In this document: positions 1 through 32,908 of the stretch, piece by piece
How the letters are laid out: every line of letters begins with the position of its first letter
Position numbering within the stretch: the first letter of the stretch is position 1
Source: a phage
Reading direction: 5' to 3' (one strand)
DNA length: 32,908 nucleotides
Assembly: GCA_021421665.1 (NCBI GenBank)
Contig: GCA_021421665.1_4698.1
Notes under the pieces: model-generated
The model's database searches: none
The model's input: only the letters and a program-made list of their open reading frames with translations
What the model was told of the DNA's origin: nothing
Made by a program: the position numbers and the translations under genes

Positions 1-2
1 GT

Positions 3-137
3 TGTAAGCCTCTTGCAATAAAAGGTGCAGGTATGTCTGCTAACTCCCAATTGCAACTTTTTGGCAATTTCACAGAAGCGCAATTCCGCAATAAACATGA
101 AGTTATTGGTTCTTTTATGGTGAAACATGCAGAATAA
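3..137 (+). CDS. 3' end of an upstream gene (5'-partial), product unknown
   Basis: Frame open from the window edge to TAA at 135-137 (...GSFMVKHAE*); co-directional with the rest of the genome. Product not identifiable from 44 residues. Confidence 0.4.
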   Translation, partial: CKPLAIKGAGMSANSQLQLFGNFTEAQFRNKHEVIGSFMVKHAE

Positions 138-324
138 ACACAGTCTTAAGATGTTTGATGGTCATGAAGACCTGCAAGCACAAATCACTAACCAAGCCTT
201 CCTGTTTGCACAGTTAACTATGGCTGAAGCAAAGAAGAATAGTCTCACTCGTGAACAGATTATCAAGGAAGGTAGCCGTGGTGCTACTCGTCGTATCAAG
301 AACCACAGAAGTGGTGCTCGCTAG
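127..324 (+). CDS. hypothetical protein (65 aa)
   Basis: ORF-track ORF followed at 338-366 by a hairpin plus T-tract; no clear Shine-Dalgarno, and it overlaps the upstream ORF end by 11 nt. Confidence 0.35.
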   Translation: MQNKHSLKMFDGHEDLQAQITNQAFLFAQLTMAEAKKNSLTREQIIKEGSRGATRRIKNHRSGAR

Positions 325-337
325 TCGATAAGTCAAG

Positions 338-366
338 GGTTGTCTCACACCTGAGACAGCCTTTTA
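338..366 (+). terminator. hairpin (ggttgtctca / tgagacagcc, loop CACC) followed by TTTTA; terminator-like
   Basis: 10-bp stem with one G-U pair, seen directly; T-rich tract follows immediately. Member of a three-copy GTCTCAC...GTGAGAC hairpin family (also 5661 and 22195). Confidence 0.5.
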
Positions 367-388
367 TCATATTGATTGGAGGTGCATT

Positions 389-496
389 ATGCCACGTGAT
401 TATGATTCTGATTGGGACTACTATGACTCAATGAATCCAAAACCTGAACATTCAGATGATTATTATTGGGTGGAGGAAATGTATGAAAACTATTAA
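389..496 (+). CDS. small acidic hypothetical protein (35 aa)
   Basis: ATG at 389 preceded by GGAGGT; sequence MPRDYDSDWDYYDSMNPKPEHSDDYYWVEEMYENY; below the 60-aa ORF-track cutoff. Confidence 0.3.
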   Translation: MPRDYDSDWDYYDSMNPKPEHSDDYYWVEEMYENY

Positions 497-695
497 ACTA
501 AGCAAAGTTTGCTCTTGCGGTAAAGGCTATCGTAGTCGTATCGATGGTAAGTGTGAAAACTGTAGAAGCCAGAAGGATAAGGATGTGCTCTACTTATTCT
601 GGCGTGATGTATCAATACTTGATGTGAGTCCTGATTCTTTAAAAGGTAAAGTTCTAAGATTAAACACTTTTGGAGCAATCTATGAAATCAATTGA
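483..695 (+). CDS. small Cys-rich protein (70 aa), possible zinc ribbon
   Basis: ATG at 483 with GGAGGA 5 nt upstream; CSCGK...CENC four-Cys arrangement; the ORF-track start at 456 lacks an SD. Confidence 0.45.
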   Translation: MKTIKLSKVCSCGKGYRSRIDGKCENCRSQKDKDVLYLFWRDVSILDVSPDSLKGKVLRLNTFGAIYEIN

Positions 696-3228
696 TTGGA
701 AGAAGGAAGCAGAAGGTCGTATCCTCGTCATGGACGCCGAAAGTAAAGGTCTTCTTGATGCTATCCGCTATGGTCATCGTGAAGATGTACACATCATTTG
801 CTGCATGGATTTGCTTACTACCGAGGAGTTCTTATTCTTCGACCCGTATGAGATGCGTGACCCTGAAGCAAGGGAGCGCCTGAAGGAATGGGAAGGGCAT
901 CAAGATGGTGACTTGGTTGATGGTGTTAACTTCCTGAAGCACTGTGAAGCTATCGTGTCACAGAACTTCCTAGGATATGACGGTCTTCTCTTTGAGAAAG
1001 CATTCCCTGCTATCTGGAAAGGTTTTAACTATACCGAGAGGCGAGGCAAGGGCAGACTCCGCGCTGACCTGTGTCCTGTGCGAGTCATGGACACGCTGGT
1101 GATGAGTCGCCTGTTAAACCCCGATAGGCGCCTCCCTCCGCAAGCATACGCCAAAGGTATGGGTAACGTCGCCCCTCACTCAATTGAGGCGCACGGCATC
1201 CGTATAGGCCGCTATAAACCGGAGAACAAGGACTGGTCTAAGCTGACCGACCACATGGTTCACCGTGTACGTGAGGACGTGGCGATTGGTCGTGACTTTT
1301 TCCTGTGGCTGTATAACGGGGAATGGGTGGAGCACAAACGCCGTGGCGTGAATAAACGTACTGGCCTAGGCATTGAGACAGCCTTCCACATGGAATCCAT
1401 TGTGGCGCTGGAGATGAGCCGTCAGGCCGAGCGCGGATTCCGTCTGGACATCGACAAGGCGTTAGCGCGATGCGAAGAACTGGACGCTAAGGTTGATGAG
1501 ACAGTCGCAGCGTTCCGTCCGCACATGCCTATGCGTATCAAGTCTAAACCTTTTAAACCGGAAGAAAAGAATGAAGTATGCCAACGCGCAAATGAGTATG
1601 GAGCTAGCAACAATATACCTACTATCCTGGACCCCTCTCACTTTCTTCACACAGAGAGACGAGGAGATCGCAAGACAGTATGGAGTGTCACTACTAAGTC
1701 TGGTGATTGGTCAGCTAGTGTCAAGAAAGACTTTCCTCACCTTAGAGGAAACCGTAATGACACGCCAAGCATCAAGTGGATTGGTGCTTACTCGCCTGTT
1801 ACTTTCGAAGAAATTCCCTTGGGTAACAGGGATACAGTTAAGCAAGTGCTCTATGATTATGGATGGAAGGGTGTTGAATTTAACGATACCGAGCAAGCGC
1901 ATCTGGATGAGCACGGAGTGTTACCCAAACCTTGGAGTGGAAAGATAAATGAGAAGTCCCTTACTTTATGGCAGGAAAGAGCCGCACGTGAAGGTAAAAC
2001 AGTCCCTGATTGGTGCTTGGGTATCGCTGCATGGTACATACTCGTATCCCGTCGTGGTCAGATACTCAACCGTGGTGACGTTGAAGCCTTCAACGAGAAA
2101 GGAACGTGGCCCTCGCAGGCTGGTGTACGAAAGTGTCGCGGCCTTGTACCTGTAGCTTTTAACAAGGAGTTAGGGATCAATGCGCAGCAATACTACGAGA
2201 GGTATGGGTGTTGGCCTACGTCTGACAAGGATGACGGAGAGTGGCGTGTGCCAGCTATTGCTATTAGCATTGGCACTTCTACGTTCCGTATGCGTCATCG
2301 TAACGTGGTTAATATTCCTGCCCGTGGCTTGTATCCTTTACGTGATTTATTCATAGCAGGTGAAGGTAAGTTAATCCTAGGCTGTGATGGTGCAGGTCTT
2401 GAACTACGTGTACTATCTCACTTCATGAATGACCCTGAGTACCAAGATATTGTACTGCACGGTGACATACATACGCATAACCAGATGAAGGCTGGTCTTC
2501 CTAAGCGGGATATGGCGAAGACATTTATATATGCTTTCCTTTACGGATCTGGTATAGCAAACCTTGCAGCAGTATGTGGTGTTACTGAGGAAGAAATGAA
2601 GGAAGTTGTGGCAAGATTCGAGATTGAACTACCATCTCTTGCACGTCTTCGTGAGAATGTTATTGCACAAGGCAACAAGTTTGGCTACCTACAAGCACCT
2701 GATGGACACTGGGGTCGCATCCGTATGTCTGGTGGTGAACTTAAAGAGCACACTATGCTTAACGTATTGCTACAGATGACTGGTTCTTTGTGTATGAAAT
2801 ATGCATTGGTTAAGGCATTTGCAGTGATGCGCAAGGAAGGTGTGGCCTTAGATGGTATGGGAAACCCTTGTGGTGTAGCTAACGTGCACGATGAAATCCA
2901 GATGGAAGTACCTGAAGACGAGGTATTATATCTTAACTACGACTTACCTTTCACCCTAGAAGGGTTTGAAACAGAGAAGGCTGCTGTGAAGGCAGTGTTC
3001 GATGCAGAGGAGAAACGTGTTCATGTTGATTCCGAAGGGCGCATGTGGTCGGCTGCTAACTTGGTTGAAGTGGATGCTACTGCTGGTGTGTTGCGTTGTC
3101 AGCGTCGCTACCACAGGGCTGGTCATATTATCGCTGACGCAATGACTTGGGCTGGTCAGTATCTGAAGATGCGTTGCCCGATGGCAGGCGAATATAAGAT
3201 TGGTGCAAGTTGGAAGGAGACACACTAA
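682..3228 (+). CDS. DNA polymerase, family A (T7 gp5-like), with N-terminal 3'-5' exonuclease region
   Basis: Pol I motifs read in translation: DGAGLELRVLSHFMND (motif A), RDMAKTFIYAFLYGSG (motif B), VHDEIQMEV (motif C); resembles recalled T7 gp5 blocks GLELRCLAHFM and AKTFIYGFLYGAG. Start taken at ATG 682 (GGAG upstream) rather than the TTG at 670. Confidence 0.95.
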   Translation: MKSIDWKKEAEGRILVMDAESKGLLDAIRYGHREDVHIICCMDLLTTEEFLFFDPYEMRDPEARERLKEWEGHQDGDLVDGVNFLKHCEAIVSQNFLGYDGLLFEKAFPAIWKGFNYTERRGKGRLRADLCPVRVMDTLVMSRLLNPDRRLPPQAYAKGMGNVAPHSIEAHGIRIGRYKPENKDWSKLTDHMVHRVREDVAIGRDFFLWLYNGEWVEHKRRGVNKRTGLGIETAFHMESIVALEMSRQAERGFRLDIDKALARCEELDAKVDETVAAFRPHMPMRIKSKPFKPEEKNEVCQRANEYGASNNIPTILDPSHFLHTERRGDRKTVWSVTTKSGDWSASVKKDFPHLRGNRNDTPSIKWIGAYSPVTFEEIPLGNRDTVKQVLYDYGWKGVEFNDTEQAHLDEHGVLPKPWSGKINEKSLTLWQERAAREGKTVPDWCLGIAAWYILVSRRGQILNRGDVEAFNEKGTWPSQAGVRKCRGLVPVAFNKELGINAQQYYERYGCWPTSDKDDGEWRVPAIAISIGTSTFRMRHRNVVNIPARGLYPLRDLFIAGEGKLILGCDGAGLELRVLSHFMNDPEYQDIVLHGDIHTHNQMKAGLPKRDMAKTFIYAFLYGSGIANLAAVCGVTEEEMKEVVARFEIELPSLARLRENVIAQGNKFGYLQAPDGHWGRIRMSGGELKEHTMLNVLLQMTGSLCMKYALVKAFAVMRKEGVALDGMGNPCGVANVHDEIQMEVPEDEVLYLNYDLPFTLEGFETEKAAVKAVFDAEEKRVHVDSEGRMWSAANLVEVDATAGVLRCQRRYHRAGHIIADAMTWAGQYLKMRCPMAGEYKIGASWKETH

Positions 3229-3326
3229 TGAAAACTGCTTTTATCATTCTTGGTATTATATTATTTATGGTAGTGTTCTGGGCTTTCTCTGGCATTGACC
3301 CAGATTGTGATGGTAACTACGACTGA
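3228..3326 (+). CDS. small hydrophobic protein (32 aa), putative membrane peptide
   Basis: ATG overlaps the polymerase stop (taATGa); MKTAFIILGIILFMVVFWAFSGIDPDCDGNYD has one predicted transmembrane stretch; below ORF-track cutoff. Confidence 0.3.
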   Translation: MKTAFIILGIILFMVVFWAFSGIDPDCDGNYD

Positions 3327-3385
3327 GTTATACTCAAGGTCACTTACTAGTGGCCTTTATGAATAACTTAAATGAGGCAAATACT

Positions 3386-3646
3386 ATGATTAAATACACT
3401 GCTTATCAATTAACTAAAGACCGTAAGATAGGTGTTGAGGTTAAAGCTTGGAATGAAGGACACATCACTGTAGTTATAGAGTGTCTCCAAGACAATGGTG
3501 TGATGCTAAGAAGCTACCGTTGCTTCACCAAATTACGCTGCAAGGATTTAACTGAAGAATTATTCTTACGTTGTATTGTTGAATCTATTAAACTTATTAG
3601 ACCCTACGCCAAGCAAGTTGTAGGTAATGTCACAGTAGTACATTGA
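3386..3646 (+). CDS. hypothetical protein (86 aa)
   Basis: ORF-track ORF 3350..3646; ATG at 3386 is preceded by GAGG at a suitable distance; in-frame alternatives at 3350 (GTG) and 3359 (ATG). Confidence 0.5.
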   Translation: MIKYTAYQLTKDRKIGVEVKAWNEGHITVVIECLQDNGVMLRSYRCFTKLRCKDLTEELFLRCIVESIKLIRPYAKQVVGNVTVVH

Positions 3647-3668
3647 TTTACTGGACACTATAGAAGGA
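3646..3668 (+). promoter_or_regulatory. SP6-type phage RNAP promoter ATTTACTGGACACTATAGAAGGA
   Basis: Matches SP6 promoter consensus ATTTAGGTGACACTATAGAAGAG at 19 of 23 positions; predicted +1 G at 3663; intergenic. Confidence 0.8.
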
Positions 3669-3732
3669 ATGCCTAGGTAATCTAGGTTTATAAGGTAGTA
3701 TAGGTAGTTAAGTAAATATAGGAGGTATAAAT

Positions 3733-4059
3733 ATGTCTATGGTGACTACTCTGGTATTCGTGGCTCAATACTTTCGTGGCTTATCTAATAAGTTTAAGCA
3801 GAAGGCTATCTTTGCAATTCAAGAGCGTATCAATAAAATTGAAGAAGAACAAGTAGATGTAGAAGAACATCGTAGTTCTCAAATGATTGACTGCCACAAC
3901 CGCTACTATGCATCTCGTGATGACCTTAATGCGCGTCAAGTCAAAGAGGTTGAAGAGATGCTGGCCGCCACCAGCAAGAGCGTGACAAACTGGAAGCTGA
4001 CTTCGAAGAGAACAAGGCACCCATCGCCCTTGTACATCAAGCCGCATCTGACAGCTTGA
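3733..4059 (+). CDS. hypothetical coiled-coil-like protein; C-terminal part may continue in the -1 frame to 4109
   Basis: AGGAGG SD before ATG 3733. A second frame is open 3954..4109, lacks a start of its own, encodes a coiled-coil-like peptide and ends at the SD of the next gene. Confidence 0.5.
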   Translation: MSMVTTLVFVAQYFRGLSNKFKQKAIFAIQERINKIEEEQVDVEEHRSSQMIDCHNRYYASRDDLNARQVKEVEEMLAATSKSVTNWKLTSKRTRHPSPLYIKPHLTA

Positions 4060-4118
4060 AGAAAGAGATTGTTATGCTGGAGATTGAACTGGACAACCTA
4101 ACTAAGTAAGGAGTTATG

Positions 4119-4415
4119 ATGGAAGAAGTGATTCAAGCTAAACATGTAGGTATCATCTTTCGTGATCTAGAGCAGCGTAAAGTTGCAGGTCATACCCGTT
4201 TGGCTAAAGAAGATGATACAGCAATCGCTACTGTTGAACAAGCAGATGCCTATCGTGGGCCAGAGTTTACTCAAGGTGAAACTTGTCACCAATTGAGCCT
4301 GTCACTTTGTGACACTATGGCTAGTGTGAATGTGCAAGAAGTTGAAGATGGAGACTGTGTTAGCTACGTCTACCCTCTGGACACTGTTGCACGTATTAAA
4401 GTAATTCATAAATAA
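4119..4415 (+). CDS. hypothetical protein (98 aa)
   Basis: AAGGAG at 4108-4113 is 5 nt before ATG 4119 (ATG 4116 is also in frame); stop abuts the next promoter. Confidence 0.55.
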   Translation: MEEVIQAKHVGIIFRDLEQRKVAGHTRLAKEDDTAIATVEQADAYRGPEFTQGETCHQLSLSLCDTMASVNVQEVEDGDCVSYVYPLDTVARIKVIHK

Positions 4416-4436
4416 TTACTGGACACTATAGAACAA
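4414..4436 (+). promoter_or_regulatory. SP6-type phage RNAP promoter AATTACTGGACACTATAGAACAA
   Basis: Core GGACACTATAGAA conserved; predicted +1 G at 4431; intergenic. Confidence 0.75.
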
Positions 4437-4506
4437 TAGGACGTGGGTTTGTCAGAGACAGTAAATCCAAGGTGCTCAGTGAGCGTAAAGCCTAAGCACG
4501 TCCTAT
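4436..4506 (+). promoter_or_regulatory. large stem-loop at the 5' end of the transcript (RNase III-site-like)
   Basis: ataggacgtg (4436-4445) is a perfect 10-bp complement of cacgtcctat (4497-4506), enclosing 51 nt with sub-hairpins; further hairpins at 4531-4547 and 4551-4565; 188-nt untranslated leader before ATG 4625. Confidence 0.4.
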
Positions 4507-4624
4507 GATTGTAAAGTGTTTAACCGCCTTTTGTGCATCTTGCACAACCCGAATCAATCGGGCTTTCTAGTGAGTACATGCTTGTGCTCAGTACAAAGCT
4601 AACTGACAATAGGAGACTAAATAA

Positions 4625-5431
4625 ATGGCACGTGGTGATTTTGATTTTGGTGCTCAGGTTACTAAAGCTGAAGGTAAAGTATTTAAGAACCCTGAAGTTG
4701 GTGATCATGAAGCAGTAATCTCTGGCATCATTCATGTTGGTTCCTTCCAAGATATCTTTAAGAAAGGCAATACCACTGAAGTTAAGAAGCCAGCAAACTT
4801 TGTGCTTGTTAAGATTGTCCTGATGGGTGACGATGACAAGAACGAAGATGACTCTCGCATGGAACAATGGATGGCTGTGCCTCTGAAGTCTGGTGACAAG
4901 GCAACCTTGACTAAATTCCTGAATGCAGTTGACCCTAAAGAGTTGCTAGGTGGCTTCGATGACTTCATCGGCGAATGTCTGACTGCAACTATGGTTGGCT
5001 CTGGAGACAAGAATGACGATGGCTCATTCAAGTATGTCAACTGGAAGGGCTTTGGTGGTATGCCGGATAAGCTGAAGAAACTTGTCATTGCTCAGGTTGA
5101 AGAGGAAGGTCTGTCTATGACAGGTCACATTACCTTCGACAAGCTGACCAAAGAAATCCTTGATGATATTCCAGCTAACTTGGTGCGTCAATATTTCCTG
5201 AATGAGACACCTCGTGGTAAGAACCTGTCTGTTGCTGGCTCTCACGTAGAAGCAATCATTAAAGCTGCTCGTGAAGAAGACCCAGAGTGGAAGAAGTCTA
5301 AGAAGAAAGAGGATGAAGATGCTACCCCAGCTAATCGTAAGCCTCTTGATACTGGTGAGACTGTTCCTCAGGAAGTACCGGAAGCAGACAATGCGCCTGC
5401 ACCGGAAATGGATGAGGACGCGGAATACTAA
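4625..5431 (+). CDS. hypothetical protein (268 aa) with acidic C-terminal tail; candidate ssDNA-binding protein
   Basis: AGGAGA SD; C-terminus ...APEMDEDAEY is acidic and ends in an aromatic residue, as in T7 gp2.5 (...DGDF). Functional call is inference only. Confidence 0.55.
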   Translation: MARGDFDFGAQVTKAEGKVFKNPEVGDHEAVISGIIHVGSFQDIFKKGNTTEVKKPANFVLVKIVLMGDDDKNEDDSRMEQWMAVPLKSGDKATLTKFLNAVDPKELLGGFDDFIGECLTATMVGSGDKNDDGSFKYVNWKGFGGMPDKLKKLVIAQVEEEGLSMTGHITFDKLTKEILDDIPANLVRQYFLNETPRGKNLSVAGSHVEAIIKAAREEDPEWKKSKKKEDEDATPANRKPLDTGETVPQEVPEADNAPAPEMDEDAEY

Positions 5432-5440
5432 GGAGGTGGG

Positions 5441-5659
5441 ATGAAAGTACAAATCGTAACCCTGCATTGCAAGAAGGGCATTACAACGCTTGGCGGTAAC
5501 ACTTTTCACTCCTTCTCTGAGGGTGAGACATACGCCGACCTGCACTACATCTGGCGCGATGGACAGCACGTGGTGAACTATAGTGACCCCACTACGGGGA
5601 AACGCCACGGCGTATCGCTTCCGGCGCATGACATTGCGCAGGTGAACACAGTTTTATAA
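5441..5659 (+). CDS. hypothetical protein (72 aa)
   Basis: GGAGGTGGG SD immediately upstream of ATG 5441; tightly packed after the preceding gene. Confidence 0.55.
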   Translation: MKVQIVTLHCKKGITTLGGNTFHSFSEGETYADLHYIWRDGQHVVNYSDPTTGKRHGVSLPAHDIAQVNTVL

Positions 5660-5660
5660 A

Positions 5661-5676
5661 GTCTCACACGTGAGAC
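5661..5676 (+). other. hairpin gtctca-CACG-tgagac (family member)
   Basis: 6-bp stem with tetraloop seen directly; no T-tract follows; lies between a gene end and the promoter at 5692. Confidence 0.3.
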
Positions 5677-5691
5677 AAATAGGTGTCCGGT

Positions 5692-5714
5692 ATTTACTGG
5701 ACACTATAGAAGAG
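5692..5714 (+). promoter_or_regulatory. SP6-type phage RNAP promoter ATTTACTGGACACTATAGAAGAG
   Basis: 21 of 23 match to the canonical SP6 promoter; predicted +1 G at 5709. Confidence 0.8.
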
Positions 5715-5764
5715 AAGAATTTTAATCGGCGATAATGCCACAACCAACAAAAGGAGAATTTAAT

Positions 5765-6130
5765 ATGTTCAAGATTGAAACTATCGTAAACCGTGTTGTT
5801 AAAGGTGCTGCTCTGGTATCCGTTGAGTCTTTCATTATCGTCGATGAAGCCGACCAACTGGTAGCTGGTACTAAGGCTTATGATACTCGTGAAGAAGCTC
5901 AGGCTAAAATTGACAGCATGGGTAACTTCGCTGCTGGTCTGGAGTTTGCTCGTGCTTGTTTCCCTGAGCAGGCTGACAAAGCTCAGATTGGTAAGGCTAA
6001 CATCGTAGCTGAGTATCTGGATTGGATTGCTGCTGGTAAACCCGTGAAAGAAGCTAAGGCTGAAGAAGCTGAAGTAGTAGAAGACGTAGCTGCACCGGAA
6101 GTACCGGTAAGCGAAGAAGAAGAGTTTTAA
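5765..6130 (+). CDS. hypothetical protein (121 aa) with acidic C-terminal tail ending in Phe
   Basis: AAGGAG SD 8 nt before ATG 5765 (ORF-track start 5735 lacks an SD); C-terminus ...PEVPVSEEEEF; own promoter upstream and terminator-like hairpin downstream. Confidence 0.6.
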   Translation: MFKIETIVNRVVKGAALVSVESFIIVDEADQLVAGTKAYDTREEAQAKIDSMGNFAAGLEFARACFPEQADKAQIGKANIVAEYLDWIAAGKPVKEAKAEEAEVVEDVAAPEVPVSEEEEF

Positions 6131-6136
6131 TTGATG

Positions 6137-6168
6137 CCCTGTCTGCCTTAGTGTAGGCAGGGTCTTTT
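6137..6168 (+). terminator. terminator-like hairpin (ccctgtctgc / gtaggcaggg) followed by TCTTTT
   Basis: 10-bp stem with two G-U pairs, then a T-tract; same sequence family as the hairpin at 15316. Confidence 0.5.
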
Positions 6169-6194
6169 GCGTAATAGTTATTGGAGAATGAATT

Positions 6195-6500
6195 ATGCCG
6201 ACTATTGGATCTCGTTTAGTAGCAGACTATGTTTATGGTTGTGACTTAAAGCTGGGACAAGATTATTTTAAAGTAATCGTCTTGCTGGATGGAGAAGTGT
6301 TTCACACTAAAACATTCACCCTACCTGAGTTATTTGATTTAGGTTATTGGGGTTATACTTATCAGGCCATAGCAGACAAGGTGCTACTCAGTGTATTAGA
6401 GGAGTGGCCTACATGCGACCAAACTTCGACTTCGGAGCTACAGTATCGGAAGACAATAATCTCATCCTGTGGCCGACTGAAGGTAATCGAATCGCTTTAG
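6195..6500 (+). CDS. hypothetical protein (101 aa)
   Basis: GGAGA SD before ATG 6195; its 3' end overlaps the exonuclease start by 88 nt, so its true extent is uncertain. Confidence 0.4.
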   Translation: MPTIGSRLVADYVYGCDLKLGQDYFKVIVLLDGEVFHTKTFTLPELFDLGYWGYTYQAIADKVLLSVLEEWPTCDQTSTSELQYRKTIISSCGRLKVIESL

Positions 6501-7441
6501 TAGATGCTGATATGTTGCCTTATATCGTAGGGTATACAATCAGTGACATGACTTATGTACGAGCCACAACTCGTGTTAAGTCAGGGCAAGTCCCATCAAT
6601 CAAAGATACACCTGAGTGTAAGCAAGCGTGTGACCGTGTGAACTCCCTGCTTAACTCTTGGGTGTATGCAGCAGAGTGTGATGCTGCTAAGTTATTCATG
6701 ACGAAATCCGAAGCTAACTTCCGTGTTCGCCTAGCATTCACCAAGCCTTATAAGGGTCAACGTAAGACCGAGAAGCCTCCATTCTTCTATGAATTGCGAG
6801 AGCATCTCTTAGAGGTTCACGGTGCAATCTTGGCAGATGGAGAAGAGGCTGATGACCTTATGAGCATCGCACAATGGGACAGCCACCGACGCTTCCAGCA
6901 AGATACAGGTAACGAGTTTCCTATCGGTAGTCCAGAGCATAAAACATTCTCTGATACTTGCATCGTTTCCTTAGATAAGGATTTGATGATTGTTCCCGGT
7001 TGGCATCTTCAGCCGGGTCAAGAGAAGAAGTGGGTAGAGCCTATGGGTTGGCTTGAGCTACGCCGTAAGGCTAATGGTCAAGTCAAAGACCTAAAAGGTG
7101 CTGGCCTCATGTTCCATTATGCACAGATGATTATTGGTGATGATATCGATAACTACTCTGGCATACCGGGTCGTGGCGCTAAGTATGCCTATGATCTTCT
7201 CAAAGGATGTAAGACAGAGAAAGATTTGTACATGGCAGTTCTTGGTGCTTACAAGGCTAAGTTTGGACATGGACAAGTTAAGATTAAGAATTACCGAGGT
7301 GGTTATCGTATCGGCAAAGCCTTTGACTTGATGCTTGAATGTGGTCGCCTAGCTCACATGGCAAGATTCAAAGGTGATATATGGCGAGCCGATAAGAACC
7401 CAATCTTGTGGGGAGATGATGCGGAATGGTTAGCAAATTAA
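6413..7441 (+). CDS. 5'-3' exonuclease (T7 gp6-like, FEN family)
   Basis: GAGGAG SD before ATG 6413; blocks IALVDADMLPY, SLDKDLMIVP and IIGDDIDNYSGIPGRG resemble recalled T7 gp6 blocks ILVMDGDWL, SCDKDFKTIP and IKGDITDGYSGIAGWG. Confidence 0.8.
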   Translation: MRPNFDFGATVSEDNNLILWPTEGNRIALVDADMLPYIVGYTISDMTYVRATTRVKSGQVPSIKDTPECKQACDRVNSLLNSWVYAAECDAAKLFMTKSEANFRVRLAFTKPYKGQRKTEKPPFFYELREHLLEVHGAILADGEEADDLMSIAQWDSHRRFQQDTGNEFPIGSPEHKTFSDTCIVSLDKDLMIVPGWHLQPGQEKKWVEPMGWLELRRKANGQVKDLKGAGLMFHYAQMIIGDDIDNYSGIPGRGAKYAYDLLKGCKTEKDLYMAVLGAYKAKFGHGQVKIKNYRGGYRIGKAFDLMLECGRLAHMARFKGDIWRADKNPILWGDDAEWLAN

Positions 7442-7836
7442 AAGCATCGGAGGTGGCAGCTTATAAGAAGGAATTGCTAGATAAGCAAGGATGGAAGTGC
7501 CCTCTGTGCGGTGGCAGTCTAAAGGCTGTCGCCCCTAAAAACCGTGTACTTGATCATGATCATGAGACAGGCTTCTGCCGCGCTGTTGTATGCCGAGGCT
7601 GCAATGGTGCAGAAGGCCATATTAAGGGTGTTATCTCTGGTTATGGTAAGGCAGGTAACAGCCGTTATTTCCAGCTTCAATGGCTAGAGCGGCTATACGA
7701 ATACTGGAAGTTACATAGTACGCCTCAGACTGATAAGTTATATCACAAACATCAAACGGAGGCAGAGAAGCGCGAGGCTAAGAACCGTAAGGCACGCCTT
7801 GCTTATGCAAGAAAGAAGGAGGTTAAAGTTGGGTAA
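7426..7836 (+). CDS. endonuclease VII-like Holliday-junction resolvase
   Basis: CPLCGG...LDHDHETGFCRAVVCRGCNGAEG matches the T4 gp49 signature C-x2-C...DHDHE...G-x-C-x2-CN-x-AEG. Confidence 0.8.
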   Translation: MVSKLKASEVAAYKKELLDKQGWKCPLCGGSLKAVAPKNRVLDHDHETGFCRAVVCRGCNGAEGHIKGVISGYGKAGNSRYFQLQWLERLYEYWKLHSTPQTDKLYHKHQTEAEKREAKNRKARLAYARKKEVKVG

Positions 7837-8836
7837 GCTTCGCAGCTTGTACAAAGACTCCGAGGTACTTGATGCAATCGAGCAAGCTACCGACGAGAAA
7901 GGTAATGTTAATTATAAGGAGATGGCACGGGTGCTATCGTGTCATCCTGTGGGTAAGAAGATTACCCGCCAGTTGGCTCGATACTGGCACGGTCAATTCA
8001 AGAAGACCAAGAAGAATGGTGGTTATTACCAGACCCTTCTGCAAGAAGATAAGCGTATCAAAGAAGAGCGTAGGCTCAGGACTCCTGACCGCTACGAGGA
8101 TTTGGCTATTGTACCACTGCCTGACTCGCCTCATCGAAGTGTACTGGTAATCCCTGATACCCATGCGCCTTATGAGCATCCAGATACTTTAGAGTTCCTT
8201 GCAGCCGTGGCAGCACGTTATCGCCCAGACACAGTGGTACATCTTGGGGATGAGGCAGACAAACATGCCTTGTCATTCCACGACTCTGACCCCAATCTGG
8301 ATAGTGCTGGAGTGGAGTTAGAGAAGGCTCGTGTATTCATGCACAAATTGCACAAGATGTTTCCTGTGATGCGCCTGTGTCATTCTAACCACGGCTCTAT
8401 GCACTTCCGCAAGGCAAGCGCTAAGGGCATCCCTGTGCAATATCTACGTACCTATCGTGAGGTCTTCTTCCCGAATGGAGGTGGCGATCAGTGGGATTGG
8501 CAGCATACGCATGTACTTGAGTTGCCGAATGGCGAACAGGTAGCGTTCAAGCATCAACCTGCTGGCGTTGTCCTAGCAGATGCAGCGCATGAGCGTATGA
8601 ATCTTGTGTGTGGTCATCTGCATGGTAAGATGTCTGTGGAGTATGCACGTAATACTCATGAGCAGTATTGGGCTGTGCAGGGTGGCTGTCTGATTGATGA
8701 GTCGTCTCGTGCATTTGCCTATGGTCGTGAGTCTAAGTACAAGCCAGCATTAGGCTGTGTGGTTATTCTGGAGGGTGTACCACACATTGTCCCGATGCAG
8801 ACCAATAGCGACAATCGCTGGGTTGGTAAGATTTAG
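7829..8836 (+). CDS. calcineurin-like metallophosphoesterase
   Basis: Motifs VIPDTHAP (D-x-H), HLGDEAD (GD), SNHG (GNH-like) and CGHLHG; start placed at TTG 7829 after AGGAGG, with in-frame ATG 7805 as alternative. Confidence 0.7.
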   Translation: MGKLRSLYKDSEVLDAIEQATDEKGNVNYKEMARVLSCHPVGKKITRQLARYWHGQFKKTKKNGGYYQTLLQEDKRIKEERRLRTPDRYEDLAIVPLPDSPHRSVLVIPDTHAPYEHPDTLEFLAAVAARYRPDTVVHLGDEADKHALSFHDSDPNLDSAGVELEKARVFMHKLHKMFPVMRLCHSNHGSMHFRKASAKGIPVQYLRTYREVFFPNGGGDQWDWQHTHVLELPNGEQVAFKHQPAGVVLADAAHERMNLVCGHLHGKMSVEYARNTHEQYWAVQGGCLIDESSRAFAYGRESKYKPALGCVVILEGVPHIVPMQTNSDNRWVGKI

Positions 8837-8853
8837 TTGACACTATAGAACAA
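8831..8853 (+). promoter_or_regulatory. SP6-type phage RNAP promoter ATTTAGTTGACACTATAGAACAA
   Basis: Overlaps the stop codon of the preceding gene; predicted +1 G at 8848; a hairpin (aagggta...taccctt) follows within the first 30 nt of the transcript. Confidence 0.75.
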
Positions 8854-8903
8854 AGGGTAGGTGCTAGCTTACCCTTGATTGTATAGTGAATGGAGGAATT
8901 AAT

Positions 8904-9443
8904 ATGTCACACTATGTATGTAAGAAATGCCATAATCGCTATGATAATTGCACCTGTGATTATAGTAAAGGTGAAAGAATTAAAGCAGGTGATTATGTTA
9001 TACGACGTGCTGGCTGCCGCACTTTAGAGTGGAATAAGGTATGTAACCAATTAGGAAAGAAAGGGGATGCAACATTCAAAGTTACAAAGGATGAGCCTGT
9101 CAGCAGCGCTATTATGCTTGAAGGTATCGAAAATAGAGAATGGTATGCACCTTATTTCGAGCGAGTAGCTGCTCCCCAAGTTGTATCTGAGTCCAACATG
9201 TTGGAAAACAATATGGTTACTCAGCCTAAGCACTACGAGTTCTTCGAAGGTGTAGAAGCAATCACTATCATTGCCCGTAGTATGACCGAGAAGCAATTCG
9301 CTGGCTATTGCATGGGTAACGCCTTGAAGTACCGCCTGCGTGCAGGTAAGAAGTTCAACACTGAAGAAGACCTGAAGAAAGCAGATTACTACAAAGAGTT
9401 ATTCCAGAAGCATCGTCACGAATGTATTGATGAGGACATTTGA
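8904..9443 (+). CDS. T7 gp1.7-like protein (nucleotide kinase family) with N-terminal Cys cluster
   Basis: C-terminal block ARSMTEKQFAGYCMGNALKYRLRAGKK...KADYYKELFQKH resembles recalled T7 gp1.7 (ARSMTVEQFKGYCFGNILKYRLRAGKK...KADFYKELFEKH); N-terminal CKKCHNRYDNCTC; GGAGG SD. Confidence 0.6.
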   Translation: MSHYVCKKCHNRYDNCTCDYSKGERIKAGDYVIRRAGCRTLEWNKVCNQLGKKGDATFKVTKDEPVSSAIMLEGIENREWYAPYFERVAAPQVVSESNMLENNMVTQPKHYEFFEGVEAITIIARSMTEKQFAGYCMGNALKYRLRAGKKFNTEEDLKKADYYKELFQKHRHECIDEDI

Positions 9444-9444
9444 T

Positions 9445-9618
9445 ATGGAAGGTAAATTGTATCGAGGTTATTTCGGAAATCTATATAAGGTTAGCAGTAG
9501 AGGCTTTGTGTTGGCTTCCAATGATGAAGGTGCAACGTGGTATTTAAGTGCTTACGGTTCTAACTTAGCATACTTTAAAGCTGCAATATACAAAGGTGTT
9601 ATGAAGGAGGTTGGATGA
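9445..9618 (+). CDS. hypothetical protein (57 aa)
   Basis: ATG 9445 just after the upstream stop, GAGGA 8 nt upstream; stop overlaps the ligase start. Confidence 0.4.
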   Translation: MEGKLYRGYFGNLYKVSSRGFVLASNDEGATWYLSAYGSNLAYFKAAIYKGVMKEVG

Positions 9619-10562
9619 ACATCTTCCAATTCTTAGGTCTTCCAGAAGACCACCGCAATCACCCCTTCATGCTGGTGAAGCATCGCGGTGAAGTACCTGA
9701 GAAGAAACTTACTTTTCCATGTTATGCACAGGTGAAACGTGATGGAATATTTAGTGCTGTTGTGGTACGTAATGATGGTGCTGTTGCCATCTTTGGTCGT
9801 ACTGGTAAGAAGCTCGCAAATGTTGAAGACTTGGAAAAGTTATTTAGTGTATTTCCTGTCGGGTTGTATCTTGGTGAGTTGCAATCTATGGCTGTTGATA
9901 TATATCTTGAAGCTCTATCAGGGGTAGTAAATCCCAATCGCACTGAGCCACTCGATTTCATAGGCCAGCAGATTAAAGACAACCTGTATATCGACTTCTT
10001 CGATATGTTAACTATTAAGGCATTCCATGATGGATTCACTGATGTTTCTTATCTCAAACGTTACGATGCTTTACATCGTCGCATCGGCGCTCATCTTAGC
10101 GGGAACAACGCTATCCTCCCTATTACTCCTTGCCATAATGAGCGAGAAGTTGAAGCGTTTGCACAAGAGCAAATAGATGCAGGCCGAGAAGGTGCTGTGT
10201 TTAAACTGGACTGCGACTATGAAGCAGGTCACAAAGGTTATCGTCAGACTAAAGAAGTCCGTAAGGTAACTTATGACCTTACTTGTATTGGCTTTGAAGA
10301 AGGTAAAGGTAAGTACAAGGGTAAGGTAGCTAACCTCATTTTCAAATGGAAAGGAGGCAAGACAATCAAAGCTATGTTAGGTAAAGGGTGGACTCATGCA
10401 GATGCAGAACAGATGTTCCACGATATTAAACATGGCGGACGATTGAATGTCATTGGTAAAATCTTTGAAGTAAAAGGTCTTCAGGATTCAAGCAAGGGCA
10501 ACATTCGTCTGCCCAAAGCGGGAGAATTAAGACATGACAAAGATGAACCAGATTTCTTTTGA
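9615..10562 (+). CDS. ATP-dependent DNA ligase (T7 gp1.3-like)
   Basis: Adenylation motif KxDG present (AQVKRDGIF); AAGGAGG SD before ATG 9615. Confidence 0.88.
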   Translation: MNIFQFLGLPEDHRNHPFMLVKHRGEVPEKKLTFPCYAQVKRDGIFSAVVVRNDGAVAIFGRTGKKLANVEDLEKLFSVFPVGLYLGELQSMAVDIYLEALSGVVNPNRTEPLDFIGQQIKDNLYIDFFDMLTIKAFHDGFTDVSYLKRYDALHRRIGAHLSGNNAILPITPCHNEREVEAFAQEQIDAGREGAVFKLDCDYEAGHKGYRQTKEVRKVTYDLTCIGFEEGKGKYKGKVANLIFKWKGGKTIKAMLGKGWTHADAEQMFHDIKHGGRLNVIGKIFEVKGLQDSSKGNIRLPKAGELRHDKDEPDFF

Positions 10563-10749
10563 TAACATGAAGGCAACTCGTGCAGTTGAGGTGGCAGAAG
10601 CTATCTTCGAAACCTTATCCTGTGGCATGGAAGTGCCATATAACTTACTGGCTGATGCAGAAGAATTAGGTCTTTCTGTAGAAGCTATCCAAGAGAAAGT
10701 AGAGGAACTTTATGGTACAGATGAAGAAGAAACCGACGATTTCATTTGA
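10534..10749 (+). CDS. small acidic hypothetical protein (71 aa)
   Basis: ORF-track ORF with GGGAGA 8 nt upstream; acidic C-terminus ...DEEETDDFI; overlaps ligase end by 29 nt. Confidence 0.45.
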   Translation: MTKMNQISFDNMKATRAVEVAEAIFETLSCGMEVPYNLLADAEELGLSVEAIQEKVEELYGTDEEETDDFI

Positions 10750-10753
10750 AGGG

Positions 10754-10882
10754 ATGGAGATGCTTAAGAGGGTTCTCACTCCTTCCTCCCCTAAGCTAAC
10801 TAAGGCTCATGAAGAATTAATAGTTGATGAGGTGAAGCGTTACATCATGGAGTGTGTCAAGGCACAACTGGTGGTTCAATGA
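10754..10882 (+). CDS. small hypothetical protein (42 aa)
   Basis: Stop overlaps the start of the next gene in an ATGA arrangement (10879-10882); below ORF-track cutoff; weak SD. Confidence 0.3.
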   Translation: MEMLKRVLTPSSPKLTKAHEELIVDEVKRYIMECVKAQLVVQ

Positions 10883-11340
10883 TACGTCCCGCTTCCTTCC
10901 TAGATATTCCTGAGATTATAAACCTTGGGAATAAGTATGTGGAAGAGGAAGTCAAGGTAGTGGCTCATCACTCAGCCTCATGGAATGCAGAACAAAGCGC
11001 ACACAACCTTTGTGCATCTCTAAGTAGAGAAGATTTATTCCTGTGGGTGGCTGTTGATGAAGGGCAGATTGTAGGGTTCCTATGGGCTGGCTATCATGAG
11101 TTAGCCCCTTGGACACCTGTAAGAGTTGCCTCTGATATTCTCTTCTACATTGTACCAGAGAGGCGAGGGACACTGCTTGGTATGCGCCTTATCAAAGCAT
11201 TAAAGCAATGGGCCAGTGAAAGCAAGTGTGCCGAGGTTCGCCTGTCTATCGCCTCTGGTATTAATGAAGAACGTGTCGGACGTATGTATAAGCGACTTGG
11301 CTTTGAACCGTTTGGCACTGTGTATAACCTGAAGTTCTAA
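10879..11340 (+). CDS. GNAT-family N-acetyltransferase
   Basis: GNAT-like core QIVGFLWAGYHEL...ERRGTLLGMRLIKALKQWA...RMYKRLGFEPFG; start at ATG 10879 (ATGA-coupled) preferred over ORF-track start 10852. Confidence 0.65.
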   Translation: MIRPASFLDIPEIINLGNKYVEEEVKVVAHHSASWNAEQSAHNLCASLSREDLFLWVAVDEGQIVGFLWAGYHELAPWTPVRVASDILFYIVPERRGTLLGMRLIKALKQWASESKCAEVRLSIASGINEERVGRMYKRLGFEPFGTVYNLKF

Positions 11341-11349
11341 GGAGATAAC

Positions 11350-11556
11350 ATGGGTGTTGTAAAGAAAGCATTTAAGGCTGTAGGTCTTGCTCAAGATGCA
11401 CCACGTATTGAAGCTAAAGTACCAGCGCAGCAGCTTGAGCGTCAACCTGAAACTGAAGCAGAAGATATCCAGATTGGTGCAGGGGATGATGCCACTGCCT
11501 CTGCAAAAGGTAAGCGCGGACTTGTCCGTCCAGTGGCCTCTAGCCTGAAGGTGTAA
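11350..11556 (+). CDS. small basic virion protein (T7 gp6.7/gp7.3-like)
   Basis: AAGGAGA SD; MGVVKKAFKAV... with C-terminal GKRGLVRPVASS; sits directly before the portal gene as in T7. Homology recalled, not verified. Confidence 0.5.
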   Translation: MGVVKKAFKAVGLAQDAPRIEAKVPAQQLERQPETEAEDIQIGAGDDATASAKGKRGLVRPVASSLKV

Positions 11557-11557
11557 T

Positions 11558-13108
11558 ATGAAACAGAGCACAGATTTGGAGTATGGAGGTAAGCGGTCTA
11601 AGATACCTAAGCTATGGGAGAAGTTCTCCAATAAACGTAGCTCTTTCCTTGATAGGGCAAAGCATTACTCCAAATTAACCTTGCCCTATCTGATGAATGA
11701 CAAAGGTGATAACGAGACTTCGCAGAATGGATGGCAGGGTGTAGGTGCTCAGGCAACTAATCATCTGGCCAACAAGCTAGCGCAAGTGCTATTCCCTGCG
11801 CAGCGTTCCTTCTTCCGTGTAGACTTAACTGCACAAGGTGAGAAGATTCTTAACCAGCGTGGCCTGAAGAAGACAGAACTAGCTACTATCTTTGCTCAAG
11901 TAGAAACACGGGCGATGAAAGAGTTAGAGCAACGTCAATTCCGTCCTGCTGTAGTAGAAGCATTCAAGCATCTTATTGTTGCTGGTAGCTGTATGCTATA
12001 CAAGCCGAGTAAGGGTGCAATCAGTGCTATCCCAATGCATCACTACGTAGTTAACCGTGACACCAATGGCGACCTGTTAGACATTATCTTACTGCAAGAG
12101 AAAGCCTTACGTACATTTGACCCAGCTACACGTGCTGTAGTGGAGGTAGGCTTGAAAGGTAAGAAGTGCAAGGAAGATGACAGCATTAAGCTGTACACAC
12201 ATGCTAAGTATCTTGGTGATGGCTTTTGGGAACTTAAGCAATCTGCTGATGATATTCCTGTAGGTAAGGTGAGTAAAATCAAATCAGAAAAGCTACCTTT
12301 CATTCCACTGACTTGGAAGCGAAGCTATGGTGAGAGTTGGGGTCGCCCTCTTGCAGAGGATTACTCCGGTGATTTGTTCGTTATCCAATTCCTATCTGAA
12401 GCAGTTGCCCGTGGTGCTGCACTGATGGCAGACATTAAGTACCTGATTCGTCCTGGTGCTCAGACTGATGTTGACCACTTTGTTAACTCTGGCACTGGTG
12501 AGGTTGTCACTGGTGTAGAAGAAGATATCCATATTGTACAGTTAGGTAAGTATGCAGACCTCACACCTATTAGCGCGGTCCTAGAGGTGTACACTCGCCG
12601 TATTGGTGTTGTCTTCATGATGGAGACAATGACACGCCGTGACGCCGAACGTGTTACTGCTGTAGAAATCCAGCGAGATGCGTTAGAGATTGAGCAGAAC
12701 ATGGGTGGTGTATATTCCCTCTTCGCTACTACTATGCAATCGCCAGTAGCGATGTGGGGTCTGCTGGAGGCAGGAGAGTCCTTCACTAGTGACCTAGTGG
12801 ACCCTGTGATTATCACAGGTATTGAAGCTTTAGGGCGCATGGCTGAGTTGGATAAACTGGCTAACTTCGCTCAGTATATGTCACTGCCATTACAATGGCC
12901 TGAGCCTGTCCTAGCTGCTGTGAAATGGCCTGACTATATGGATTGGGTGCGTGGTCAAATCTCTGCTGAACTGCCGTTCCTTAAATCTGCTGAAGAGATG
13001 GCACAAGAACAGGAAGCGCAGATGCAAGCACAGCAAGCACAGATGCTTGAAGAAGGTGTGGCTAAGGCTATACCGGGTGTAATTCAACAAGAACTTAAGG
13101 AGGCGTAA
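11558..13108 (+). CDS. portal (head-tail connector) protein, T7 gp8-like
   Basis: N-terminal block WQGVGAQATNHLANKLAQVLFP resembles recalled T7 gp8 WQAVGARGLNNLASKLMLALFP; 516 aa; position before scaffold and capsid. Confidence 0.9.
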   Translation: MKQSTDLEYGGKRSKIPKLWEKFSNKRSSFLDRAKHYSKLTLPYLMNDKGDNETSQNGWQGVGAQATNHLANKLAQVLFPAQRSFFRVDLTAQGEKILNQRGLKKTELATIFAQVETRAMKELEQRQFRPAVVEAFKHLIVAGSCMLYKPSKGAISAIPMHHYVVNRDTNGDLLDIILLQEKALRTFDPATRAVVEVGLKGKKCKEDDSIKLYTHAKYLGDGFWELKQSADDIPVGKVSKIKSEKLPFIPLTWKRSYGESWGRPLAEDYSGDLFVIQFLSEAVARGAALMADIKYLIRPGAQTDVDHFVNSGTGEVVTGVEEDIHIVQLGKYADLTPISAVLEVYTRRIGVVFMMETMTRRDAERVTAVEIQRDALEIEQNMGGVYSLFATTMQSPVAMWGLLEAGESFTSDLVDPVIITGIEALGRMAELDKLANFAQYMSLPLQWPEPVLAAVKWPDYMDWVRGQISAELPFLKSAEEMAQEQEAQMQAQQAQMLEEGVAKAIPGVIQQELKEA

Positions 13109-14028
13109 TGTCTTTCTCATTTACTGAACCAACAACCACTCACCCTACTGCTGAAGGTAGTTCGGTAGAAACCAAGGAGGTAACAACTGATGCTGCTACT
13201 ACTGATATTCCTGCTGACACTGGCACTGATGTACAAGATGACAATGCTAGTGCGCAACCTACTGAAGACACCAGAGGAGAAGATTCTGGACAGCCTTCAG
13301 AAGAAGGAGACAATGGCGGAGAGAATGGTGAATCTAAGCCAGATGATACCAAGACCGACGCTGAGGAAGTGCAATACTTCTTCGGAGAACATGAAGTAAC
13401 AGTAGACATCCCACAGGATGTGACTGATAGCCTTAAAGAGAAAGGTATTGATGCTAAACAGGTTGCCAAGGAACTCTATTCAAAAGATGGCAAGTTTGAG
13501 CTGTCAGATGCAACCAAGCAGAAACTGTATGATGCCTTTGGGAAATTTGCGGTAGATGCTTACCTGTCTGGTCTTAAGGCGCAGAACGAGGCATTCTTCC
13601 TGAAAGAAGCCAATGCAGCTAAAGAGTTGGAAGCAGCTAATACCCAGCGATTCTCTGATGTTTCTAAGGAAGTTGGTGGGGAAGAAGGCTGGTCCCGTCT
13701 TGAGTCTTGGGCACTTGAGGCGTTGTCCGATGACGAACTCACGGCCTTCAATGAGGTTATGGCATCTGGCAACCAGTATCTCCAGCAGTACGCTGTGCGC
13801 GAACTGGAGAGCCGCCGTAAGGCCGCACAAGGTGATGACAAGCCAAACCTGATTGAGCCAACTGCACCTGCTGCCGCAACGGAAGACAACGGCCCACTTT
13901 CTCGTGAGCAATACATCCGTGAGATGATGACTCTTAATTCCCGCTTTGGTAAAGATAAGAAGGCGGCAGCAGAATATCAGGCTAAGCTGGATGCACGTCG
14001 TCGTGCGGGTATGGCTCGCGGATTGTAA
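13108..14028 (+). CDS. scaffolding protein (T7 gp9-like)
   Basis: 306 aa, strongly acidic and low-complexity N-terminus; start overlaps the portal stop (taATG); between portal and capsid. Confidence 0.8.
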   Translation: MSFSFTEPTTTHPTAEGSSVETKEVTTDAATTDIPADTGTDVQDDNASAQPTEDTRGEDSGQPSEEGDNGGENGESKPDDTKTDAEEVQYFFGEHEVTVDIPQDVTDSLKEKGIDAKQVAKELYSKDGKFELSDATKQKLYDAFGKFAVDAYLSGLKAQNEAFFLKEANAAKELEAANTQRFSDVSKEVGGEEGWSRLESWALEALSDDELTAFNEVMASGNQYLQQYAVRELESRRKAAQGDDKPNLIEPTAPAAATEDNGPLSREQYIREMMTLNSRFGKDKKAAAEYQAKLDARRRAGMARGL

Positions 14029-14034
14029 TTCAGT

Positions 14035-14057
14035 ATTTACTGGACACTATAGAAGGG
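14035..14057 (+). promoter_or_regulatory. SP6-type phage RNAP promoter ATTTACTGGACACTATAGAAGGG upstream of the capsid gene
   Basis: Predicted +1 G at 14052; the transcript begins with hairpin gggaga-AATG-tctccc at 14055-14070. Confidence 0.8.
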
Positions 14058-14107
14058 AGAAATGTCTCCCTAAATTATCAATTTGATTTATAAGGAGATC
14101 ATAATAC

Positions 14108-15307
14108 ATGTCTACACCGAATACTCTAACTAACGTTGCTGTATCCGCATCCGGTGAGGTTGACAGCCTTCTTATTGAGAAGTTTAACGGCAAGGTTAAT
14201 GAGCAGTACATGAAAGGCGAGAACATTCTTTCCTATTTTGATGTACAGACTGTAACTGGTACAAACACGGTTAGCAATAAATACTTAGGTGAGACTGAAT
14301 TGCAGGTGTTAGCACCGGGTCAGTCTCCTAGTGCTACACCAACTCAGGCAGATAAAAACCAGTTGGTGATTGATACTACGGTTATTGCCCGTAACACTGT
14401 AGCTCATATCCATGATGTGCAGGGTGACATTGATAGCCTGAAACCTAAGCTGGCTATGAACCAAGCCAAACAACTGAAGCGACTGGAAGACCAGATGGCA
14501 ATCCAGCAGATGCTGTTAGGCGGTATCGCTAATACCAAAGCCACACGCACTAAGCCGCGTGTTAAAGGTCACGGTTTCTCTATCAACGTTAACATCACCG
14601 AGAGTGAAGCACTTTCTAACCCTCAGTATGTTATGGCAGCAGTGGAGTACGCTCTGGAACAACAGCTTGAGCAGGAAGTAGATATCTCTGATGTGGCTAT
14701 CCTGATGCCGTGGAAGTTCTTCAATGCGCTGCGTGATGCAGACCGTATTGTAGATAAGACTTACACCATTAGTCAGTCAGGCAGCACGGTACAAGGGTTT
14801 GTATTGTCTTCTTACAATTGCCCTGTTATCCCGTCTAACCGTTTCCCTTCTTTTGCAGGGAGTGCACCTCACCACCTGTTATCTAACGCAGATAACGGGT
14901 ATCGCTATGACCCGACAGCAGAAATGAATGGTGCAGTTGCTGTACTGTTTACAGCGGATGCACTGTTGGTTGGTCGCACCATTGATGTAACTGGTGATAT
15001 CTTCTATGAGAAGAAAGAGAAGACTTACTACATCGATACCTTTATGGCAGAAGGTGCGATCCCTGACCGCTGGGAGGCTGTGTCTGTGGTTACAACCAAA
15101 CGCAACGCCAGTGGTGTTGCTGAAGGTGCAGGCACTGACCACGCTATTGTCCTGTCTCGTGCACAGCGTAAGGCGGTTTATGTCAAGAGCGCTAACCCGG
15201 CAGGTGCTTACGCTGCCTCTAGCCTGCAAGCGGAAGACTTGGTTGCTGCTGTACGTGCTGTAATGGCAAATGACATTAAGCCGACTGCAATGAAACCTGC
15301 TGAGTAA
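14108..15307 (+). CDS. major capsid protein (T7 gp10-like)
   Basis: 399-aa ORF with AAGGAGA SD, own promoter and a terminator-like hairpin downstream; position after scaffold. Confidence 0.88.
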   Translation: MSTPNTLTNVAVSASGEVDSLLIEKFNGKVNEQYMKGENILSYFDVQTVTGTNTVSNKYLGETELQVLAPGQSPSATPTQADKNQLVIDTTVIARNTVAHIHDVQGDIDSLKPKLAMNQAKQLKRLEDQMAIQQMLLGGIANTKATRTKPRVKGHGFSINVNITESEALSNPQYVMAAVEYALEQQLEQEVDISDVAILMPWKFFNALRDADRIVDKTYTISQSGSTVQGFVLSSYNCPVIPSNRFPSFAGSAPHHLLSNADNGYRYDPTAEMNGAVAVLFTADALLVGRTIDVTGDIFYEKKEKTYYIDTFMAEGAIPDRWEAVSVVTTKRNASGVAEGAGTDHAIVLSRAQRKAVYVKSANPAGAYAASSLQAEDLVAAVRAVMANDIKPTAMKPAE

Positions 15308-15315
15308 TACCTATG

Positions 15316-15348
15316 CCCTATCTACCTTGCGTAGGTAGGGTTCTTTTT
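15316..15348 (+). terminator. terminator-like hairpin (ccctatctac / gtaggtaggg) followed by TTCTTTTT
   Basis: 10-bp stem with one G-U pair, then a T-tract; immediately after the capsid gene, the position T-phi occupies in T7. Confidence 0.6.
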
Positions 15349-15361
15349 GTTAGGAGGATTC

Positions 15362-16099
15362 ATGCCTGTAATTAGACAAACAAGTAAAGTAGGCAACCTG
15401 ATGGAGGGTGTTGCCTTCCAGATTATTGATAGTAAACTTGAAGCGGTCAACTTATGTATGCGAGCTATTGGTCGTGAGGGTGTGGATTCTCTCGACTCAG
15501 GGGATCTCGATGCAGAAGATGCAAGCAAGATGATTGATATCGTGTCCCAGCGATTCCAGTACAATAAAGGTGGTGGCTGGTGGTTCAACCGCGAACCTAA
15601 CTGGCAACTTGCACCAGACACCAACGGTGAGGTTAACCTTCCTAATAATTGCCTTGCTGTGTTGCAGTGTTATGCTTTAGGTGAGAAGAAAGTACCCATG
15701 ACTATGCGTGCAGGTAAGTTGTACTCTACTTGGAGTCACACATTTGATATGCGTAAGCACGTAAATGCTAATGGTATGCTTCGTCTTACCTTGCTTACCC
15801 TCCTGCCATATGAGCACTTACCTACGAGTGTGATGCAAGCAATTGCATACCAAGCTGCTGTGGAGTTTATTGTGTCTAAGGATGCAGATAAGACTAAACT
15901 TGTCACCGCACAACAGATTGCCTCTCAGCTTCTTATGGATGTACAATCTGAACAAATGTCACAGAAGAGATTGAACATGCTGGTGCATAACCCCACCCAA
16001 CGCCAGTTCGGTATCATGGCAGGTGGCTCTCAGAATGTACCTGCTTACTCACACTCTCCATATGATAGTTGGACCCTTCGTCCTTGGGAGGATCGTTAA
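15362..16099 (+). CDS. tail tubular protein A (T7 gp11-like)
   Basis: TAGGAGGA SD before ATG 15362 (ORF-track start 15347 rejected); 245 aa; position between capsid and gp12-like gene. Confidence 0.8.
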   Translation: MPVIRQTSKVGNLMEGVAFQIIDSKLEAVNLCMRAIGREGVDSLDSGDLDAEDASKMIDIVSQRFQYNKGGGWWFNREPNWQLAPDTNGEVNLPNNCLAVLQCYALGEKKVPMTMRAGKLYSTWSHTFDMRKHVNANGMLRLTLLTLLPYEHLPTSVMQAIAYQAAVEFIVSKDADKTKLVTAQQIASQLLMDVQSEQMSQKRLNMLVHNPTQRQFGIMAGGSQNVPAYSHSPYDSWTLRPWEDR

Positions 16100-18504
16100 T
16101 GGAAGTACAAGGTTCATTAGGTAGACAAATCCAAGGCATAAGCCAGCAACCTCCAGCAGTGCGCTTAGATGGTCAGTGTACGGCTATGGTCAACATGGTC
16201 CCTGACGTAGTGAACGGAACACAATCCCGCATGGGTACAACTCACATTGCAAAGGTACTTGATGCAGGCACTGATGATATGGCTACTCATCATTATCGCA
16301 GGGGTGATGGTGATGAGGAGTATTTCTTTACTTTAAAGAAAGGACAAGTACCTGAAATCTTCGATAAGTATGGGCGTAAATGTAATGTAGCTTCTCAAGA
16401 TGCACCTATGACATATCTCAATGAAGTGGTTAACCCAAGAGAAGATGTGCAGTTCATGACTATTGCAGATGTGACATTTATGCTTAATCGTCGAAAGGTA
16501 GTTCGCACAAGGGAAGATCGTTCCCCTAATGTAGGTGCTACAGCTTTAGTCTTTTGCGCTTATGGTCAATATGGTACTATATATCAAATCATTATTAACG
16601 GTGCGGTGGCAGCAGAATATCGCACTAAAGATGGGGGAAGTGCAGACCACGTAGAGACAATACGAACAGAGGTTATAGCAGAACAGTTGTTTGTTAAGCT
16701 ACAGCAATGGTCCGGTGTAAGTGCATATGATGTATATCGAATGGGGACCACTATCGTTATCACCAGTAAATCCGGTGATACAGAGTTCACAGTAAACACA
16801 GAGGATGGTGCTAAAGGAAAAGATTTAGTTGCCATTAAATACAAGGTTAGCTCCACTGATCTTTTACCCAGTAAAGCGCCGGAAGGTTATAAAGTACAAA
16901 TATGGCCCACTGGAAGTAAACCTGAATCACGTTACTGGCTACAAGCCGAGAAGTCAGAGGGAAACCTTGTTACATGGAAAGAGACTATAGCTGCCGATGT
17001 TAAACTTGGTTTTGATAAAGGAACCATGCCTTACATTATTGAACGCACAGGAATCATTGATGGTATTGCGCAGTTTAGGATTAGACAAGGCGATTGGGAG
17101 GACCGCAAGGTAGGCGATGACCTTACTAACCCCATGCCCTCCTTCATTGATGATGAAGTTCCTCAGAAAATTGGTGGTATGTTTATGGTACAGAACCGCT
17201 TGTGCTTTACGGCAGGTGAAGCAGTCATTGCATCTCGTACTTCTTACTTCTTTGATTTCTTCCGATATACGGTGATCTCTGCTCTGGCCACAGACCCTTT
17301 CGACATCTTCTCCGATGCAAGTGAGGTTTATCAATTAAAACATGCAGTAACTCTTGACGGAGCTACGGTATTGTTCTCTGATAAATCCCAGTTCATCTTG
17401 CCGGGAGATAAGTCACTAGAGAAGGCTAATGCTTTACTTAAACCAGTAACAACTTTTGAAGTAAACAATAAGGTTAAGCCTGTTGCCACTGGTGAATCTG
17501 TGATGTTCGCTGCAAGTGATGGTGCATACTCTGGTGTGCGAGAGTTCTATACTGATTCTTATAGTGACACTAAGAAGGCACAGGCAATCACTAGCCATGT
17601 GAATAAACTCATTGAAGGCAACATTATAGGCATGGAGTCTAGTACGAATGTGAATAGACTACTTGTTACGACGGATAAGCATCGTAATATAATCTACTGT
17701 TATGACTGGCTATGGCAGGGCACAGATCGTGTTCAATCGGCTTGGCATATATGGGAGTGGCCTTTGGGTACAAAGGTGCGAGGTATGTTTTATTCTGGTG
17801 AACTGCTTTATCTGCTTCTTGAGAGAGGCAATGGTGTATATCTGGAGAAGATGGACACTGGTGATGCACTTACCTACGGTTTAAGTGATCGTATTAGAAT
17901 GGATAGGCAGGCAGAGTTGGTCTTCAACTATTTCAAAGCAGAAGATGAATGGATCTCTGAACCACTACCTTGGACCCCCACCCACCCAGAATTGTTGGAT
18001 TGTATCCTAATAGAGGGCTGGAACCCATATGTTGGAGGCTCTTTCTTATTCAGGTATAATTCCAGTAATAACACACTGTCTACAACTTTTGATATGCATG
18101 ATGGTGATCACGTAAAAGCAAAGGTTATTGTTGGACAACTTTACCACCAAGAGTTTGAACCAACACCTGTGGTTATCAGGGACAATCAAGACCGCGTATC
18201 ATATATTGATGTGCCTGTTGTGGGGTTGGTTCACCTCAACCTTGATATGTATCCCGATTTCTTAGTGGAAGTTAAGAATGTGAAGAGTGGTAAAGTGCGC
18301 AGAGTATTAGCGTCTAACCGCATAGGTGGTGCTCTCAACAATACAGTAGGTTATGTTAAACCTAGGGAAGGTGTCTTCAAGTTCCCACTGAGAGTTAAGA
18401 GCACTGATGTTGTTTATCGTATTATTGTAGAGTCGCCTCACACATTCCAGCTTCGTGATATTGAATGGGAGGGGAGTTATAATCCAACCAAGAGGAGGGT
18501 CTAA
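16099..18504 (+). CDS. tail tubular protein B (T7 gp12-like)
   Basis: N-terminus MEVQGSLGRQIQGISQQPPAVRLDGQ resembles recalled T7 gp12 MALISQSIKNLKGGISQQPDILRYPDQ; 801 aa; start overlaps upstream stop. Confidence 0.9.
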   Translation: MEVQGSLGRQIQGISQQPPAVRLDGQCTAMVNMVPDVVNGTQSRMGTTHIAKVLDAGTDDMATHHYRRGDGDEEYFFTLKKGQVPEIFDKYGRKCNVASQDAPMTYLNEVVNPREDVQFMTIADVTFMLNRRKVVRTREDRSPNVGATALVFCAYGQYGTIYQIIINGAVAAEYRTKDGGSADHVETIRTEVIAEQLFVKLQQWSGVSAYDVYRMGTTIVITSKSGDTEFTVNTEDGAKGKDLVAIKYKVSSTDLLPSKAPEGYKVQIWPTGSKPESRYWLQAEKSEGNLVTWKETIAADVKLGFDKGTMPYIIERTGIIDGIAQFRIRQGDWEDRKVGDDLTNPMPSFIDDEVPQKIGGMFMVQNRLCFTAGEAVIASRTSYFFDFFRYTVISALATDPFDIFSDASEVYQLKHAVTLDGATVLFSDKSQFILPGDKSLEKANALLKPVTTFEVNNKVKPVATGESVMFAASDGAYSGVREFYTDSYSDTKKAQAITSHVNKLIEGNIIGMESSTNVNRLLVTTDKHRNIIYCYDWLWQGTDRVQSAWHIWEWPLGTKVRGMFYSGELLYLLLERGNGVYLEKMDTGDALTYGLSDRIRMDRQAELVFNYFKAEDEWISEPLPWTPTHPELLDCILIEGWNPYVGGSFLFRYNSSNNTLSTTFDMHDGDHVKAKVIVGQLYHQEFEPTPVVIRDNQDRVSYIDVPVVGLVHLNLDMYPDFLVEVKNVKSGKVRRVLASNRIGGALNNTVGYVKPREGVFKFPLRVKSTDVVYRIIVESPHTFQLRDIEWEGSYNPTKRRV

Positions 18505-19232
18505 TGGCTATAGGTTCAGCCGTTATGGCTGGTATGTCTTCTATTGGCAGTATGTTTGCAGGTAGTGGTGCAGCAGCCGCTGCTGGAGGGACTGCCGCAA
18601 CAGTAGGTGGCGGAGGTTTACTAGGTTCCGTGGGAGGTTTCCTAAGTGGTTCCACTGGTGGCTTCTCCAATGCAGGCTTGCTTAGTGCAGGTATGCAAGG
18701 TCTAGGGCTTATAGGTAACCTTTTTGGTGGAAGGGATGAAGCCAAAGCTATGAAGAGGGCTCAGGAGGAGCAATGGCGGCAGCAGTTAATTGCTACGCAG
18801 GAGGCATACAAAACAGTGGCAGATGCAGAACGCTCTGCTGCTAAACAGTACCATGCCGACGCAATAAGTAATCAGGCTTCTCTGCTACAGCAGCGAGCAC
18901 AGGTTGCATTGCTTGCTGGTGCTACTGGTACTGGTGGTAACTCTGTGTCTTCTATGCTAAACGACTTAGCAGCAGAAGGCGGCAGGAACCAGAGTACAAT
19001 TATTGATAACTATGAGAATCAGAAGATTAACTTCACTAATCAGCTTAAGTCTATTCAGCGTGGCGGACAGATGCAAATGCGTGAGTTTAAGAAGCCTTCT
19101 GCTGTAAGCACCTTGGTTCAAGGTATCCCGAGTCTGGCTTCTGCCTATGTAACAGGTAGTAAATCGGGTATGGCATTAGGTAAAGCATTAACTGATTCTC
19201 GTACCTATTCATCTGGAACAAGAGGTATTTAA
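18504..19232 (+). CDS. internal virion protein (gp14-like)
   Basis: 242 aa with Gly/Ala-rich N-terminus and Gln-rich helical region; translationally coupled within the structural block. Confidence 0.65.
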   Translation: MAIGSAVMAGMSSIGSMFAGSGAAAAAGGTAATVGGGGLLGSVGGFLSGSTGGFSNAGLLSAGMQGLGLIGNLFGGRDEAKAMKRAQEEQWRQQLIATQEAYKTVADAERSAAKQYHADAISNQASLLQQRAQVALLAGATGTGGNSVSSMLNDLAAEGGRNQSTIIDNYENQKINFTNQLKSIQRGGQMQMREFKKPSAVSTLVQGIPSLASAYVTGSKSGMALGKALTDSRTYSSGTRGI

Positions 19233-22180
19233 TGGCAATTGAGCGACAAGCAGTACAAGGTCTGCCACAAGTGCAGGCCACTTCTCCTAATGTCATGACC
19301 TTTGCACCTCAGCGAGTTGGAGGTGTGGAGGCTGGCGTGGCTTCTACCTCCGGTAGTCGATTTATCGAAGACCTTATTCGAGCAGCCAGCAGTGTAGCTG
19401 ATGTTACCACTGGTATCCTTAATCAGAAGATTGAGGAAGATAAGGTTGTTCAAATGGAACGGGCATATAATGGACTGATGCCTTCTGAGGATGCAACTCG
19501 TGGCGGCGCTCGTGCTAACATGCTTGTCAAGGCTCAACTGCTGGCAAATGACGAAGCAGCACGGATGAAGGATATGGCTACTCGTTTCCAAGGAACGGAT
19601 GATGAGTGGACACAACTCATGGTTGATTCTCGTAATGAGATGCAGAATAAGCTGTTCCAGCAATACCCAGAGCTGCAAGGTGACAAAGATACAATGCGTA
19701 TGGTCACTAACGTCTTCCAAGAGCAGCAGCCTCAGATTTGGGCTACACGAACACAGCATAAACTTGACCGGGAACAGGCAGACCGTGAAGATACCTTTGA
19801 TGGGCGAGTGGCTTCTACTTGGGATTCCAGCATCGACCCAGAAGCCTCTGGTTATGCTTTACAGGAAAGAATCCGCGAAGGACTGACACAGGGCTTACTT
19901 CCTGAGCAGATGCACAAGAAGCTGGTGGCGCGGGCTATTTCACTTGCTCAGGGTGGTGATATCAGCATGGCTGAAGCCTTGAAGTACGTGAAGGACGATA
20001 AGGGTGTTTCTGTCTATGCTAAGAATCCGCAGCTTATCACAGCTATCACTAACGGTAATGCAGTTTGGGCTAGGAATAATGTTGCTGATGTGACTCGCAT
20101 GTCTTTTGAAGTCAAAGAATCCTATCTTGCAGGTGACTTGACGGATGAAGAATTACTGGAGCGAGCACAGCACATTAATAGCCTGACAGGGAACTCTGTT
20201 TTCTCTAATCCAGAACTAGAAGCATTGATGCGCCAACGAGCTAAGCAGAATGCAGAGCTAGGTGCAATGCAGGATATGCGACGTGAACTTTACTCTGACC
20301 GTATGACTGGCTTCCAAGGCAAGACGGATAAAGAGAAGAAAGCCTATGTTGATCTTATCAAGCAAGATAGTCAAACCTATGCAGACCAGCAAATCAAACA
20401 ACGAGGTGTGGACCCTTACAGCCAAGAGGCTGAAGCCATACGTGGTGAAGTAGAAGTACAGCGCCTGCAATTCATGAACTCAAAAGGGTTGGTGGATGAT
20501 ACCTTTGAATCCCGCATCAAAGCGATGGAGTCTTTGCTATCACCAGAGCACTTTGCTAAAGGTGAACCACAGGAATTACTGACCATTCGTAAATTGTGGG
20601 AGCAGCTACCTGAAGAGAGCCGAGGTGTCTTTGGTGACACTGTAAACGGTTATATGGATAATTACTCTACTGCCTTACAAATGGGTGAGACGCCTTTGCA
20701 GGCTGCAAGGTTTGCACGTGAAGCACAGCAGAAATTCTCTCGTACTGAGAAAGAAACTAAGAAGTTCAACTCAGCTATTGGAGATGCATTGGATGTAGTA
20801 TCAGGTGCTGGCTGGTTCGATGGTAAGACAGAAGTGTCTGACTTAGGTAAAGCTATTGCAGAAGAAGAACTACGGGCTAAGGCTAATATGTTGTGGTCTA
20901 GCGGTATGCGTAACATGGATTCCATCAAGAAGGCTTTAATTACTTGGGGCAATAAACGTTACACTCAATCAGAAGATGCAAAGACTTCCGGTGGCTATTT
21001 CATTAAAGGTGATTACACTTCTGCATCTGATATGCTTATGTCAGTTGGGAAAGGCGTAAATCCTACCGATGTACCTCTGGCACTTGGTAGGTATGTAGAA
21101 ACACAGATGCCAGAATTGAAGAAGGAACTTCAAGAGTGGGAAACTAAAGATGATATATACATTGATTACAATGAACAGAAAGGTACTTTCGTGATTCGTG
21201 CTGGTGCAGCAGGTCGCCCTCTTTCTGGAGTAACCCCTATAACCTCTTTAGATACCACTTCACTGCTAGATTCTGCCTATCAGAAGAAAGTAGAAGAACG
21301 AGATAAAGGTGAGTATGTTCACCCGTATCGTACAGATATTGGTGCACAAGAACCTATGCCAGCTAAGCCAACTGCCAAAGATATTGGTAAGTTTGGCCTA
21401 GCTAACTTTCTCATGTCTTCTGCTTTCGCCTCTGGTGAGAATCTACCTTCTAACTTCGAAATTAACTATCGAGGAAATATGCAACAATTCTATGACAAGT
21501 TAGCTATGGATGAGAACAAAGACAAGGTTGGCTTTAATAATGCAACTGGTACTTTTACTCCATACAAAGATGCTCACGGTGAATCTATTGGTTATGGTCA
21601 CTTCTTGACGGAGGAAGAGAAGCGGAACGGGTACATTAAGATCGGAGATGAATTAGTCCCGTATCGAGGGTCTATGTCTCAGCTTACAGAGAGCAAAGCT
21701 CGTGCTCTTATGGAGCAAGACGCTAAGAAGCATGTGCCACCCACTCGTGACTGGAAGATTCCATTTGACCAGATGCATCCTGCACAGCAACGTGGTTTGA
21801 TGGACTTAACCTACAATCTAGGTAAAGGTGGAATCCAAAATGCACCACGTGCTCTTGCTGCATTCAAGGCGGGTAAACTTACTGAAGGCTTTATCGAAAT
21901 GCTTGGCACTGCATCTAGTGAAGGTAAGCGTATCCCTGGCCTACTGAAGCGACGCGCTGAGGCTTACAATATGGCATCTGCTGGTGGTGTACCTAAGATT
22001 ACCGAAGTAGAAACTCGTGAAGATGGTTCTATGTGGGTTAAGTTCGGTGGACCTATGCCAGCAGGTTCTGTCTCAGCGTGGACTCATAAACGTATTGGTG
22101 CGGATGGCTGGTATCAAGTTTATGAGGCTGCACCTACCAAGTTAGCTAAAGGCTCTAAAGTAGGTAAAGTTAAGTTGTAG
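19232..22180 (+). CDS. internal virion (ejection) protein with C-terminal T4-lysozyme-like (GH24) domain
   Basis: 982 aa; C-terminal block YKDAHGESIGYGHFLT...GLMDLTYNLGKGG resembles recalled T4 lysozyme YKDTEGYYTIGIGHLLT...AINMVFQMGETG. Confidence 0.8.
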   Translation: MAIERQAVQGLPQVQATSPNVMTFAPQRVGGVEAGVASTSGSRFIEDLIRAASSVADVTTGILNQKIEEDKVVQMERAYNGLMPSEDATRGGARANMLVKAQLLANDEAARMKDMATRFQGTDDEWTQLMVDSRNEMQNKLFQQYPELQGDKDTMRMVTNVFQEQQPQIWATRTQHKLDREQADREDTFDGRVASTWDSSIDPEASGYALQERIREGLTQGLLPEQMHKKLVARAISLAQGGDISMAEALKYVKDDKGVSVYAKNPQLITAITNGNAVWARNNVADVTRMSFEVKESYLAGDLTDEELLERAQHINSLTGNSVFSNPELEALMRQRAKQNAELGAMQDMRRELYSDRMTGFQGKTDKEKKAYVDLIKQDSQTYADQQIKQRGVDPYSQEAEAIRGEVEVQRLQFMNSKGLVDDTFESRIKAMESLLSPEHFAKGEPQELLTIRKLWEQLPEESRGVFGDTVNGYMDNYSTALQMGETPLQAARFAREAQQKFSRTEKETKKFNSAIGDALDVVSGAGWFDGKTEVSDLGKAIAEEELRAKANMLWSSGMRNMDSIKKALITWGNKRYTQSEDAKTSGGYFIKGDYTSASDMLMSVGKGVNPTDVPLALGRYVETQMPELKKELQEWETKDDIYIDYNEQKGTFVIRAGAAGRPLSGVTPITSLDTTSLLDSAYQKKVEERDKGEYVHPYRTDIGAQEPMPAKPTAKDIGKFGLANFLMSSAFASGENLPSNFEINYRGNMQQFYDKLAMDENKDKVGFNNATGTFTPYKDAHGESIGYGHFLTEEEKRNGYIKIGDELVPYRGSMSQLTESKARALMEQDAKKHVPPTRDWKIPFDQMHPAQQRGLMDLTYNLGKGGIQNAPRALAAFKAGKLTEGFIEMLGTASSEGKRIPGLLKRRAEAYNMASAGGVPKITEVETREDGSMWVKFGGPMPAGSVSAWTHKRIGADGWYQVYEAAPTKLAKGSKVGKVKL

Positions 22181-22194
22181 TACCTAACTCAAGG

Positions 22195-22222
22195 CTTGTC
22201 TCACATGTGAGACAGGTCTTTA
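22195..22222 (+). other. hairpin cttgtctcac-AT-gtgagacagg followed by TCTTTAT (family member)
   Basis: 9 to 10-bp stem seen directly; T-rich tract follows; between the two large internal virion protein genes. Confidence 0.4.
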
Positions 22223-22244
22223 TGATAGGCACTATGGAGGAACT

Positions 22245-25200
22245 ATGGAACAAGATATTAAGACTAATTGGGCTGGATATGTCCAGTCTACTCCTGAGCC
22301 GTTTTCTATTGAGGCGGCTCCGGTATCGGCTCCTACGATACGCCAGCGTAATGAGTTACAAGAGCAAGTTCTTGAAGCTAAAGCGGACGCGGATATCTTA
22401 GGGGCCGTAGGTGCTGCCTTCCAGAATGAGTGGTTGGCATTCGGAGGTAAGAGGTGGTATGACCGTGCCACTGCTGATTTCCCACCTCAGCCTGACTTTG
22501 AAATCCAGCCAGATCGACGTGAAGCACTCCGCTTCAAATATGGCACAGATATGATGCAGAAAATCATAGAAGGAGTCAGATCCGAGGATGAGCTAAACTT
22601 CCGTATTCAGAATGCAGATGATGACCTTGAGCGTAACAAACGTATCGCTCAGGCAGGCTGGGTAGGATCTGTGGCAACGATTGGCGCTGCTGTGCTTGAC
22701 CCTGTGGGATGGGTTGCCTCTATCCCAACTGGCGGTGCAGCTAAGGTTGGACTTGTAGGGCGTGCTGTACGTGGTGCTGTCGCTGCTGGTGTGAGTAATG
22801 CCGCTATTGAGTCCGTATTAGTCCAAGGCGACATGACCCGTGATTTAGATGACATTATGGTAGCACTAGGCTCCGGTATGGCTATGGGTGGCGTCATTGG
22901 CGCTGTAGCGCGTGGTAGGGCCACTAAGCTCAGTGAGCAAGGGGATGACAGAGCGGCAAGCGTTGTGCGCAGTGCAGATGCAGGGGACCGCTATGTTCGC
23001 GCCGTTGCCGATGACAGTATCGGTGCGATGCGTGTTAAGGGCGCAGAGGTTCTCACTGAGGGTGCATTCGATATCCCCAGCAAAGGTGAAGATTTACTGA
23101 AAACCTTACAGCGAGAAGGTAATGCGATTGATATGACACCTCGCCGCTGGGCAGGAACTATGTCTGCCCTTGGTACTGTCGTGCATTCCTCTCAGGATGC
23201 AAGTATCCGAGGTCTTGGTGCTCGCCTGTTTGAATCTCCCCAAGGCTTAGGTATGCAGAAGGCATCTGCTAGTCTCATGCAGAATACTAACTTGAATCGC
23301 CTGAAGTCTGCCGATATGAACCGTTTTAATGATGGGTTTGATTTATGGCTTAAAGAGAATAACATCAATCCAGTGGCAGGGCATACCAACTCTCATTATA
23401 TACAGCAATACAATGAAAAGGTGTGGGAGGCAGTACGTATTGGCATGGACGAGTCTACACCTAAGTCTATCCGTATGGCGGCTGAGGGACAACAGACTAT
23501 GTACAGAGAGGCGCTGGCTTTACGTCAACGCTCTGGTGAAGCGGGGTTTGAAAAGGTAAAAGCTGACAACAAATATATGCCTGATATCTTTGATAGTATG
23601 AAAGCCAGAAGTCAATTTGCTATGCATGATAAAGAAGATATCATTGAGTTATTCTCTCGCGCTTACCAGAATGGCGCTCGTAAGATTCCAAAGGAAGCAG
23701 CAGATGAGATTGCACGAGCACAGGTAAATCGTGTTGCTGATGCTACCTTAACTGGACGGCTTAGTTTTGAAAAGGCAATGTCAGGTCAAACCAAGGCAGA
23801 GTATGAAGCTATCATGCGCAAGGCTGGCTTTAGTGATGAAGAGATTGAAAAGATGGTAGAAGCTCTGGATAACAAGGAAACCAGAGATAATATCTCTAAC
23901 CGAGCTAAGATGAGCCTAGGGTTAGATGTTACTCAAGAGTACAATGGCATTCGTATGCGTGATTTCATGAATACCAATGTGGAAGAGCTAACGGATAACT
24001 ATATGAAAGAGGCGGCAGGTGGTGCTGCATTGGCTCGCCAAGGTTTCTCTACCTATCAGGCGGCGCTTAATGCAATTGACCTTGTAGAACGAAATGCACG
24101 AAACGCCGCTAAGGATAGTAAAGCAAGCCTAGCCTTAGATGAAGAAATTCGACAGATGCGGGAAGGCATTCGTCTAATCATGGGCAAGTCTATTGATGCG
24201 GACCCTCAAGCGTTATCCACTAAAATGATGCGCCGTGGTCGTGATATAACGGGTGTACTCAGATTGGGCCAGATGGGGTTTGCACAGCTAGGCGAACTTG
24301 CTAACTTCATGGGTGAGTTTGGTGTTGCTGCAACCACTCTGGCTTTAGGTAAGCAATTCCGCTTCACCTCTAAGGCTTTGCGTAATGGCGATGGCTTCTT
24401 CCGAGATAAGAACTTGGCAGAAGTAGAGCGAATGGTAGGCTACATTGGTGAGGATAACTGGTTAACAACCAAGGGTGCACGTCCCGATGAGTTTGGTGAT
24501 GTAACCACAGTGCGAGGGATGATGGCCCACTTTGACCAATCCATGAACTCAATACGCCGTGCTCAGACAAACCTATCACTCTTCCGCATGGCTCAAGGTT
24601 CTCTGGAGCGAATGACTAATAGGCAAATAGCCCTATCTTTCATTGACCACCTTGAAGGTAAGAAGGTTATTCCTCAGAAGAAACTGGAGGAACTTGGTCT
24701 TACTCAAGAGTTCATGTCTAGTCTACAGAAGCACTACGATGCTAATTCTAAGGGTTCTGGTCTGCTTGGCTTCGATACCATGCCTTATGCAATGGGTGAA
24801 ACCTTAGCTAATGCTATCCGTCGTAAGTCTGGTTTAATTATTCAGCGTAACTTCATTGGTGATGAAGGTATTTGGATGAACAAAGCACTAGGTAAGACGT
24901 TTGCACAGCTTAAGTCATTCTCTCTGGTATCTGGTGAGAAGCAATTCGGCCGAGGTATCCGGCATGATAAGATCGGTCTAGCTAAGAAGACAGCCTTTGG
25001 CTTTGCTTTGGGTTCGATGGTGTATGCAGCGAAAGCCTATGTGAACTCTATCGGACGAGAAGACCAAGATGAATATCTTGAAGAGAAGTTATCGCCTAAA
25101 GGATTAGCCTTTGGTGCGATGGGCATGATGAGTACAACTGCTGTATTTAGTTTAGGTGGAGACTTCTTAGGCGGCCTAGGTGTTCTACCTTCTGAGTTAG

Positions 25201-25430
25201 TGCAATCCCGTTATGAGGCTGGCTTTCAGACTAAGGGTTTGATAGACCAAATACCATTAGTAGGTGTTGGTCAAGATGCATACCGTTTAGCAGATTCTAT
25301 AACTAAGTATGCAGAGGGTGATACAGATGGTGTAGATGTAGCACGTAGAGTTTTACGCTTAGTGCCACTGACTAATGTAATAGGTGTCCAAAACGCATTG
25401 CGTTATGGCTTAGATGAACTGGAGGACTGA
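22245..25430 (+). CDS. large internal virion / core protein (gp16-like)
   Basis: 1061 aa, largest gene of the block; GGAGG SD; Gly/Ala-rich segment suggests a membrane-interacting region; assignment by size and position. Confidence 0.75.
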   Translation: MEQDIKTNWAGYVQSTPEPFSIEAAPVSAPTIRQRNELQEQVLEAKADADILGAVGAAFQNEWLAFGGKRWYDRATADFPPQPDFEIQPDRREALRFKYGTDMMQKIIEGVRSEDELNFRIQNADDDLERNKRIAQAGWVGSVATIGAAVLDPVGWVASIPTGGAAKVGLVGRAVRGAVAAGVSNAAIESVLVQGDMTRDLDDIMVALGSGMAMGGVIGAVARGRATKLSEQGDDRAASVVRSADAGDRYVRAVADDSIGAMRVKGAEVLTEGAFDIPSKGEDLLKTLQREGNAIDMTPRRWAGTMSALGTVVHSSQDASIRGLGARLFESPQGLGMQKASASLMQNTNLNRLKSADMNRFNDGFDLWLKENNINPVAGHTNSHYIQQYNEKVWEAVRIGMDESTPKSIRMAAEGQQTMYREALALRQRSGEAGFEKVKADNKYMPDIFDSMKARSQFAMHDKEDIIELFSRAYQNGARKIPKEAADEIARAQVNRVADATLTGRLSFEKAMSGQTKAEYEAIMRKAGFSDEEIEKMVEALDNKETRDNISNRAKMSLGLDVTQEYNGIRMRDFMNTNVEELTDNYMKEAAGGAALARQGFSTYQAALNAIDLVERNARNAAKDSKASLALDEEIRQMREGIRLIMGKSIDADPQALSTKMMRRGRDITGVLRLGQMGFAQLGELANFMGEFGVAATTLALGKQFRFTSKALRNGDGFFRDKNLAEVERMVGYIGEDNWLTTKGARPDEFGDVTTVRGMMAHFDQSMNSIRRAQTNLSLFRMAQGSLERMTNRQIALSFIDHLEGKKVIPQKKLEELGLTQEFMSSLQKHYDANSKGSGLLGFDTMPYAMGETLANAIRRKSGLIIQRNFIGDEGIWMNKALGKTFAQLKSFSLVSGEKQFGRGIRHDKIGLAKKTAFGFALGSMVYAAKAYVNSIGREDQDEYLEEKLSPKGLAFGAMGMMSTTAVFSLGGDFLGGLGVLPSELVQSRYEAGFQTKGLIDQIPLVGVGQDAYRLADSITKYAEGDTDGVDVARRVLRLVPLTNVIGVQNALRYGLDELED

Positions 25431-26404
25431 TGGGTTATACTTTCACAGAACACACAGCCAACGGTACGCAAGTGACTTATCCTTTTAGGTTTGCTGGTAG
25501 GGATAAGGGTTATCTTCGTGCCTCAGATGTAAGAGTGGATACTCTTCAAGGTGATACTTGGACTAAGGTCACATCTGGCTGGCAACTAACTGGTACAAAC
25601 CAGATTACTTTTGATGTAGCACCAGCAGCAGGTTTGAAGATTCGTATTCGAAGGGAAGTACCAAAAGAGAACCCATATGCAGAGTTTGACCGTGGTGTTA
25701 CCCTTGATATGAAATCTTTGAATGGTTCCTTTATTCATAACCTAGAGGCAACCCAAGAACTTCTAGATGGGTTTTACCCTGAAGGGTACTACATCAAACA
25801 GAATGTATCATGGGGCGGTAATAAGATTACAGACCTAGCAGATGGTACAGCACCAAATGATGCAGTGAATAAAGGGCAGCTTGACTCCATTGATAAGAAA
25901 CACACAGACTGGAATAAGACGCAAGATGAGCAGATTGATGGTATCATTCGTAGCTTCGTCAGCAACGTATCCCACCGTTCTTTACCTTGGACCTATTCAG
26001 CAGTAGGTGGTGAAGATAAGGTAAAACCTCCTTTCTTCTTCCAAGCAGCACTAGTGTGGCGCGACGGTGTATATCAGGATGAGCAAGCTGGTGCTTTTGA
26101 AATCAGAGATAATACTATATTTCTAGCTAAGCCTTTGCTTAGAAAAGGTGAGCGCGTGTCTGTTCTCCTTGGCTCTCGTGTAGCAGTACCAGACAAAGGT
26201 GAGGTTCTCCAGCTTGAGTTCAACACAGTGGCAGGCTATACGGAGATAAATCTAGGTATGCGTGTATCAGAGGTGTCTGTCTTTCTTGATGGGCTTCTCC
26301 AATCTCTAGGCTCTTATAAGCTTATAGATGACAATAAGTTGGTATTTAGTGAGCCACTACCAGATTGCACCGTACTGGTTCAAGTTAAATCTGATACAAA
26401 GTAG
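25430..26404 (+). CDS. tail fiber/tailspike adaptor protein (T7 gp17 N-terminal-domain-like)
   Basis: 324 aa; N-terminus TANGTQVTYPFRFAGRDKGYLRASDVRV resembles the T7 gp17 N-terminal virion-attachment region; no long receptor-binding domain. Confidence 0.7.
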   Translation: MGYTFTEHTANGTQVTYPFRFAGRDKGYLRASDVRVDTLQGDTWTKVTSGWQLTGTNQITFDVAPAAGLKIRIRREVPKENPYAEFDRGVTLDMKSLNGSFIHNLEATQELLDGFYPEGYYIKQNVSWGGNKITDLADGTAPNDAVNKGQLDSIDKKHTDWNKTQDEQIDGIIRSFVSNVSHRSLPWTYSAVGGEDKVKPPFFFQAALVWRDGVYQDEQAGAFEIRDNTIFLAKPLLRKGERVSVLLGSRVAVPDKGEVLQLEFNTVAGYTEINLGMRVSEVSVFLDGLLQSLGSYKLIDDNKLVFSEPLPDCTVLVQVKSDTK

Positions 26405-26415
26405 GAGGTGTATTT

Positions 26416-26610
26416 GTGGTAGACTCAGATATCATCAATGATACGCTGAAGTGGGTTCCGGGTGGTATTGTAACCAGTACAACCCTCTTAGGTATCAGTT
26501 GGGAAAACTGGGTTTACATCTTAACCGCAATCTATACTATGTTGCAGATTGGGGAATGGGTATGGACCCGAGTTATAGGATGGAGGGAGAAGCGTGAGCG
26601 TACACAATAA
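26416..26610 (+). CDS. holin (T7 gp17.5-like)
   Basis: GTG start 7 nt after AGGAGG; 64 aa, one transmembrane segment; SWENWVYILTAIYTMLQIGEWV resembles recalled T7 gp17.5 SLNEWFYVAAIAYTVVQIGAKV. Confidence 0.8.
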   Translation: MVDSDIINDTLKWVPGGIVTSTTLLGISWENWVYILTAIYTMLQIGEWVWTRVIGWREKRERTQ

Positions 26611-26896
26611 ACATGCAGCTACAGAGGATGAGGTTGGCATTCTGCATGGTGCTATTACCAAAATCTTCAATAAGAAAGCACAGGCTATACTGGACACTAT
26701 AGAAGAAGACCCAGATGCAGCACTGCATTTAGTGTCTGGTAAAGACATTGGTGCTATGTGCAAATGGGTTCTTGATAATGGTATTACCGCTACACCTGCT
26801 GCACAGCAGGAAGAGTCCAAGTTGTCTAAGCGCCTCAAGGCTATCCGAGAGGCATCTAGTGGTAAGATTATTCAGTTTACAAAAGAGGACAATTAA
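26594..26896 (+). CDS. terminase small subunit (gp18-like)
   Basis: 100 aa, GTG start after GGAGGGAG, immediately upstream of the large terminase; positional assignment. Confidence 0.65.
   Translation: MSVHNKHAATEDEVGILHGAITKIFNKKAQAILDTIEEDPDAALHLVSGKDIGAMCKWVLDNGITATPAAQQEESKLSKRLKAIREASSGKIIQFTKEDN
26685..26707 (+). promoter_or_regulatory. intragenic SP6-promoter-like sequence CTATACTGGACACTATAGAAGAA
   Basis: Core CTGGACACTATAGAAGA is intact but the two upstream positions differ from all intergenic copies; lies inside the small terminase coding sequence. Confidence 0.35.
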
Positions 26897-28794
26897 TGGC
26901 TAAGGCAAGAGAATCACAAGCGGAGGCTCTTGCCAGATGGGAGATGCTACAGGAGTTACAGCAGACCTTTCCTTACACAGCGGAAGGTTTGCTTCTCTTT
27001 GCAGATACAGTTATTCATAATCTGATTGCAGGCAACCCTCATCTGATTCGTATGCAGGCCGATATCTTAAAGTTCCTATTCTATGGGCACAAGTATCGAC
27101 TCATCGAAGCGCCTCGTGGTATCGCTAAGACAACACTCTCAGCAATCTATACAGTCTTCCGTATCATCCATGAACCACATAAGCGTATCATGGTTGTATC
27201 CCAAAATGCCAAGCGAGCAGAGGAAATCGCCGGTTGGGTAGTTAAAATATTCCGTGGCCTAGACTTCCTTGAGTTTATGCTACCTGACATATACGCTGGA
27301 GATCGTGCATCCGTCAAAGCCTTTGAGATTCACTACACGTTACGCGGCAGTGATAAGTCGCCTTCTGTGTCCTGTTATTCTATTGAAGCAGGTATGCAGG
27401 GTGCTCGTGCGGATATTATCCTAGCAGATGACGTAGAGTCTATGCAGAATGCTCGTACAGCAGCAGGTCGAGCCTTACTTGAGGAATTAACCAAGGAGTT
27501 TGAATCTATCAACCAGTTTGGTGATATCATTTATCTTGGTACACCTCAGAACGTAAACTCTATCTACAACAACCTACCTGCTCGCGGCTACTCTGTTCGC
27601 ATCTGGACTGCACGTTACCCTTCGGTGGAGCAAGAGCAATGCTATAGTGACTTCCTTGCACCTATGATTGTGCAGGATATGAAGGACAACCCAGCACTTC
27701 GCTCAGGTTATGGCTTGGATGGCAACAGTGGTGCACCTTGTGCCCCTGAAATGTACGATGATGACGTCCTGATTGAGAAGGAAATATCGCAAGGTGCTGC
27801 TAAGTTCCAGCTCCAATTCATGCTTAACACTCGCATGATGGATGCAGACCGCTATCCTCTACGTCTGAATAACCTCATCTTCACCTCATTTGGCACAGAG
27901 GAAGTCCCTGTGATGCCTACATGGAGTAATGACTCTATTAACATCATTGGAGATGCACCTAAGTATGGCAATAAACCTACAGACTTCATGTATCGACCTG
28001 TTGCCAGACCATATGAATGGGGTGCTGTTACCCGTAAGATTATGTATATCGACCCGGCGGGTGGCGGTAAGAATGGGGACGAAACGGGTGTAGCGATTGT
28101 CTTCCTGCATGGCACATTCATTTACGTGTATCAGTGCTTCGGAGTACCGGGCGGATACCGTGAATCGTCTCTGAATCGCATTGTGCAGGCCGCAAAGCAG
28201 GCGGGTGTTAAAGAGGTATTCATTGAGAAAAACTTTGGTCATGGCGCGTTTGAGGCGGTAATTAAGCCATACTTTGAACGTGAGTGGCCCGTTACACTGG
28301 AAGAGGATTACGCTACCGGACAGAAAGAGTTGCGTATCATTGAGACGCTAGAGCCGCTCATGGCGGCGCACAGGCTCATCTTCAACGCTGAGATGGTCAA
28401 GTCTGACCTTGAGTCAGTACAGCACTATCCGCTTGAACTACGCATGTCCTATAGCCTTTTCAATCAAATGTCGAACATCACGATTGAGAAGAACAGCCTC
28501 CGGCACGATGACCGCTTAGACGCTCTGTACGGCGCTATACGGCAATTAACTTCTCAGATAGACTATGACGAGGTTACACGGATTAATCGCCTCAGAGCGC
28601 AGGAGATGCGCGATTATATCCAAGCTATGAATACACCTCACCTCCGCAGGGCAATGCTCTATGGAGATTATGGGACTGAGCGAAGAGTGACCAACACTTC
28701 TGTAGCGATGCAGCAGCGGGTTTATGGTCAGAACTACCGGAATAAGTCTTCCAATAGAAATACCATTTCTGCAAGGATTTCAAGGACTTATTAA
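26896..28794 (+). CDS. terminase large subunit (gp19-like)
   Basis: 632 aa; Walker A-like EAPRGIAKTT; acidic catalytic stretch ADIILADDVE; position after small terminase. Confidence 0.92.
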   Translation: MAKARESQAEALARWEMLQELQQTFPYTAEGLLLFADTVIHNLIAGNPHLIRMQADILKFLFYGHKYRLIEAPRGIAKTTLSAIYTVFRIIHEPHKRIMVVSQNAKRAEEIAGWVVKIFRGLDFLEFMLPDIYAGDRASVKAFEIHYTLRGSDKSPSVSCYSIEAGMQGARADIILADDVESMQNARTAAGRALLEELTKEFESINQFGDIIYLGTPQNVNSIYNNLPARGYSVRIWTARYPSVEQEQCYSDFLAPMIVQDMKDNPALRSGYGLDGNSGAPCAPEMYDDDVLIEKEISQGAAKFQLQFMLNTRMMDADRYPLRLNNLIFTSFGTEEVPVMPTWSNDSINIIGDAPKYGNKPTDFMYRPVARPYEWGAVTRKIMYIDPAGGGKNGDETGVAIVFLHGTFIYVYQCFGVPGGYRESSLNRIVQAAKQAGVKEVFIEKNFGHGAFEAVIKPYFEREWPVTLEEDYATGQKELRIIETLEPLMAAHRLIFNAEMVKSDLESVQHYPLELRMSYSLFNQMSNITIEKNSLRHDDRLDALYGAIRQLTSQIDYDEVTRINRLRAQEMRDYIQAMNTPHLRRAMLYGDYGTERRVTNTSVAMQQRVYGQNYRNKSSNRNTISARISRTY

Positions 28795-28815
28795 TTACTG
28801 GACACTATAGAAGGA
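28793..28815 (+). promoter_or_regulatory. SP6-type phage RNAP promoter AATTACTGGACACTATAGAAGGA
   Basis: Starts at the terminase stop; predicted +1 G at 28810; followed by a 130-nt AT-rich leader with TAGGT repeats and hairpin gggtgtac-TACT-gtacaccc (28887-28906). Confidence 0.8.
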
Positions 28816-28946
28816 AGGCCCAGAGAATAAGAGAAATAATAGGTAATATATAGGTTAACCTAGGTTATATAGGTATGCCTTAGTATGGGTGTACTACTGT
28901 ACACCCTATTCCTTCCTTACTATATTTACATAATAGGAGAGAGACA

Positions 28947-29225
28947 ATGGCTAATGATTATAGTAGTCAACCATTAACAGGTAAGTCTAAGAGAAAGCAG
29001 GTACAACCTGTAAGTGAAGCACTAATGCTTCCGGTAATCCCAAAAGAGGAAGCTAGTAAGAAAAGCAATGTTATTAATGATGCCACCAAATCAGGTAAAC
29101 AGAAAGGGGCAATGGTATGCCTTGAAGTGGACGATGGTGTATTGAAGATTGCTATCGCGGTTGATGGCAAAGAAGATTCAGAGTGGAAGTTAGTGACAGT
29201 GGAACCCACTGTTACCCCAGCTTAA
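28947..29225 (+). CDS. hypothetical protein (92 aa), paralog A of a tandem pair
   Basis: AGGAGAGAGA SD; shares the block SGKQKGAMV-LE--D--L-IA-A and C-terminal VTPA with the next gene. Confidence 0.6.
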   Translation: MANDYSSQPLTGKSKRKQVQPVSEALMLPVIPKEEASKKSNVINDATKSGKQKGAMVCLEVDDGVLKIAIAVDGKEDSEWKLVTVEPTVTPA

Positions 29226-29243
29226 GAAGAAGAGGAGGATTAC

Positions 29244-29528
29244 ATGGCTAAATATGGTGAAGGTTCTGTTACTGGTCAGGCTTTTCGAGTAAAAGCAGTA
29301 CAAACTATTGCAACGGCAATCCCTATGCCTGTTGTTAAAGAAGCAGACCTTAAGAGTAAAGATCACCCTATAAACATCAAACACCTGTCAGGTAAACAGA
29401 AAGGTGCAATGGTTGCTCTTGAGAAAGCGGACACAACCTTACATATTGCTGTTGCACGTGGTAGTGAACCAACAGACCCTTGGGATGTAACTGGTATGGA
29501 ATCGGACGCTGTTACTCCGGCAGGGTGA
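29244..29528 (+). CDS. hypothetical protein (94 aa), paralog B of a tandem pair
   Basis: GAGGAGGA SD; shares SGKQKGAMVALE and a VTPAG C-terminus with the preceding gene. Confidence 0.6.
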   Translation: MAKYGEGSVTGQAFRVKAVQTIATAIPMPVVKEADLKSKDHPINIKHLSGKQKGAMVALEKADTTLHIAVARGSEPTDPWDVTGMESDAVTPAG

Positions 29529-29532
29529 TACC

Positions 29533-29880
29533 ATGATGCTTAACAAATACTTCAAGCGTAAAGAGTTCGCTTGCCGTTGTGGATGCGGTACATCCACTGT
29601 TGATGCTGAGTTACTACAGGTAATCACAGATGTGCGTGAGCACTTTGGCGTACCTGTAGTTATCACCTCTGGTCATCGCTGCGTTAAGCACAATACCAGT
29701 GTAGGTGGGGCCAAGAACTCCATGCATCTTACAGGTAAGGCTGCTGATATTAAAGTATCTGGCATCTCACCTTCTGAAGTGCATAAGTATCTTACTGGCA
29801 AATACCAAGGTAAGTACGGCATTGGTAAGTATAATTCCTTCACGCACATTGATGTACGCGATGGGTGTGCACGATGGTAA
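29533..29880 (+). CDS. peptidase M15-family zinc peptidase, probable endolysin
   Basis: N-terminal EFACRCGCG and zinc-binding pattern SGHR...SMHLTGKAADI...THIDVRD; located in the lysis region. Confidence 0.75.
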   Translation: MMLNKYFKRKEFACRCGCGTSTVDAELLQVITDVREHFGVPVVITSGHRCVKHNTSVGGAKNSMHLTGKAADIKVSGISPSEVHKYLTGKYQGKYGIGKYNSFTHIDVRDGCARW

Positions 29881-29988
29881 GATGCATTGAATGGTGTGAA
29901 CGCATGGTTGCTAAGGCTTCAGAGGAAGGAAACTATGAGGATTGGCAGAACTATTCGGATTTGTTAGCTCAATGGAAAAGGAGATGCA

Positions 29989-30138
29989 ATGAAAAAGCTG
30001 TTTAAATCTAAGAAGGTGGTAGGTGCACTGATTGCACTGGTGATTGCCCTTGTTTCTGTAGGTCTTGGCGTAGACCTTGGTGAAGGTACTGAAGGTTCCG
30101 TAACTGACGTGGTATGCCAAGTAATCACCTGTGAATAA
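29989..30138 (+). CDS. small membrane protein (49 aa), lysis-cassette associated
   Basis: AAGGAG SD 6 nt before ATG 29989; one hydrophobic helix VVGALIALVIALVSVGLGV; below ORF-track cutoff. Confidence 0.4.
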   Translation: MKKLFKSKKVVGALIALVIALVSVGLGVDLGEGTEGSVTDVVCQVITCE

Positions 30139-30352
30139 TTTGCTTGAGGTGTTGGCAGGTCTTATTGGCCTGCTGCTTGCCGCTAAGAAGAAGAAAGAAG
30201 AGAAGGAGGCACAAAGTGAAGCGAATCATGTTAGCGACAACCCTGCTGATTGGTTCGCTGATCACTTCAGGGTGTCAGACGGCGTTACCAGAGAGTCAAA
30301 AGGTAAAGCCACTGAAGCCGACGCTGACGGAAGTGTACGAAGTGGACGATAA
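30131..30352 (+). CDS. putative i-spanin (Rz-like), short
   Basis: GTG start; N-terminal hydrophobic segment LLEVLAGLIGLLLAA followed by a charged region; overlaps the lipoprotein ORF in another frame. Only 73 aa, so uncertain. Confidence 0.4.
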   Translation: MNNLLEVLAGLIGLLLAAKKKKEEKEAQSEANHVSDNPADWFADHFRVSDGVTRESKGKATEADADGSVRSGR

Positions 30353-30425
30353 GGTCTGCTTTAGTAAGCCTGATGCTACAAAATTAGGTTTGTATATTCT
30401 TTCGCTAGAACGCGGTTACAAATAA
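30216..30425 (+). CDS. putative o-spanin (Rz1-like outer-membrane lipoprotein)
   Basis: Signal peptide with lipobox LITSGC after AAGGAGG (GTG 30216 or ATG 30228); Pro-rich mature region; begins inside the Rz-like ORF and extends past it. Confidence 0.55.
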   Translation: MKRIMLATTLLIGSLITSGCQTALPESQKVKPLKPTLTEVYEVDDKVCFSKPDATKLGLYILSLERGYK

Positions 30426-30454
30426 TACATTGCTTTATGTATCAATCACCTACG

Positions 30455-30477
30455 ATTTAGGTGACACTATAGAAGAG
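30455..30477 (+). promoter_or_regulatory. canonical SP6 promoter ATTTAGGTGACACTATAGAAGAG upstream of the tailspike genes
   Basis: Exact 23 of 23 identity to the SP6 promoter as used in cloning vectors; predicted +1 G at 30472. Confidence 0.9.
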
Positions 30478-30548
30478 ATAGAGTGGCGATCATTTGGTCG
30501 CCTTTACTCAAGGTGCTCATGGTGGGCGCTTTAAGTAAAGGAGGAAAC

Positions 30549-32444
30549 ATGGCTCTAACTAGACTAACGTCAGCCTTGGTTAGTATCAAGTCTTCCGTGG
30601 TAGGTACTGTCAAGAGAACCATTGCTAACAAGTTTGACCTTGATTTATCTCTGGAGGATTTTGGTGCAGACCCAACTGGCAATACAGACTCTACCGCGGC
30701 TGTTATAGCAGCCCTTAGTAGTCGTAAACGTATAGTCCAAAAAGGTGGAGGTATCTACCGACTGGATGGCGCGGTTGTTGTCCCAACAGGTGATGTCCAT
30801 TTTGAAGGGGCAGGTATAGGCAAGACTGTCTTCAGATTCAACCACTTCACACAAGGTTTCAGACTTGGTGATGAGGCTGACTCAGGTAACAGGTATATTC
30901 ATGTCTTCCGCAAAGCCACTATTGAACGGCCAAACTATGCATCATACACTGGACAGATTAGCCCTAAATCTTTGTATATCTCAAACTCTAGAAACGGATT
31001 GGTAGAAGATATTGATCTGTCAGGTTCTATCGGTTACGGGATACAGTTTGATTATTCAGACACCTACGTAATGGTTCGCAGGTGTTATGTGCATGATCAT
31101 TTCGGTGGTAGCTCCGTGGCGGTTGGTACTGATGGTATCCACTTCTATCGAACAAAAGACTTCTGGGCTATTGAAAATACAGTGGCTCGTGTTGGTGACG
31201 ACGCAATCAGTTGTGGTACTTTTAACTTTGCCTACCCTGTGAGTAATGGTCATATCTTATTTAACAAGATATACAATACACAGGGCACCATCAAGATTTA
31301 CACCAAAGTATCTGGTGTTACAGTCAAGGGTAACTATATTGATGGGTCAGTACAGGGCGGTGTGTATATCACGAACGATGCAAACGCACCAGAAAACGCG
31401 GCTATTAATGACATTACAATAGAAGACAACAAGTTCTACAACATCTTCCCAAACGTGGAAACAAATATAGAGGCTGGACCTTTACGTATCCGCGGTTGGA
31501 AGGGTGGTGCTTGCTCTTTTAACAATATCATTTTCAAGGACAACTACTGCTCAAACACTTACGCTGGAATTAACTTTCTTGTTAACTCTGCCAACCAACG
31601 ACTCAGAAACCTCTATGTAGAGGGGAACATCTTCTTTGTTCAAGCCTTGGGTACAACAAACTCAAGATCTGCAATAATGCTACAGTGCTGTGATGAGAAC
31701 TTAGTTGTTCGCAATAATACCTTCAAAGATACATCTGGTGGTCTCTTGCAGATTGACGCTGTTGGTTCTGGTTTCACTGCAGAACCTTCATCCAATGGTA
31801 GGTTTACCATCACAGGCAACCAAGTGGAAGGATGGAACAAATCAGTAACGGTTGGTCGTAGTGCGCTACGCGGTATCTTCTTACGGCAAAACTTATATGA
31901 CTGCATTGTTGAGATAACCAATAACAAACTTCAATATCAGTACACTAGTGGCTCTGCCGCAAAAGGTCGTGCAGTTGAGACGGCTGGTGTTCACCCTGAT
32001 AGCAGGTTTGAGAACAACGTACTAGATGGTAATGTGTTGTTTAACTCAAACAATGGCGGATACTTTGGTTCAAACAAAACCATAGCTGACCTAACAAGTG
32101 CACCGGGGCCGCGCTCTGGCACACACCAGCGTGGTAGCTCTTTGAGGACAGAAGTACCTACAGCTACAAGGTACAACGAGTATCTGATAGTTAAATCTGG
32201 AACTCTTGATACTATTTCCGCAACAGTAACAATAGACTCTGGTTCATACTCAGGGACTATAACATCTGGCTCATTACTACCCGGTGTATATGTGACAGTC
32301 GCAGGGTTGTCTGATGTGTTACGTGTATTGCGTGTGGCTGGTAGCTCTGTGTTATTTGACTCAAAGGCATCAGCTACTGTAACAGATGCTGCAACAGTAA
32401 ACTCCAACCCAACATGGTTGGCCCGTTCATTAGTACCAGCATAG
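30549..32444 (+). CDS. tailspike protein 1 (631 aa), probable beta-helix capsule depolymerase
   Basis: AAAGGAGG SD before ATG 30549 (ORF-track start 30483 has none); N-terminal DFGADPTGNTD motif typical of pectate-lyase-fold tailspikes; repetitive Asn/Gly/Thr-rich beta-strand-like sequence. Confidence 0.8.
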   Translation: MALTRLTSALVSIKSSVVGTVKRTIANKFDLDLSLEDFGADPTGNTDSTAAVIAALSSRKRIVQKGGGIYRLDGAVVVPTGDVHFEGAGIGKTVFRFNHFTQGFRLGDEADSGNRYIHVFRKATIERPNYASYTGQISPKSLYISNSRNGLVEDIDLSGSIGYGIQFDYSDTYVMVRRCYVHDHFGGSSVAVGTDGIHFYRTKDFWAIENTVARVGDDAISCGTFNFAYPVSNGHILFNKIYNTQGTIKIYTKVSGVTVKGNYIDGSVQGGVYITNDANAPENAAINDITIEDNKFYNIFPNVETNIEAGPLRIRGWKGGACSFNNIIFKDNYCSNTYAGINFLVNSANQRLRNLYVEGNIFFVQALGTTNSRSAIMLQCCDENLVVRNNTFKDTSGGLLQIDAVGSGFTAEPSSNGRFTITGNQVEGWNKSVTVGRSALRGIFLRQNLYDCIVEITNNKLQYQYTSGSAAKGRAVETAGVHPDSRFENNVLDGNVLFNSNNGGYFGSNKTIADLTSAPGPRSGTHQRGSSLRTEVPTATRYNEYLIVKSGTLDTISATVTIDSGSYSGTITSGSLLPGVYVTVAGLSDVLRVLRVAGSSVLFDSKASATVTDAATVNSNPTWLARSLVPA

Positions 32445-32555
32445 AGGTAATATGGAAGAAGATATTGATGTTGAAACTGTATCCTTGCAGGGTTACTTTT
32501 CGGCGCCTATGCCGCCAGAAGTTCCTAAAGAGGGTGCGATGGAAGAGTAATGTAT

Positions 32556-32580
32556 GTGCGGCGTAAGCCGCACTTTACGC
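32556..32580 (+). terminator. hairpin gtgcggc-GTAA-gccgcac followed by T-rich tract
   Basis: Perfect 7-bp GC-rich stem with GNRA-type loop, then TTTACGCGACTTTCTTTCTTC; between the two tailspike genes. Confidence 0.45.
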
Positions 32581-32635
32581 GACTTTCTTTCTTCATAGGC
32601 ACTCATGGTGGGTGTCTATAAACAAAGGAGGTTAC

Positions 32636-32908
32636 ATGGCTTTAACTGAAGCAACAAAGGTAGGCTCACACTTAGCTACTTACGCACCACAAGGTGTGCC
32701 TCGTACAGTTGAAGATAAATTAAAAGACATTGCATCCATTGTTGATTATGGTGCTGTGTCCGGTCAGGATTGTACTGAGGCGCTACAGAATGCCTGCCGA
32801 GAGGCTTGTACTGTAATAATCCCGAAAGGTGAGTTCTTAGTACGAGACTTCATTCTTGATAATGTGAACAATATAAATATCATTGGTATGGGTGGTATTA
32901 TTGTTCAA
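32636..32908 (+). CDS. tailspike protein 2 (3'-partial; runs off the window)
   Basis: AAAGGAGG SD and the same upstream leader module as tailspike 1; starts MALT...; DYGAVSG motif; open to the window end (91 codons, no stop). Confidence 0.7.
   Translation, partial: MALTEATKVGSHLATYAPQGVPRTVEDKLKDIASIVDYGAVSGQDCTEALQNACREACTVIIPKGEFLVRDFILDNVNNINIIGMGGIIVQ

Follow-up and report, generated by a model that had tools for sequence, protein, structure and literature searches.

A GNAT-fold acetyltransferase gene beside the virion genes of a K1-5-like coliphage, its small upstream neighbour, and the proteins found in the same place in other podoviruses

Results

The locus and its transcription unit

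The window, by which we mean the whole stretch of 32,908 nucleotides of phage DNA that was analysed, is assigned by its sequence to Vectrevirus, as a K1-5/K1E-like coliphage (Autographiviridae, Molineuxvirinae). A 1.3-kb query around the GNAT locus found 80 matching phage records, and in 78 the match extended over 80% or more of the query length; the best nucleotide matches were 93% identical and nearly all Vectrevirus. The genes run from DNA polymerase on to ligase, small genes and the GNAT gene, followed by one more small gene, portal, scaffold, capsid, tail tube, internal virion proteins, terminase and tailspike, and K1-5 and KAW1A4500, a relative with full annotation, have them in the same order. 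The internal virion proteins are encoded at 18504-25430. The Rfam search gave no structured-RNA match anywhere in the window.

The GNAT gene is on the plus strand at 10879..11340 and encodes a GNAT-fold N-acyltransferase of 153 aa, the orthologue of K1-5 gp27 and SP6 gp28. Its reading frame goes from the ATG at 10879 to the TAA at 11338-11340, and the protein begins with MIRPASFLD. A GTG at 10852 could serve as an alternative start and would add nine residues, but as all members of the family (42/42) start at MIRP or MIRQ we place the start at 10879. Open reading frames on the minus strand beneath the gene, for example 10952-11173, were treated as spurious, because the pN/pS values fit the plus-strand frames and the annotated genes of close relatives are all on the plus strand.

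Directly upstream and on the same strand is a small gene (10712..10882), most likely of 56 aa, corresponding to K1-5 gp26 and SP6 gp27 (phrog_6507), whose stop codon shares the letters ATGA with the GNAT start (10879..10882, plus strand). Before it comes a gene of 71 aa (10534..10749, plus strand; K1-5 gp25 homologue, phrog_5860), overlapping the ligase gene by 29 nt and the 56-aa gene by 38 nt. Downstream, at 11350..11556 on the plus strand, a 68-aa protein was found that matches phrog_1320 at 1.7e-10, the same family that T7 gp7.3 matches at 1e-29, and it is taken to be a gp7.3-like small virion-assembly protein. The portal (head-tail connector) follows at 11558..13108, plus strand, and is the first large structural gene. 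The position just upstream of the structural genes, as described in an earlier note made from the letters of this DNA, is thereby borne out.

Five SP6-type promoters were found in the window (3646, 5692, 8831, 14035 and 30455), where none is expected by chance. The one at 8831..8851 (plus strand, two mismatches to the SP6 consensus) appears to head the unit of the GNAT gene, and the interval from 8831 to 14035 holds the genes of a DUF3310 protein, the ligase, two small proteins, the GNAT, the gp7.3-like protein, the portal and the scaffold. The sole strong terminator-like hairpin in this stretch comes after the capsid gene (15315-15341). Since it is situated between the two promoter matches, the GNAT gene is probably transcribed with the ligase, the gp7.3-like protein, portal and scaffold. 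From this layout it would be expressed together with procapsid components and not with the early genes, but the term late is only approximate for the unit, as the DNA-metabolism genes for ligase and the DUF3310 protein share it.

Family, fold and distribution of the GNAT protein

The protein matches Pfam Acetyltransf_1 (PF00583) with 39.3 bits against a gathering cutoff of 20.7 (E 9.2e-10), and Acetyltransf_7 and Acetyltransf_10 likewise exceed their cutoffs. The phrog_1249 profile, named acetyltransferase, matches it in full length (residues 1-151, E 4.4e-54); the same PHROG takes in proteins of SP6-like phages, Era103, Vibrio phage AS51 and Lentibacter phage ICBM2. An AlphaFold (AF2) model, computed from an alignment of 42 homologues, has a mean pLDDT of 90.9 and shows the elements in the canonical GNAT order, β1-α1-α2-β2-β3-β4-α3-β5-α4-β6. 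When the model was compared with the PDB by Foldseek, 848 matches were obtained at E<=1e-3, and the best 50 of these 848 are all GNATs. The assignment is not due to chance, and the reading of the gene as encoding a 153-aa GNAT-fold protein is upheld by Pfam, phrog_1249, the model and Foldseek alike. The pN/pS of the gene is 0.25, calculated from 26 distinct loci.

By tblastn the gene was present in 249 phage records. The identity is 61-99% in phages of Escherichia, Salmonella, Klebsiella and Proteus, about 40-44% in those of Pectobacterium, Erwinia and Pantoea, and 32-38% in those of Vibrio, Pseudomonas syringae, Aeromonas and Marinomonas, with Lentibacter and Roseobacter podoviruses as the most distant relatives at about 29%. 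A profile search of 1.84 billion representative proteins gave 1227 clusters at E<=1e-10, 7 of which reach E<=1e-30. The clusters that were sampled come mostly from contigs of phage-genome size (the longest was 34-49 kb in 4 of 10 clusters), and the two named ones among them are called Caudoviricetes protein and GNAT N-acetyltransferase.

The closest counterparts are K1-5 gp27 (RefSeq EPKV1_gp30), K1E gp27 and SP6 gp28, orthologues with the same length, the same neighbours and the same ATGA junction. The window protein is 84-98% identical to the Vectrevirus proteins and 75% to that of SP6; the K1-5 protein has a 22-aa duplication in the α1-α2 loop that the window protein lacks. The gene is thus not an unrecognised feature, as it is already labelled acetyltransferase in K1-5, SP6 and many GenBank records, and as a feature of the sequence it is ordinary, annotated and widely conserved. 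In the literature searched we found no experiment or functional study on the SP6/K1-5 gene or on any other phrog_1249 member.

The small upstream gene and its junction with the GNAT gene

The upstream gene had been described in the earlier note as a micro-ORF of 42 aa. A reading frame of that length does begin at the ATG at 10754, but the gene is most likely 56 aa with its start at 10712, because of the spacing of the Shine-Dalgarno sequence, the conserved N-terminus and the length of PHROG 6507. The ATG at 10712 has a GAGG 6 nt upstream, whereas the purine run before the ATG at 10754 is directly adjacent to it. The N-terminal M-x-x-x-KKKPTI of the longer protein is kept in all 27 SP6-like loci (27/27). 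The methionine at 10754, on the other hand, is a W in SP6 and a Y in a Proteus phage, which also has L instead of the next methionine at 10760. The profile of PHROG 6507 spans 57 aa, of which the 42-aa version covers no more than positions 15-57. Existing annotations differ, with 56 aa in K1-5 and KAW1A4500 and 42 aa in SP6. The pN/pS (26 distinct loci) is 0.33 in the gene's own frame as compared to 1.4 and 1.5 in the shifted frames, so this is a real protein-coding gene under purifying selection. The 56-aa protein has no match in Pfam, NCBIfam or PADLOC.

At the junction, positions 10877-10882 read caATGA, and the ATG of the GNAT gene (10879-10881) shares its TG with the TGA stop (10880-10882) of the small gene, which is in a different frame. 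The ATGA is found in 31 of 32 SP6-like sequences, the lone exception having TAATG. The overlap that had been pointed out is therefore confirmed; as the sign of a special link it counts for little by itself, such junctions being routine in these genomes. In KAW1A4500, the nearest annotated relative, neighbouring genes overlap at 20 of 57 junctions, with an overlap of 1 or 4 nt at 11 of the 20, and for this reason the ATGA alone is weak evidence for a special relationship. A programmed frameshift fusing the two reading frames was also considered and rejected, since inspection by eye revealed no slippery heptamer before the stop.

Better evidence of a relationship is the persistence of the pair in distant subfamilies. 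In Era103, Vibrio phage AS51 and Pseudomonas phage Njord, whose GNATs are 33-41% identical to that of the window, the reading frame immediately upstream again overlaps the GNAT start, with an ATGA in AS51 and Njord, and in AS51 no other gene is annotated between the ligase and the GNAT. When an HMM of the 56-aa protein was run against all reading frames of twelve loci, the two best matches were GNAT-upstream frames, each of them individually non-significant, and a profile-profile comparison with these upstream frames aligned 48 of 56 columns end to end (P 3.7e-4). From this remote similarity the 56-aa gene and the GNAT gene look like a conserved unit.

A small gene overlapping a GNAT gene by ATGA, in a conserved pair, is also the usual layout of a GNAT toxin with its antitoxin, of the TacT/AtaT type. 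The GNAT could also be an anti-defence acetyltransferase of the AcrVA5 type. We consider either role very improbable. The 56-aa protein has no Pfam or NCBIfam domain and hence no RHH or DUF1778, and no GNAT toxin or anti-CRISPR (Acr) structure was found among the PDB sequence matches at E<=1 or among the top 50 fold matches. In PADLOC the GNAT had a single weak and uninformative match (E 0.025), and the small proteins beside it had no match. Furthermore, the genes belong to the portal and scaffold unit of a strictly lytic phage, where such overlaps are routine. An anti-defence role, which had been put forward for this gene, is thus left unsupported, with no informative PADLOC match and a gene in the middle or late unit together with portal and scaffold.

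The acetyl-CoA loop and the active site

The textbook motif A of GNATs, Q/R-x-x-G-x-G/A, is found in the β4-α3 loop and binds the pyrophosphate. In the window protein this loop reads R96-G97-T98-L99-L100-G101 (11164..11181, plus strand), a relaxed form of the motif that aligns to RGGGIG of PDB entry 4j3g. That entry is a Brucella GNAT, and 4jwp, listed with an identical sequence, carries a title naming it as the acetyl-CoA complex of this protein. All close relatives have R96, as do eight proteins that range from 26 to 96% identity and 141 of the 144 sequences in an alignment of the wider family (143 representatives and the window protein). Hardly any variation is seen at G97, and near and distant relatives have either G or A at position 101. 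The loop, R96-G97-T/S-x-x-G/A101, has thus retained the first and last positions of motif A, and its central glycine varies within the family. The earlier note had made the assignment depend on this motif being present in a profile alignment; it is relaxed there, not absent, and the assignment survives.

Tyrosine 137 (11287..11289, plus strand) is situated in helix α4, in motif B (..MYKRLGF..), the usual place of the general-acid tyrosine of GNATs. The position is Y in 106 and F in 16 of the same 144 sequences (143 representatives and the window protein), the helix itself (residues 130-139) is found in the AF2 model, and S123, G127 and G141 are likewise conserved. Judging from alignment and model, the protein retains the parts needed for acyl-CoA binding, and catalysis is likely though unproven.

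It is conceivable that the fold is kept for binding only, as a catalytically silent scaffold that chaperones assembly, as is perhaps the case for T7 gp7 or gp13. The variable central glycine of motif A would fit with this, but R96, G/A101, S123, G127, helix α4 and mostly Y137 are retained down to 26% identity, the pattern expected if cofactor binding is under selection. We find a silent scaffold quite unlikely.

The question of the substrate

Neither sequence nor fold points to one kind of substrate. The best sequence matches in the PDB are the Brucella GNAT, which is labelled RimI-like (1e-6), enzymes of the PA4866/phosphinothricin type and SSAT, and the family profile matches the polyamine acetyltransferase DpA at 7.6e-5. 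In the Foldseek ranking Naa60, PAT/BAR/ArsN, DpA and AAC enzymes are interleaved. That the substrate could not be read from this gene had been anticipated, and it still holds with solved structures at hand, the nearest ones spanning polyamine, phosphinothricin/amino-acid, RimI-like and Naa60 enzymes. The small cellular GNATs (DpA and SSAT for polyamines, PAT/BAR/ArsN, RimI and Naa60) share the fold and the cofactor loop, with TM-scores of 0.7-0.8, but their specificity is not transferable because they are 15-25% identical to the window protein, which reaches none of the curated family cutoffs. In bits, the NCBIfam scores against their cutoffs are 26 versus 140 for AAC(6'), 27 versus 170 for ArsN1a and 23 versus 86 for RimI, and every other NCBIfam match of the protein is far under its cutoff as well. 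The comparison with RimI-type, aminoglycoside and toxin GNATs that the earlier note had proposed accordingly gave no match above a curated cutoff to any of them.

The protein could be a small-molecule acetyltransferase, acting during infection on a polyamine, an amino-acid analogue or an antibiotic-like compound. Among solved structures its sequence is matched best by DpA (7.6e-5, with the family profile), SSAT/thialysine and phosphinothricin/ArsN-type enzymes, and there are weak NCBIfam matches to the ArsN1 and AAC(6') models. All of these scores are nevertheless far under the curated cutoffs, and the protein acetyltransferases, Naa60 and RimI-like, score equally by fold. Moreover, a fixed place beside the virion genes across podovirus families is unlike what would be expected of a metabolic or resistance gene, and we regard a small-molecule substrate as unlikely. 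Antibiotic resistance, suggested by the annotation of one relative as aminoglycoside acetyltransferase, was rejected since the AAC(6') models are far under their cutoffs. O-acetylation of the K1 capsule was rejected on logical grounds, the gene being found just as well in phages of Salmonella, Klebsiella, Proteus, Erwinia, Vibrio and Pseudomonas.

GNAT-fold proteins in the gene 7 slot

The order of a small reading frame, a protein of 130-160 aa, a gp7.3-like protein and the portal is widespread in the podoviruses compared. In LUZ19 the genes are gp27, gp28 (Rac), gp29 (virion protein) and gp30 (portal), with an overlap of 1 nt between gp27 and gp28, and Achromobacter phage Axy23 and Pantoea phage LIMEzero have the same slot order. 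The T7-like Ghunavirus phages have gp6.5, gp6.7, a GNAT, gp7.3 and gp8, with gp6.7 and the GNAT overlapping by 4 nt. In T7 itself the order is 6.7, 7, 7.3, (7.7) and 8, and 6.7 and 7 overlap by 1 nt. We found nothing, either by BLASTP or by HMM, that makes the 56-aa protein a homologue of T7 gp6.7, the Ghunavirus gp6.7, LUZ19 gp27, Axy23_031 or LIMEzero ORF35, and a likeness between its N-terminal helix and that of LUZ19 gp27 was without support in the same searches.

The only protein of this slot with a published activity is Rac, gp28 of LUZ19 and phiKMV, a GNAT whose acetyl-CoA pocket is needed to trigger cleavage of the α subunit of the host RNA polymerase (PMC7552054). Like the window protein, Rac is a GNAT of about this size (some 155 aa), has a small reading frame overlapping its start, and is followed by a small virion protein and the portal. 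It is conceivable that the window protein works in the same way and acetylates host proteins, shutting down for instance transcription after the phage polymerase has taken over. In cross-family PHROG comparisons the best or near-best match of either family is the other one, although these matches are weak, and hhalign gives E 2.8e-6 between the two. BLASTP, however, found no similarity between the window protein and LUZ19 Rac, which belongs to another PHROG (phrog_3986) that the window protein matches only at E 0.059, outside sequence membership, and the small upstream proteins are unrelated. Direct homology was therefore not accepted, the likeness being at profile level only, and much of it could be explained by both proteins being GNATs.

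The effect of Rac has been reported from Phikmvvirus alone; phage LKA1 encodes a homologue at this position but leaves the α subunit uncleaved (PMC7552054). The logic of the late switch also differs, the RNA polymerase of SP6-like phages being early. In these phages the polymerase gene is an early gene, unlike in phiKMV. Host takeover had been suggested as a possible role, and Rac provides the precedent in the same slot; what weakens the suggestion is that the window protein falls outside the Rac sequence family and that the effect is reported as genus-specific. On balance we think that a Rac-like function is the main rival to the reading favoured below, but rather unlikely.

In T7 this slot, with gp6.7 and gp7.3 on either side and the portal further downstream, is taken by gp7 (133 aa, "host range"), whose predicted fold is that of a GNAT. 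T7 gp7 has no Pfam match and no significant sequence similarity to the window protein (hhalign E 0.09), and its similarity to Rac is weak (probability 13%). These hhalign probabilities for Rac and T7 gp7 are conservative, because the profiles are thin, the word-indexed homologue searches having given 1 and 11 sequences. In contrast to the window protein, T7 gp7 lacks both helix α4 and the R...G/A loop, which suggests that it may not bind acetyl-CoA and that its role is perhaps non-catalytic and not transferable to the window protein. A GNAT fold without loop and helix is also what a silent scaffold would look like, and to that extent T7 gp7 speaks for such a role. In phage phiPsa17 the protein of the gene 7 slot was not detected in virions, in contrast to gp6.7 and gp7.3, which were (PMC4517105).

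The IVP-A slot and a possible role in virion assembly

A second place for such proteins is found among the internal virion protein (IVP) genes. According to Hardies et al. 2016, many podoviruses have in this slot a small non-structural gene that matches an acetyltransferase, the T7 IVP-A (gp13) also matches an acetyltransferase, IVP-A is needed for morphogenesis although it does not stay in the virion, and epsilon15 and P22 are reported with homologues (PMC4819975). IVP-A of the T7 gp13 type (PHROG 308) would thus resemble the window GNAT in being a small non-structural protein that looks like an acetyltransferase and is linked to the virion module. The text consulted presents it as an assembly protein and mentions no catalysis, which is a further point for a silent scaffold (PMC4819975).

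The location is not the same, as the IVP-A gene comes after the tail-tube gene and the window GNAT is upstream of the portal, 5 kb upstream of that slot. In the window the slot is empty, because the T7_gp14 (IVP-B) homologue (18504-19232) starts at the base where tail tubular B (16069-18504) ends, and in LUZ19 too the first internal virion protein follows the tail-tube gene with no further gene in between. A connection between the two places is provided by Lentibacter phage ICBM2 (Zobellviridae), in which a phrog_1249 protein (E 6e-27), 29% identical to the window protein over 97% of the latter, is encoded by a gene flanked by the tail-tube gene on one side and those of internal virion proteins B and D on the other. 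An acetyltransferase is found at this place in Alteromonas phage ZP6 as well. The T7 gp13 family was also compared directly with the window family, and the similarity was not significant, with hhalign E-values of 0.096 for a single sequence and 0.19 and 0.005 for family profiles. The link of the GNAT to assembly is accordingly based on PHROG membership and synteny and not on direct similarity to gp13.

The reading that we favour, and hold tentatively as a possible rather than a probable one, is that the protein is a non-structural acetyltransferase of virion proteins that acts during assembly together with the 56-aa protein. It would then be the SP6-group member of the GNAT-fold proteins that podoviruses keep near their virion genes, in the gene 7 slot (T7 gp7 and Rac) or in the IVP-A slot. 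The substrates may be lysine-rich small or internal virion proteins, which would be acetylated, or at least bound and chaperoned, while procapsid and tail are being built. The 56-aa protein, made in coupled amounts, could be a cofactor, an adaptor or a substrate of the enzyme. Loss of the GNAT would be expected to lower the infectivity of the particles and to leave their number unaffected.

Some observations argue against a role in assembly. Collinear genomes can keep their synteny without any functional linkage, the activity published for Rac, the one such case among the slot proteins, is directed at the host (PMC7552054), and the matches of the predicted fold do not favour protein substrates over small molecules. 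Nor is a single lineage of the slot proteins established, as the similarity to gp13 is non-significant and that between T7 gp7 and Rac is weak. It can still be imagined, with considerable doubt, that the 56-aa protein (as adaptor or substrate) and the GNAT form a two-part enzyme, and that the SP6-type GNAT, Rac, T7 gp7 and IVP-A all stem from one ancient podovirus acetyltransferase that modifies small or internal ejected proteins. If this were true, podoviruses would in general need acetylated virion proteins for infectivity, a requirement hitherto unnoticed, and this would account for the "gene 7 host range" phenotype long known in T7.

Several groups of podoviruses thus keep a GNAT-fold gene beside their virion genes, of which Rac alone has been studied, with a mechanism that is incomplete. 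The present analysis adds a comparison across phages, as well as the prediction of a GNAT fold for T7 gp7, which gives a concrete handle on a gene that has been known for decades only as host range. SP6, K1-5 and K1E are genetically tractable phages and are used for therapy against K1 E. coli.

The GNAT gene (10879-11340, 153 aa) is preceded by a chain of small overlapping genes at 10534-10882. The first of them, encoding 71 aa (10534-10749), overlaps the ligase gene by 29 nt and the following 56-aa gene (10712-10882) by 38 nt. In these 38 doubly coding nucleotides the synonymous divergence is lower, with a pS of 0.34 as compared to 0.58, which fits the expectation for two reading frames under constraint.

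The K1-5 orthologue of the GNAT protein, gp27 (2980-3507 in the K1-5 sequence, L001), is 175 aa long because of an extra 22 aa, which in the alignment repeat HHSASWNAEQSA in the α1-α2 loop. This insertion is absent from the GNAT of the window and from the other aligned relatives. In LUZ19 and T7 the corresponding slot is occupied by the GNAT Rac and by gp7, a protein with a predicted GNAT fold, respectively, and both gave a weak match to the uncharacterised PHROG 5167 (0.031 for Rac and 0.01 for T7 gp7). Another family belonging to this genomic slot may be represented by PHROG 5167.

Another gene has been connected with acetyl-CoA in the literature, as gp42 of K1E and K1-5 was named a "putative acetyl-CoA acetyltransferase" in one paper (PMC4837284). 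The gp42 homologue of the window was identified by synteny at 29244-29528, and since a Pfam search with it gave no match, the label looks unfounded.

Tail tubular protein B (16069-18504) and the homologue of T7 gp14, IVP-B (18504-19232), share base 18504 as stop and start, and there is therefore no gene at this junction, the IVP-A slot where T7 has gp13. LUZ19 likewise lacks an extra gene in this slot.

Five matches to the SP6-type phage promoter were found, at 3646, 5692, 8831, 14035 and 30455, all on the plus strand, where none was expected by chance. Immediately 3' of the major capsid gene, at 15315-15341, there is a strong terminator-like hairpin with a stem of 11 pairs and a T-run after it, and a terminator is annotated at the matching position in KAW1A4500, the nearest fully annotated relative.

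The promoter match at 30455 agrees with the consensus at all 21 nt and is situated immediately 5' of the tailspike gene (30483-32444; 653 aa, GTG start as listed). The tailspike has a right-handed β-helix domain (Pfam Beta_helix, 5e-13), whereas the closest annotated relative has an endosialidase at this position, longer than the tailspike ORF of the window, and the receptor specificity may therefore differ from that of the K1 phages.

Follow-up and report, generated by a model that had tools for sequence, protein, structure and literature searches.

Introduction

The packaging of internal core proteins in the virion, their ejection and the periplasmic tunnel that they form have been described for T7 and for the phiKMV-like phage Ar-KM (PMC8954989; preprint 10.64898/2026.05.18.726046, a cryo-EM study of Ar-KM). 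In T7, local cleavage of peptidoglycan is presumed to fall to one of these ejected core proteins, gp16, which carries an SLT lytic transglycosylase domain at its N-terminus, whereas in K1E and K1-5 the lysozyme activity lies on gp35, a difference that has been termed domain swapping (PMC8954989). SP6 gp36 and K1-5 YP_654136.1 are entered in Table 2 of PMC5380687 as muralytic virion-associated lysozymes, with credit to Moak and Molineux 2004. A recent survey counted 127 genomes of Autographivirales in which an ejection protein contains a peptidoglycan hydrolase. In 67.7% of them the domain is N-terminal in the gp16-like protein, while the gp15-like protein carries it C-terminally in 24.4% and centrally in 7.9% (10.64898/2026.05.18.726046). 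phiKMV gp36 and Ar-KM gp42 are likewise gp15-position proteins with a C-terminal lysozyme-like domain (see also the same preprint).

Here we describe a locus of this kind in a phage contig (GCA_021421665.1_4698.1), the whole 32,908-nucleotide stretch of which is referred to as the window. A first-pass annotation had proposed a T4-lysozyme-like domain at the C-terminus of an internal virion protein. The architecture is already known, as it has been annotated, reviewed and reportedly assayed on virions of orthologues. The same gene order and annotation are found for K1-5 gp35, K1E gp35 and SP6 gp36 (Molineuxvirinae). The locus is compared with these systems below at the level of domains and individual residues.

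Results and Discussion

The window carries the late module of a K1-5-like coliphage

Comparison of the 982-aa open reading frame at the center of this study with phage records identified the window as coming from a K1-5-like coliphage. Full-length matches were found in 65 records, 62 of them at 91-93% nucleotide identity and nearly all Vectrevirus. Vectrevirus comprises the K1-5/K1E-like coliphages within the Autographiviridae, subfamily Molineuxvirinae. Pfam and PHROG searches showed that the reading frame is surrounded by the canonical late module of the T7 supergroup: DNA polymerase, exonuclease and ligase; portal, scaffold and capsid proteins; tail tube A and a nozzle protein; three internal virion proteins; and a tail-fibre adaptor, holin, terminase, M15 peptidase, spanin and tailspike.

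Two other features of the window deserve mention. The tailspike (653 aa, 30483-32444, plus strand) contains a right-handed beta-helix. When 50,697 phage records were compared, the nearest protein came from the Klebsiella jumbo phage vB_KpM_FBKp24, with no more than 50.8% amino acid identity. Those Vectrevirus records whose gp35 gene is 91-93% identical at the nucleotide level contain no close match to the tailspike. The depolymerase or host-range module appears, from these sequence comparisons, to have been swapped. Two adjoining reading frames of about 93 aa (28947-29225 and 29244-29528, both plus strand) are visibly paralogous, with the common motifs SGKQKGAMV...L.IA(I/V)A. Neither has a Pfam match; they may encode small decoration or minor structural proteins.

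The lysozyme domain is carried by a gp15-like ejection protein

The 982-aa protein (19232..22180, plus strand) occupies the gp15 position among the ejection proteins and is the orthologue of K1-5 gp35 (YP_654136.1) and SP6 gp36. It aligns with K1-5 gp35 without gaps at 97% identity (955/982), and the RefSeq label of that protein, "lysozyme domain-containing protein," is also the name of phrog_4290, which our protein matches over its full length. The 27 substitutions that separate it from K1-5 gp35 include only three in the lysozyme domain (N769K, T860S and A871S), none at a putative catalytic position. SP6 gp36 is more distant, with its last 236 aa about 63% identical to the 982-aa protein.

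The gene sits in the structural module between homologues of T7 gp14 and gp16. Immediately upstream, a 242-aa internal virion (ejection) protein (18504..19232, plus strand) matches PF24072 T7_gp14 (E 2e-32) and phrog_805, internal virion protein (E 5e-52). Downstream lies a 1061-aa gp16-like ejection protein (22245..25430, plus strand; BLASTP and PHROG), discussed below. The resulting three-gene ejection module is the same as that of T7.

Resemblance to T7 gp15 itself was visible in the predicted structure. In the full-length AlphaFold model (pLDDT 76), residues 1-90 are predicted to be disordered and residues 90-690 form a mostly helical body (19499..21301, plus strand) with a T7 gp15-like predicted fold. 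The best Foldseek matches in the PDB were T7 core proteins: 9jyy_G (E 1e-5), 6yt5_A (2.5e-5) and 7eyb_A (4e-3), and the gp15 identity of chains 7eyb_A, 6ysz_A and 6yt5_A was confirmed. For 6ysz_A the TM-score was 0.50 when normalized to the target, and the other global TM-scores were low, at 0.16-0.29, as expected where a protein has several conformations. At the sequence level, hhalign found no similarity between T7 gp15 and a 31-sequence family alignment of the protein (probability 0.1%, E 0.45), no Pfam or PHROG entry linked the two, and a search of PDB sequences returned no close homologue with a solved structure. The first-pass annotation had called the host protein gp15-like, and this description draws its support from where the gene lies and from the predicted fold, rather than from sequence.

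Between the body and the lysozyme domain is a linker (window 21302-21466, residues ~691-745) that is unusually conserved and modelled at moderate confidence only. Its invariant residues in the 31-sequence alignment are T714, A715, G722, F726, S729, G735, L738, P739, N741 and E743. The linker may act as a hinge, or make contacts within the tunnel once this is assembled.

A GH24 domain of a distinct subtype

Residues ~746-915 (21467..21976, plus strand) constitute a GH24 (T4-lysozyme-like) muramidase domain, an assignment based on profile matches and predicted fold. A match to a GH24 profile had been named beforehand as the test of the proposed domain, and it was found: PF00959 Phage_lysozyme matches residues 776-910 with E 7.6e-10 and 39.6 bits, above the cut-off of 22.3. 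The family profile in turn retrieved T4 lysozyme (T4L) from the PDB with E 2e-7 to 2e-6 (hmmsearch), and the predicted domain has the two-lobed alpha+beta fold of T4L. No meaningful match was obtained with NCBIfam. The motifs on which the first-pass annotation had relied are all in frame: MDENKDK at residues 759-765, YKDAHGESIGYGHFLT at 778-793 and LMDLTYNLGKGG at 856-867.

The number of relatives recovered depended on the search. A word-indexed search gave 3 matches with the C-terminal domain alone and 29 homologues with the full-length query; when 1.84 billion representatives were searched exhaustively with a profile, 748 relatives were recovered. Among these 748 are free-standing proteins of 167-210 aa that start just before the motif formed by E761 and N762, which we call E-N (P0099 and others).

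This motif marks a distinct GH24 subtype (window 21512-21586), in which the Glu is followed by Asn, not Gly, and a longer spacer precedes the (S/T)xGYGH strand. The subtype occurs both as free-standing 167-210-aa proteins and as the C-terminal domain of proteins of about 900-990 aa (P0099, P0100, P0105, P0109 and P0058).

Compared with the GH24 endolysins T4 lysozyme (gpe), P22 gp19, DLP12 RrrD and phage 21 R21, which are free enzymes, the domain described here is the C-terminal part of an ejected structural protein. It also differs from them in the Glu-Asn pair, in a small hairpin of about 10 additional residues before the Asp strand, in a Ser in place of T26, and in a C-terminal tail of about 60 aa.

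Putative catalytic residues

The catalytic core of T4L consists of E11, D20 and T26, and we looked for its equivalents using a family alignment, built from 31 homologues over their full length, with identities of 38-98%. A MAFFT alignment that included canonical GH24 sequences misaligned the N-termini, and the Glu equivalence was instead read from a global hhalign alignment, pairwise profile comparisons and the secondary structure of the models. Every local alignment leaves the catalytic Glu outside, as those with T4L start at K16 and the Pfam alignment starts at profile position 9. The assignment of E761 (codon 21512..21514, plus strand) therefore rests on its invariance, its position in a helix and a low-confidence global alignment.

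In all, four observations favor E761. The E761-N762 pair is invariant in 31/31 sequences. In both models, E761 forms the C-terminal end of helix 746-762, just as E11 ends helix 1 of T4L; a short additional hairpin (768-775) comes next, leading into the YKD strand. The global hhalign alignment, at low confidence, pairs D760-E761 with D10-E11 of T4L at the cost of two 5-residue insertions. The alignment with P0163, a canonical relative that has FEG as its motif and the Glu-Asp spacing of T4L, runs from the strand on at 98.7% probability and thereby implies the same insertion of about 10 residues after the Glu. E761 is thus very likely the equivalent of T4L E11 and the putative catalytic Glu, in agreement with the suggestion that an acidic residue of MDENKDK takes this role.

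The other two positions could be read directly from alignments. D780 (codon 21569..21571, plus strand) corresponds to T4L D20 in both phmmer and hmmsearch alignments (YKDAHG against YKDTEG) and is kept in at least 90% of the family. S785 (codon 21584..21586, plus strand) corresponds to T26 in pairwise and family alignments (SIGYGH against TIGIGH). Ser, Thr or Asn occupies this position across the family, and the neighboring position 784 is variable. By sequence, Ser is a conservative hydroxyl replacement at the T26 position. The idea that the block mirrors the T4L core was supported, with two corrections: the T26 position is Ser, and Glu and Asp are separated by 19 residues, not 9. The catalytic set is likely E761 as the acid, D780 as the base and S785 for water positioning.

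A conserved tail follows the lysozyme domain

The lysozyme domain is followed by a beta-rich C-terminal tail of about 60 aa (residues 918-982, 21983..22177, plus strand), recognized from the model and from conservation. It is modelled with pLDDT above 90 and has strands at 923-928, 934-938, 960-964 and 978-981. The conserved residues are P921, I923, DGSM at 931-934, F938 and G959-W960. No Pfam match was obtained for the tail, either with single sequences or with alignment members, and a profile search of PDB sequences returned none. The pair of lysozyme domain and tail also occurs in proteins of about 350 aa with acidic, probably disordered N-termini (P0043, P0050, P0059, P0061 and P0071). A tentative suggestion, which we consider less likely than not, is that the tail is an undescribed accessory module, such as a peptidoglycan-anchoring or gp16-docking element. 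Within the ejectosome, a module of this kind might hold the lysozyme in place or gate it.

The gp16 homologue and the phiKMV-like architecture

BLASTP with T7 gp16 aligned residues 89-224 of the 1061-aa protein with T7 275-411, an offset of about 186 residues, and residues 881-1007 with T7 1100-1253. Similarly, the alignment of phrog_342 to this protein begins only at profile position 162. A search for SLT up to E 0.1 gave no match in the 1061-aa protein, with T7 gp16 as a positive control (SLT, E 1.7e-31). Together, the alignment offset and the missing SLT match mean that the gp16 homologue is without the N-terminal lytic transglycosylase domain. Relative to T7, the enzyme is therefore GH24 instead of SLT (PF01464), its carrier is gp15-like instead of gp16, and it sits at the C- instead of the N-terminus. 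The first-pass annotation was right to place the T7 transglycosylase at the gp16 N-terminus and to see here a different architecture for the same task, though this is not a discovery (PMC8954989, PMC5380687 and the 2026 preprint).

We also considered phiKMV gp36 as a close relative and rejected it. The layout is the same, and the helical body gives a weak profile match to that of the 982-aa protein (hhalign probability 58%, E 1e-4). The lysozyme domains were not aligned by hhalign, phiKMV gp36 had no Pfam match, and it was absent from the tblastn matches of the C-terminal domain; any relationship between the two enzymatic domains is therefore very distant at best.

Proposed role in entry

We propose that the GH24 domain on the gp15-equivalent ejection protein cuts peptidoglycan at entry, and we consider this explanation, taken as a whole, very probable. 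The protein would be packaged inside the capsid, in the core stack on the portal, alongside the gp14-like and gp16-like proteins. On infection, ejection through the tail would make it the periplasmic part of the DNA conduit, a tunnel in which the lysozyme domains would face the peptidoglycan. Local hydrolysis of the MurNAc-GlcNAc bond would then allow the conduit to reach the inner membrane, the job that the SLT domain would do in T7. We infer the timing, the location in the ejectosome and the conditional requirement by analogy with T7 and phiKMV-like phages. T7 mutants in the gp16 lytic transglycosylase show delayed entry when the host cells are in stationary phase or at 20 C. Presence in the virion and muralytic activity are carried over from the literature on the 97%-identical K1-5 gp35 and on SP6 gp36; our literature search found no experiment on this exact phage.

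The domain could instead be chiefly, or also, a lysis enzyme, with one muralytic gene serving both entry and end-of-cycle lysis. Such a lysis role was once suggested for SP6 (PMC2680503), and according to the literature T7 gp16 is able to evolve so that lysis is restored. However, the window has separate candidates for lysis: a Peptidase_M15_3 endolysin (29533..29880, plus strand; Pfam PF08291, E 2.2e-33) beside an Rz-like spanin lipoprotein with the lipobox LITSGC (within 30144..30425; phrog_8971), and a T7-type holin (26416..26610) between the tail-fibre adaptor and the small terminase. The SP6 equivalent of the endolysin, gp46, is now regarded as a putative endolysin (PMC4837284), and the lysozyme here is fused to a structural body of about 740 aa. 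Because a separate endolysin is present, the virion lysozyme need not serve lysis; an end-of-cycle role looks unnecessary, and we regard this alternative as unlikely. As a separate observation, the lysis genes are split, with the endolysin and spanin about 3 kb downstream of the holin, past the large terminase.

Two further alternatives concern the chemistry of the domain. The same glycosidic bond might be cut as by a lytic transglycosylase, giving a 1,6-anhydro product, and not by hydrolysis. Single substitutions at T26 can switch T4L to transglycosylation, the family has Ser, Thr or Asn at position 785, and T7 uses a lytic transglycosylase for the same task; even so, we judge this very unlikely. 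Also very unlikely in our view is a catalytically inactive lysozyme-fold module that the ejectosome would keep for structure or for binding peptidoglycan. The Asn in place of the usual Gly after the Glu, the displacement of that Glu by an insertion of about 10 residues, and the Ser at the T26 position could be read in this way. Against it, the invariance of E761 and the retention of D780 extend down to 38% identity, the E-N motif is shared with the free-standing, enzyme-like relatives, and muralytic activity of the SP6 and K1-5 proteins is reported in reviews. Hydrolysis of peptidoglycan at entry by an active GH24 muramidase is thus our preferred reading.

The value of this result lies in a residue-level assignment of the likely catalytic set, consisting of E761, D780 and S785, and of the insertion of about 10 residues after the Glu. 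Two loose ends are the unannotated tail and, away from this gene, the tailspike without close Vectrevirus relatives. The locus confirms textbook mosaicism, in which peptidoglycan cutting is placed on different podovirus ejection proteins and drawn from different enzyme families.

Follow-up and report, generated by a model that had tools for sequence, protein, structure and literature searches.

Promoters of T7-family RNA polymerases inside coding sequences are well known in phage T7, where phi3.8, phi4c, phi4.3 and phi4.7 are of this kind, and T7 also has the late "booster" promoters phi13 and phi17. The promoter-like site described here, which lies inside the small terminase gene (TerS) of a phage, resembles these T7 promoters in being located in an upstream gene and in its suitability for re-initiation in a long operon past a leaky terminator. 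It differs from them in being the only re-initiation candidate in the whole block of tail, internal-protein and packaging genes. To our knowledge, T7 lacks promoters both within its terminase genes 18 and 19 and immediately ahead of them. Promoters inside coding sequence are also found in K1E (at 10190) and SP6 (at 9112), in both cases near the 3' ends of genes. Promoters of the K1-5/K1E type share with the TerS site the sequence from -14 to +5, the strand and a +1 G with a GAAG start. Elsewhere, however, they are intergenic or overlap gene ends, whereas the TerS site lies deep inside its gene, 91 nt from the start and 190 nt from the end.

A second in-gene site was found in the internal virion protein gene of SP6-type late modules, where TTA GGT GAC ACT ATA GG encodes LGDTIG. 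Both the SP6-like phages and the Vectrevirus members that carry this module keep it (L056-L063 were also examined). Like the TerS site, it reads GAC ACT ATA in the frame Asp-Thr-Ile, its mismatches are confined to -17 to -15, and it lies in a promoter-poor late region. Unlike the TerS site, it is in another gene and has the SP6-type GGT at -12 to -10. In a group of Klebsiella phages, GCT (Ala) replaces ACT (Thr) in this site, which breaks position -6, and the core match is lost. The site does not occur in the DNA analysed here, in which the corresponding gene (19232-22180) is of the K1E type. SP6 promoters have been stated to occur 12 times (PMC11880802). Our own scan of SP6 found 10 canonical sites and the in-gene one, which suggests that in-gene sites may already be counted in the total of 12.

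No promoter is annotated at the TerS site in the GenBank records among the matches listed (of 101). Neither transcript 5' ends nor in vitro transcription for this site in any relative was found in the literature searched, the SP6, K1-5 and K1E genome papers being outside that search, and the same literature gave no mention of the site and no transcription start mapping for any Molineuxvirinae phage. The promoters listed in the KBNP1315 supplement are of an unrelated type.

The window, that is, the whole stretch of 32,908 nucleotides that was analysed, comes from a Vectrevirus of the K1E/K1-5 type and not from an SP6-type phage. Its best DNA matches are 90-97% identical, with 90-94% identity over 2.4 kb and up to 97.5% across 121 nt around the site. 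The promoter consensus of the window is of the K1-5 type (ACTGGA) and not of the SP6 type (AGGTGA), and the TerS site itself has CTG at -12 to -10 as in the K1-5 type, where the SP6 type has GGT. The earlier note, made from the sequence, had named SP6 RNA polymerase as the enzyme for this site. This has to be corrected: the cognate enzyme would be the phage's own K1E/K1-5-type RNA polymerase, the gene of which is not within the window.

Two other features of the window concern its mosaic structure. The promoter before the tail-spike gene (30483-32444), at 30455-30477, is an exact SP6-type consensus (ATTTAGGTGACACTATAGAAGAG), whereas its equivalents in K1E, EC120 and K1-5 are of the ACTGGA type. 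This difference hints that the tail-spike module and its promoter were acquired together from an SP6-type phage. In addition, K1-5, K1E and most relatives align with high identity only from about 26491 on, within the holin gene. The genes upstream of this point (22245-25430 and 25430-26404) diverge much more strongly, and a mosaic boundary is therefore placed there.

The codons GCT ATA CTG GAC ACT ATA GAA GAA run across the site and encode AILDTIEE in the TerS frame, so the location in coding sequence given by the earlier note was confirmed. A local consensus of 22 nt, ATTTACTGGACACTATAGAAGA, was derived from the promoters of the window, and the site agrees with it at 20 of the 22 positions. 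The only deviations are a C in place of A at -17 and an A in place of T at -15, and from -14 to +5 the two sequences are the same. Both -12 to -8 and -7 to +1 are intact, ending on the +1 G; the resulting CTGGA CACTATA G is the majority promoter type of the window. The earlier description of a full core with two upstream differences, shared with seven other promoters, therefore holds. The A at -17 and the T at -15 belong to the upstream AT-rich element; they are universal in 47 accepted promoter instances and absent from the site, and judged by this pattern the two mismatches may cost much activity. The site is oriented as all genes of the window are, with a translatable gene downstream. Coordinates are collected in Table 1.

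Table 1. Features at and around the promoter-like site in TerS, with the in-gene sites of two related phages (positions are those of the window unless another phage is named).
Feature	Position	Strand	Basis and remarks
Promoter-like site, -17 to +6	26685-26707	+	Sequence read directly, CTATACTGGACACTATAGAAGAA; inside TerS codons 31-38
Predicted transcription start, +1 G	26702	+	Placed by alignment with the seven other promoters; putative RNA start GAAGAAGACCC
Seven other same-core sites	-17 at 3646, 4414, 5692, 8831, 14035, 28793, 30455		Consensus/core match
Nearest upstream promoter, before the major capsid gene	14035-14057	+	Consensus/PWM scan
Strong terminator-like hairpin with T-run, after the capsid gene	15315-15341	+	Terminator scan
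Class II holin gene (gp38)	26416-26610	+	PHROG 920, PF10746; overlaps TerS start
Small terminase gene TerS (gp39, K1E numbering)	26594-26896	+	PHROG 891, E = 9e-26; PF11123, 60 bits
Shine-Dalgarno-like AAGAGGA	26883-26889	+	6 nt before TerL ATG; read from sequence
Large terminase gene TerL (gp40)	26896-28794	+	PHROG 17672, 15524, 38; PF22530
Next downstream promoter, overlapping the TerL stop and serving genes 41-45	28793-28815	+	PWM scan, 38.1 bits
Terminator-like hairpin after TerL	28887-28906	+	Terminator scan
In-gene site, phage SP6 (L035)	29393-29415		CGCTAGGTGACACTATAGGTGCC
In-gene site, phage R4596 (L038)	29625-29647		CATTAGGTGACACTATAGGAGTA

A position weight matrix (PWM) was built from the 47 accepted promoter instances of five Vectrevirus genomes (the window, K1E, EC120, R4596 and K1-5). 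The accepted instances score 25.7-40.9 bits and the TerS site scores 27.6 bits. Everything else on both strands of the window scores 5 bits or less. When the consensus was searched with at most 3 mismatches, 8 matches were found in the window and 0 in each of 100 dinucleotide-preserving shuffles. A chance match was ruled out by the absence of shuffle matches together with the PWM scan. In an exact search of IMG/VR, a collection assumed to hold about 1e11 bases, the 19-mer of the site gave one unrelated match. It is in the portal gene of L051 (IMGVR_UViG_3300025101_003119) at 4157-4179, reads AAATACTGGACACTATAGAAGGT and encodes EILDTIEGD. The contig is an unrelated one of 6 kb with 41% G+C and carries a large terminase gene followed by the portal gene, and no other promoter-like site was seen on it. 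In so large a collection this match is probably due to chance.

The fit to the promoter was compared with what the protein demands. AILDTIEE can be encoded in 6912 synonymous ways, and for promoter fit the one used takes 2nd place; the sole better encoding differs at +6 and gains 0.2 bits. The codon-usage-weighted probability of such a fit is 1.2e-4. Both Ile codons in the site are ATA, which makes up 14.6% of the Ile codons in this genome. From -16 to +6, each synonymous position carries a base that is found in real promoters. Both mismatches (the -17/-15 set) fall on non-synonymous bases, in GCT (Ala) on the second and in ATA (Ile) on the first. In a proteome-wide control of 28,690 codon windows, covering 29 window genes in three registers, the only peptide stretch able to encode at least 25 bits was this site, which realises 27.6 of the possible 27.8 bits. 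The runner-up peptide, VLDAIEQ at 7863-7885, could reach 24.0 bits by recoding and actually scores -7.6. Since the runner-up is not optimised, there is no general codon bias towards the motif. The synonymous ranking, the codon usage and the proteome-wide control rule out that the sequence is dictated by the protein. On these scores, the site is now as near to the consensus as the protein permits.

TerS genes were gathered from IMG/VR, metagenomes and GenBank phage records. The site is kept in all of the 26 distinct Vectrevirus-type TerS sequences, and -14 to +4 is unaltered in 23 of them. Among those that retain it are R4596, 101118B1 and Raoultella phage P3a, with a local identity to the window of only about 85%, and L011, with 87.8% identity in its TerS gene. 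The core exceptions are L008 (-7, C to T), L011 (-8, A to G, changing Asp to Gly) and L010 (+3, A to G); the -7 base of L008 is also present in an accepted K1-5 promoter. Because these three lineages carry core changes, the comparison indicates that the site is not indispensable. The single freely varying position is -16 (T or A), which is variable in real promoters too.

Synonymous diversity was measured in overlapping six-codon windows along TerS and TerL codons 1-400 in 22 distinct related sequences. For TerS codons 32-37 it was 0.031, versus a mean of 0.257 over degenerate codons. This is the 3rd lowest value among 373 six-codon windows (0.8th percentile). Conservation set against synonymous variation, the check proposed in the earlier note, thus goes beyond what the protein needs, in line with the 2nd rank among the 6912 encodings. 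Two other tracts are equally low in synonymous diversity without obvious reason, at 26825-26851 (TerS codons 78-86) and at about 27281-27298 (TerL codons 30-35).

Outside Vectrevirus, no promoter was found at this TerS position in Zindervirus SP6, Acadevirus PM116, Ulipvirus Koku, L015-L020, L022 and L028-L033. With the exception of L022, these outgroups encode AILDAIE as ATC CTN GAT GCT ATC GAG with variable third positions. The most divergent of them, L022, has the peptide ALLKEIE, and the site is likewise absent. Nor do all phages with CTGGA-type promoters have the TerS site: L028 uses such promoters and lacks it. TerS is colinear, with no insertion, across all genera compared. The exchange of Ala for Thr (GCT to ACT) lifts the best attainable score from 21.2 to 27.8 bits. 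The site would thus have originated from an AILDAIE-coding sequence by synonymous changes and this one Ala-to-Thr exchange. From the distribution of the site, a single gain in the Vectrevirus ancestor appears to be the simplest and most likely history.

TerS encodes 100 amino acids. Its GTG start is inside the holin gene and its TAA stop overlaps the ATG of TerL; its identity is also given by the annotation of relatives. TerL is the first complete gene 3' of the site, 194 nt from the +1. No promoter above 5 bits was found by the PWM scan in the about 11.3 kb between the hairpin at 15315-15341 and 26685, a stretch made up of the tail, internal-virion-protein, adaptor and holin genes. The position of the downstream promoter at 28793 is conserved, being shared by all genera examined. 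In KAW1A4500 and R4596 the annotation gives a terminator at the equivalent of the hairpin after TerL. The order of elements at 28793-28906 is odd, in that a terminator-like hairpin comes about 70 nt after a strong promoter and the next gene starts at 28947. Several relatives carry inserted homing-endonuclease genes. These lie between TerS and TerL in EC120 (L037, 36045-36488), mutPK1A2 (L042, 2758-3090) and Mt1B1_P10 (L043, 2756-3199), and such a gene lies inside TerL in K1E (L036, 38777-39310). In EC120, mutPK1A2 and Mt1B1_P10, a transcript from the internal site would cover the endonuclease gene first.

If the site is active, the polymerase would bind at -17 to -5 and initiate at G26702. The RNA would contain neither the holin gene nor the 5' third of TerS, and full-length TerS could not be made from it. 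It would carry TerL with its own ribosome-binding site AAGAGGA, from which TerL could be translated independently. The transcript may end at the hairpin at 28887, which is likely the 3' end for part of the transcripts, or read through it. In this way TerL mRNA would be restored at the far end of the 11-kb promoterless stretch after the capsid terminator, and holin expression would not be raised. The earlier note had suggested a weak internal promoter that boosts large-terminase and lysis-gene expression. The weak internal promoter is favoured by its score within the range of accepted promoters, by its codons and by its retention throughout the genus, and a boost of TerL would be the expected effect. 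The lysis-gene part did not stand: since the genes of the lysis region are served by a stronger promoter at 28793, with the hairpin at 28887-28906 after it, the specific beneficiary would be TerL.

The site could instead be an inactive or near-neutral promoter look-alike that had a single origin in the Vectrevirus ancestor, either through drift in a predisposed peptide or as a short gene-conversion patch taken over from a genuine promoter, and that has persisted through a young clade with protein constraint on most of its bases. This explanation is unlikely, though several observations agree with it. Pairwise identity over TerS and TerL is 86-99%, which makes the clade a shallow one; other TerS tracts are equally poor in synonymous changes without known reason; both mismatches are at positions that are invariant in real promoters; and the core is changed in three lineages. 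The same 19-mer also occurs once in the unrelated portal gene of L051, which has no other such site, so ILDTIE can be encoded in this way without promoter function. In contrast, neutrality does not account for a near-maximal promoter spelling of this peptide with a chance of about 1e-4, or for the fact that the only promoter-capable peptide of the proteome is optimised and the runner-up is not. The site is also identical in members that are about 15% divergent locally, for which 0.85^23 gives about 0.02, and its synonymous diversity is at the 0.8th percentile. A conversion patch predicts identity with a particular promoter, and beyond the consensus no such identity was seen. Loss of an older element explains the distribution much less well. 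According to this reading, which the earlier note had raised as a decayed promoter, an ancestral intergenic promoter was absorbed into coding sequence and the site is what is left of it as it decays. The two mismatches at otherwise invariant upstream positions would fit, but the reading is very improbable. With TerS colinear and the site lacking in four other genera and several metagenomic lineages, their peptide being written in unrelated codons, a single gain is more parsimonious than decay. Moreover, only protein-constrained bases are mismatched and wherever a base is free it fits the consensus, contrary to what random decay would give.

Two further explanations keep the selection and change its object. 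A polymerase-binding site might be selected for a role other than mRNA synthesis, such as replication priming, polymerase-dependent concatemer processing and packaging, or, as a shared sequence, the promotion of recombination between related phages. The argument for such a role is analogy with T7 biology, in which secondary replication origins coincide with promoters, and it would suit the position of the site within the packaging gene cluster and the homing-endonuclease insertions nearby in EC120, mutPK1A2, Mt1B1_P10 and K1E. We regard it as improbable. No AT-rich origin-like tract was found 3' of the site, and, since the genomes of these phages carry terminal repeats, TerS is not expected to contain a pac site. 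A role at a recombination boundary was dropped as unsupported, with the mosaic boundary to K1-5/K1E located at about 26491 in the holin gene rather than at the site. Nothing in the data points specifically to any of these roles. The synonymous conservation could also come from an mRNA hairpin in which 26688-26699 pairs with 26730-26741. An imperfect 12-nt inverted repeat, TACTGGACACTA / TAGTGTCTGGTA, indeed brackets the predicted start at these positions; a 12-bp stem including G:U pairs is predicted, and most pairs are kept in relatives. However, the folding z-score is only -1.53, which is not significant, and no Rfam family matched the hairpin. Midway along the 3' arm, two synonymous positions show uncompensated variation, and the pair is lost in 8 of 22 sequences at one of them and in 4 of 22 at the other. 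A hairpin would also leave the 20/22 promoter match unexplained, and as the cause of the conservation it is hardly credible.

What was observed here is the match to the consensus, the optimised choice of codons, the retention among relatives, the distribution over the phylogeny and the location; from these we infer polymerase binding, initiation, the strength of the promoter and the benefit to TerL. The site is probably a genuine promoter, though an attenuated one, of the phage's own T7/SP6-family RNA polymerase, held by selection inside TerS. That it represents de novo promoter birth in an essential gene, at the sole capable peptide and kept at the maximum strength permitted by the protein, is a more tentative proposal, which we put at slightly below even. 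If true, it would be a clean natural case of dual-coding selection, and the supply of large terminase would be uncoupled from the preceding holin and small-terminase genes. With the internal-virion-protein gene as a second independent case, it would be a general way to re-prime a long late operon. The wider significance is limited, in-gene promoters being well known in T7-like phages. For the phages of the K1E/K1-5 type, which are used in phage therapy and engineering, an active site would change the transcription map by adding a TerL-specific transcript that excludes the holin gene, and recoding or refactoring of the terminase region would remove the promoter unknowingly. It would also be an example of a regulatory signal fitted into the coding sequence of a compact genome.

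Follow-up and report, generated by a model that had tools for sequence, protein, structure and literature searches.

The DNA between positions 28793 and 28946 of the 32,908-nucleotide stretch analysed here (the window) forms the promoter-proximal leader of a late operon located 3' of the terminase gene in an SP6-like coliphage. Three paralogous modules of this type occur per genome, in which a phage promoter and a purine-rich start precede a strand-specific array with units of 9-10 nt. Judged by comparison with relatives, the leader is a real, conserved and composite feature, in which an SP6-type promoter and a purine-rich start are followed, in 5' to 3' direction, by a TAGGT array and a GC hairpin, and then by a pyrimidine tract that leads to a ribosome-binding site. 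A first-pass annotation, made from the letters of the window, had described an A+T-rich TAGGT-repeat leader behind a promoter, as the second copy of such an element, together with a hairpin and a bracketing inverted repeat. The positions of all the elements that it named proved exact, and the leader was confirmed to be promoter-proximal and a true counterpart of copy 1, with the same promoter core and the same type of array, a third copy being present in phage K1-5.

On sequence grounds, the source genome is a Vectrevirus (K1-5/K1E-like, SP6 supergroup). A 1 kb segment around the leader matched 105 phage records, the best of which were Vectrevirus genomes at 94% identity, including K1-5. All long ORFs of the window lie on the + strand, and the first large one (670-3228) is the counterpart of the K1-5 DNA polymerase, so that the window spans approximately the region from 9.1 to 42 kb of K1-5. 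On its 5' side the leader is bordered by the terminase large-subunit gene (26896-28794, + strand), a homologue of K1-5 gene 40 and T7 gene 19 that was recognized from its ORF and from the annotation in K1-5 and relatives, and on its 3' side by the homologue of K1-5 gene 41 (28947-29225, + strand), an ORF which is the first gene of the operon under the 28810 promoter. Next come the gp41 paralogue gp42 (29244-29528, + strand) and an M15 endolysin (29533-29880, + strand), which is followed by small ORFs. The next phage promoter 3' of the 28810 start was found at 30462, and none lies in between that could serve gp41, gp42 and the endolysin. A domain check of the downstream genes, including the paralogues gp41 and gp42, revealed no recognizable nucleic-acid-binding domain, and the gene 3' of copy 1 had a PHROG as its sole match.

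The leader begins with an SP6/K1-5-type phage RNA-polymerase promoter, AATTACTGGACACTATAG^AAGGA (28793-28815, + strand), which overlaps the terminase stop codon. It matches the ~20-bp consensus ..ACACTATAG^AAG.. on the coding strand, is intergenic and recurs: the GGACACTATAGAAGGA core (-10 to +6) is matched exactly at 28800-28815, and eight sites of the GGACACTATAGAAGGA type were observed on the + strand of the window as against 0.33 expected. The promoter was retained in all relatives. By the SP6 promoter convention, in which the G of TATAG is the first transcribed nucleotide, +1 is predicted to be G28810, and the purine-rich initially transcribed sequence AAGGAAGG (28811-28818, + strand), which is also the 5' arm of the bracketing repeat, would then occupy +2 to +9. 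From +1 to the hairpin, the purine content amounts to 65%.

The array itself (28826-28886, + strand) is A+T-rich (74%), poor in C (6.6%) and periodic at ~10 nt, and is composed of TAGGT units and a CCTTAGT box at 28878-28884. The stretch ATAGGTAATATATAGGTTAACCTAGGTTATATAGGTATGCC singled out in the first-pass annotation is present at 28839-28879. TAGGT units start at 28840, 28851, 28861 and 28870 (spacings of 11, 10 and 9), and a conserved TTAGT follows in phase at 28880. Four TAGGT within 40 bp occurred in one of 300 simulations in which the window was modelled as a first-order Markov chain, and the periodicity of the array gave a lag-10 z of 2.5. The second-best TAGGT cluster of the window (3674-3705) belongs to copy 1 (3646-3732, + strand), where a promoter with an identical -10 to +6 core and +1 at 3663 is followed by the units AAGGA/TAGGT/TAGGT/AAGGT/TAGGT, 9-10 nt apart (lag-9 z = 3.3, lag-18 z = 3.8), which continue in phase to the Shine-Dalgarno (SD) sequence of the gene at 3733. 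Copy 1 lacks a hairpin and its array leads straight to the ribosome-binding site; a hairpin structure and a pyrimidine tract are added in copies 0 and 2. The three arrays of K1-5 are located at ~6.05 kb after the RNA-polymerase (RNAP) gene (copy 0), at ~12.6 kb after the DNA-polymerase genes (copy 1) and at ~37.6 kb (copy 2). Copy 0 falls outside the present window, and copy 1 corresponds to its positions 3663-3732.

Conservation was examined in 27 terminase-anchored loci from IMG/VR (76-100% amino-acid identity). The module was found 3' of the terminase gene in all 27 relatives and in a shared order, with the terminase stop, the promoter, the purine-rich start, YAGGTA-type units ~10 nt apart and the CCTTAGT box, followed by a GC hairpin, a pyrimidine tract, an SD sequence and an ATG. 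When the 1.15 Mb of fetched loci were scanned for arrays of at least four [TCA]AGG[TA] units at a spacing of 8-12 nt, 58 runs were detected on the transcribed strand versus none on the opposite strand, nearly all of them at most ~50 nt 3' of a phage promoter. Spacing was 9 or 10 nt in 160 of the 170 intervals of 40 distinct arrays, with wwwaTAGGTAat as the unit consensus. A profile search extended the comparison to terminases 55-60% identical, next to which the promoter, the 9-10-nt array, usually a hairpin, the pyrimidine tract and the SD sequence recurred. The array motif is TAGGTAGTC or CTAGTA in two metagenomic phages (L121 and L124), TAGAGC in all of copies 0, 1 and 2 of Vibrio phage phi-A318, and (C)AGTAGC in both copies 0 and 2 of Pseudomonas phage Njord, the last two loci being contigs that match these phages. 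In phi-A318, copy 0 is found downstream of the RNAP gene with a tandem promoter on each side, and a mini copy 1 is placed behind the DNA polymerase. Across these lineages, the period and the position of the array are ancient and the motif is lineage-specific. Arrays of short repeats were also seen at genome ends, with the unit CCTTAGT in K1-5 and GCTCTTG in phi-A318; the resemblance of the leader motif to the genome-end array is suggestive in phi-A318 (AGAGC versus GCTCT) and inconsistent in K1-5, and a link between the two kinds of array is possible.

The GC-rich hairpin GGGTGTAC-TACT-GTACACCC (28887-28906, + strand) has an 8-bp stem with five G-C pairs, a 4-nt loop and a free energy of about -13 kcal/mol. 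As a perfect inverted repeat of at least 8 bp arose in ~10% of shuffles of a 137-nt sequence of leader composition, neither of the two inverted repeats is remarkable by itself and comparative data were needed. Analysis of full leaders with MAFFT and RNAalifold was unusable because the repeat units misalign, and was replaced by hairpin calls on each sequence and a covariance-model alignment. Of 23 distinct leaders, 21 had the hairpin; its stem occurred in at least five sequence versions (GGGUGUAC/GUACACCC, GGGAGGUA/UACCUCCC and GGGUACUC/GAGUACCC among them, as well as stems with tandem G.A mismatches), and its energy hardly varied (-12 to -13.5 kcal/mol). In the covariance-model alignment of 15 distinct sequences, which is fitted to the structure and biased towards the hairpin, all 118 cells were paired and six of the eight pairs showed changes on both sides; the unaligned raw sequences agree with this result. 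The covariation score reached 0.58, compared with 0.14 for shuffled data (none of 500 reached 0.58), and slid partners gave no more than 0.17. The hairpin noticed in the first pass was thus borne out as a real, selected structure by compensatory covariation across relatives, which points to an RNA-level role for at least the hairpin part of the leader. Hairpins at the 5' end also occur after most other promoters of the window.

Downstream of the hairpin follow a pyrimidine (CU)-rich tract (28907-28931, + strand; 76% pyrimidine), which contains CCTTCCTT at 28911-28918, and the SD sequence AGGAG with the ATG of the gene-41 homologue (28935-28949, + strand), both recognized from the sequence. The tract is pyrimidine-rich in all clades, including the Vibrio and Pseudomonas phages, and its length differs among close relatives by CCTT or TTCCTTAC units. 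The first-pass annotation had further proposed that AAGGAAGG pairs with CCTTCCTT and thereby sequesters the 5' end of the transcript, a pairing which is indeed predicted when this one sequence is folded. When duplex energies between the first 28 nt and the 30 nt 3' of the hairpin were compared in 11 leader classes, cognate combinations averaged -10.7 and non-cognate ones -11.4 kcal/mol (permutation p = 0.86), and the pairing was absent in a close relative (L004). This bracketing helix was rejected as a conserved structure, since no covariation was found in the 11 leader classes, and the match is a by-product of a promoter-imposed purine-rich start and a later pyrimidine tract. RNA folding of the whole leader, the check that had been suggested for it, gave no better result than shuffles (z-scores of -0.9 and -0.8). 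An ATG/GTG/TTG-GG.. frame which, in several clades, crosses the hairpin and CU tract was considered as a leader peptide and rejected by inspection, as a start codon results from three of the four bases that can precede TGGG, pyrimidine tracts are stop-free by composition, and the compensatory stem changes rewrite the peptide.

Our best guess as to function, held tentatively and with something short of even confidence, is that the leader is the equivalent of T7 phiOR, i.e. an origin or unwinding element of the T7 type which is activated by transcription and at the same time provides the late lysis operon with its 5' UTR. The phage RNA polymerase would start at 28810 and would at once open the most easily melted DNA of the genome. 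The C-poor, purine-rich transcript would stay on the template or re-anneal to it and would be used as a primer by the phage DNA polymerase, and the displaced strand would serve as a loading place for the helicase-primase. The GC hairpin and the U/C-rich tract would act as a boundary at the RNA level (a pause, a weak terminator or a stabilizer), which most polymerases would pass to allow the expression of gp41, gp42 and the endolysin.

The suggestion of an origin element had already been made in the first-pass annotation, and it gains indirect support from the position of the module and from the ranking of duplex stability. In a nearest-neighbour scan of whole sequences with 60-bp windows, the leaders of phiOL, phi1.1B, phi6.5 and phiOR were the four least stable segments of T7, and copies 2, 1 and 0 were the three least stable segments of K1-5. 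In the 32.9-kb window, copy 1 (3674) ranked first and copy 2 (28826-28885) second (z = 3.5); in SP6, copy 1 ranked first and copy 0 fifth, and copy 2 was found in the top 3.5% only. The leader resembles T7 origins, in which a phage-RNAP promoter is likewise followed by the least stable, A+T-rich DNA of the genome, and the positions are also equivalent to those in T7. Copy 2 comes after the terminase large-subunit gene, like phiOR after gene 19, and copy 0 follows the RNAP gene. In K1-5, copy 0 is placed between two tandem promoters 3' of the RNAP gene and just 5' of the gene for a 42-residue protein (MRNFEKM...), whose SP6 homologue, SP6p09, is annotated as gp1.1; in the same manner, the tandem promoters phi1.1A and phi1.1B of T7, with the primary origin and its A+T-rich region, are located after the RNAP gene and 5' of gp1.1. 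As the array of K1-5 copy 0 is followed by a promoter and not by a gene, the arrays are not simply translation leaders. The leader of phiOR is periodic as well (lag-11 z = 4.1) and, like copy 2, has a hairpin before the next gene. The T7 leaders differ in that they contain no TAGGT units and have a recurring CTTAAG/CTTTAAG motif instead, and nothing but gene 19.5 lies between phiOR and the genome end, in contrast to the essential lysis and tailspike region that follows here.

To our knowledge, replication origins have been experimentally defined in T7 only, and those named for SP6-like phages are guesses. Origin activity in T7 is an experimental finding (PMC8373140 and work cited there). Of the T7 elements, phi1.1A/B are primary and phiOR and phi6.5 secondary origins (PMC8373140). 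As the sole origin of a plasmid, phiOR needs a T7 RNAP variant and the loss of RNase H, which was read by the authors as R-loop priming (PMC8373140). In the literature consulted on origins and repeats in SP6-like phages, to which the genome papers Dobbins 2004 and Scholl 2004 did not belong, we found no data on origin initiation and no description of the arrays. According to the garbled wording of a citing paper, Dobbins et al. suggested a bidirectional origin near SP6 gene 14 (DNA polymerase), the neighbourhood of which is the site of copy 1.

Other observations tell against the origin reading or limit it. The copy 2 array of phi-A318 has an unremarkable duplex stability (z = 1.0), with the periodic array still present; as arrays are kept there and in SP6 copy 2 in spite of weak instability, low stability cannot be the whole reason for them. 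Moreover, the five least stable segments of the window include the capsid leader at 14070, and A+T-rich leaders are also expected to accompany strong ribosome-binding sites. We know of no need for a specific repeated motif in T7-type origins, whereas the arrays described here keep a clade-specific motif across copies. An origin model alone would leave the 9-10-nt period and the clade-specific motif unexplained, and an additional sequence-specific partner may be involved. A scan of R-loop thermodynamics (RNA:DNA minus DNA:DNA nearest-neighbour energies) proved non-discriminating, as the arrays fell into the top 1.6-4% and the primary origin of T7 was not favoured. The recognition site of SP6 primase is reportedly 5'-GCA-3'. 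On the top (displaced) strand this triplet was found neither in 28810-28946 (~2.9 expected) nor in 3663-3732 (~1.5 expected), and the bottom strand carries one per leader; a role of the leaders as primase sites, for which GCA was assumed from SP6 primase, was rejected on this basis.

The SP6-like group includes phages that are used in therapy and capsule typing. If the three arrays were origins, they would offer defined, testable sites for SP6-like phages, the T7 rule of 'promoter plus easily melted DNA' would gain an extra conserved layer in the form of a lineage-specific 9-10-nt periodic motif, and the module could be used as a compact origin or leader cassette for orthogonal SP6-type expression and replication systems. 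The module also forms a recombination boundary between packaging genes and host-range/lysis genes, which is relevant to phage engineering.

It is conceivable, although we doubt it, that array, hairpin and CU tract function in the transcript only and together make up a 5'-UTR element through which mRNAs synthesized by the fast phage polymerase are controlled in their stability or translation. This could involve protection of the 5' region, an S1-binding pyrimidine enhancer before the SD sequence, or AGG units that serve as weak SD-like landing or decoy sites. The strict confinement of the arrays to the transcribed strand and to the first ~100 nt of transcripts argues for such a role, as do the covariation of the hairpin, which is that of an RNA helix, the run of the copy 1 array in phase to the true SD sequence, TAGGAGGT, the 5' hairpins behind most of the other promoters and the location of the CU tract directly 5' of the SD sequence. 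However, the K1-5 copy 0 array precedes a second promoter, the copy 2 array is parted from the ribosome-binding site by a stable hairpin and ~40 nt, the leader is no more structured than shuffles, and the bracketing helix shows no covariation. The 3' end of 16S rRNA is conserved among the hosts of these phages, so that a lineage-specific motif weighs against pairing with it. TAGAGC of the Vibrio phage and AGTAGC of the Pseudomonas phage are not based on AGG and not SD-like, which weakened the candidate of an SD mimic acting by anti-SD pairing.

Known RNA elements provide likenesses as well as differences. The RNase III sites and 5' stem-loops of T7 (R1.1, R6.5 and R13; gene 10 leader) are also promoter-proximal structured RNA before a first gene, and in K1-5 copy 0 an array unit can pair with the CU tract to give a helix of ~17 bp. 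RNase III needs roughly two helical turns of dsRNA (~20 bp, coaxial); the sole conserved helix of copy 2, with 8 bp, is too short by this rule, and long-range pairing is not conserved. Sponge RNAs such as CsrB/RsmZ and STAB-SD elements likewise present several AGG-containing units in unstructured, C-poor RNA, but the core is AGGU here and not the GGA in hairpin loops of CsrB/RsmZ, and the motif of the Vibrio and Pseudomonas phages is not AGG-based. The multiple GGA of CsrA-binding RNAs were not found, as the units read UAGGU(A) and GGA occurs only in AAGGAAGG and in the SD sequence. Rfam yielded no hits over the whole window, and 28700-29050 gave chance-level hits only, none of them at the gathering threshold. 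If the arrays were mRNA leaders only, they would be a modest addition to the gene-expression signals of phages.

Alternatively, the 9-10-nt repeats might be iteron- or operator-like sites at which a phage or host factor binds to dsDNA, to the displaced strand or to the nascent RNA, an explanation that we regard as unlikely but that is compatible with the origin reading. Such a factor would act cooperatively at three promoters, either to regulate them or to mark the sites for replication or packaging. Phages of E. coli, Vibrio and Pseudomonas all keep a period of ~9.5 nt, whereas the motif is clade-specific and common to the copies within a genome, as expected for co-evolution with a trans factor, and related short-repeat arrays flank the genome ends (those of K1-5 and phi-A318 noted above). 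The motif pattern is what co-evolution with a lineage-specific partner would give, but motifs could alternatively be homogenized by slippage combined with gene conversion among the copies. Further points against binding are the degeneracy of the units within one array and the lack of a candidate binder, the downstream genes encoding no recognizable nucleic-acid-binding domain; nor do we know of origin-binding proteins in use in the T7 group. Iterons and the 10-11-bp parC repeats bound by ParR resemble the arrays in being tandem direct repeats of about one helical turn beside a promoter and in having a lineage-specific motif, whereas the units here are short, degenerate and strictly transcription-oriented. 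We would give a small chance to a bolder version, in which the arrays are an undescribed class of one-helical-turn promoter-proximal arrays that mark the origins of the T7/SP6 supergroup and are read by a lineage-specific phage factor. Its motifs may comprise TAGGT in Escherichia and Salmonella phages, TAGAGC in Vibrio and AGTAGC in Pseudomonas phages and the weaker 11-nt period of T7 phiOR. Should factors indeed read the arrays, iteron-like origin recognition would exist in a group thought to need only a promoter and A+T-rich DNA.

That the hairpin and its U/C-rich tail are a promoter attenuator, which ends some transcripts ~100 nt from their start, appears quite improbable; a small TAGGU-repeat RNA would then be released or the expression of the lysis genes would be tuned. 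The hairpin at 28887-28906 is stable and GC-rich, as in a class I terminator, and together with the tail TATTCCTT it passes a simple terminator scan. A putative terminator is annotated here in MK373773 and, as 'Tphi-2' (ARNold), in Vibrio phage phi-A318, the tail is U/C-rich in all clades, and a GC-rich stem-loop with a U- or pyrimidine-rich tail is shared with T7 Tphi and with the capsid-gene terminator of the window (15315-15350). In contrast to these, the U run is broken here (UAUUCCUU, as against UCUUUUUGUU at the clear terminator after the capsid gene): the tail UAUUCCUUCC has five U in the first eight positions after the stem, interrupted by A and C. The hairpin does not stand at the end of a transcription unit either, but 78-97 nt after the promoter and before gp41, a location ~80 nt 3' of the promoter at which it would attenuate at most. 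Since the 28810 promoter is the only phage promoter available to gp41, gp42 and the endolysin, the next one being at 30462, termination at the hairpin could be partial at most, and copy 1 has no hairpin at all.

Finally, an absence of function, with neutral slippage repeats in low-complexity intergenic DNA, is extremely improbable, for although the number of TA and CCTT units varies among close relatives and chance produces an 8-bp inverted repeat in ~10% of shuffles, the comparative data contradict it, with an architecture conserved across genera, a strand bias of 58 to 0, a fixed position relative to the promoter and a hairpin that covaries.

In one relative (L015 4396-4440), an SP6-type terminase gene and the upstream half of the promoter were found fused to a leader of the K1E/K1-5 type. 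This join therefore marks a recombination junction at the promoter, and the leader module thus forms the boundary between the packaging genes on one side and the lysis and host-range genes on the other. On the packaging side, an insertion of ~745 bp was detected within the terminase large-subunit gene of several relatives (L012, L021, L023, L024, L026, L028 and L029), in which the terminase match spans 2638-2642 nt versus 1896 nt where the insertion is lacking. This could represent an intron or a homing-endonuclease insertion; the terminase gene of the window carries no such insertion. On the other side, the first two genes after the copy-2 leader (28947-29225 and 29244-29528) are paralogues that both belong to protein family phrog_2725, and no Pfam domain was found in either of them. 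The RefSeq name of their homologues, 'acetyl-CoA acetyltransferase', looks like an annotation carry-over.

Analysis of T7, to whose origin promoter phiOR copy 2 has been likened, revealed a clear 11-nt periodicity in the phiOR leader (L101, T7 39229-39390; z = 4.1). When 60-bp windows were ranked by duplex stability over the T7 genome, the four lowest proved to be exactly the leaders of phiOL, phi1.1B, phi6.5 and phiOR (loci L101 and L147).

The other two leaders, copy 1 after the DNA-polymerase genes and copy 0 after the RNA polymerase (RNAP) gene, showed features of their own. A 98-aa ORF with a weak match to phrog_35123 lies 5' of the copy-1 promoter in this phage (3350-3646), whereas K1-5 carries a short pyrimidine-rich spacer in its place (TTATTCCTACTTATTTT). 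In copy 0 of K1-5 (L030 6083-6135), one array unit and the pyrimidine tract after the array constitute a perfect inverted repeat of 12 bp (GTAATAGGTATT / AATACCTATTAC). In L036 both arms differ at their distal bases, with pairing retained (GTAATAGGAAG / CTTCCTATTAC). The repeat is possibly a long hairpin or an RNase III-like site that is specific to copy 0.

The palindrome (G)TCTCAC-N2-3-GTGAGA(C) is found at dispersed sites: two times in the window (5662-5675 and 22199-22212) versus 0 expected, five times in K1-5 (L030 6003, 6184, 8394, 14560 and 31016), nine times in Vibrio phage phi-A318 (L145) and ten times in Pseudomonas phage Njord (L149). At least three copies are located directly 5' of phage promoters, namely one at each of the two tandem promoters that follow the RNAP gene of K1-5 and one at window position 5662, ahead of the promoter at 5699. 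The palindrome may form a hairpin common to SP6-like phages that serves in termination, pausing or processing.

The genome ends of K1-5 carry arrays of the short repeat CCTTAGT(G) (L030 131-726, with 16 copies at this left end, and 43926-44319), and phi-A318 has an end array of GCTCTTG(G/A) (L145 about 41630-42300), both resembling the CCTAAAG arrays that adjoin the terminal repeat of T7. In the copy-2 leader, unit five (28878-28884) reads CCTTAGT, as in the K1-5 end repeat. For phi-A318, taking the reverse complement of the genome-end motif gives the core of the leader motif.

Follow-up and report, generated by a model that had tools for sequence, protein, structure and literature searches.

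Two paralogous late proteins of a K1-5-like phage belong to a family of candidate virion-surface anchor domains

Two adjacent genes of a K1-5-like phage genome encode the paralogous proteins gp41 and gp42, of 92 and 94 amino acids. We give roughly even odds (a probability of about 0.5) to the reading that the domain of which each would consist is a virion-surface anchor or decoration module, and place about two thirds of that weight on the capsid. The first-pass annotation of this DNA held that function cannot be inferred from sequence. That is true of the two proteins taken alone, which have no match in a Pfam search and no relative in the PDB, but it no longer holds for the family, because the domain architectures and fusion partners of distant members make a role at the virion surface inferable.

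The gene pair is already known and has been sequenced many times, so that the sequence feature itself is not novel. The apparent novelty lies in the family of one-, two- and three-domain proteins to which the pair belongs, with fused pseudo-trimers and display fusions, in the functional prediction, and in the seeming absence of a solved structural relative. This would be a new family within a known kind, that of virion decoration or fibre-base proteins.

The gene pair and its neighbourhood

The window, by which we mean the whole 32,908-nucleotide stretch of phage DNA that was analysed, is on nucleotide identity a Vectrevirus (K1-5-like) genome, and the gene pair corresponds to K1-5 genes 41 and 42 (Table 1). 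Positions 28780-29540 share 92-95% DNA identity with many Vectrevirus genomes, K1-5, AAPEc6 and LL11 among them, and a nucleotide search finds 72 phage records with coverage of 80% or more of this region. In K1-5, the region spanning genes 40-42 is about 94% identical in nucleotides to that of the window, and position, promoter, leader and the presence of two copies are the same in the two phages. Direct orthologues of the pair are gp41 and gp42 of K1-5 and K1E, and gp41, gp42 and gp42.3 of SP6.

Table 1 Features of the window around the gene pair
Feature	Position	Strand	Basis or remark
gp37 tail adaptor	25430-26404		phrog_2710
Small terminase	26594-26896		
Large terminase (TerL), T7-type	26896-28794		
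SP6/K1-5-type single-subunit RNA polymerase promoter	28790..28815	+	core GGACACTATAGAAG at 28800-28813
Four TAGGT motifs in the 5' leader	28840..28875	+	4 copies within 60 nt, more densely clustered than elsewhere in the window
8-bp G+C-rich hairpin, GGGTGTAC-TACT-GTACACCC, then pyrimidine-rich tract	28887..28906	+	folding, terminator-like scan
gp41-type paralogue, 92 aa, base-only copy of the family domain	28947-29225	+	ORF list, phrog_2725
gp42-type paralogue, 94 aa, second base-only copy of the family domain	29244-29528	+	ORF list, phrog_2725
Peptidase_M15_3 endolysin	29533-29880		
Holin	29989-30138		
phrog_9219 ORF, 73 aa	30131-30352		no function assigned in PHROG
ORF with Rz-like spanin match	30144-30425		residues 28-93 only, against phrog_8971
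Tailspike-like ORF, 653 aa	30483-32444		

The pair occupies the conserved position of its family, directly between the large terminase gene and the M15 endolysin gene. It precedes the lysis genes, as had been stated before, with endolysin, holin and Rz-like spanin coming next. The corresponding order in K1-5 is gene 40 (large terminase), 41, 42, 43 (endolysin), 44, 45 and the K5 lyase tailspike. The module stands just downstream of a T7-type large terminase gene in K1-5, SP6, PP1, Era103, Vc1, ZK1, KL01 and 6939 and in six metagenomic contigs, and the gene order around it is the same in the first seven of these phages; in the metagenomic contig L015, an unrelated 179-aa reading frame lies between terminase and module.

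Both reading frames are present in the window, and the proposal that they arose by a tandem duplication and then diverged is borne out. BLASTP aligns gp41 with gp42 at 39% identity (35 of 90 residues; E = 4e-16), so that the significance of the shared block is far past chance in the pairwise alignment that had been suggested as a check. The shared core singled out earlier (P-V, IN, SGKQKGAMV, IA-A and W) and the VTPA C terminus turn out to be invariant or near-invariant columns once 33 diverse gp41-type and gp42-type orthologues are aligned. In this alignment, the near-invariant columns are T-G in the N-terminal arm, P29, N44, S-G-K-Q-K-G-A-M-V, A71, W80 and the C-terminal T-P.

Homologue searches yielded 104 clusters of orthologues for gp41 and 111 for gp42. 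Among 100 gp41-type and 109 gp42-type orthologues, conservation extends to both paralogues at 26 positions; at 12 others each paralogue has its own conserved residue, and 5 of these 12 lie in the N-terminal arm. This pattern indicates that selection acts on both proteins, that neither is decaying and that they now differ in function or binding site. Profile searches place both in phrog_2725 (E = 1.9e-38 over residues 1-92 of gp41 and 4e-44 over residues 1-93 of gp42), and our own family profile, A1, scores them at E ~4e-44 to 6e-44. PHROGs 32357 and 27324 are related groups of the same family. A search with a broader profile, A4, gave only already-known gp41 and gp42 orthologues among its best 120 matches.

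The two genes share a reading frame and are separated only by TAA and six sense codons (29223-29246). The same in-frame relation is found in K1-5, KAW1A4500 and PP1. Read-through from gp41 into gp42, which would give a two-domain protein recalling the fused forms described below, was considered and rejected because the relation is not conserved, being absent from SP6, Era103 and KL01; it may have arisen by chance.

Two further observations concern the genes downstream. The two reading frames that follow the holin gene overlap in different frames and may form an embedded or overlapping spanin arrangement, with starts that are putative. The 653-aa reading frame at the tailspike position, unlike all other structural proteins tested, matched no PHROG at an E-value cutoff of 1e-5, and may represent a receptor-binding or depolymerase module of an uncommon kind. 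The GTG listed as its start lies a few bases past a promoter at 30462-30475, so the ATG at 30549, behind AAGGAGG, is probably the true one.

Promoter and leader

The pair had been placed behind a promoter of its own, and this is supported by the core at 28800-28813, an exact 14-mer copy of the cores at 3653, 5699, 14042 and 26692. With up to 3 mismatches allowed, the promoter core matches 13 times in the window where 2.96 matches are expected, a count that 100 shuffled sequences never reached. The promoter and the large terminase stop codon overlap, and the core is exactly that of the promoter of the major capsid gene (14108-15307). In an alignment of leaders it is found at the same place in K1-5, KAW1A4500, P3a, SP6 and PP1. 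By analogy with the SP6 promoter, we take +1 to be G 28810. Both genes have good Shine-Dalgarno sequences, AGGAG at 28935-28939 for gp41 and GGAGG at 29234-29238 for gp42.

The description of the leader as long and structured survives in part. Its 140 nt as a whole fold no better than shuffled sequences (z=-1.13), which rules out a globally structured leader RNA, and what remains is one 8-bp hairpin. The leader consists of this single hairpin and a cluster of TAGGT repeats.

The hairpin could be a stabilizer of the leader, a processing site or a weak terminator. Its equivalent in phage KAW1A4500 is annotated as a putative terminator, and SP6, PP1 and Era103 seem, in an alignment read by eye, to have a hairpin of different sequence at the equivalent place. 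Inspection of the window, also by eye, places a G+C-rich hairpin about 10-40 nt past most of its phage promoters, with examples at 4421-4540, 8838-8880, 14042-14075 and 30462-30510; the one behind the capsid promoter contains GGGAGAAATGTCTCCC. Since hairpins lie behind most promoters, the one ahead of gp41 would be common to late transcripts here and not peculiar to the pair. The 5' stabilizing hairpin of the T7 gene 10 leader resembles these post-promoter hairpins.

Copies of TAGGT recur in the same leader of K1-5, SP6 and PP1, and at the equivalent position of Era103 (2762-2937 of the Era103 locus examined) there is a perfect tandem array, 27 bp x 6.5, that contains TAGGT. A second cluster in the window has three copies at 3674-3706, behind the promoter at 3653. 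An RNA-protein binding site, a translational enhancer and a processing signal are among the possible functions of these clusters. Directly behind that promoter and second cluster lies an early or middle gene of 108 aa (3733-4059) that matches phrog_7450, 'polysaccharide chain length determinant protein', a PHROG of the moron category (E=3.8e-40).

Family architectures and fusion partners

An exhaustive profile search with alignment A1 returned 241 family proteins, and 143 representatives of these were re-scanned with the profile to establish their architecture. A single domain of ~90 aa makes up 87 of the 143 representatives. About 40 carry three tandem domains in one chain of 260-300 aa; several chains that scored as having two domains are just as long, one of their copies being divergent. 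In about 14, an extension follows a single N-terminal domain, four combine a multi-domain chain with a C-terminal extension, and none of the 143 has more than three copies of the domain. The domain measures ~85 aa, and the (V/I)TP(A/T)G motif with which gp41 and gp42 end marks the domain boundaries in the fused proteins.

One fused three-domain protein is collinear with adjacent small genes, corresponding over domains 1-2 to those of Proteus phages and over domains 2-3 to those of PP1, which points to a fusion/fission relationship between the three-domain chain and the separate genes. In a rough neighbour-joining tree, whose long branches make it suggestive only, the domains of fused proteins group largely by position, and the long paralogue of KAW1A4500 and SP6 gp42.3 fall with the third-position domains. 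The fused genes follow a T7-type terminase gene in metagenomic contigs recognizable as Autographiviridae, and the 37.7-kb contig L015 has an Autographiviridae context. In three contigs, the fused gene is directly followed by a second gene that encodes an N-terminal family domain and an extension, with collagen repeats in one of them.

Copy number among related phages, another check that had been suggested, reaches three paralogues and extends across the Molineuxvirinae and other Autographiviridae. A tblastn search with gp42 found 340 places in 188 phage records, from phages of Escherichia, Klebsiella, Salmonella, Vibrio, Proteus, Erwinia, Pectobacterium, Pseudomonas and Aeromonas. Among the records examined in detail, K1-5, like the window, has two short genes, PP1 has three, and SP6 has genes 41 and 42 plus a truncated 42.3. 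Two short genes and one long one are present in KAW1A4500, Raoultella phage P3a and Klebsiella phage ZK1, one short and one long in Era103, Vibrio phage Vc1 and Klebsiella phage KL01, and one short gene in Klebsiella phage 6939. These sets indicate that the duplication is old and that the set has been repeatedly remodelled.

The truncated family member of SP6, gp42.3 (81 aa; 3298-3543 of the SP6 locus examined), matches the family at E=1e-10. Its N terminus is like that of the long third paralogue of KAW1A4500 and P3a, and ~190 nt of non-coding sequence separate it from gene 43. It looks like the decaying remnant of a long, extension-bearing paralogue.

An AlphaFold2 model of gp42, built with alignment A1, has a pLDDT of 68 and predicts a small β core with two short helices; its N-terminal arm is disordered in the model yet conserved in sequence. 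For the three-domain protein P0219, the AlphaFold2 model (alignment A2) reaches a pLDDT of 86 and a pTM of 0.82, a value that suggests three domains packed into one body and not arranged as beads on a string. From the pTM and the domain count we deduce a possible pseudo-threefold geometry.

Sequence searches of the PDB with gp41, gp42, profiles A1 and A4 and the long paralogues gave chance-level matches to a plexin (E=0.014), an aldehyde dehydrogenase and an S-layer protein. The exception was the fibre part of Era103 gp48, which has weak similarity to the phi29 head fibre. Foldseek against BFVD matched only family members and uncharacterized phage proteins, and we found no likeness to the known decoration folds gpD/β-tulip, OB-fold Dec, Ig-like Hoc, Soc or α-claw.

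The extensions carried by the longer family members are more informative, and every fusion partner that can be identified is a virion-surface module, in most cases a trimeric one. In Klebsiella phage protein ZK1_06 and in P0284, the extension consists of Ig_3/I-set domains, with matches to 'Hoc-like head decoration' PHROGs as well. ORF2 of Klebsiella phage KL01 carries the family domain (E=7e-14) and matches the Pfam family Phage_head_fibr (PF11133) at 33.3 bits, above the gathering cutoff of 24.6. Era103 gp48 matches head-fibre PHROGs and phi29 gp8.5 (PDB 3qc7; E=2e-4). Collagen triple-helix repeats occur in the extension of the gene that adjoins a fused triple, and the Sf6 needle knob PF16532 is present in P0283 and P0338 (E=1.7e-30 and 5e-43). 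Several further extensions match PHROGs to which no function is assigned. Three of these partners (collagen, the needle knob and the phi29 fibre) are obligately trimeric. Without exception the family domain precedes the extension, and in phage fibres the N terminus is the particle-proximal end.

The C-terminal segments of KL01 ORF2 and Era103 gp48 are thus like the phi29 head fibre gp8.5 (PF11133; PDB 3qc7, 6qvk), and the long paralogues would share its logic of an N-terminal base on the particle from which a trimeric fibre points outward. The similarity to the head-fibre profile belongs to the long paralogues of other phages; gp41 and gp42 themselves did not match PF11133 in the Pfam search.

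A candidate surface role and its alternatives

In the mechanism that we propose, gp41 and gp42 would be expressed as late genes from their own phage promoter and strong ribosome-binding sites, each as one ~85-residue, mostly β domain with a conserved extended N-terminal arm and a (V/I)TP(A/G) end. The domain would form trimers and serve as an anchor at the outer surface of the virion, with threefold or quasi-threefold positions of the capsid as the likeliest sites. Fibre-less gp41 and gp42 might serve there as decoration or cement studs, in the form of two kinds of homotrimer or of mixed heterotrimers. In relatives, the same base in a further paralogue would display an Ig-like domain, a head-fibre segment, a collagen stalk or a knob. 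We infer trimerization, presence in the virion, location on the capsid over the tail, and a stabilizing or adhesive role. The limit of three domains, the compact P0219 model and the trimeric partners (collagen and needle knob) bear on the trimer indirectly. Because genomes have one, two or three base-only copies, a fixed A:B:C heterotrimer cannot be general.

Three considerations favour the capsid. The specifically annotated partners are of head type; the gp37 adaptor and the tailspikes already fill the known tail sites of SP6/K1-5 phages; and a high copy number is consistent with a promoter like that of the capsid gene and with strong ribosome-binding sites. In phage UAB_Phi78, the gene pair is K1E-like and the capsid and tail proteins are SP6-like (PMC4837284), a mosaic that argues against tight co-evolution with any one structural partner and implies that any surface bound by the pair must be conserved across these phages.

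Small, abundant, late accessory proteins on the outside of an HK97-fold capsid, such as the trimeric lambda gpD and phage L Dec and the Ig-like T4 Hoc and P2_50 of phage Peru-2, are the kind of protein that we propose gp41 and gp42 to be. SP6/K1-5-type phages are usually drawn with bare T7-like heads. We tentatively suggest, as a possibility held less firmly than a surface role as such, that these heads bear an unseen decoration made of a new small β fold arranged in threes, with gp41 and gp42 at non-equivalent threefold sites of a T=7 capsid. The same fold would then exist in three forms: paralogous subunits from separate genes, a pseudo-trimer chain of three domains, and a base displaying Ig, head-fibre, collagen or knob modules.

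Two T7-like phages provide analogues of such a decoration. In PhiM1, separate genes encode a short and a long decoration protein with a common capsid-binding motif; the short protein consists of this motif only and the long one adds an outward arm (PMC11440229). The PhiM1 proteins are α-helical homodimers at twofold axes, whereas the gp41/gp42 family is predicted to be mostly β and to assemble in threes, and we found no homology between them. Vibrio phage Peru-2 has an abundant capsid decoration protein of ~12 kDa, identified by proteomics of CsCl-purified virions and by cryo-EM (PMC13320782). P2_50 of Peru-2 was rejected as an unproven homologue: it has an Ig-like fold and forms pentamers (PMC13320782), and no PDB match links it to the family.

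A location on the tail is rather unlikely in our estimation. The domain would then anchor studs or side fibres at the adaptor, nozzle or tailspike-adaptor region, with gp41 and gp42 as fibre-less fillers. The gene pair does lie in the right-end block together with the tailspike gene, and the long paralogues ZK1_06 and that of Marinomonas phage CPP1m are annotated as 'tail protein' or 'tail fiber protein', but these labels are generic annotation transfers from Ig domains. Collagen, needle knobs and Ig domains are found in tail proteins too, and tail PHROGs are among the matches, so these partners do not separate capsid from tail; those with a specific annotation, namely the PF11133 head fibre and the Hoc-like head decoration, are head-type. 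The attachment sites of an SP6/K1-5-type tail are, moreover, presumably occupied by gp37 and the tailspikes, as we take to be the case in the K1E, K1-5 and SP6 tail.

We also consider it quite unlikely that gp41 and gp42 are non-structural late proteins that are not kept in the virion, acting instead as a chaperone or scaffold for a tailspike or fibre or as a regulator of the lysis cassette. The genes do sit between those for packaging and lysis. In addition, the literature that we searched contains no purified-virion proteomics, cryo-EM or other structure, or functional work on gp41 and gp42 of K1-5 or SP6 or on their relatives, and thus offers no virion-proteomics support for incorporation. 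However, the known intramolecular chaperones of phage spikes are C-terminal and the family domain is always N-terminal, and three-domain fusions and display partners such as Ig or knob would be hard to explain in a chaperone or a lysis regulator. Nor, by eye, is a hydrophobic stretch of membrane-spanning type present in either sequence. In KL01, the long paralogue gave four unique LC-MS/MS peptides in a crude phage supernatant and the short paralogue, ORF3, gave none, as would suit a short protein left out of the particle (PMC10916049). The same supernatant also held replication and lysis proteins (PMC10916049), and because it was unpurified we do not count the detection of the long paralogue as evidence of a place in the virion.

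Should gp41 and gp42 be surface studs or fibre bases, the consequences would reach beyond the window, since the genes are conserved in model and therapeutic phages that include SP6, K1-5, K1E and many relatives infecting Klebsiella, Proteus, Erwinia and Vibrio. Since Ig, collagen, knob and head-fibre modules are already swapped on the same base in nature, the domain would offer a natural and modular platform for display. It would also be a determinant of particle stability or secondary adhesion, of relevance to phage therapy, and its fold would be one that is absent from the structural catalogue of decoration proteins.

The name under which the proteins are filed suggests something quite different. 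RefSeq, PHROGs (PHROG 2725) and several papers label gp41 and gp42 'acetyl-CoA acetyltransferase', and the genome table of UAB_Phi78 gives this function as 'putative' (PMC4837284). We judge the label to be spurious; it was probably spread by annotation transfer, and dropping it is the minimum correction that the present analysis calls for. There is next to no chance that the two proteins are acetyl-CoA acetyltransferases (thiolases) or, as in the annotation of phage VEc3, Sema/plexin-like: apart from database labels, the basis for either is one weak phmmer match between gp41 and the sema domain of plexin-A2 (45 residues; E=0.014) that neither gp42 nor the family profile reproduces, thiolases are roughly 390 aa long against 92-94 aa here, thiolase Pfam domains were not matched at E up to 1, and no thiolase is among the matches of the PDB profile searches. 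The 'Sema domain' label of VEc3 probably traces to the same chance-level plexin match.

Follow-up and report, generated by a model that had tools for sequence, protein, structure and literature searches.

The closest described counterparts of the locus analysed here are the tail loci of the coliphages K1-5, K1E and K5 and of the Salmonella phage SP6 (Scholl et al. 2001, 2002, 2004; Leiman et al. 2007), for which a cassette design is already known. Scholl et al. 2001 reportedly described the tail genes as lying in a 'modular or cassette configuration'. In these loci a late promoter is followed by a conserved leader, the first tailspike gene, an intergenic leader and the second tailspike gene (in K1-5: promoter, leader, gp46, leader, gp47). 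The intergenic leader is conserved, comprises about 85 nt and contains two dyad symmetries. An adapter, gp37, is combined with two classes of short N-terminal docking peptides, and the exchangeable bodies give different host specificities. The N-terminal peptides of K1-5 gp47 and gp46 are reported to dock on the adapter (Latka 2019, PMC6872550, citing Leiman 2007; PMC5380687), and in K1-5 and SP6 both tailspikes are present on the virion and provide two receptor specificities (PMC6966330, PMC6872550, PMC5380687). The virion of the Klebsiella phage Kp7 carries the adaptor and both fibres (bioRxiv 10.1101/2024.05.19.594906; PDB 7Y22, 7Y5S, 7XYC), while the leaders are not discussed in this published work. 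The docking of an exchangeable depolymerase by a short N-terminal peptide on a T4 gp10-like domain is shared with KP32-, KP34- and G7C-type phages (Latka 2019), an example being the peptide MALxxLV of KP34-like phages (Latka 2019, PMC6872550). These phages follow an anchor-branch arrangement, in which the first receptor-binding protein bears the docking domain, whereas the K1-5-type design has a separate adapter with two sites. A shared leader RNA has not been reported for the KP32-, KP34- and G7C-type phages.

The DNA analysed (the window, 32,908 nucleotides of a phage) shows the same layout as the K1-5-type loci, with two consecutive tailspike genes downstream of lysis genes, two dyad symmetries in the leader, a gp37 homologue and both peptide classes (Table 1). 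In its flanks, identity to K1-5-like Vectreviruses amounts to about 89%. Compared to K1-5 and SP6, however, the order of the N-terminal classes is reversed, the gp47-like class preceding the gp46-like class. The leaders of the window lineage also resemble each other much more closely (75% identity over -45..+12, first four codons included) than the K1-5-type pair (52-54%), and both window genes begin with MALT. While the adapter is 65% identical to K1-5 gp37, its docking half reaches only about 40%; a structural counterpart is the 'tail adaptor protein' of PDB 7Y22 (E = 2e-98).

Table 1. Features of the tailspike locus and the adapter gene in the window.
Feature	Position	Strand	Description
Adapter (gp37-like) gene	25430..26404	+	Pfam Phage_T7_tail N-terminal domain; encoded apart from the tailspikes
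SP6-type phage promoter ATTTAGGTGACACTATAGAAGAG	30455..30477	+	Exact match to the SP6 consensus
Leader 1, hairpin 1 (hairpin block GGCGATCATTTGGTCGCC)	30485..30502	+	GC-rich stem of 7 bp, loop of 4 nt (fold); followed by TTTAC
Leader 1, hairpin 2	30501..30541	+	Inverted repeat; fold; covariance model 59.2 bits; covariation
Leader 1, TTTAC	30503..30507		
Leader 1, apex block CTCATGGTGGG	30516..30526		Followed by a 10-nt spacer
Tailspike 1 start, SD AAAGGAGG and ATG	30537..30551	+	SD 30537-30544, then 2 nt to the start block; ATG 30549-30551
Leader 1, start block ACATGGCTCTAACT	30547..30560		ATG at 30549
Tailspike gene 1	30549..32444	+	631 aa, right-handed beta-helix protein; translation; Pfam Beta_helix E = 2e-12
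Small acidic ORF	32452..32550	+	32 aa, MEEDIDVE...; GAGG 5 nt 5' of start; inside variable cassette 1
Leader 2, hairpin 1 (hairpin block GTGCGGCGTAAGCCGCAC)	32556..32573	+	GTGCGGC-GTAA-GCCGCAC (fold); followed by TTTAC
Leader 2, TTTAC	32574..32578		
Leader 2, hairpin 2	32581..32633	+	23 bp, irregular; fold; covariance model 65.6 bits
Leader 2, apex block CTCATGGTGGG	32602..32612		Followed by an 11-nt spacer
Leader 2, SD AAAGGAGG	32624..32631		Followed by 2 nt
Leader 2, start block ACATGGCTTTAACT	32634..32647		ATG at 32636
Tailspike gene 2 (partial)	32636..32908	+	First 91 codons, window ends inside the gene; translation

The order of the window is also found in Kp7, K1-ULIP33, vB_KvaP_F4M1D and PmP19, with xLT[RK]LxSxLV as the first and MAL[TV][KR][AS]T as the second N-terminal peptide. 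Klebsiella and Proteus SP6-like phages comprise a leader 2 of the same type (76-94% identity; 28 of 30 GenBank matches are Klebsiella phages) and a related adaptor, but differ from the window in backbone, phage promoter and tailspike bodies; the window backbone instead corresponds to E. coli Vectreviruses (about 89% identity). The C-terminal half of the adapter co-segregates with the type of tailspike locus. Identities of the docking half amounted to 49-92% for loci with the window order versus 36-47% for loci with the K1-5 order, even at a terminase identity of 98-99%.

Eight phage promoters were detected in the window, all on the + strand, and one of them lies immediately 5' of tailspike gene 1. 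It is the sole AGGTGACAC variant among the eight, and transcription presumably starts at G30472, according to what is established for SP6 promoters. For tailspike gene 2, promoter scans of the window revealed no promoter of its own. Judged from this arrangement, both tailspike genes would be transcribed from the promoter at 30455-30477 as one message. Hairpins at the 5' end of the transcript were also observed downstream of other promoters in the window.

An earlier note on this DNA had described the same series of blocks in front of both tailspike genes, and all of these blocks were found at the coordinates it claimed. The ordered module of about 90 nt occurs twice in the window (30485-30560 and 32556-32647) and nowhere else in it. 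The composite pattern CTCATGGTGGG-N10/11-AAAGGAGG-NN-ACATGGCTNTAACT gave two exact matches in the window and none in 100 shuffles, and the next-best window match of the covariance model, the reverse strand of the same site, scored 14 bits (compare Table 1). This confirms that the two leader copies are real and beyond chance. The significance results from the ordered combination of the blocks, since the 11-mer CTCATGGTGGG alone, with one mismatch allowed, showed no significance in the window. The distance from TTTAC to CTCATGG is unequal in the copies (8 nt in copy 1 versus 23 nt in copy 2), while the first four codons of the two genes are identical in 11 of 12 nt. It had not been recognized that the blocks are the arms and the apex of a conserved mRNA hairpin. 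Two further points had been missed, namely the SP6 promoter that lies 8 nt before the module start at 30485 and the fact that gene 2 has no promoter.

Both leaders fold into two hairpins (z-scores of -4.1 and -6.1). Hairpin 1 of leader 1 begins 14 nt past the inferred transcription start. Relatives carry a structurally equivalent hairpin 1 with differing stem sequences, and for leader 2 the two sides of the stem covary (CAGTGC/GCACTG, GAGCGGC/GCCGCTC and GCAGCGC/GCGCTGC). Similarity to relatives starts exactly at this hairpin. Since its GC-rich stem is followed by only three U, it was not called by a generic terminator scan, and its interpretation as an ordinary terminator is unsupported. Hairpin 1 is probably an RNA-stability element, which resembles a 5' cap in front of gene 1 and takes a 3' or intercistronic position after gene 1.

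Hairpin 2 of leader 1 consists of a lower stem (CCTTTACT/AGTAAAGG), an upper stem (AAGGTGCTCA/TGGGCGCTTT) and the loop TGG. In isolation, it folds with -21.6 kcal/mol (z-score -5.2), while -22.9 kcal/mol (z-score -6.0) was determined for leader 2. In both leaders CTCATGGTGGG represents the apex, and the 3' arm runs into the SD. The helix has a length of 18-23 bp and is interrupted by internal mismatches (1x1 or 2x2) at a distance of about 10-11 bp from the loop. Covariation was determined in a MAFFT alignment of 37 unique leaders, which was fitted to no structure. In this alignment 88% of the hairpin 2 cells were paired, compared to 41-56% with the partner columns slid, and double-sided changes were observed in 9 of 18 pairs; the pair 24-36 occurs as UA (13), CG (10), AU (9) and GC (5) without a single unpaired cell. 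Since MAFFT placed the lower stem of the window-type leader 1 one column off register, the pair counts for the lower stem are conservative. A model-guided alignment of 40 sequences left the totals and the result unchanged. These values derive from roughly a dozen different stem variants of related phages and a shuffle control that ignores relatedness, and independent events are modest in number. In 39 of the 40 leaders the sense strand gives a more stable fold than the complementary strand (-20.1 versus -12.5 kcal/mol).

The covariance model matches tailspike starts only, with one or two matches per genome in 32 sources, which agrees with the expectation of the earlier note that relatives carry the element at their tailspike boundaries. 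Hairpin 2 was found 5' of every tailspike gene across about 30 relatives, except for the first leader of Kp7, where the model gave no match and the hairpin is absent. Hairpin 2 is therefore not indispensable. A permissive scan with Rfam 15 showed three matches at chance level (E = 2.8 to 9.8), none of which overlaps the hairpins.

The 3' arm of hairpin 2 always ends in or beside the SD, and the spacing between SD and ATG is fixed. In leader 1 the first five SD bases lie within the 3' arm, and the SD zone has a mean unpaired probability of 0.38, which is mid-range among the window genes. In leader 2 CTTTCTTT pairs with the entire SD, and the value of 0.14 is the lowest among the credible starts of the window. 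A uniform sequestration of the SD was thus rejected. Since strong burial is restricted to leader 2, the two copies need not share one translational mechanism.

The N-terminus of tailspike 1 (MALTRLTSALVSIKSS) belongs to the class of K1-5 gp47 and Kp7 gp51 based on the N-terminal alignment, and residues 1-90 align with PDB 7Y5S. Its closest bodies are Klebsiella phage tail fibres with at most 51% identity. Tailspike 2 begins with MALTEATK and aligns with the class of K1-5 gp46 and Kp7 gp52; for the partial protein, a weak pectate-lyase-like Pfam match under the curated cut-off was obtained. According to the earlier note the proteins diverge completely after MALT. This is roughly correct, yet MALT opens two different N-terminal peptides, each conserved across relatives, and over the first 40 residues 13 of 40 positions are identical without gaps. 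MALT is no neutral junction, as these peptides resemble the reported adapter-docking peptides of K1-5, and by this analogy they may dock as well. Neither its DNA nor its protein sequence linked the small ORF between the genes to anything in the phage collection, and the ORF is absent from the relatives, in which tailspike gene 1 ends directly at leader 2.

Within the locus, similarity to relatives is limited to two stretches, one from 30478 to about 30565 and one from about 32552 to 32660. With about 30 relatives, an alignment is possible solely for the leaders and the initial 4-8 codons, while the tailspike bodies are unrelated; even the closest backbone (L019) carries different tailspikes. 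In the single-tailspike relatives (L032, L033, L038) leader 1 extends through AAAGGAGG and continues as leader 2 (TTACATGGCTTTAA), and the gene behind this hybrid leader is a tailspike of the gene 2 class, homologous to Kp7 gp52. Because relatives share the leaders only and single-tailspike relatives carry a hybrid leader, the suggested cassette boundary for swappable receptor-binding genes holds. The mosaic patterns point to recombination at the leaders. Breakpoints were located at the promoter end (30477-30480), in hairpin 1 (30496), at TTTAC (30510), at the SD (30544) and after codons 4-6 (30561-30565). They do not cluster in the CTCATGGTGGG block, where the earlier note had suggested looking for them, but range from the promoter as far as codon 6, and the single clean crossover inside the leader occurred in AAAGGAGG. 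Nor did the proposed stacking of genes extend beyond two, as no relative contained more than two leader-bearing genes; stacking appears to go no further than the adapter's two reported docking sites. The dual capsule specificity that had been proposed is plausible by analogy with K1-5, SP6 and Kp7.

In their behaviour only, and with no sequence relationship, the two copies resemble the PeSL cassettes of T4-type phages (Arbiol et al. 2010, PMC2839356), where short repeated regulatory units (promoter and/or stem-loop) flank variable genes, and recombination between copies shuffles, inserts or deletes these genes. PeSLs join a sigma-70 early promoter to a terminator, are numerous and border genes that are non-essential (PMC2839356). 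In contrast, the unit of the window is present in two copies with a phage-polymerase promoter only in the first, and reaches into the coding sequence of essential virion proteins.

Altogether, it is likely that the module is the standard 5' unit of SP6/K1-5-like tailspike cassettes and combines expression, docking and exchange homology. A single message made from the one promoter would cover both genes, each preceded by a GC-rich hairpin, an irregular hairpin of 18-23 bp ending in the ribosome-binding site, a strong SD whose distance to the ATG is constant and the docking codons. Through the N-terminal peptide that these codons open, the tailspike would be anchored at one of the adapter's two reported docking sites. 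Since the leader unit is the sole sequence common to otherwise unrelated tailspike genes, homologous recombination would take place there, either among phages that infect the same cell or between both copies of a single genome. In this way receptor-binding bodies could be swapped or deleted while expression and attachment to the virion are kept intact. For the hairpins themselves, the function may lie in RNase III processing or in the tuning of translation. On a more tentative level, and with somewhat less than even confidence, hairpin 2 together with hairpin 1 could be a so far undescribed cis-regulatory mRNA element for receptor-binding genes in SP6-like phages of Escherichia, Salmonella, Klebsiella and Proteus. 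Such an element would serve as a natural plug-and-play adaptor for expression, working through RNase III processing or by control of access to the ribosome-binding site. It would pre-set the expression of any newly acquired tailspike gene, provide exchange homology and travel with the matching docking half of the adapter.

Among the specific functions considered for hairpin 2, a processing signal for host RNase III as in the mRNAs of T7 is a possibility that falls short of being probable. A cut at the mismatch between upper and lower stem could leave a protective 3' hairpin upstream and free the downstream SD, and such cleavage could separate the two cistrons and activate the translation of the tailspike. 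The T7 signals are likewise irregular intercistronic hairpins of about 20 bp with mismatches on a phage-polymerase transcript, and in both cases cleavage would be expected to yield a short leader as well as a stability hairpin at the 3' end. There is no sequence relationship, though, and in the window the 3' arm holds the SD and the element is confined to receptor-binding genes. Cellular RNase III substrates are described as helices of about 20 bp or less, in which internal loops lead to single-strand cuts and 3' stability hairpins (PMC3867540). The helix of 18-23 bp with 1x1 or 2x2 mismatches fits this description, as do the position between cistrons of a polycistronic phage RNA, the specificity of the structure for the sense strand and the fully paired SD of leader 2. 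On the other hand, leader 1 lies at the 5' end of the transcript, where no cistrons need to be separated, and neither Rfam nor other models of such sites gave a match. A literature search on RNase III sites or leader hairpins in SP6 and K1-5 phages, which did not extend to the original K1-5/SP6 papers, yielded nothing relevant.

Slightly less likely is that hairpin 2 stays uncleaved and acts as an insulating, translation-tuning structure, which would keep the ribosome-binding site in a fixed local context. The translation rate of any incoming gene would then be fixed at a modest and similar level, in keeping with the low and equal copy number needed for the tailspikes; six copies per baseplate are reported for each of them (PMC6966330). 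The constant end of the 3' arm in or beside the SD at fixed distance from the ATG, the 75% identity of the window-lineage leaders and the restriction of the element to tailspike genes are in accordance with such a function, whereas the SD accessibilities of 0.38 and 0.14 argue against an equalised output.

It is improbable that the hairpins are terminators or attenuators which determine how much transcript of tailspike 1 is made relative to tailspike 2. In leader 2, hairpin 1 is GC-rich, sits behind cassette 1 and precedes the T-rich TTTACGCGACTTTCTTTCTT, but the short run of three U and the missing call of the generic scan do not fit. Furthermore, termination at hairpin 1 of leader 1, so close behind the promoter, would abolish expression. 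The clear terminator of the window, after the capsid gene, looks different, with a long stem followed by TTCTTTTT, and hairpin 2 leads into SD and ATG instead of a U-run.

Very little speaks for an action in the DNA, where the element would be a palindrome or cruciform, or would be recognized by a site-specific recombinase or nuclease that moves the tailspike cassettes. The location at cassette boundaries, the dyad symmetry and the conserved apex would be compatible with it, yet many G-U pairs correspond to C-A mismatches on the other strand, where the fold is on average 7.6 kcal/mol worse and model scores drop from 49-79 bits (sense) to 13-23 bits. In addition, the breakpoints are scattered over about 90 nt instead of one site, and no recombinase gene was noticed at the locus. 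Least credible of all is that the copies go back to a recent tandem duplication of one tailspike gene with later divergence of the bodies, or that they are a chance likeness of two strong ribosome-binding sites: despite the nearly identical first four codons and the weak similarity over 40 residues, a recent duplication is refuted by the tailspike bodies of the complete relative L019, which show no detectable similarity (E = 0.44), and each body has foreign relatives of its own, while chance is excluded by the covariance-model scores and the shuffles. Since each of the two leader positions is conserved in its own right among phages of Escherichia, Salmonella, Klebsiella and Proteus, any duplication would be ancient.

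As the two-tailspike cassette on an adapter was already established, the finding of the likely standard 5' unit extends this knowledge and overturns nothing. Its meaning lies in the exchange of tailspikes, which decides the capsule and O-antigen types a phage infects, and in the use of SP6/K1-5-like phages as scaffolds for therapeutic and engineered phages. The exchangeable unit reaches from hairpin 1 to about codon 8 and does not begin at the ATG. The insertion of new tailspikes should leave the conserved leader undisturbed, since it is structured as mRNA, and the class of the N-terminal peptide must match the docking half of the adapter.

The earlier note had described the same ordered blocks (GC-rich hairpin, TTTAC, CTCATGGTGGG, SD and MALT start) in front of both tailspike genes (leader 1, 30485-30560; leader 2, 32556-32647), and every one of them was recovered at these positions. 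The composite pattern occurred twice in the window and in 0 of 100 shuffles, while the 11-mer on its own was not significant. Over the core blocks, the two copies showed an aligned identity of 81-88%. In the window's lineage, leader 1 and leader 2 are 75% identical, compared to 52-54% in the K1-5 and SP6 types; judged from sequence comparison, this high likeness suggests that the two positions were homogenised or exchanged sequence more recently.

Since each leader folds as RNA into two hairpins (fold z-scores of -4.1 and -6.1), the blocks are not independent motifs. In hairpin 2, RNA folding gave an upper stem of 10-11 bp that ends in a TGG loop, with CTCATGGTGGG at the apex, and a lower stem whose 3' arm extends into AAAGGAGG. 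In leader 1 the lower pairing joins CCTTTACT with AGTAAAGG, which explains why TTTAC and the SD-proximal bases appear as conserved blocks, and in leader 2 the whole SD is paired with a CTTTCTTT tract. Both leaders of K1-5 fold like those of the window, with largely different sequences.

Coordinates of features in the window
Feature	Position	Strand	Remarks
SP6-consensus promoter ATTTAGGTGACACTATAGAAGAG	30455-30477	+	perfect match; 8 nt upstream of the leader start in the earlier note
Other phage promoters	3646, 4414, 5692, 14035, 26685, 28793, 8831	+	promoter scan
Hairpin 1	30485-30502; 32556-32573		GC-rich hairpin of the earlier note; TTTAC is its 3' tail
Hairpin 2	30501-30541; 32581-32633		long irregular helix
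Tailspike 1	ATG 30549	+	631 aa; translation; Pfam Beta_helix
Tailspike 2	ATG 32636	+	translation; gene interrupted by the window end
Acidic ORF MEEDIDVETVSLQGYFSAPMPPEVPKEGAMEE	32452-32550		32 codons; GAGG 5 nt upstream; occupies the gap from the tailspike 1 stop to leader 2
Adapter (gp37-like) gene	25430-26404	+	mosaic
Terminator-like hairpin CCCTATCTACC...GGTAGGG, then TTCTTTTT	~15310-15345		clear; 3' of the presumed major capsid gene 14108-15307

Conservation of the structure was determined in 27 related loci fetched via the terminase gene and in further GenBank records, in which every tailspike gene was catalogued. In a MAFFT alignment of 37 unique leaders, which was anchored by sequence only, 88% of the cells were paired, compared to 41-56% with the partner columns slid. 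Double-sided changes were observed in 9 of the 18 pairs, and several upper-stem pairs showed three or four Watson-Crick types with zero unpaired cells; the count of independent substitutions behind this is modest, given that the phages are related and the variants group into about a dozen stem types. A model-guided alignment of 40 sequences led to the same outcome, and the structure of hairpin 1 was also kept in relatives despite differing stem sequences. The sense strand was more stable than its complement in 39 of 40 leaders (-20.1 vs -12.5 kcal/mol), because many of the pairs are G-U. This favours an mRNA element over a DNA palindrome. A covariance model made from the leader alignment found exactly two sites in the window (65.6 and 59.2 bits; next match 14 bits), and across 32 sources it matched only at tailspike starts, with one or two sites per genome. 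No matching family for the leader hairpins was found in Rfam.

A further strongly structured segment (4431-4510, -23.6 kcal/mol) lies immediately 3' of the promoter at 4414; it has no evident gene start and no covariance-model match. Its 11-mer CAAGGTGCTCA (4468) has a single other occurrence, at 30509 in hairpin 2 of leader 1.

Hairpin 1 probably stabilises RNA ends; 5' hairpins of a similar kind are also present behind other promoters of the window. As a terminator it was not convincing in the terminator scan. Hairpin 2 may be an RNase III processing signal, and its size and mismatches match the account of RNase III substrates given in PMC3867540. Alternatively, it may tune and insulate translation initiation. 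The burial of the SD is strong only in leader 2 (unpaired probability of 0.14, compared to 0.38 in leader 1), and the first leader of Kp7 is without hairpin 2.

Upstream of the tailspike locus, the backbone shares about 89% identity with K1-5-like coliphages (genus Vectrevirus). Eight SP6-type phage promoters were found in the window, all on the + strand; for the one ahead of tailspike 1, we take G30472 to be the transcription start, as expected for SP6 promoters. Since the promoter scans of the window revealed neither a phage promoter nor a convincing sigma-70 promoter upstream of tailspike 2, both tailspikes are most likely co-transcribed. The SP6 variant AGGTGACACTATAG occurs in the window only at the tailspike promoter, while six of the others carry the K1-5 variant ACTGGACACTATAG and one carries AGTTGACAC. 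In the related locus L019, the K1-5 variant precedes a leader of the window's type, so promoter variant and leader type are separable, and the tailspike promoter seems to be a point of exchange as well. A longer ORF for tailspike 1 (from GTG 30483 or ATG 30519) was rejected as an artefact, because the SD-ATG and the N-terminus conserved in relatives set the start at 30549. The acidic ORF ahead of leader 2 was not present in the relatives, and nothing in the phage collection matched it at the DNA or protein level. A TTG start at 15347 was a false gene call prompted by the terminator-like hairpin before it.

In K1-5, docking to the adapter gp37 is reported to use MAKLTKP in gp46 and, at a second site, MIQRLGSSLVK in gp47 (Latka et al. 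2019, PMC6872550, after Leiman et al. 2007); docking by N-terminal peptides in K1-5 is also supported by PMC5380687. Tailspike 1 falls into the gp47 class by its N-terminus, MALTRLTSALVSIKSS...SLEDFGA, with identities over 40 residues of 41% to K1-5 gp47 and 45% to Kp7 gp51. Within this class, L6 and L10 are invariant in 11 sequences, and PDB 7Y5S could also be aligned. Tailspike 2, which starts with MALTEATK, is a member of the gp46 class, M-[AS]-(x)-L-[TVI]-[KRE]. The class order is therefore reversed compared to K1-5, K1E and SP6. The same reversed order was observed in four related loci (L002, L013, L019, L023) and in the Klebsiella and Proteus SP6-like phages Kp7, K1-ULIP33, F4M1D and PmP19. 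Kp7 has been characterised, with a tail adaptor, both fibres in the virion and K2 capsule degradation by the second gene product (bioRxiv 10.1101/2024.05.19.594906).

The adapter gene separates into two parts. Residues 1-165 share 85-87% identity with most Vectreviruses of the K1-5 order. For residues 166-324, the docking half, identity is only 36-47% against every locus of that order, including those with a 98-99% identical terminase, but reaches 49-92% against every locus of the window's order, regardless of backbone. This contrast implies a putative recombination junction near 25925 and a docking half that would be co-inherited with the tailspike locus over a distance of 4 kb. The N-terminal peptides are probably docking peptides matched to the adapter, for which this co-segregation is the strongest, if indirect, evidence.

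The two proteins had been said to diverge completely after MALT. This holds true for the bodies, which are unrelated within one genome in pairwise comparison and thereby exclude a recent duplication of one tailspike gene. It does not hold for the first 40 residues (30549-30668 vs 32636-32755), which share 13/40 ungapped identities (MALT, V.RT, K, S..D.GA; E = 0.005, single comparison), so the N-terminal modules may be distant paralogues rather than unrelated.

Similarity to all relatives is limited to the promoter-leader region up to ~30565 and to ~32552-32660. The tailspike bodies had no match in the fetched relative loci, and the closest proteins to the body of tailspike 1 were Klebsiella phage fibres with at most 51% identity, one of them from a jumbo myovirus. 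Depending on the relative, the left similarity ended at 30477-30480, 30496, 30510, 30544 or 30561-30565, while similarity in leader 2 started exactly at hairpin 1 and ended at codon 4-8. The breakpoints are therefore spread over the module and not focused on CTCATGGTGGG. In three single-tailspike relatives (L032, L033, L038), the leader is a hybrid, identical to leader 1 through AAAGGAGG and to leader 2 from there on (TTACATGGCTTTAA...), ahead of a tailspike of the gene-2 class with homology to Kp7 gp52 and the second gene of L019. This hybrid apparently records a crossover of one leader copy with the other, by deletion or by the reverse insertion. The proposed cassette boundary for swapping or stacking is thus supported by exchange boundaries within the module, but no locus with more than two leader-bearing genes was found among the catalogued relatives.

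First tailspikes truncated to 111 aa (L012, L015, L020, L030) or 112 aa (L039, 4152-4490) keep leader and N-terminal peptide and have lost the enzymatic body, as in K1E and in both gene orders; they show a decaying slot. The large terminase of the window (26896-28794) is uninterrupted. An insertion of ~745 nt lies within this gene in L021, L030, L032, L033, L034, L037 and L038 (match of ~2640 nt vs 1896), and the annotation of K1-ULIP33 (L039, 1118-1651) gives it as a homing endonuclease that separates two terminase fragments.

Altogether, the repeat described in the earlier note was confirmed and its interpretation is supported in part. The locus carries all sequence-testable defining features of the SP6/K1-5 two-tailspike cassette system. 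In 2001, Scholl et al. reportedly used the term 'modular or cassette configuration' for the tail genes of K1-5, K5 and K1E and noted a conserved intergenic region with dyad symmetries. Since the reversed order is already known from sequenced Klebsiella phages, one of them characterised, the locus extends a known system. In the searched literature, four features appear to be undescribed: the covariation that supports the leader hairpin as an element of the mRNA, the exclusive link of this hairpin to receptor-binding genes, the leader-to-leader hybrid, and the co-segregation of the adapter docking half with the locus type. The closest behavioural analogue are the T4-type PeSL cassettes, which recombine at repeated regulatory units. 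In the window's system, a covarying sense-strand structure limited to tailspike starts occurs together with a single promoter, adapter-matched N-terminal classes and exchange boundaries within the module.
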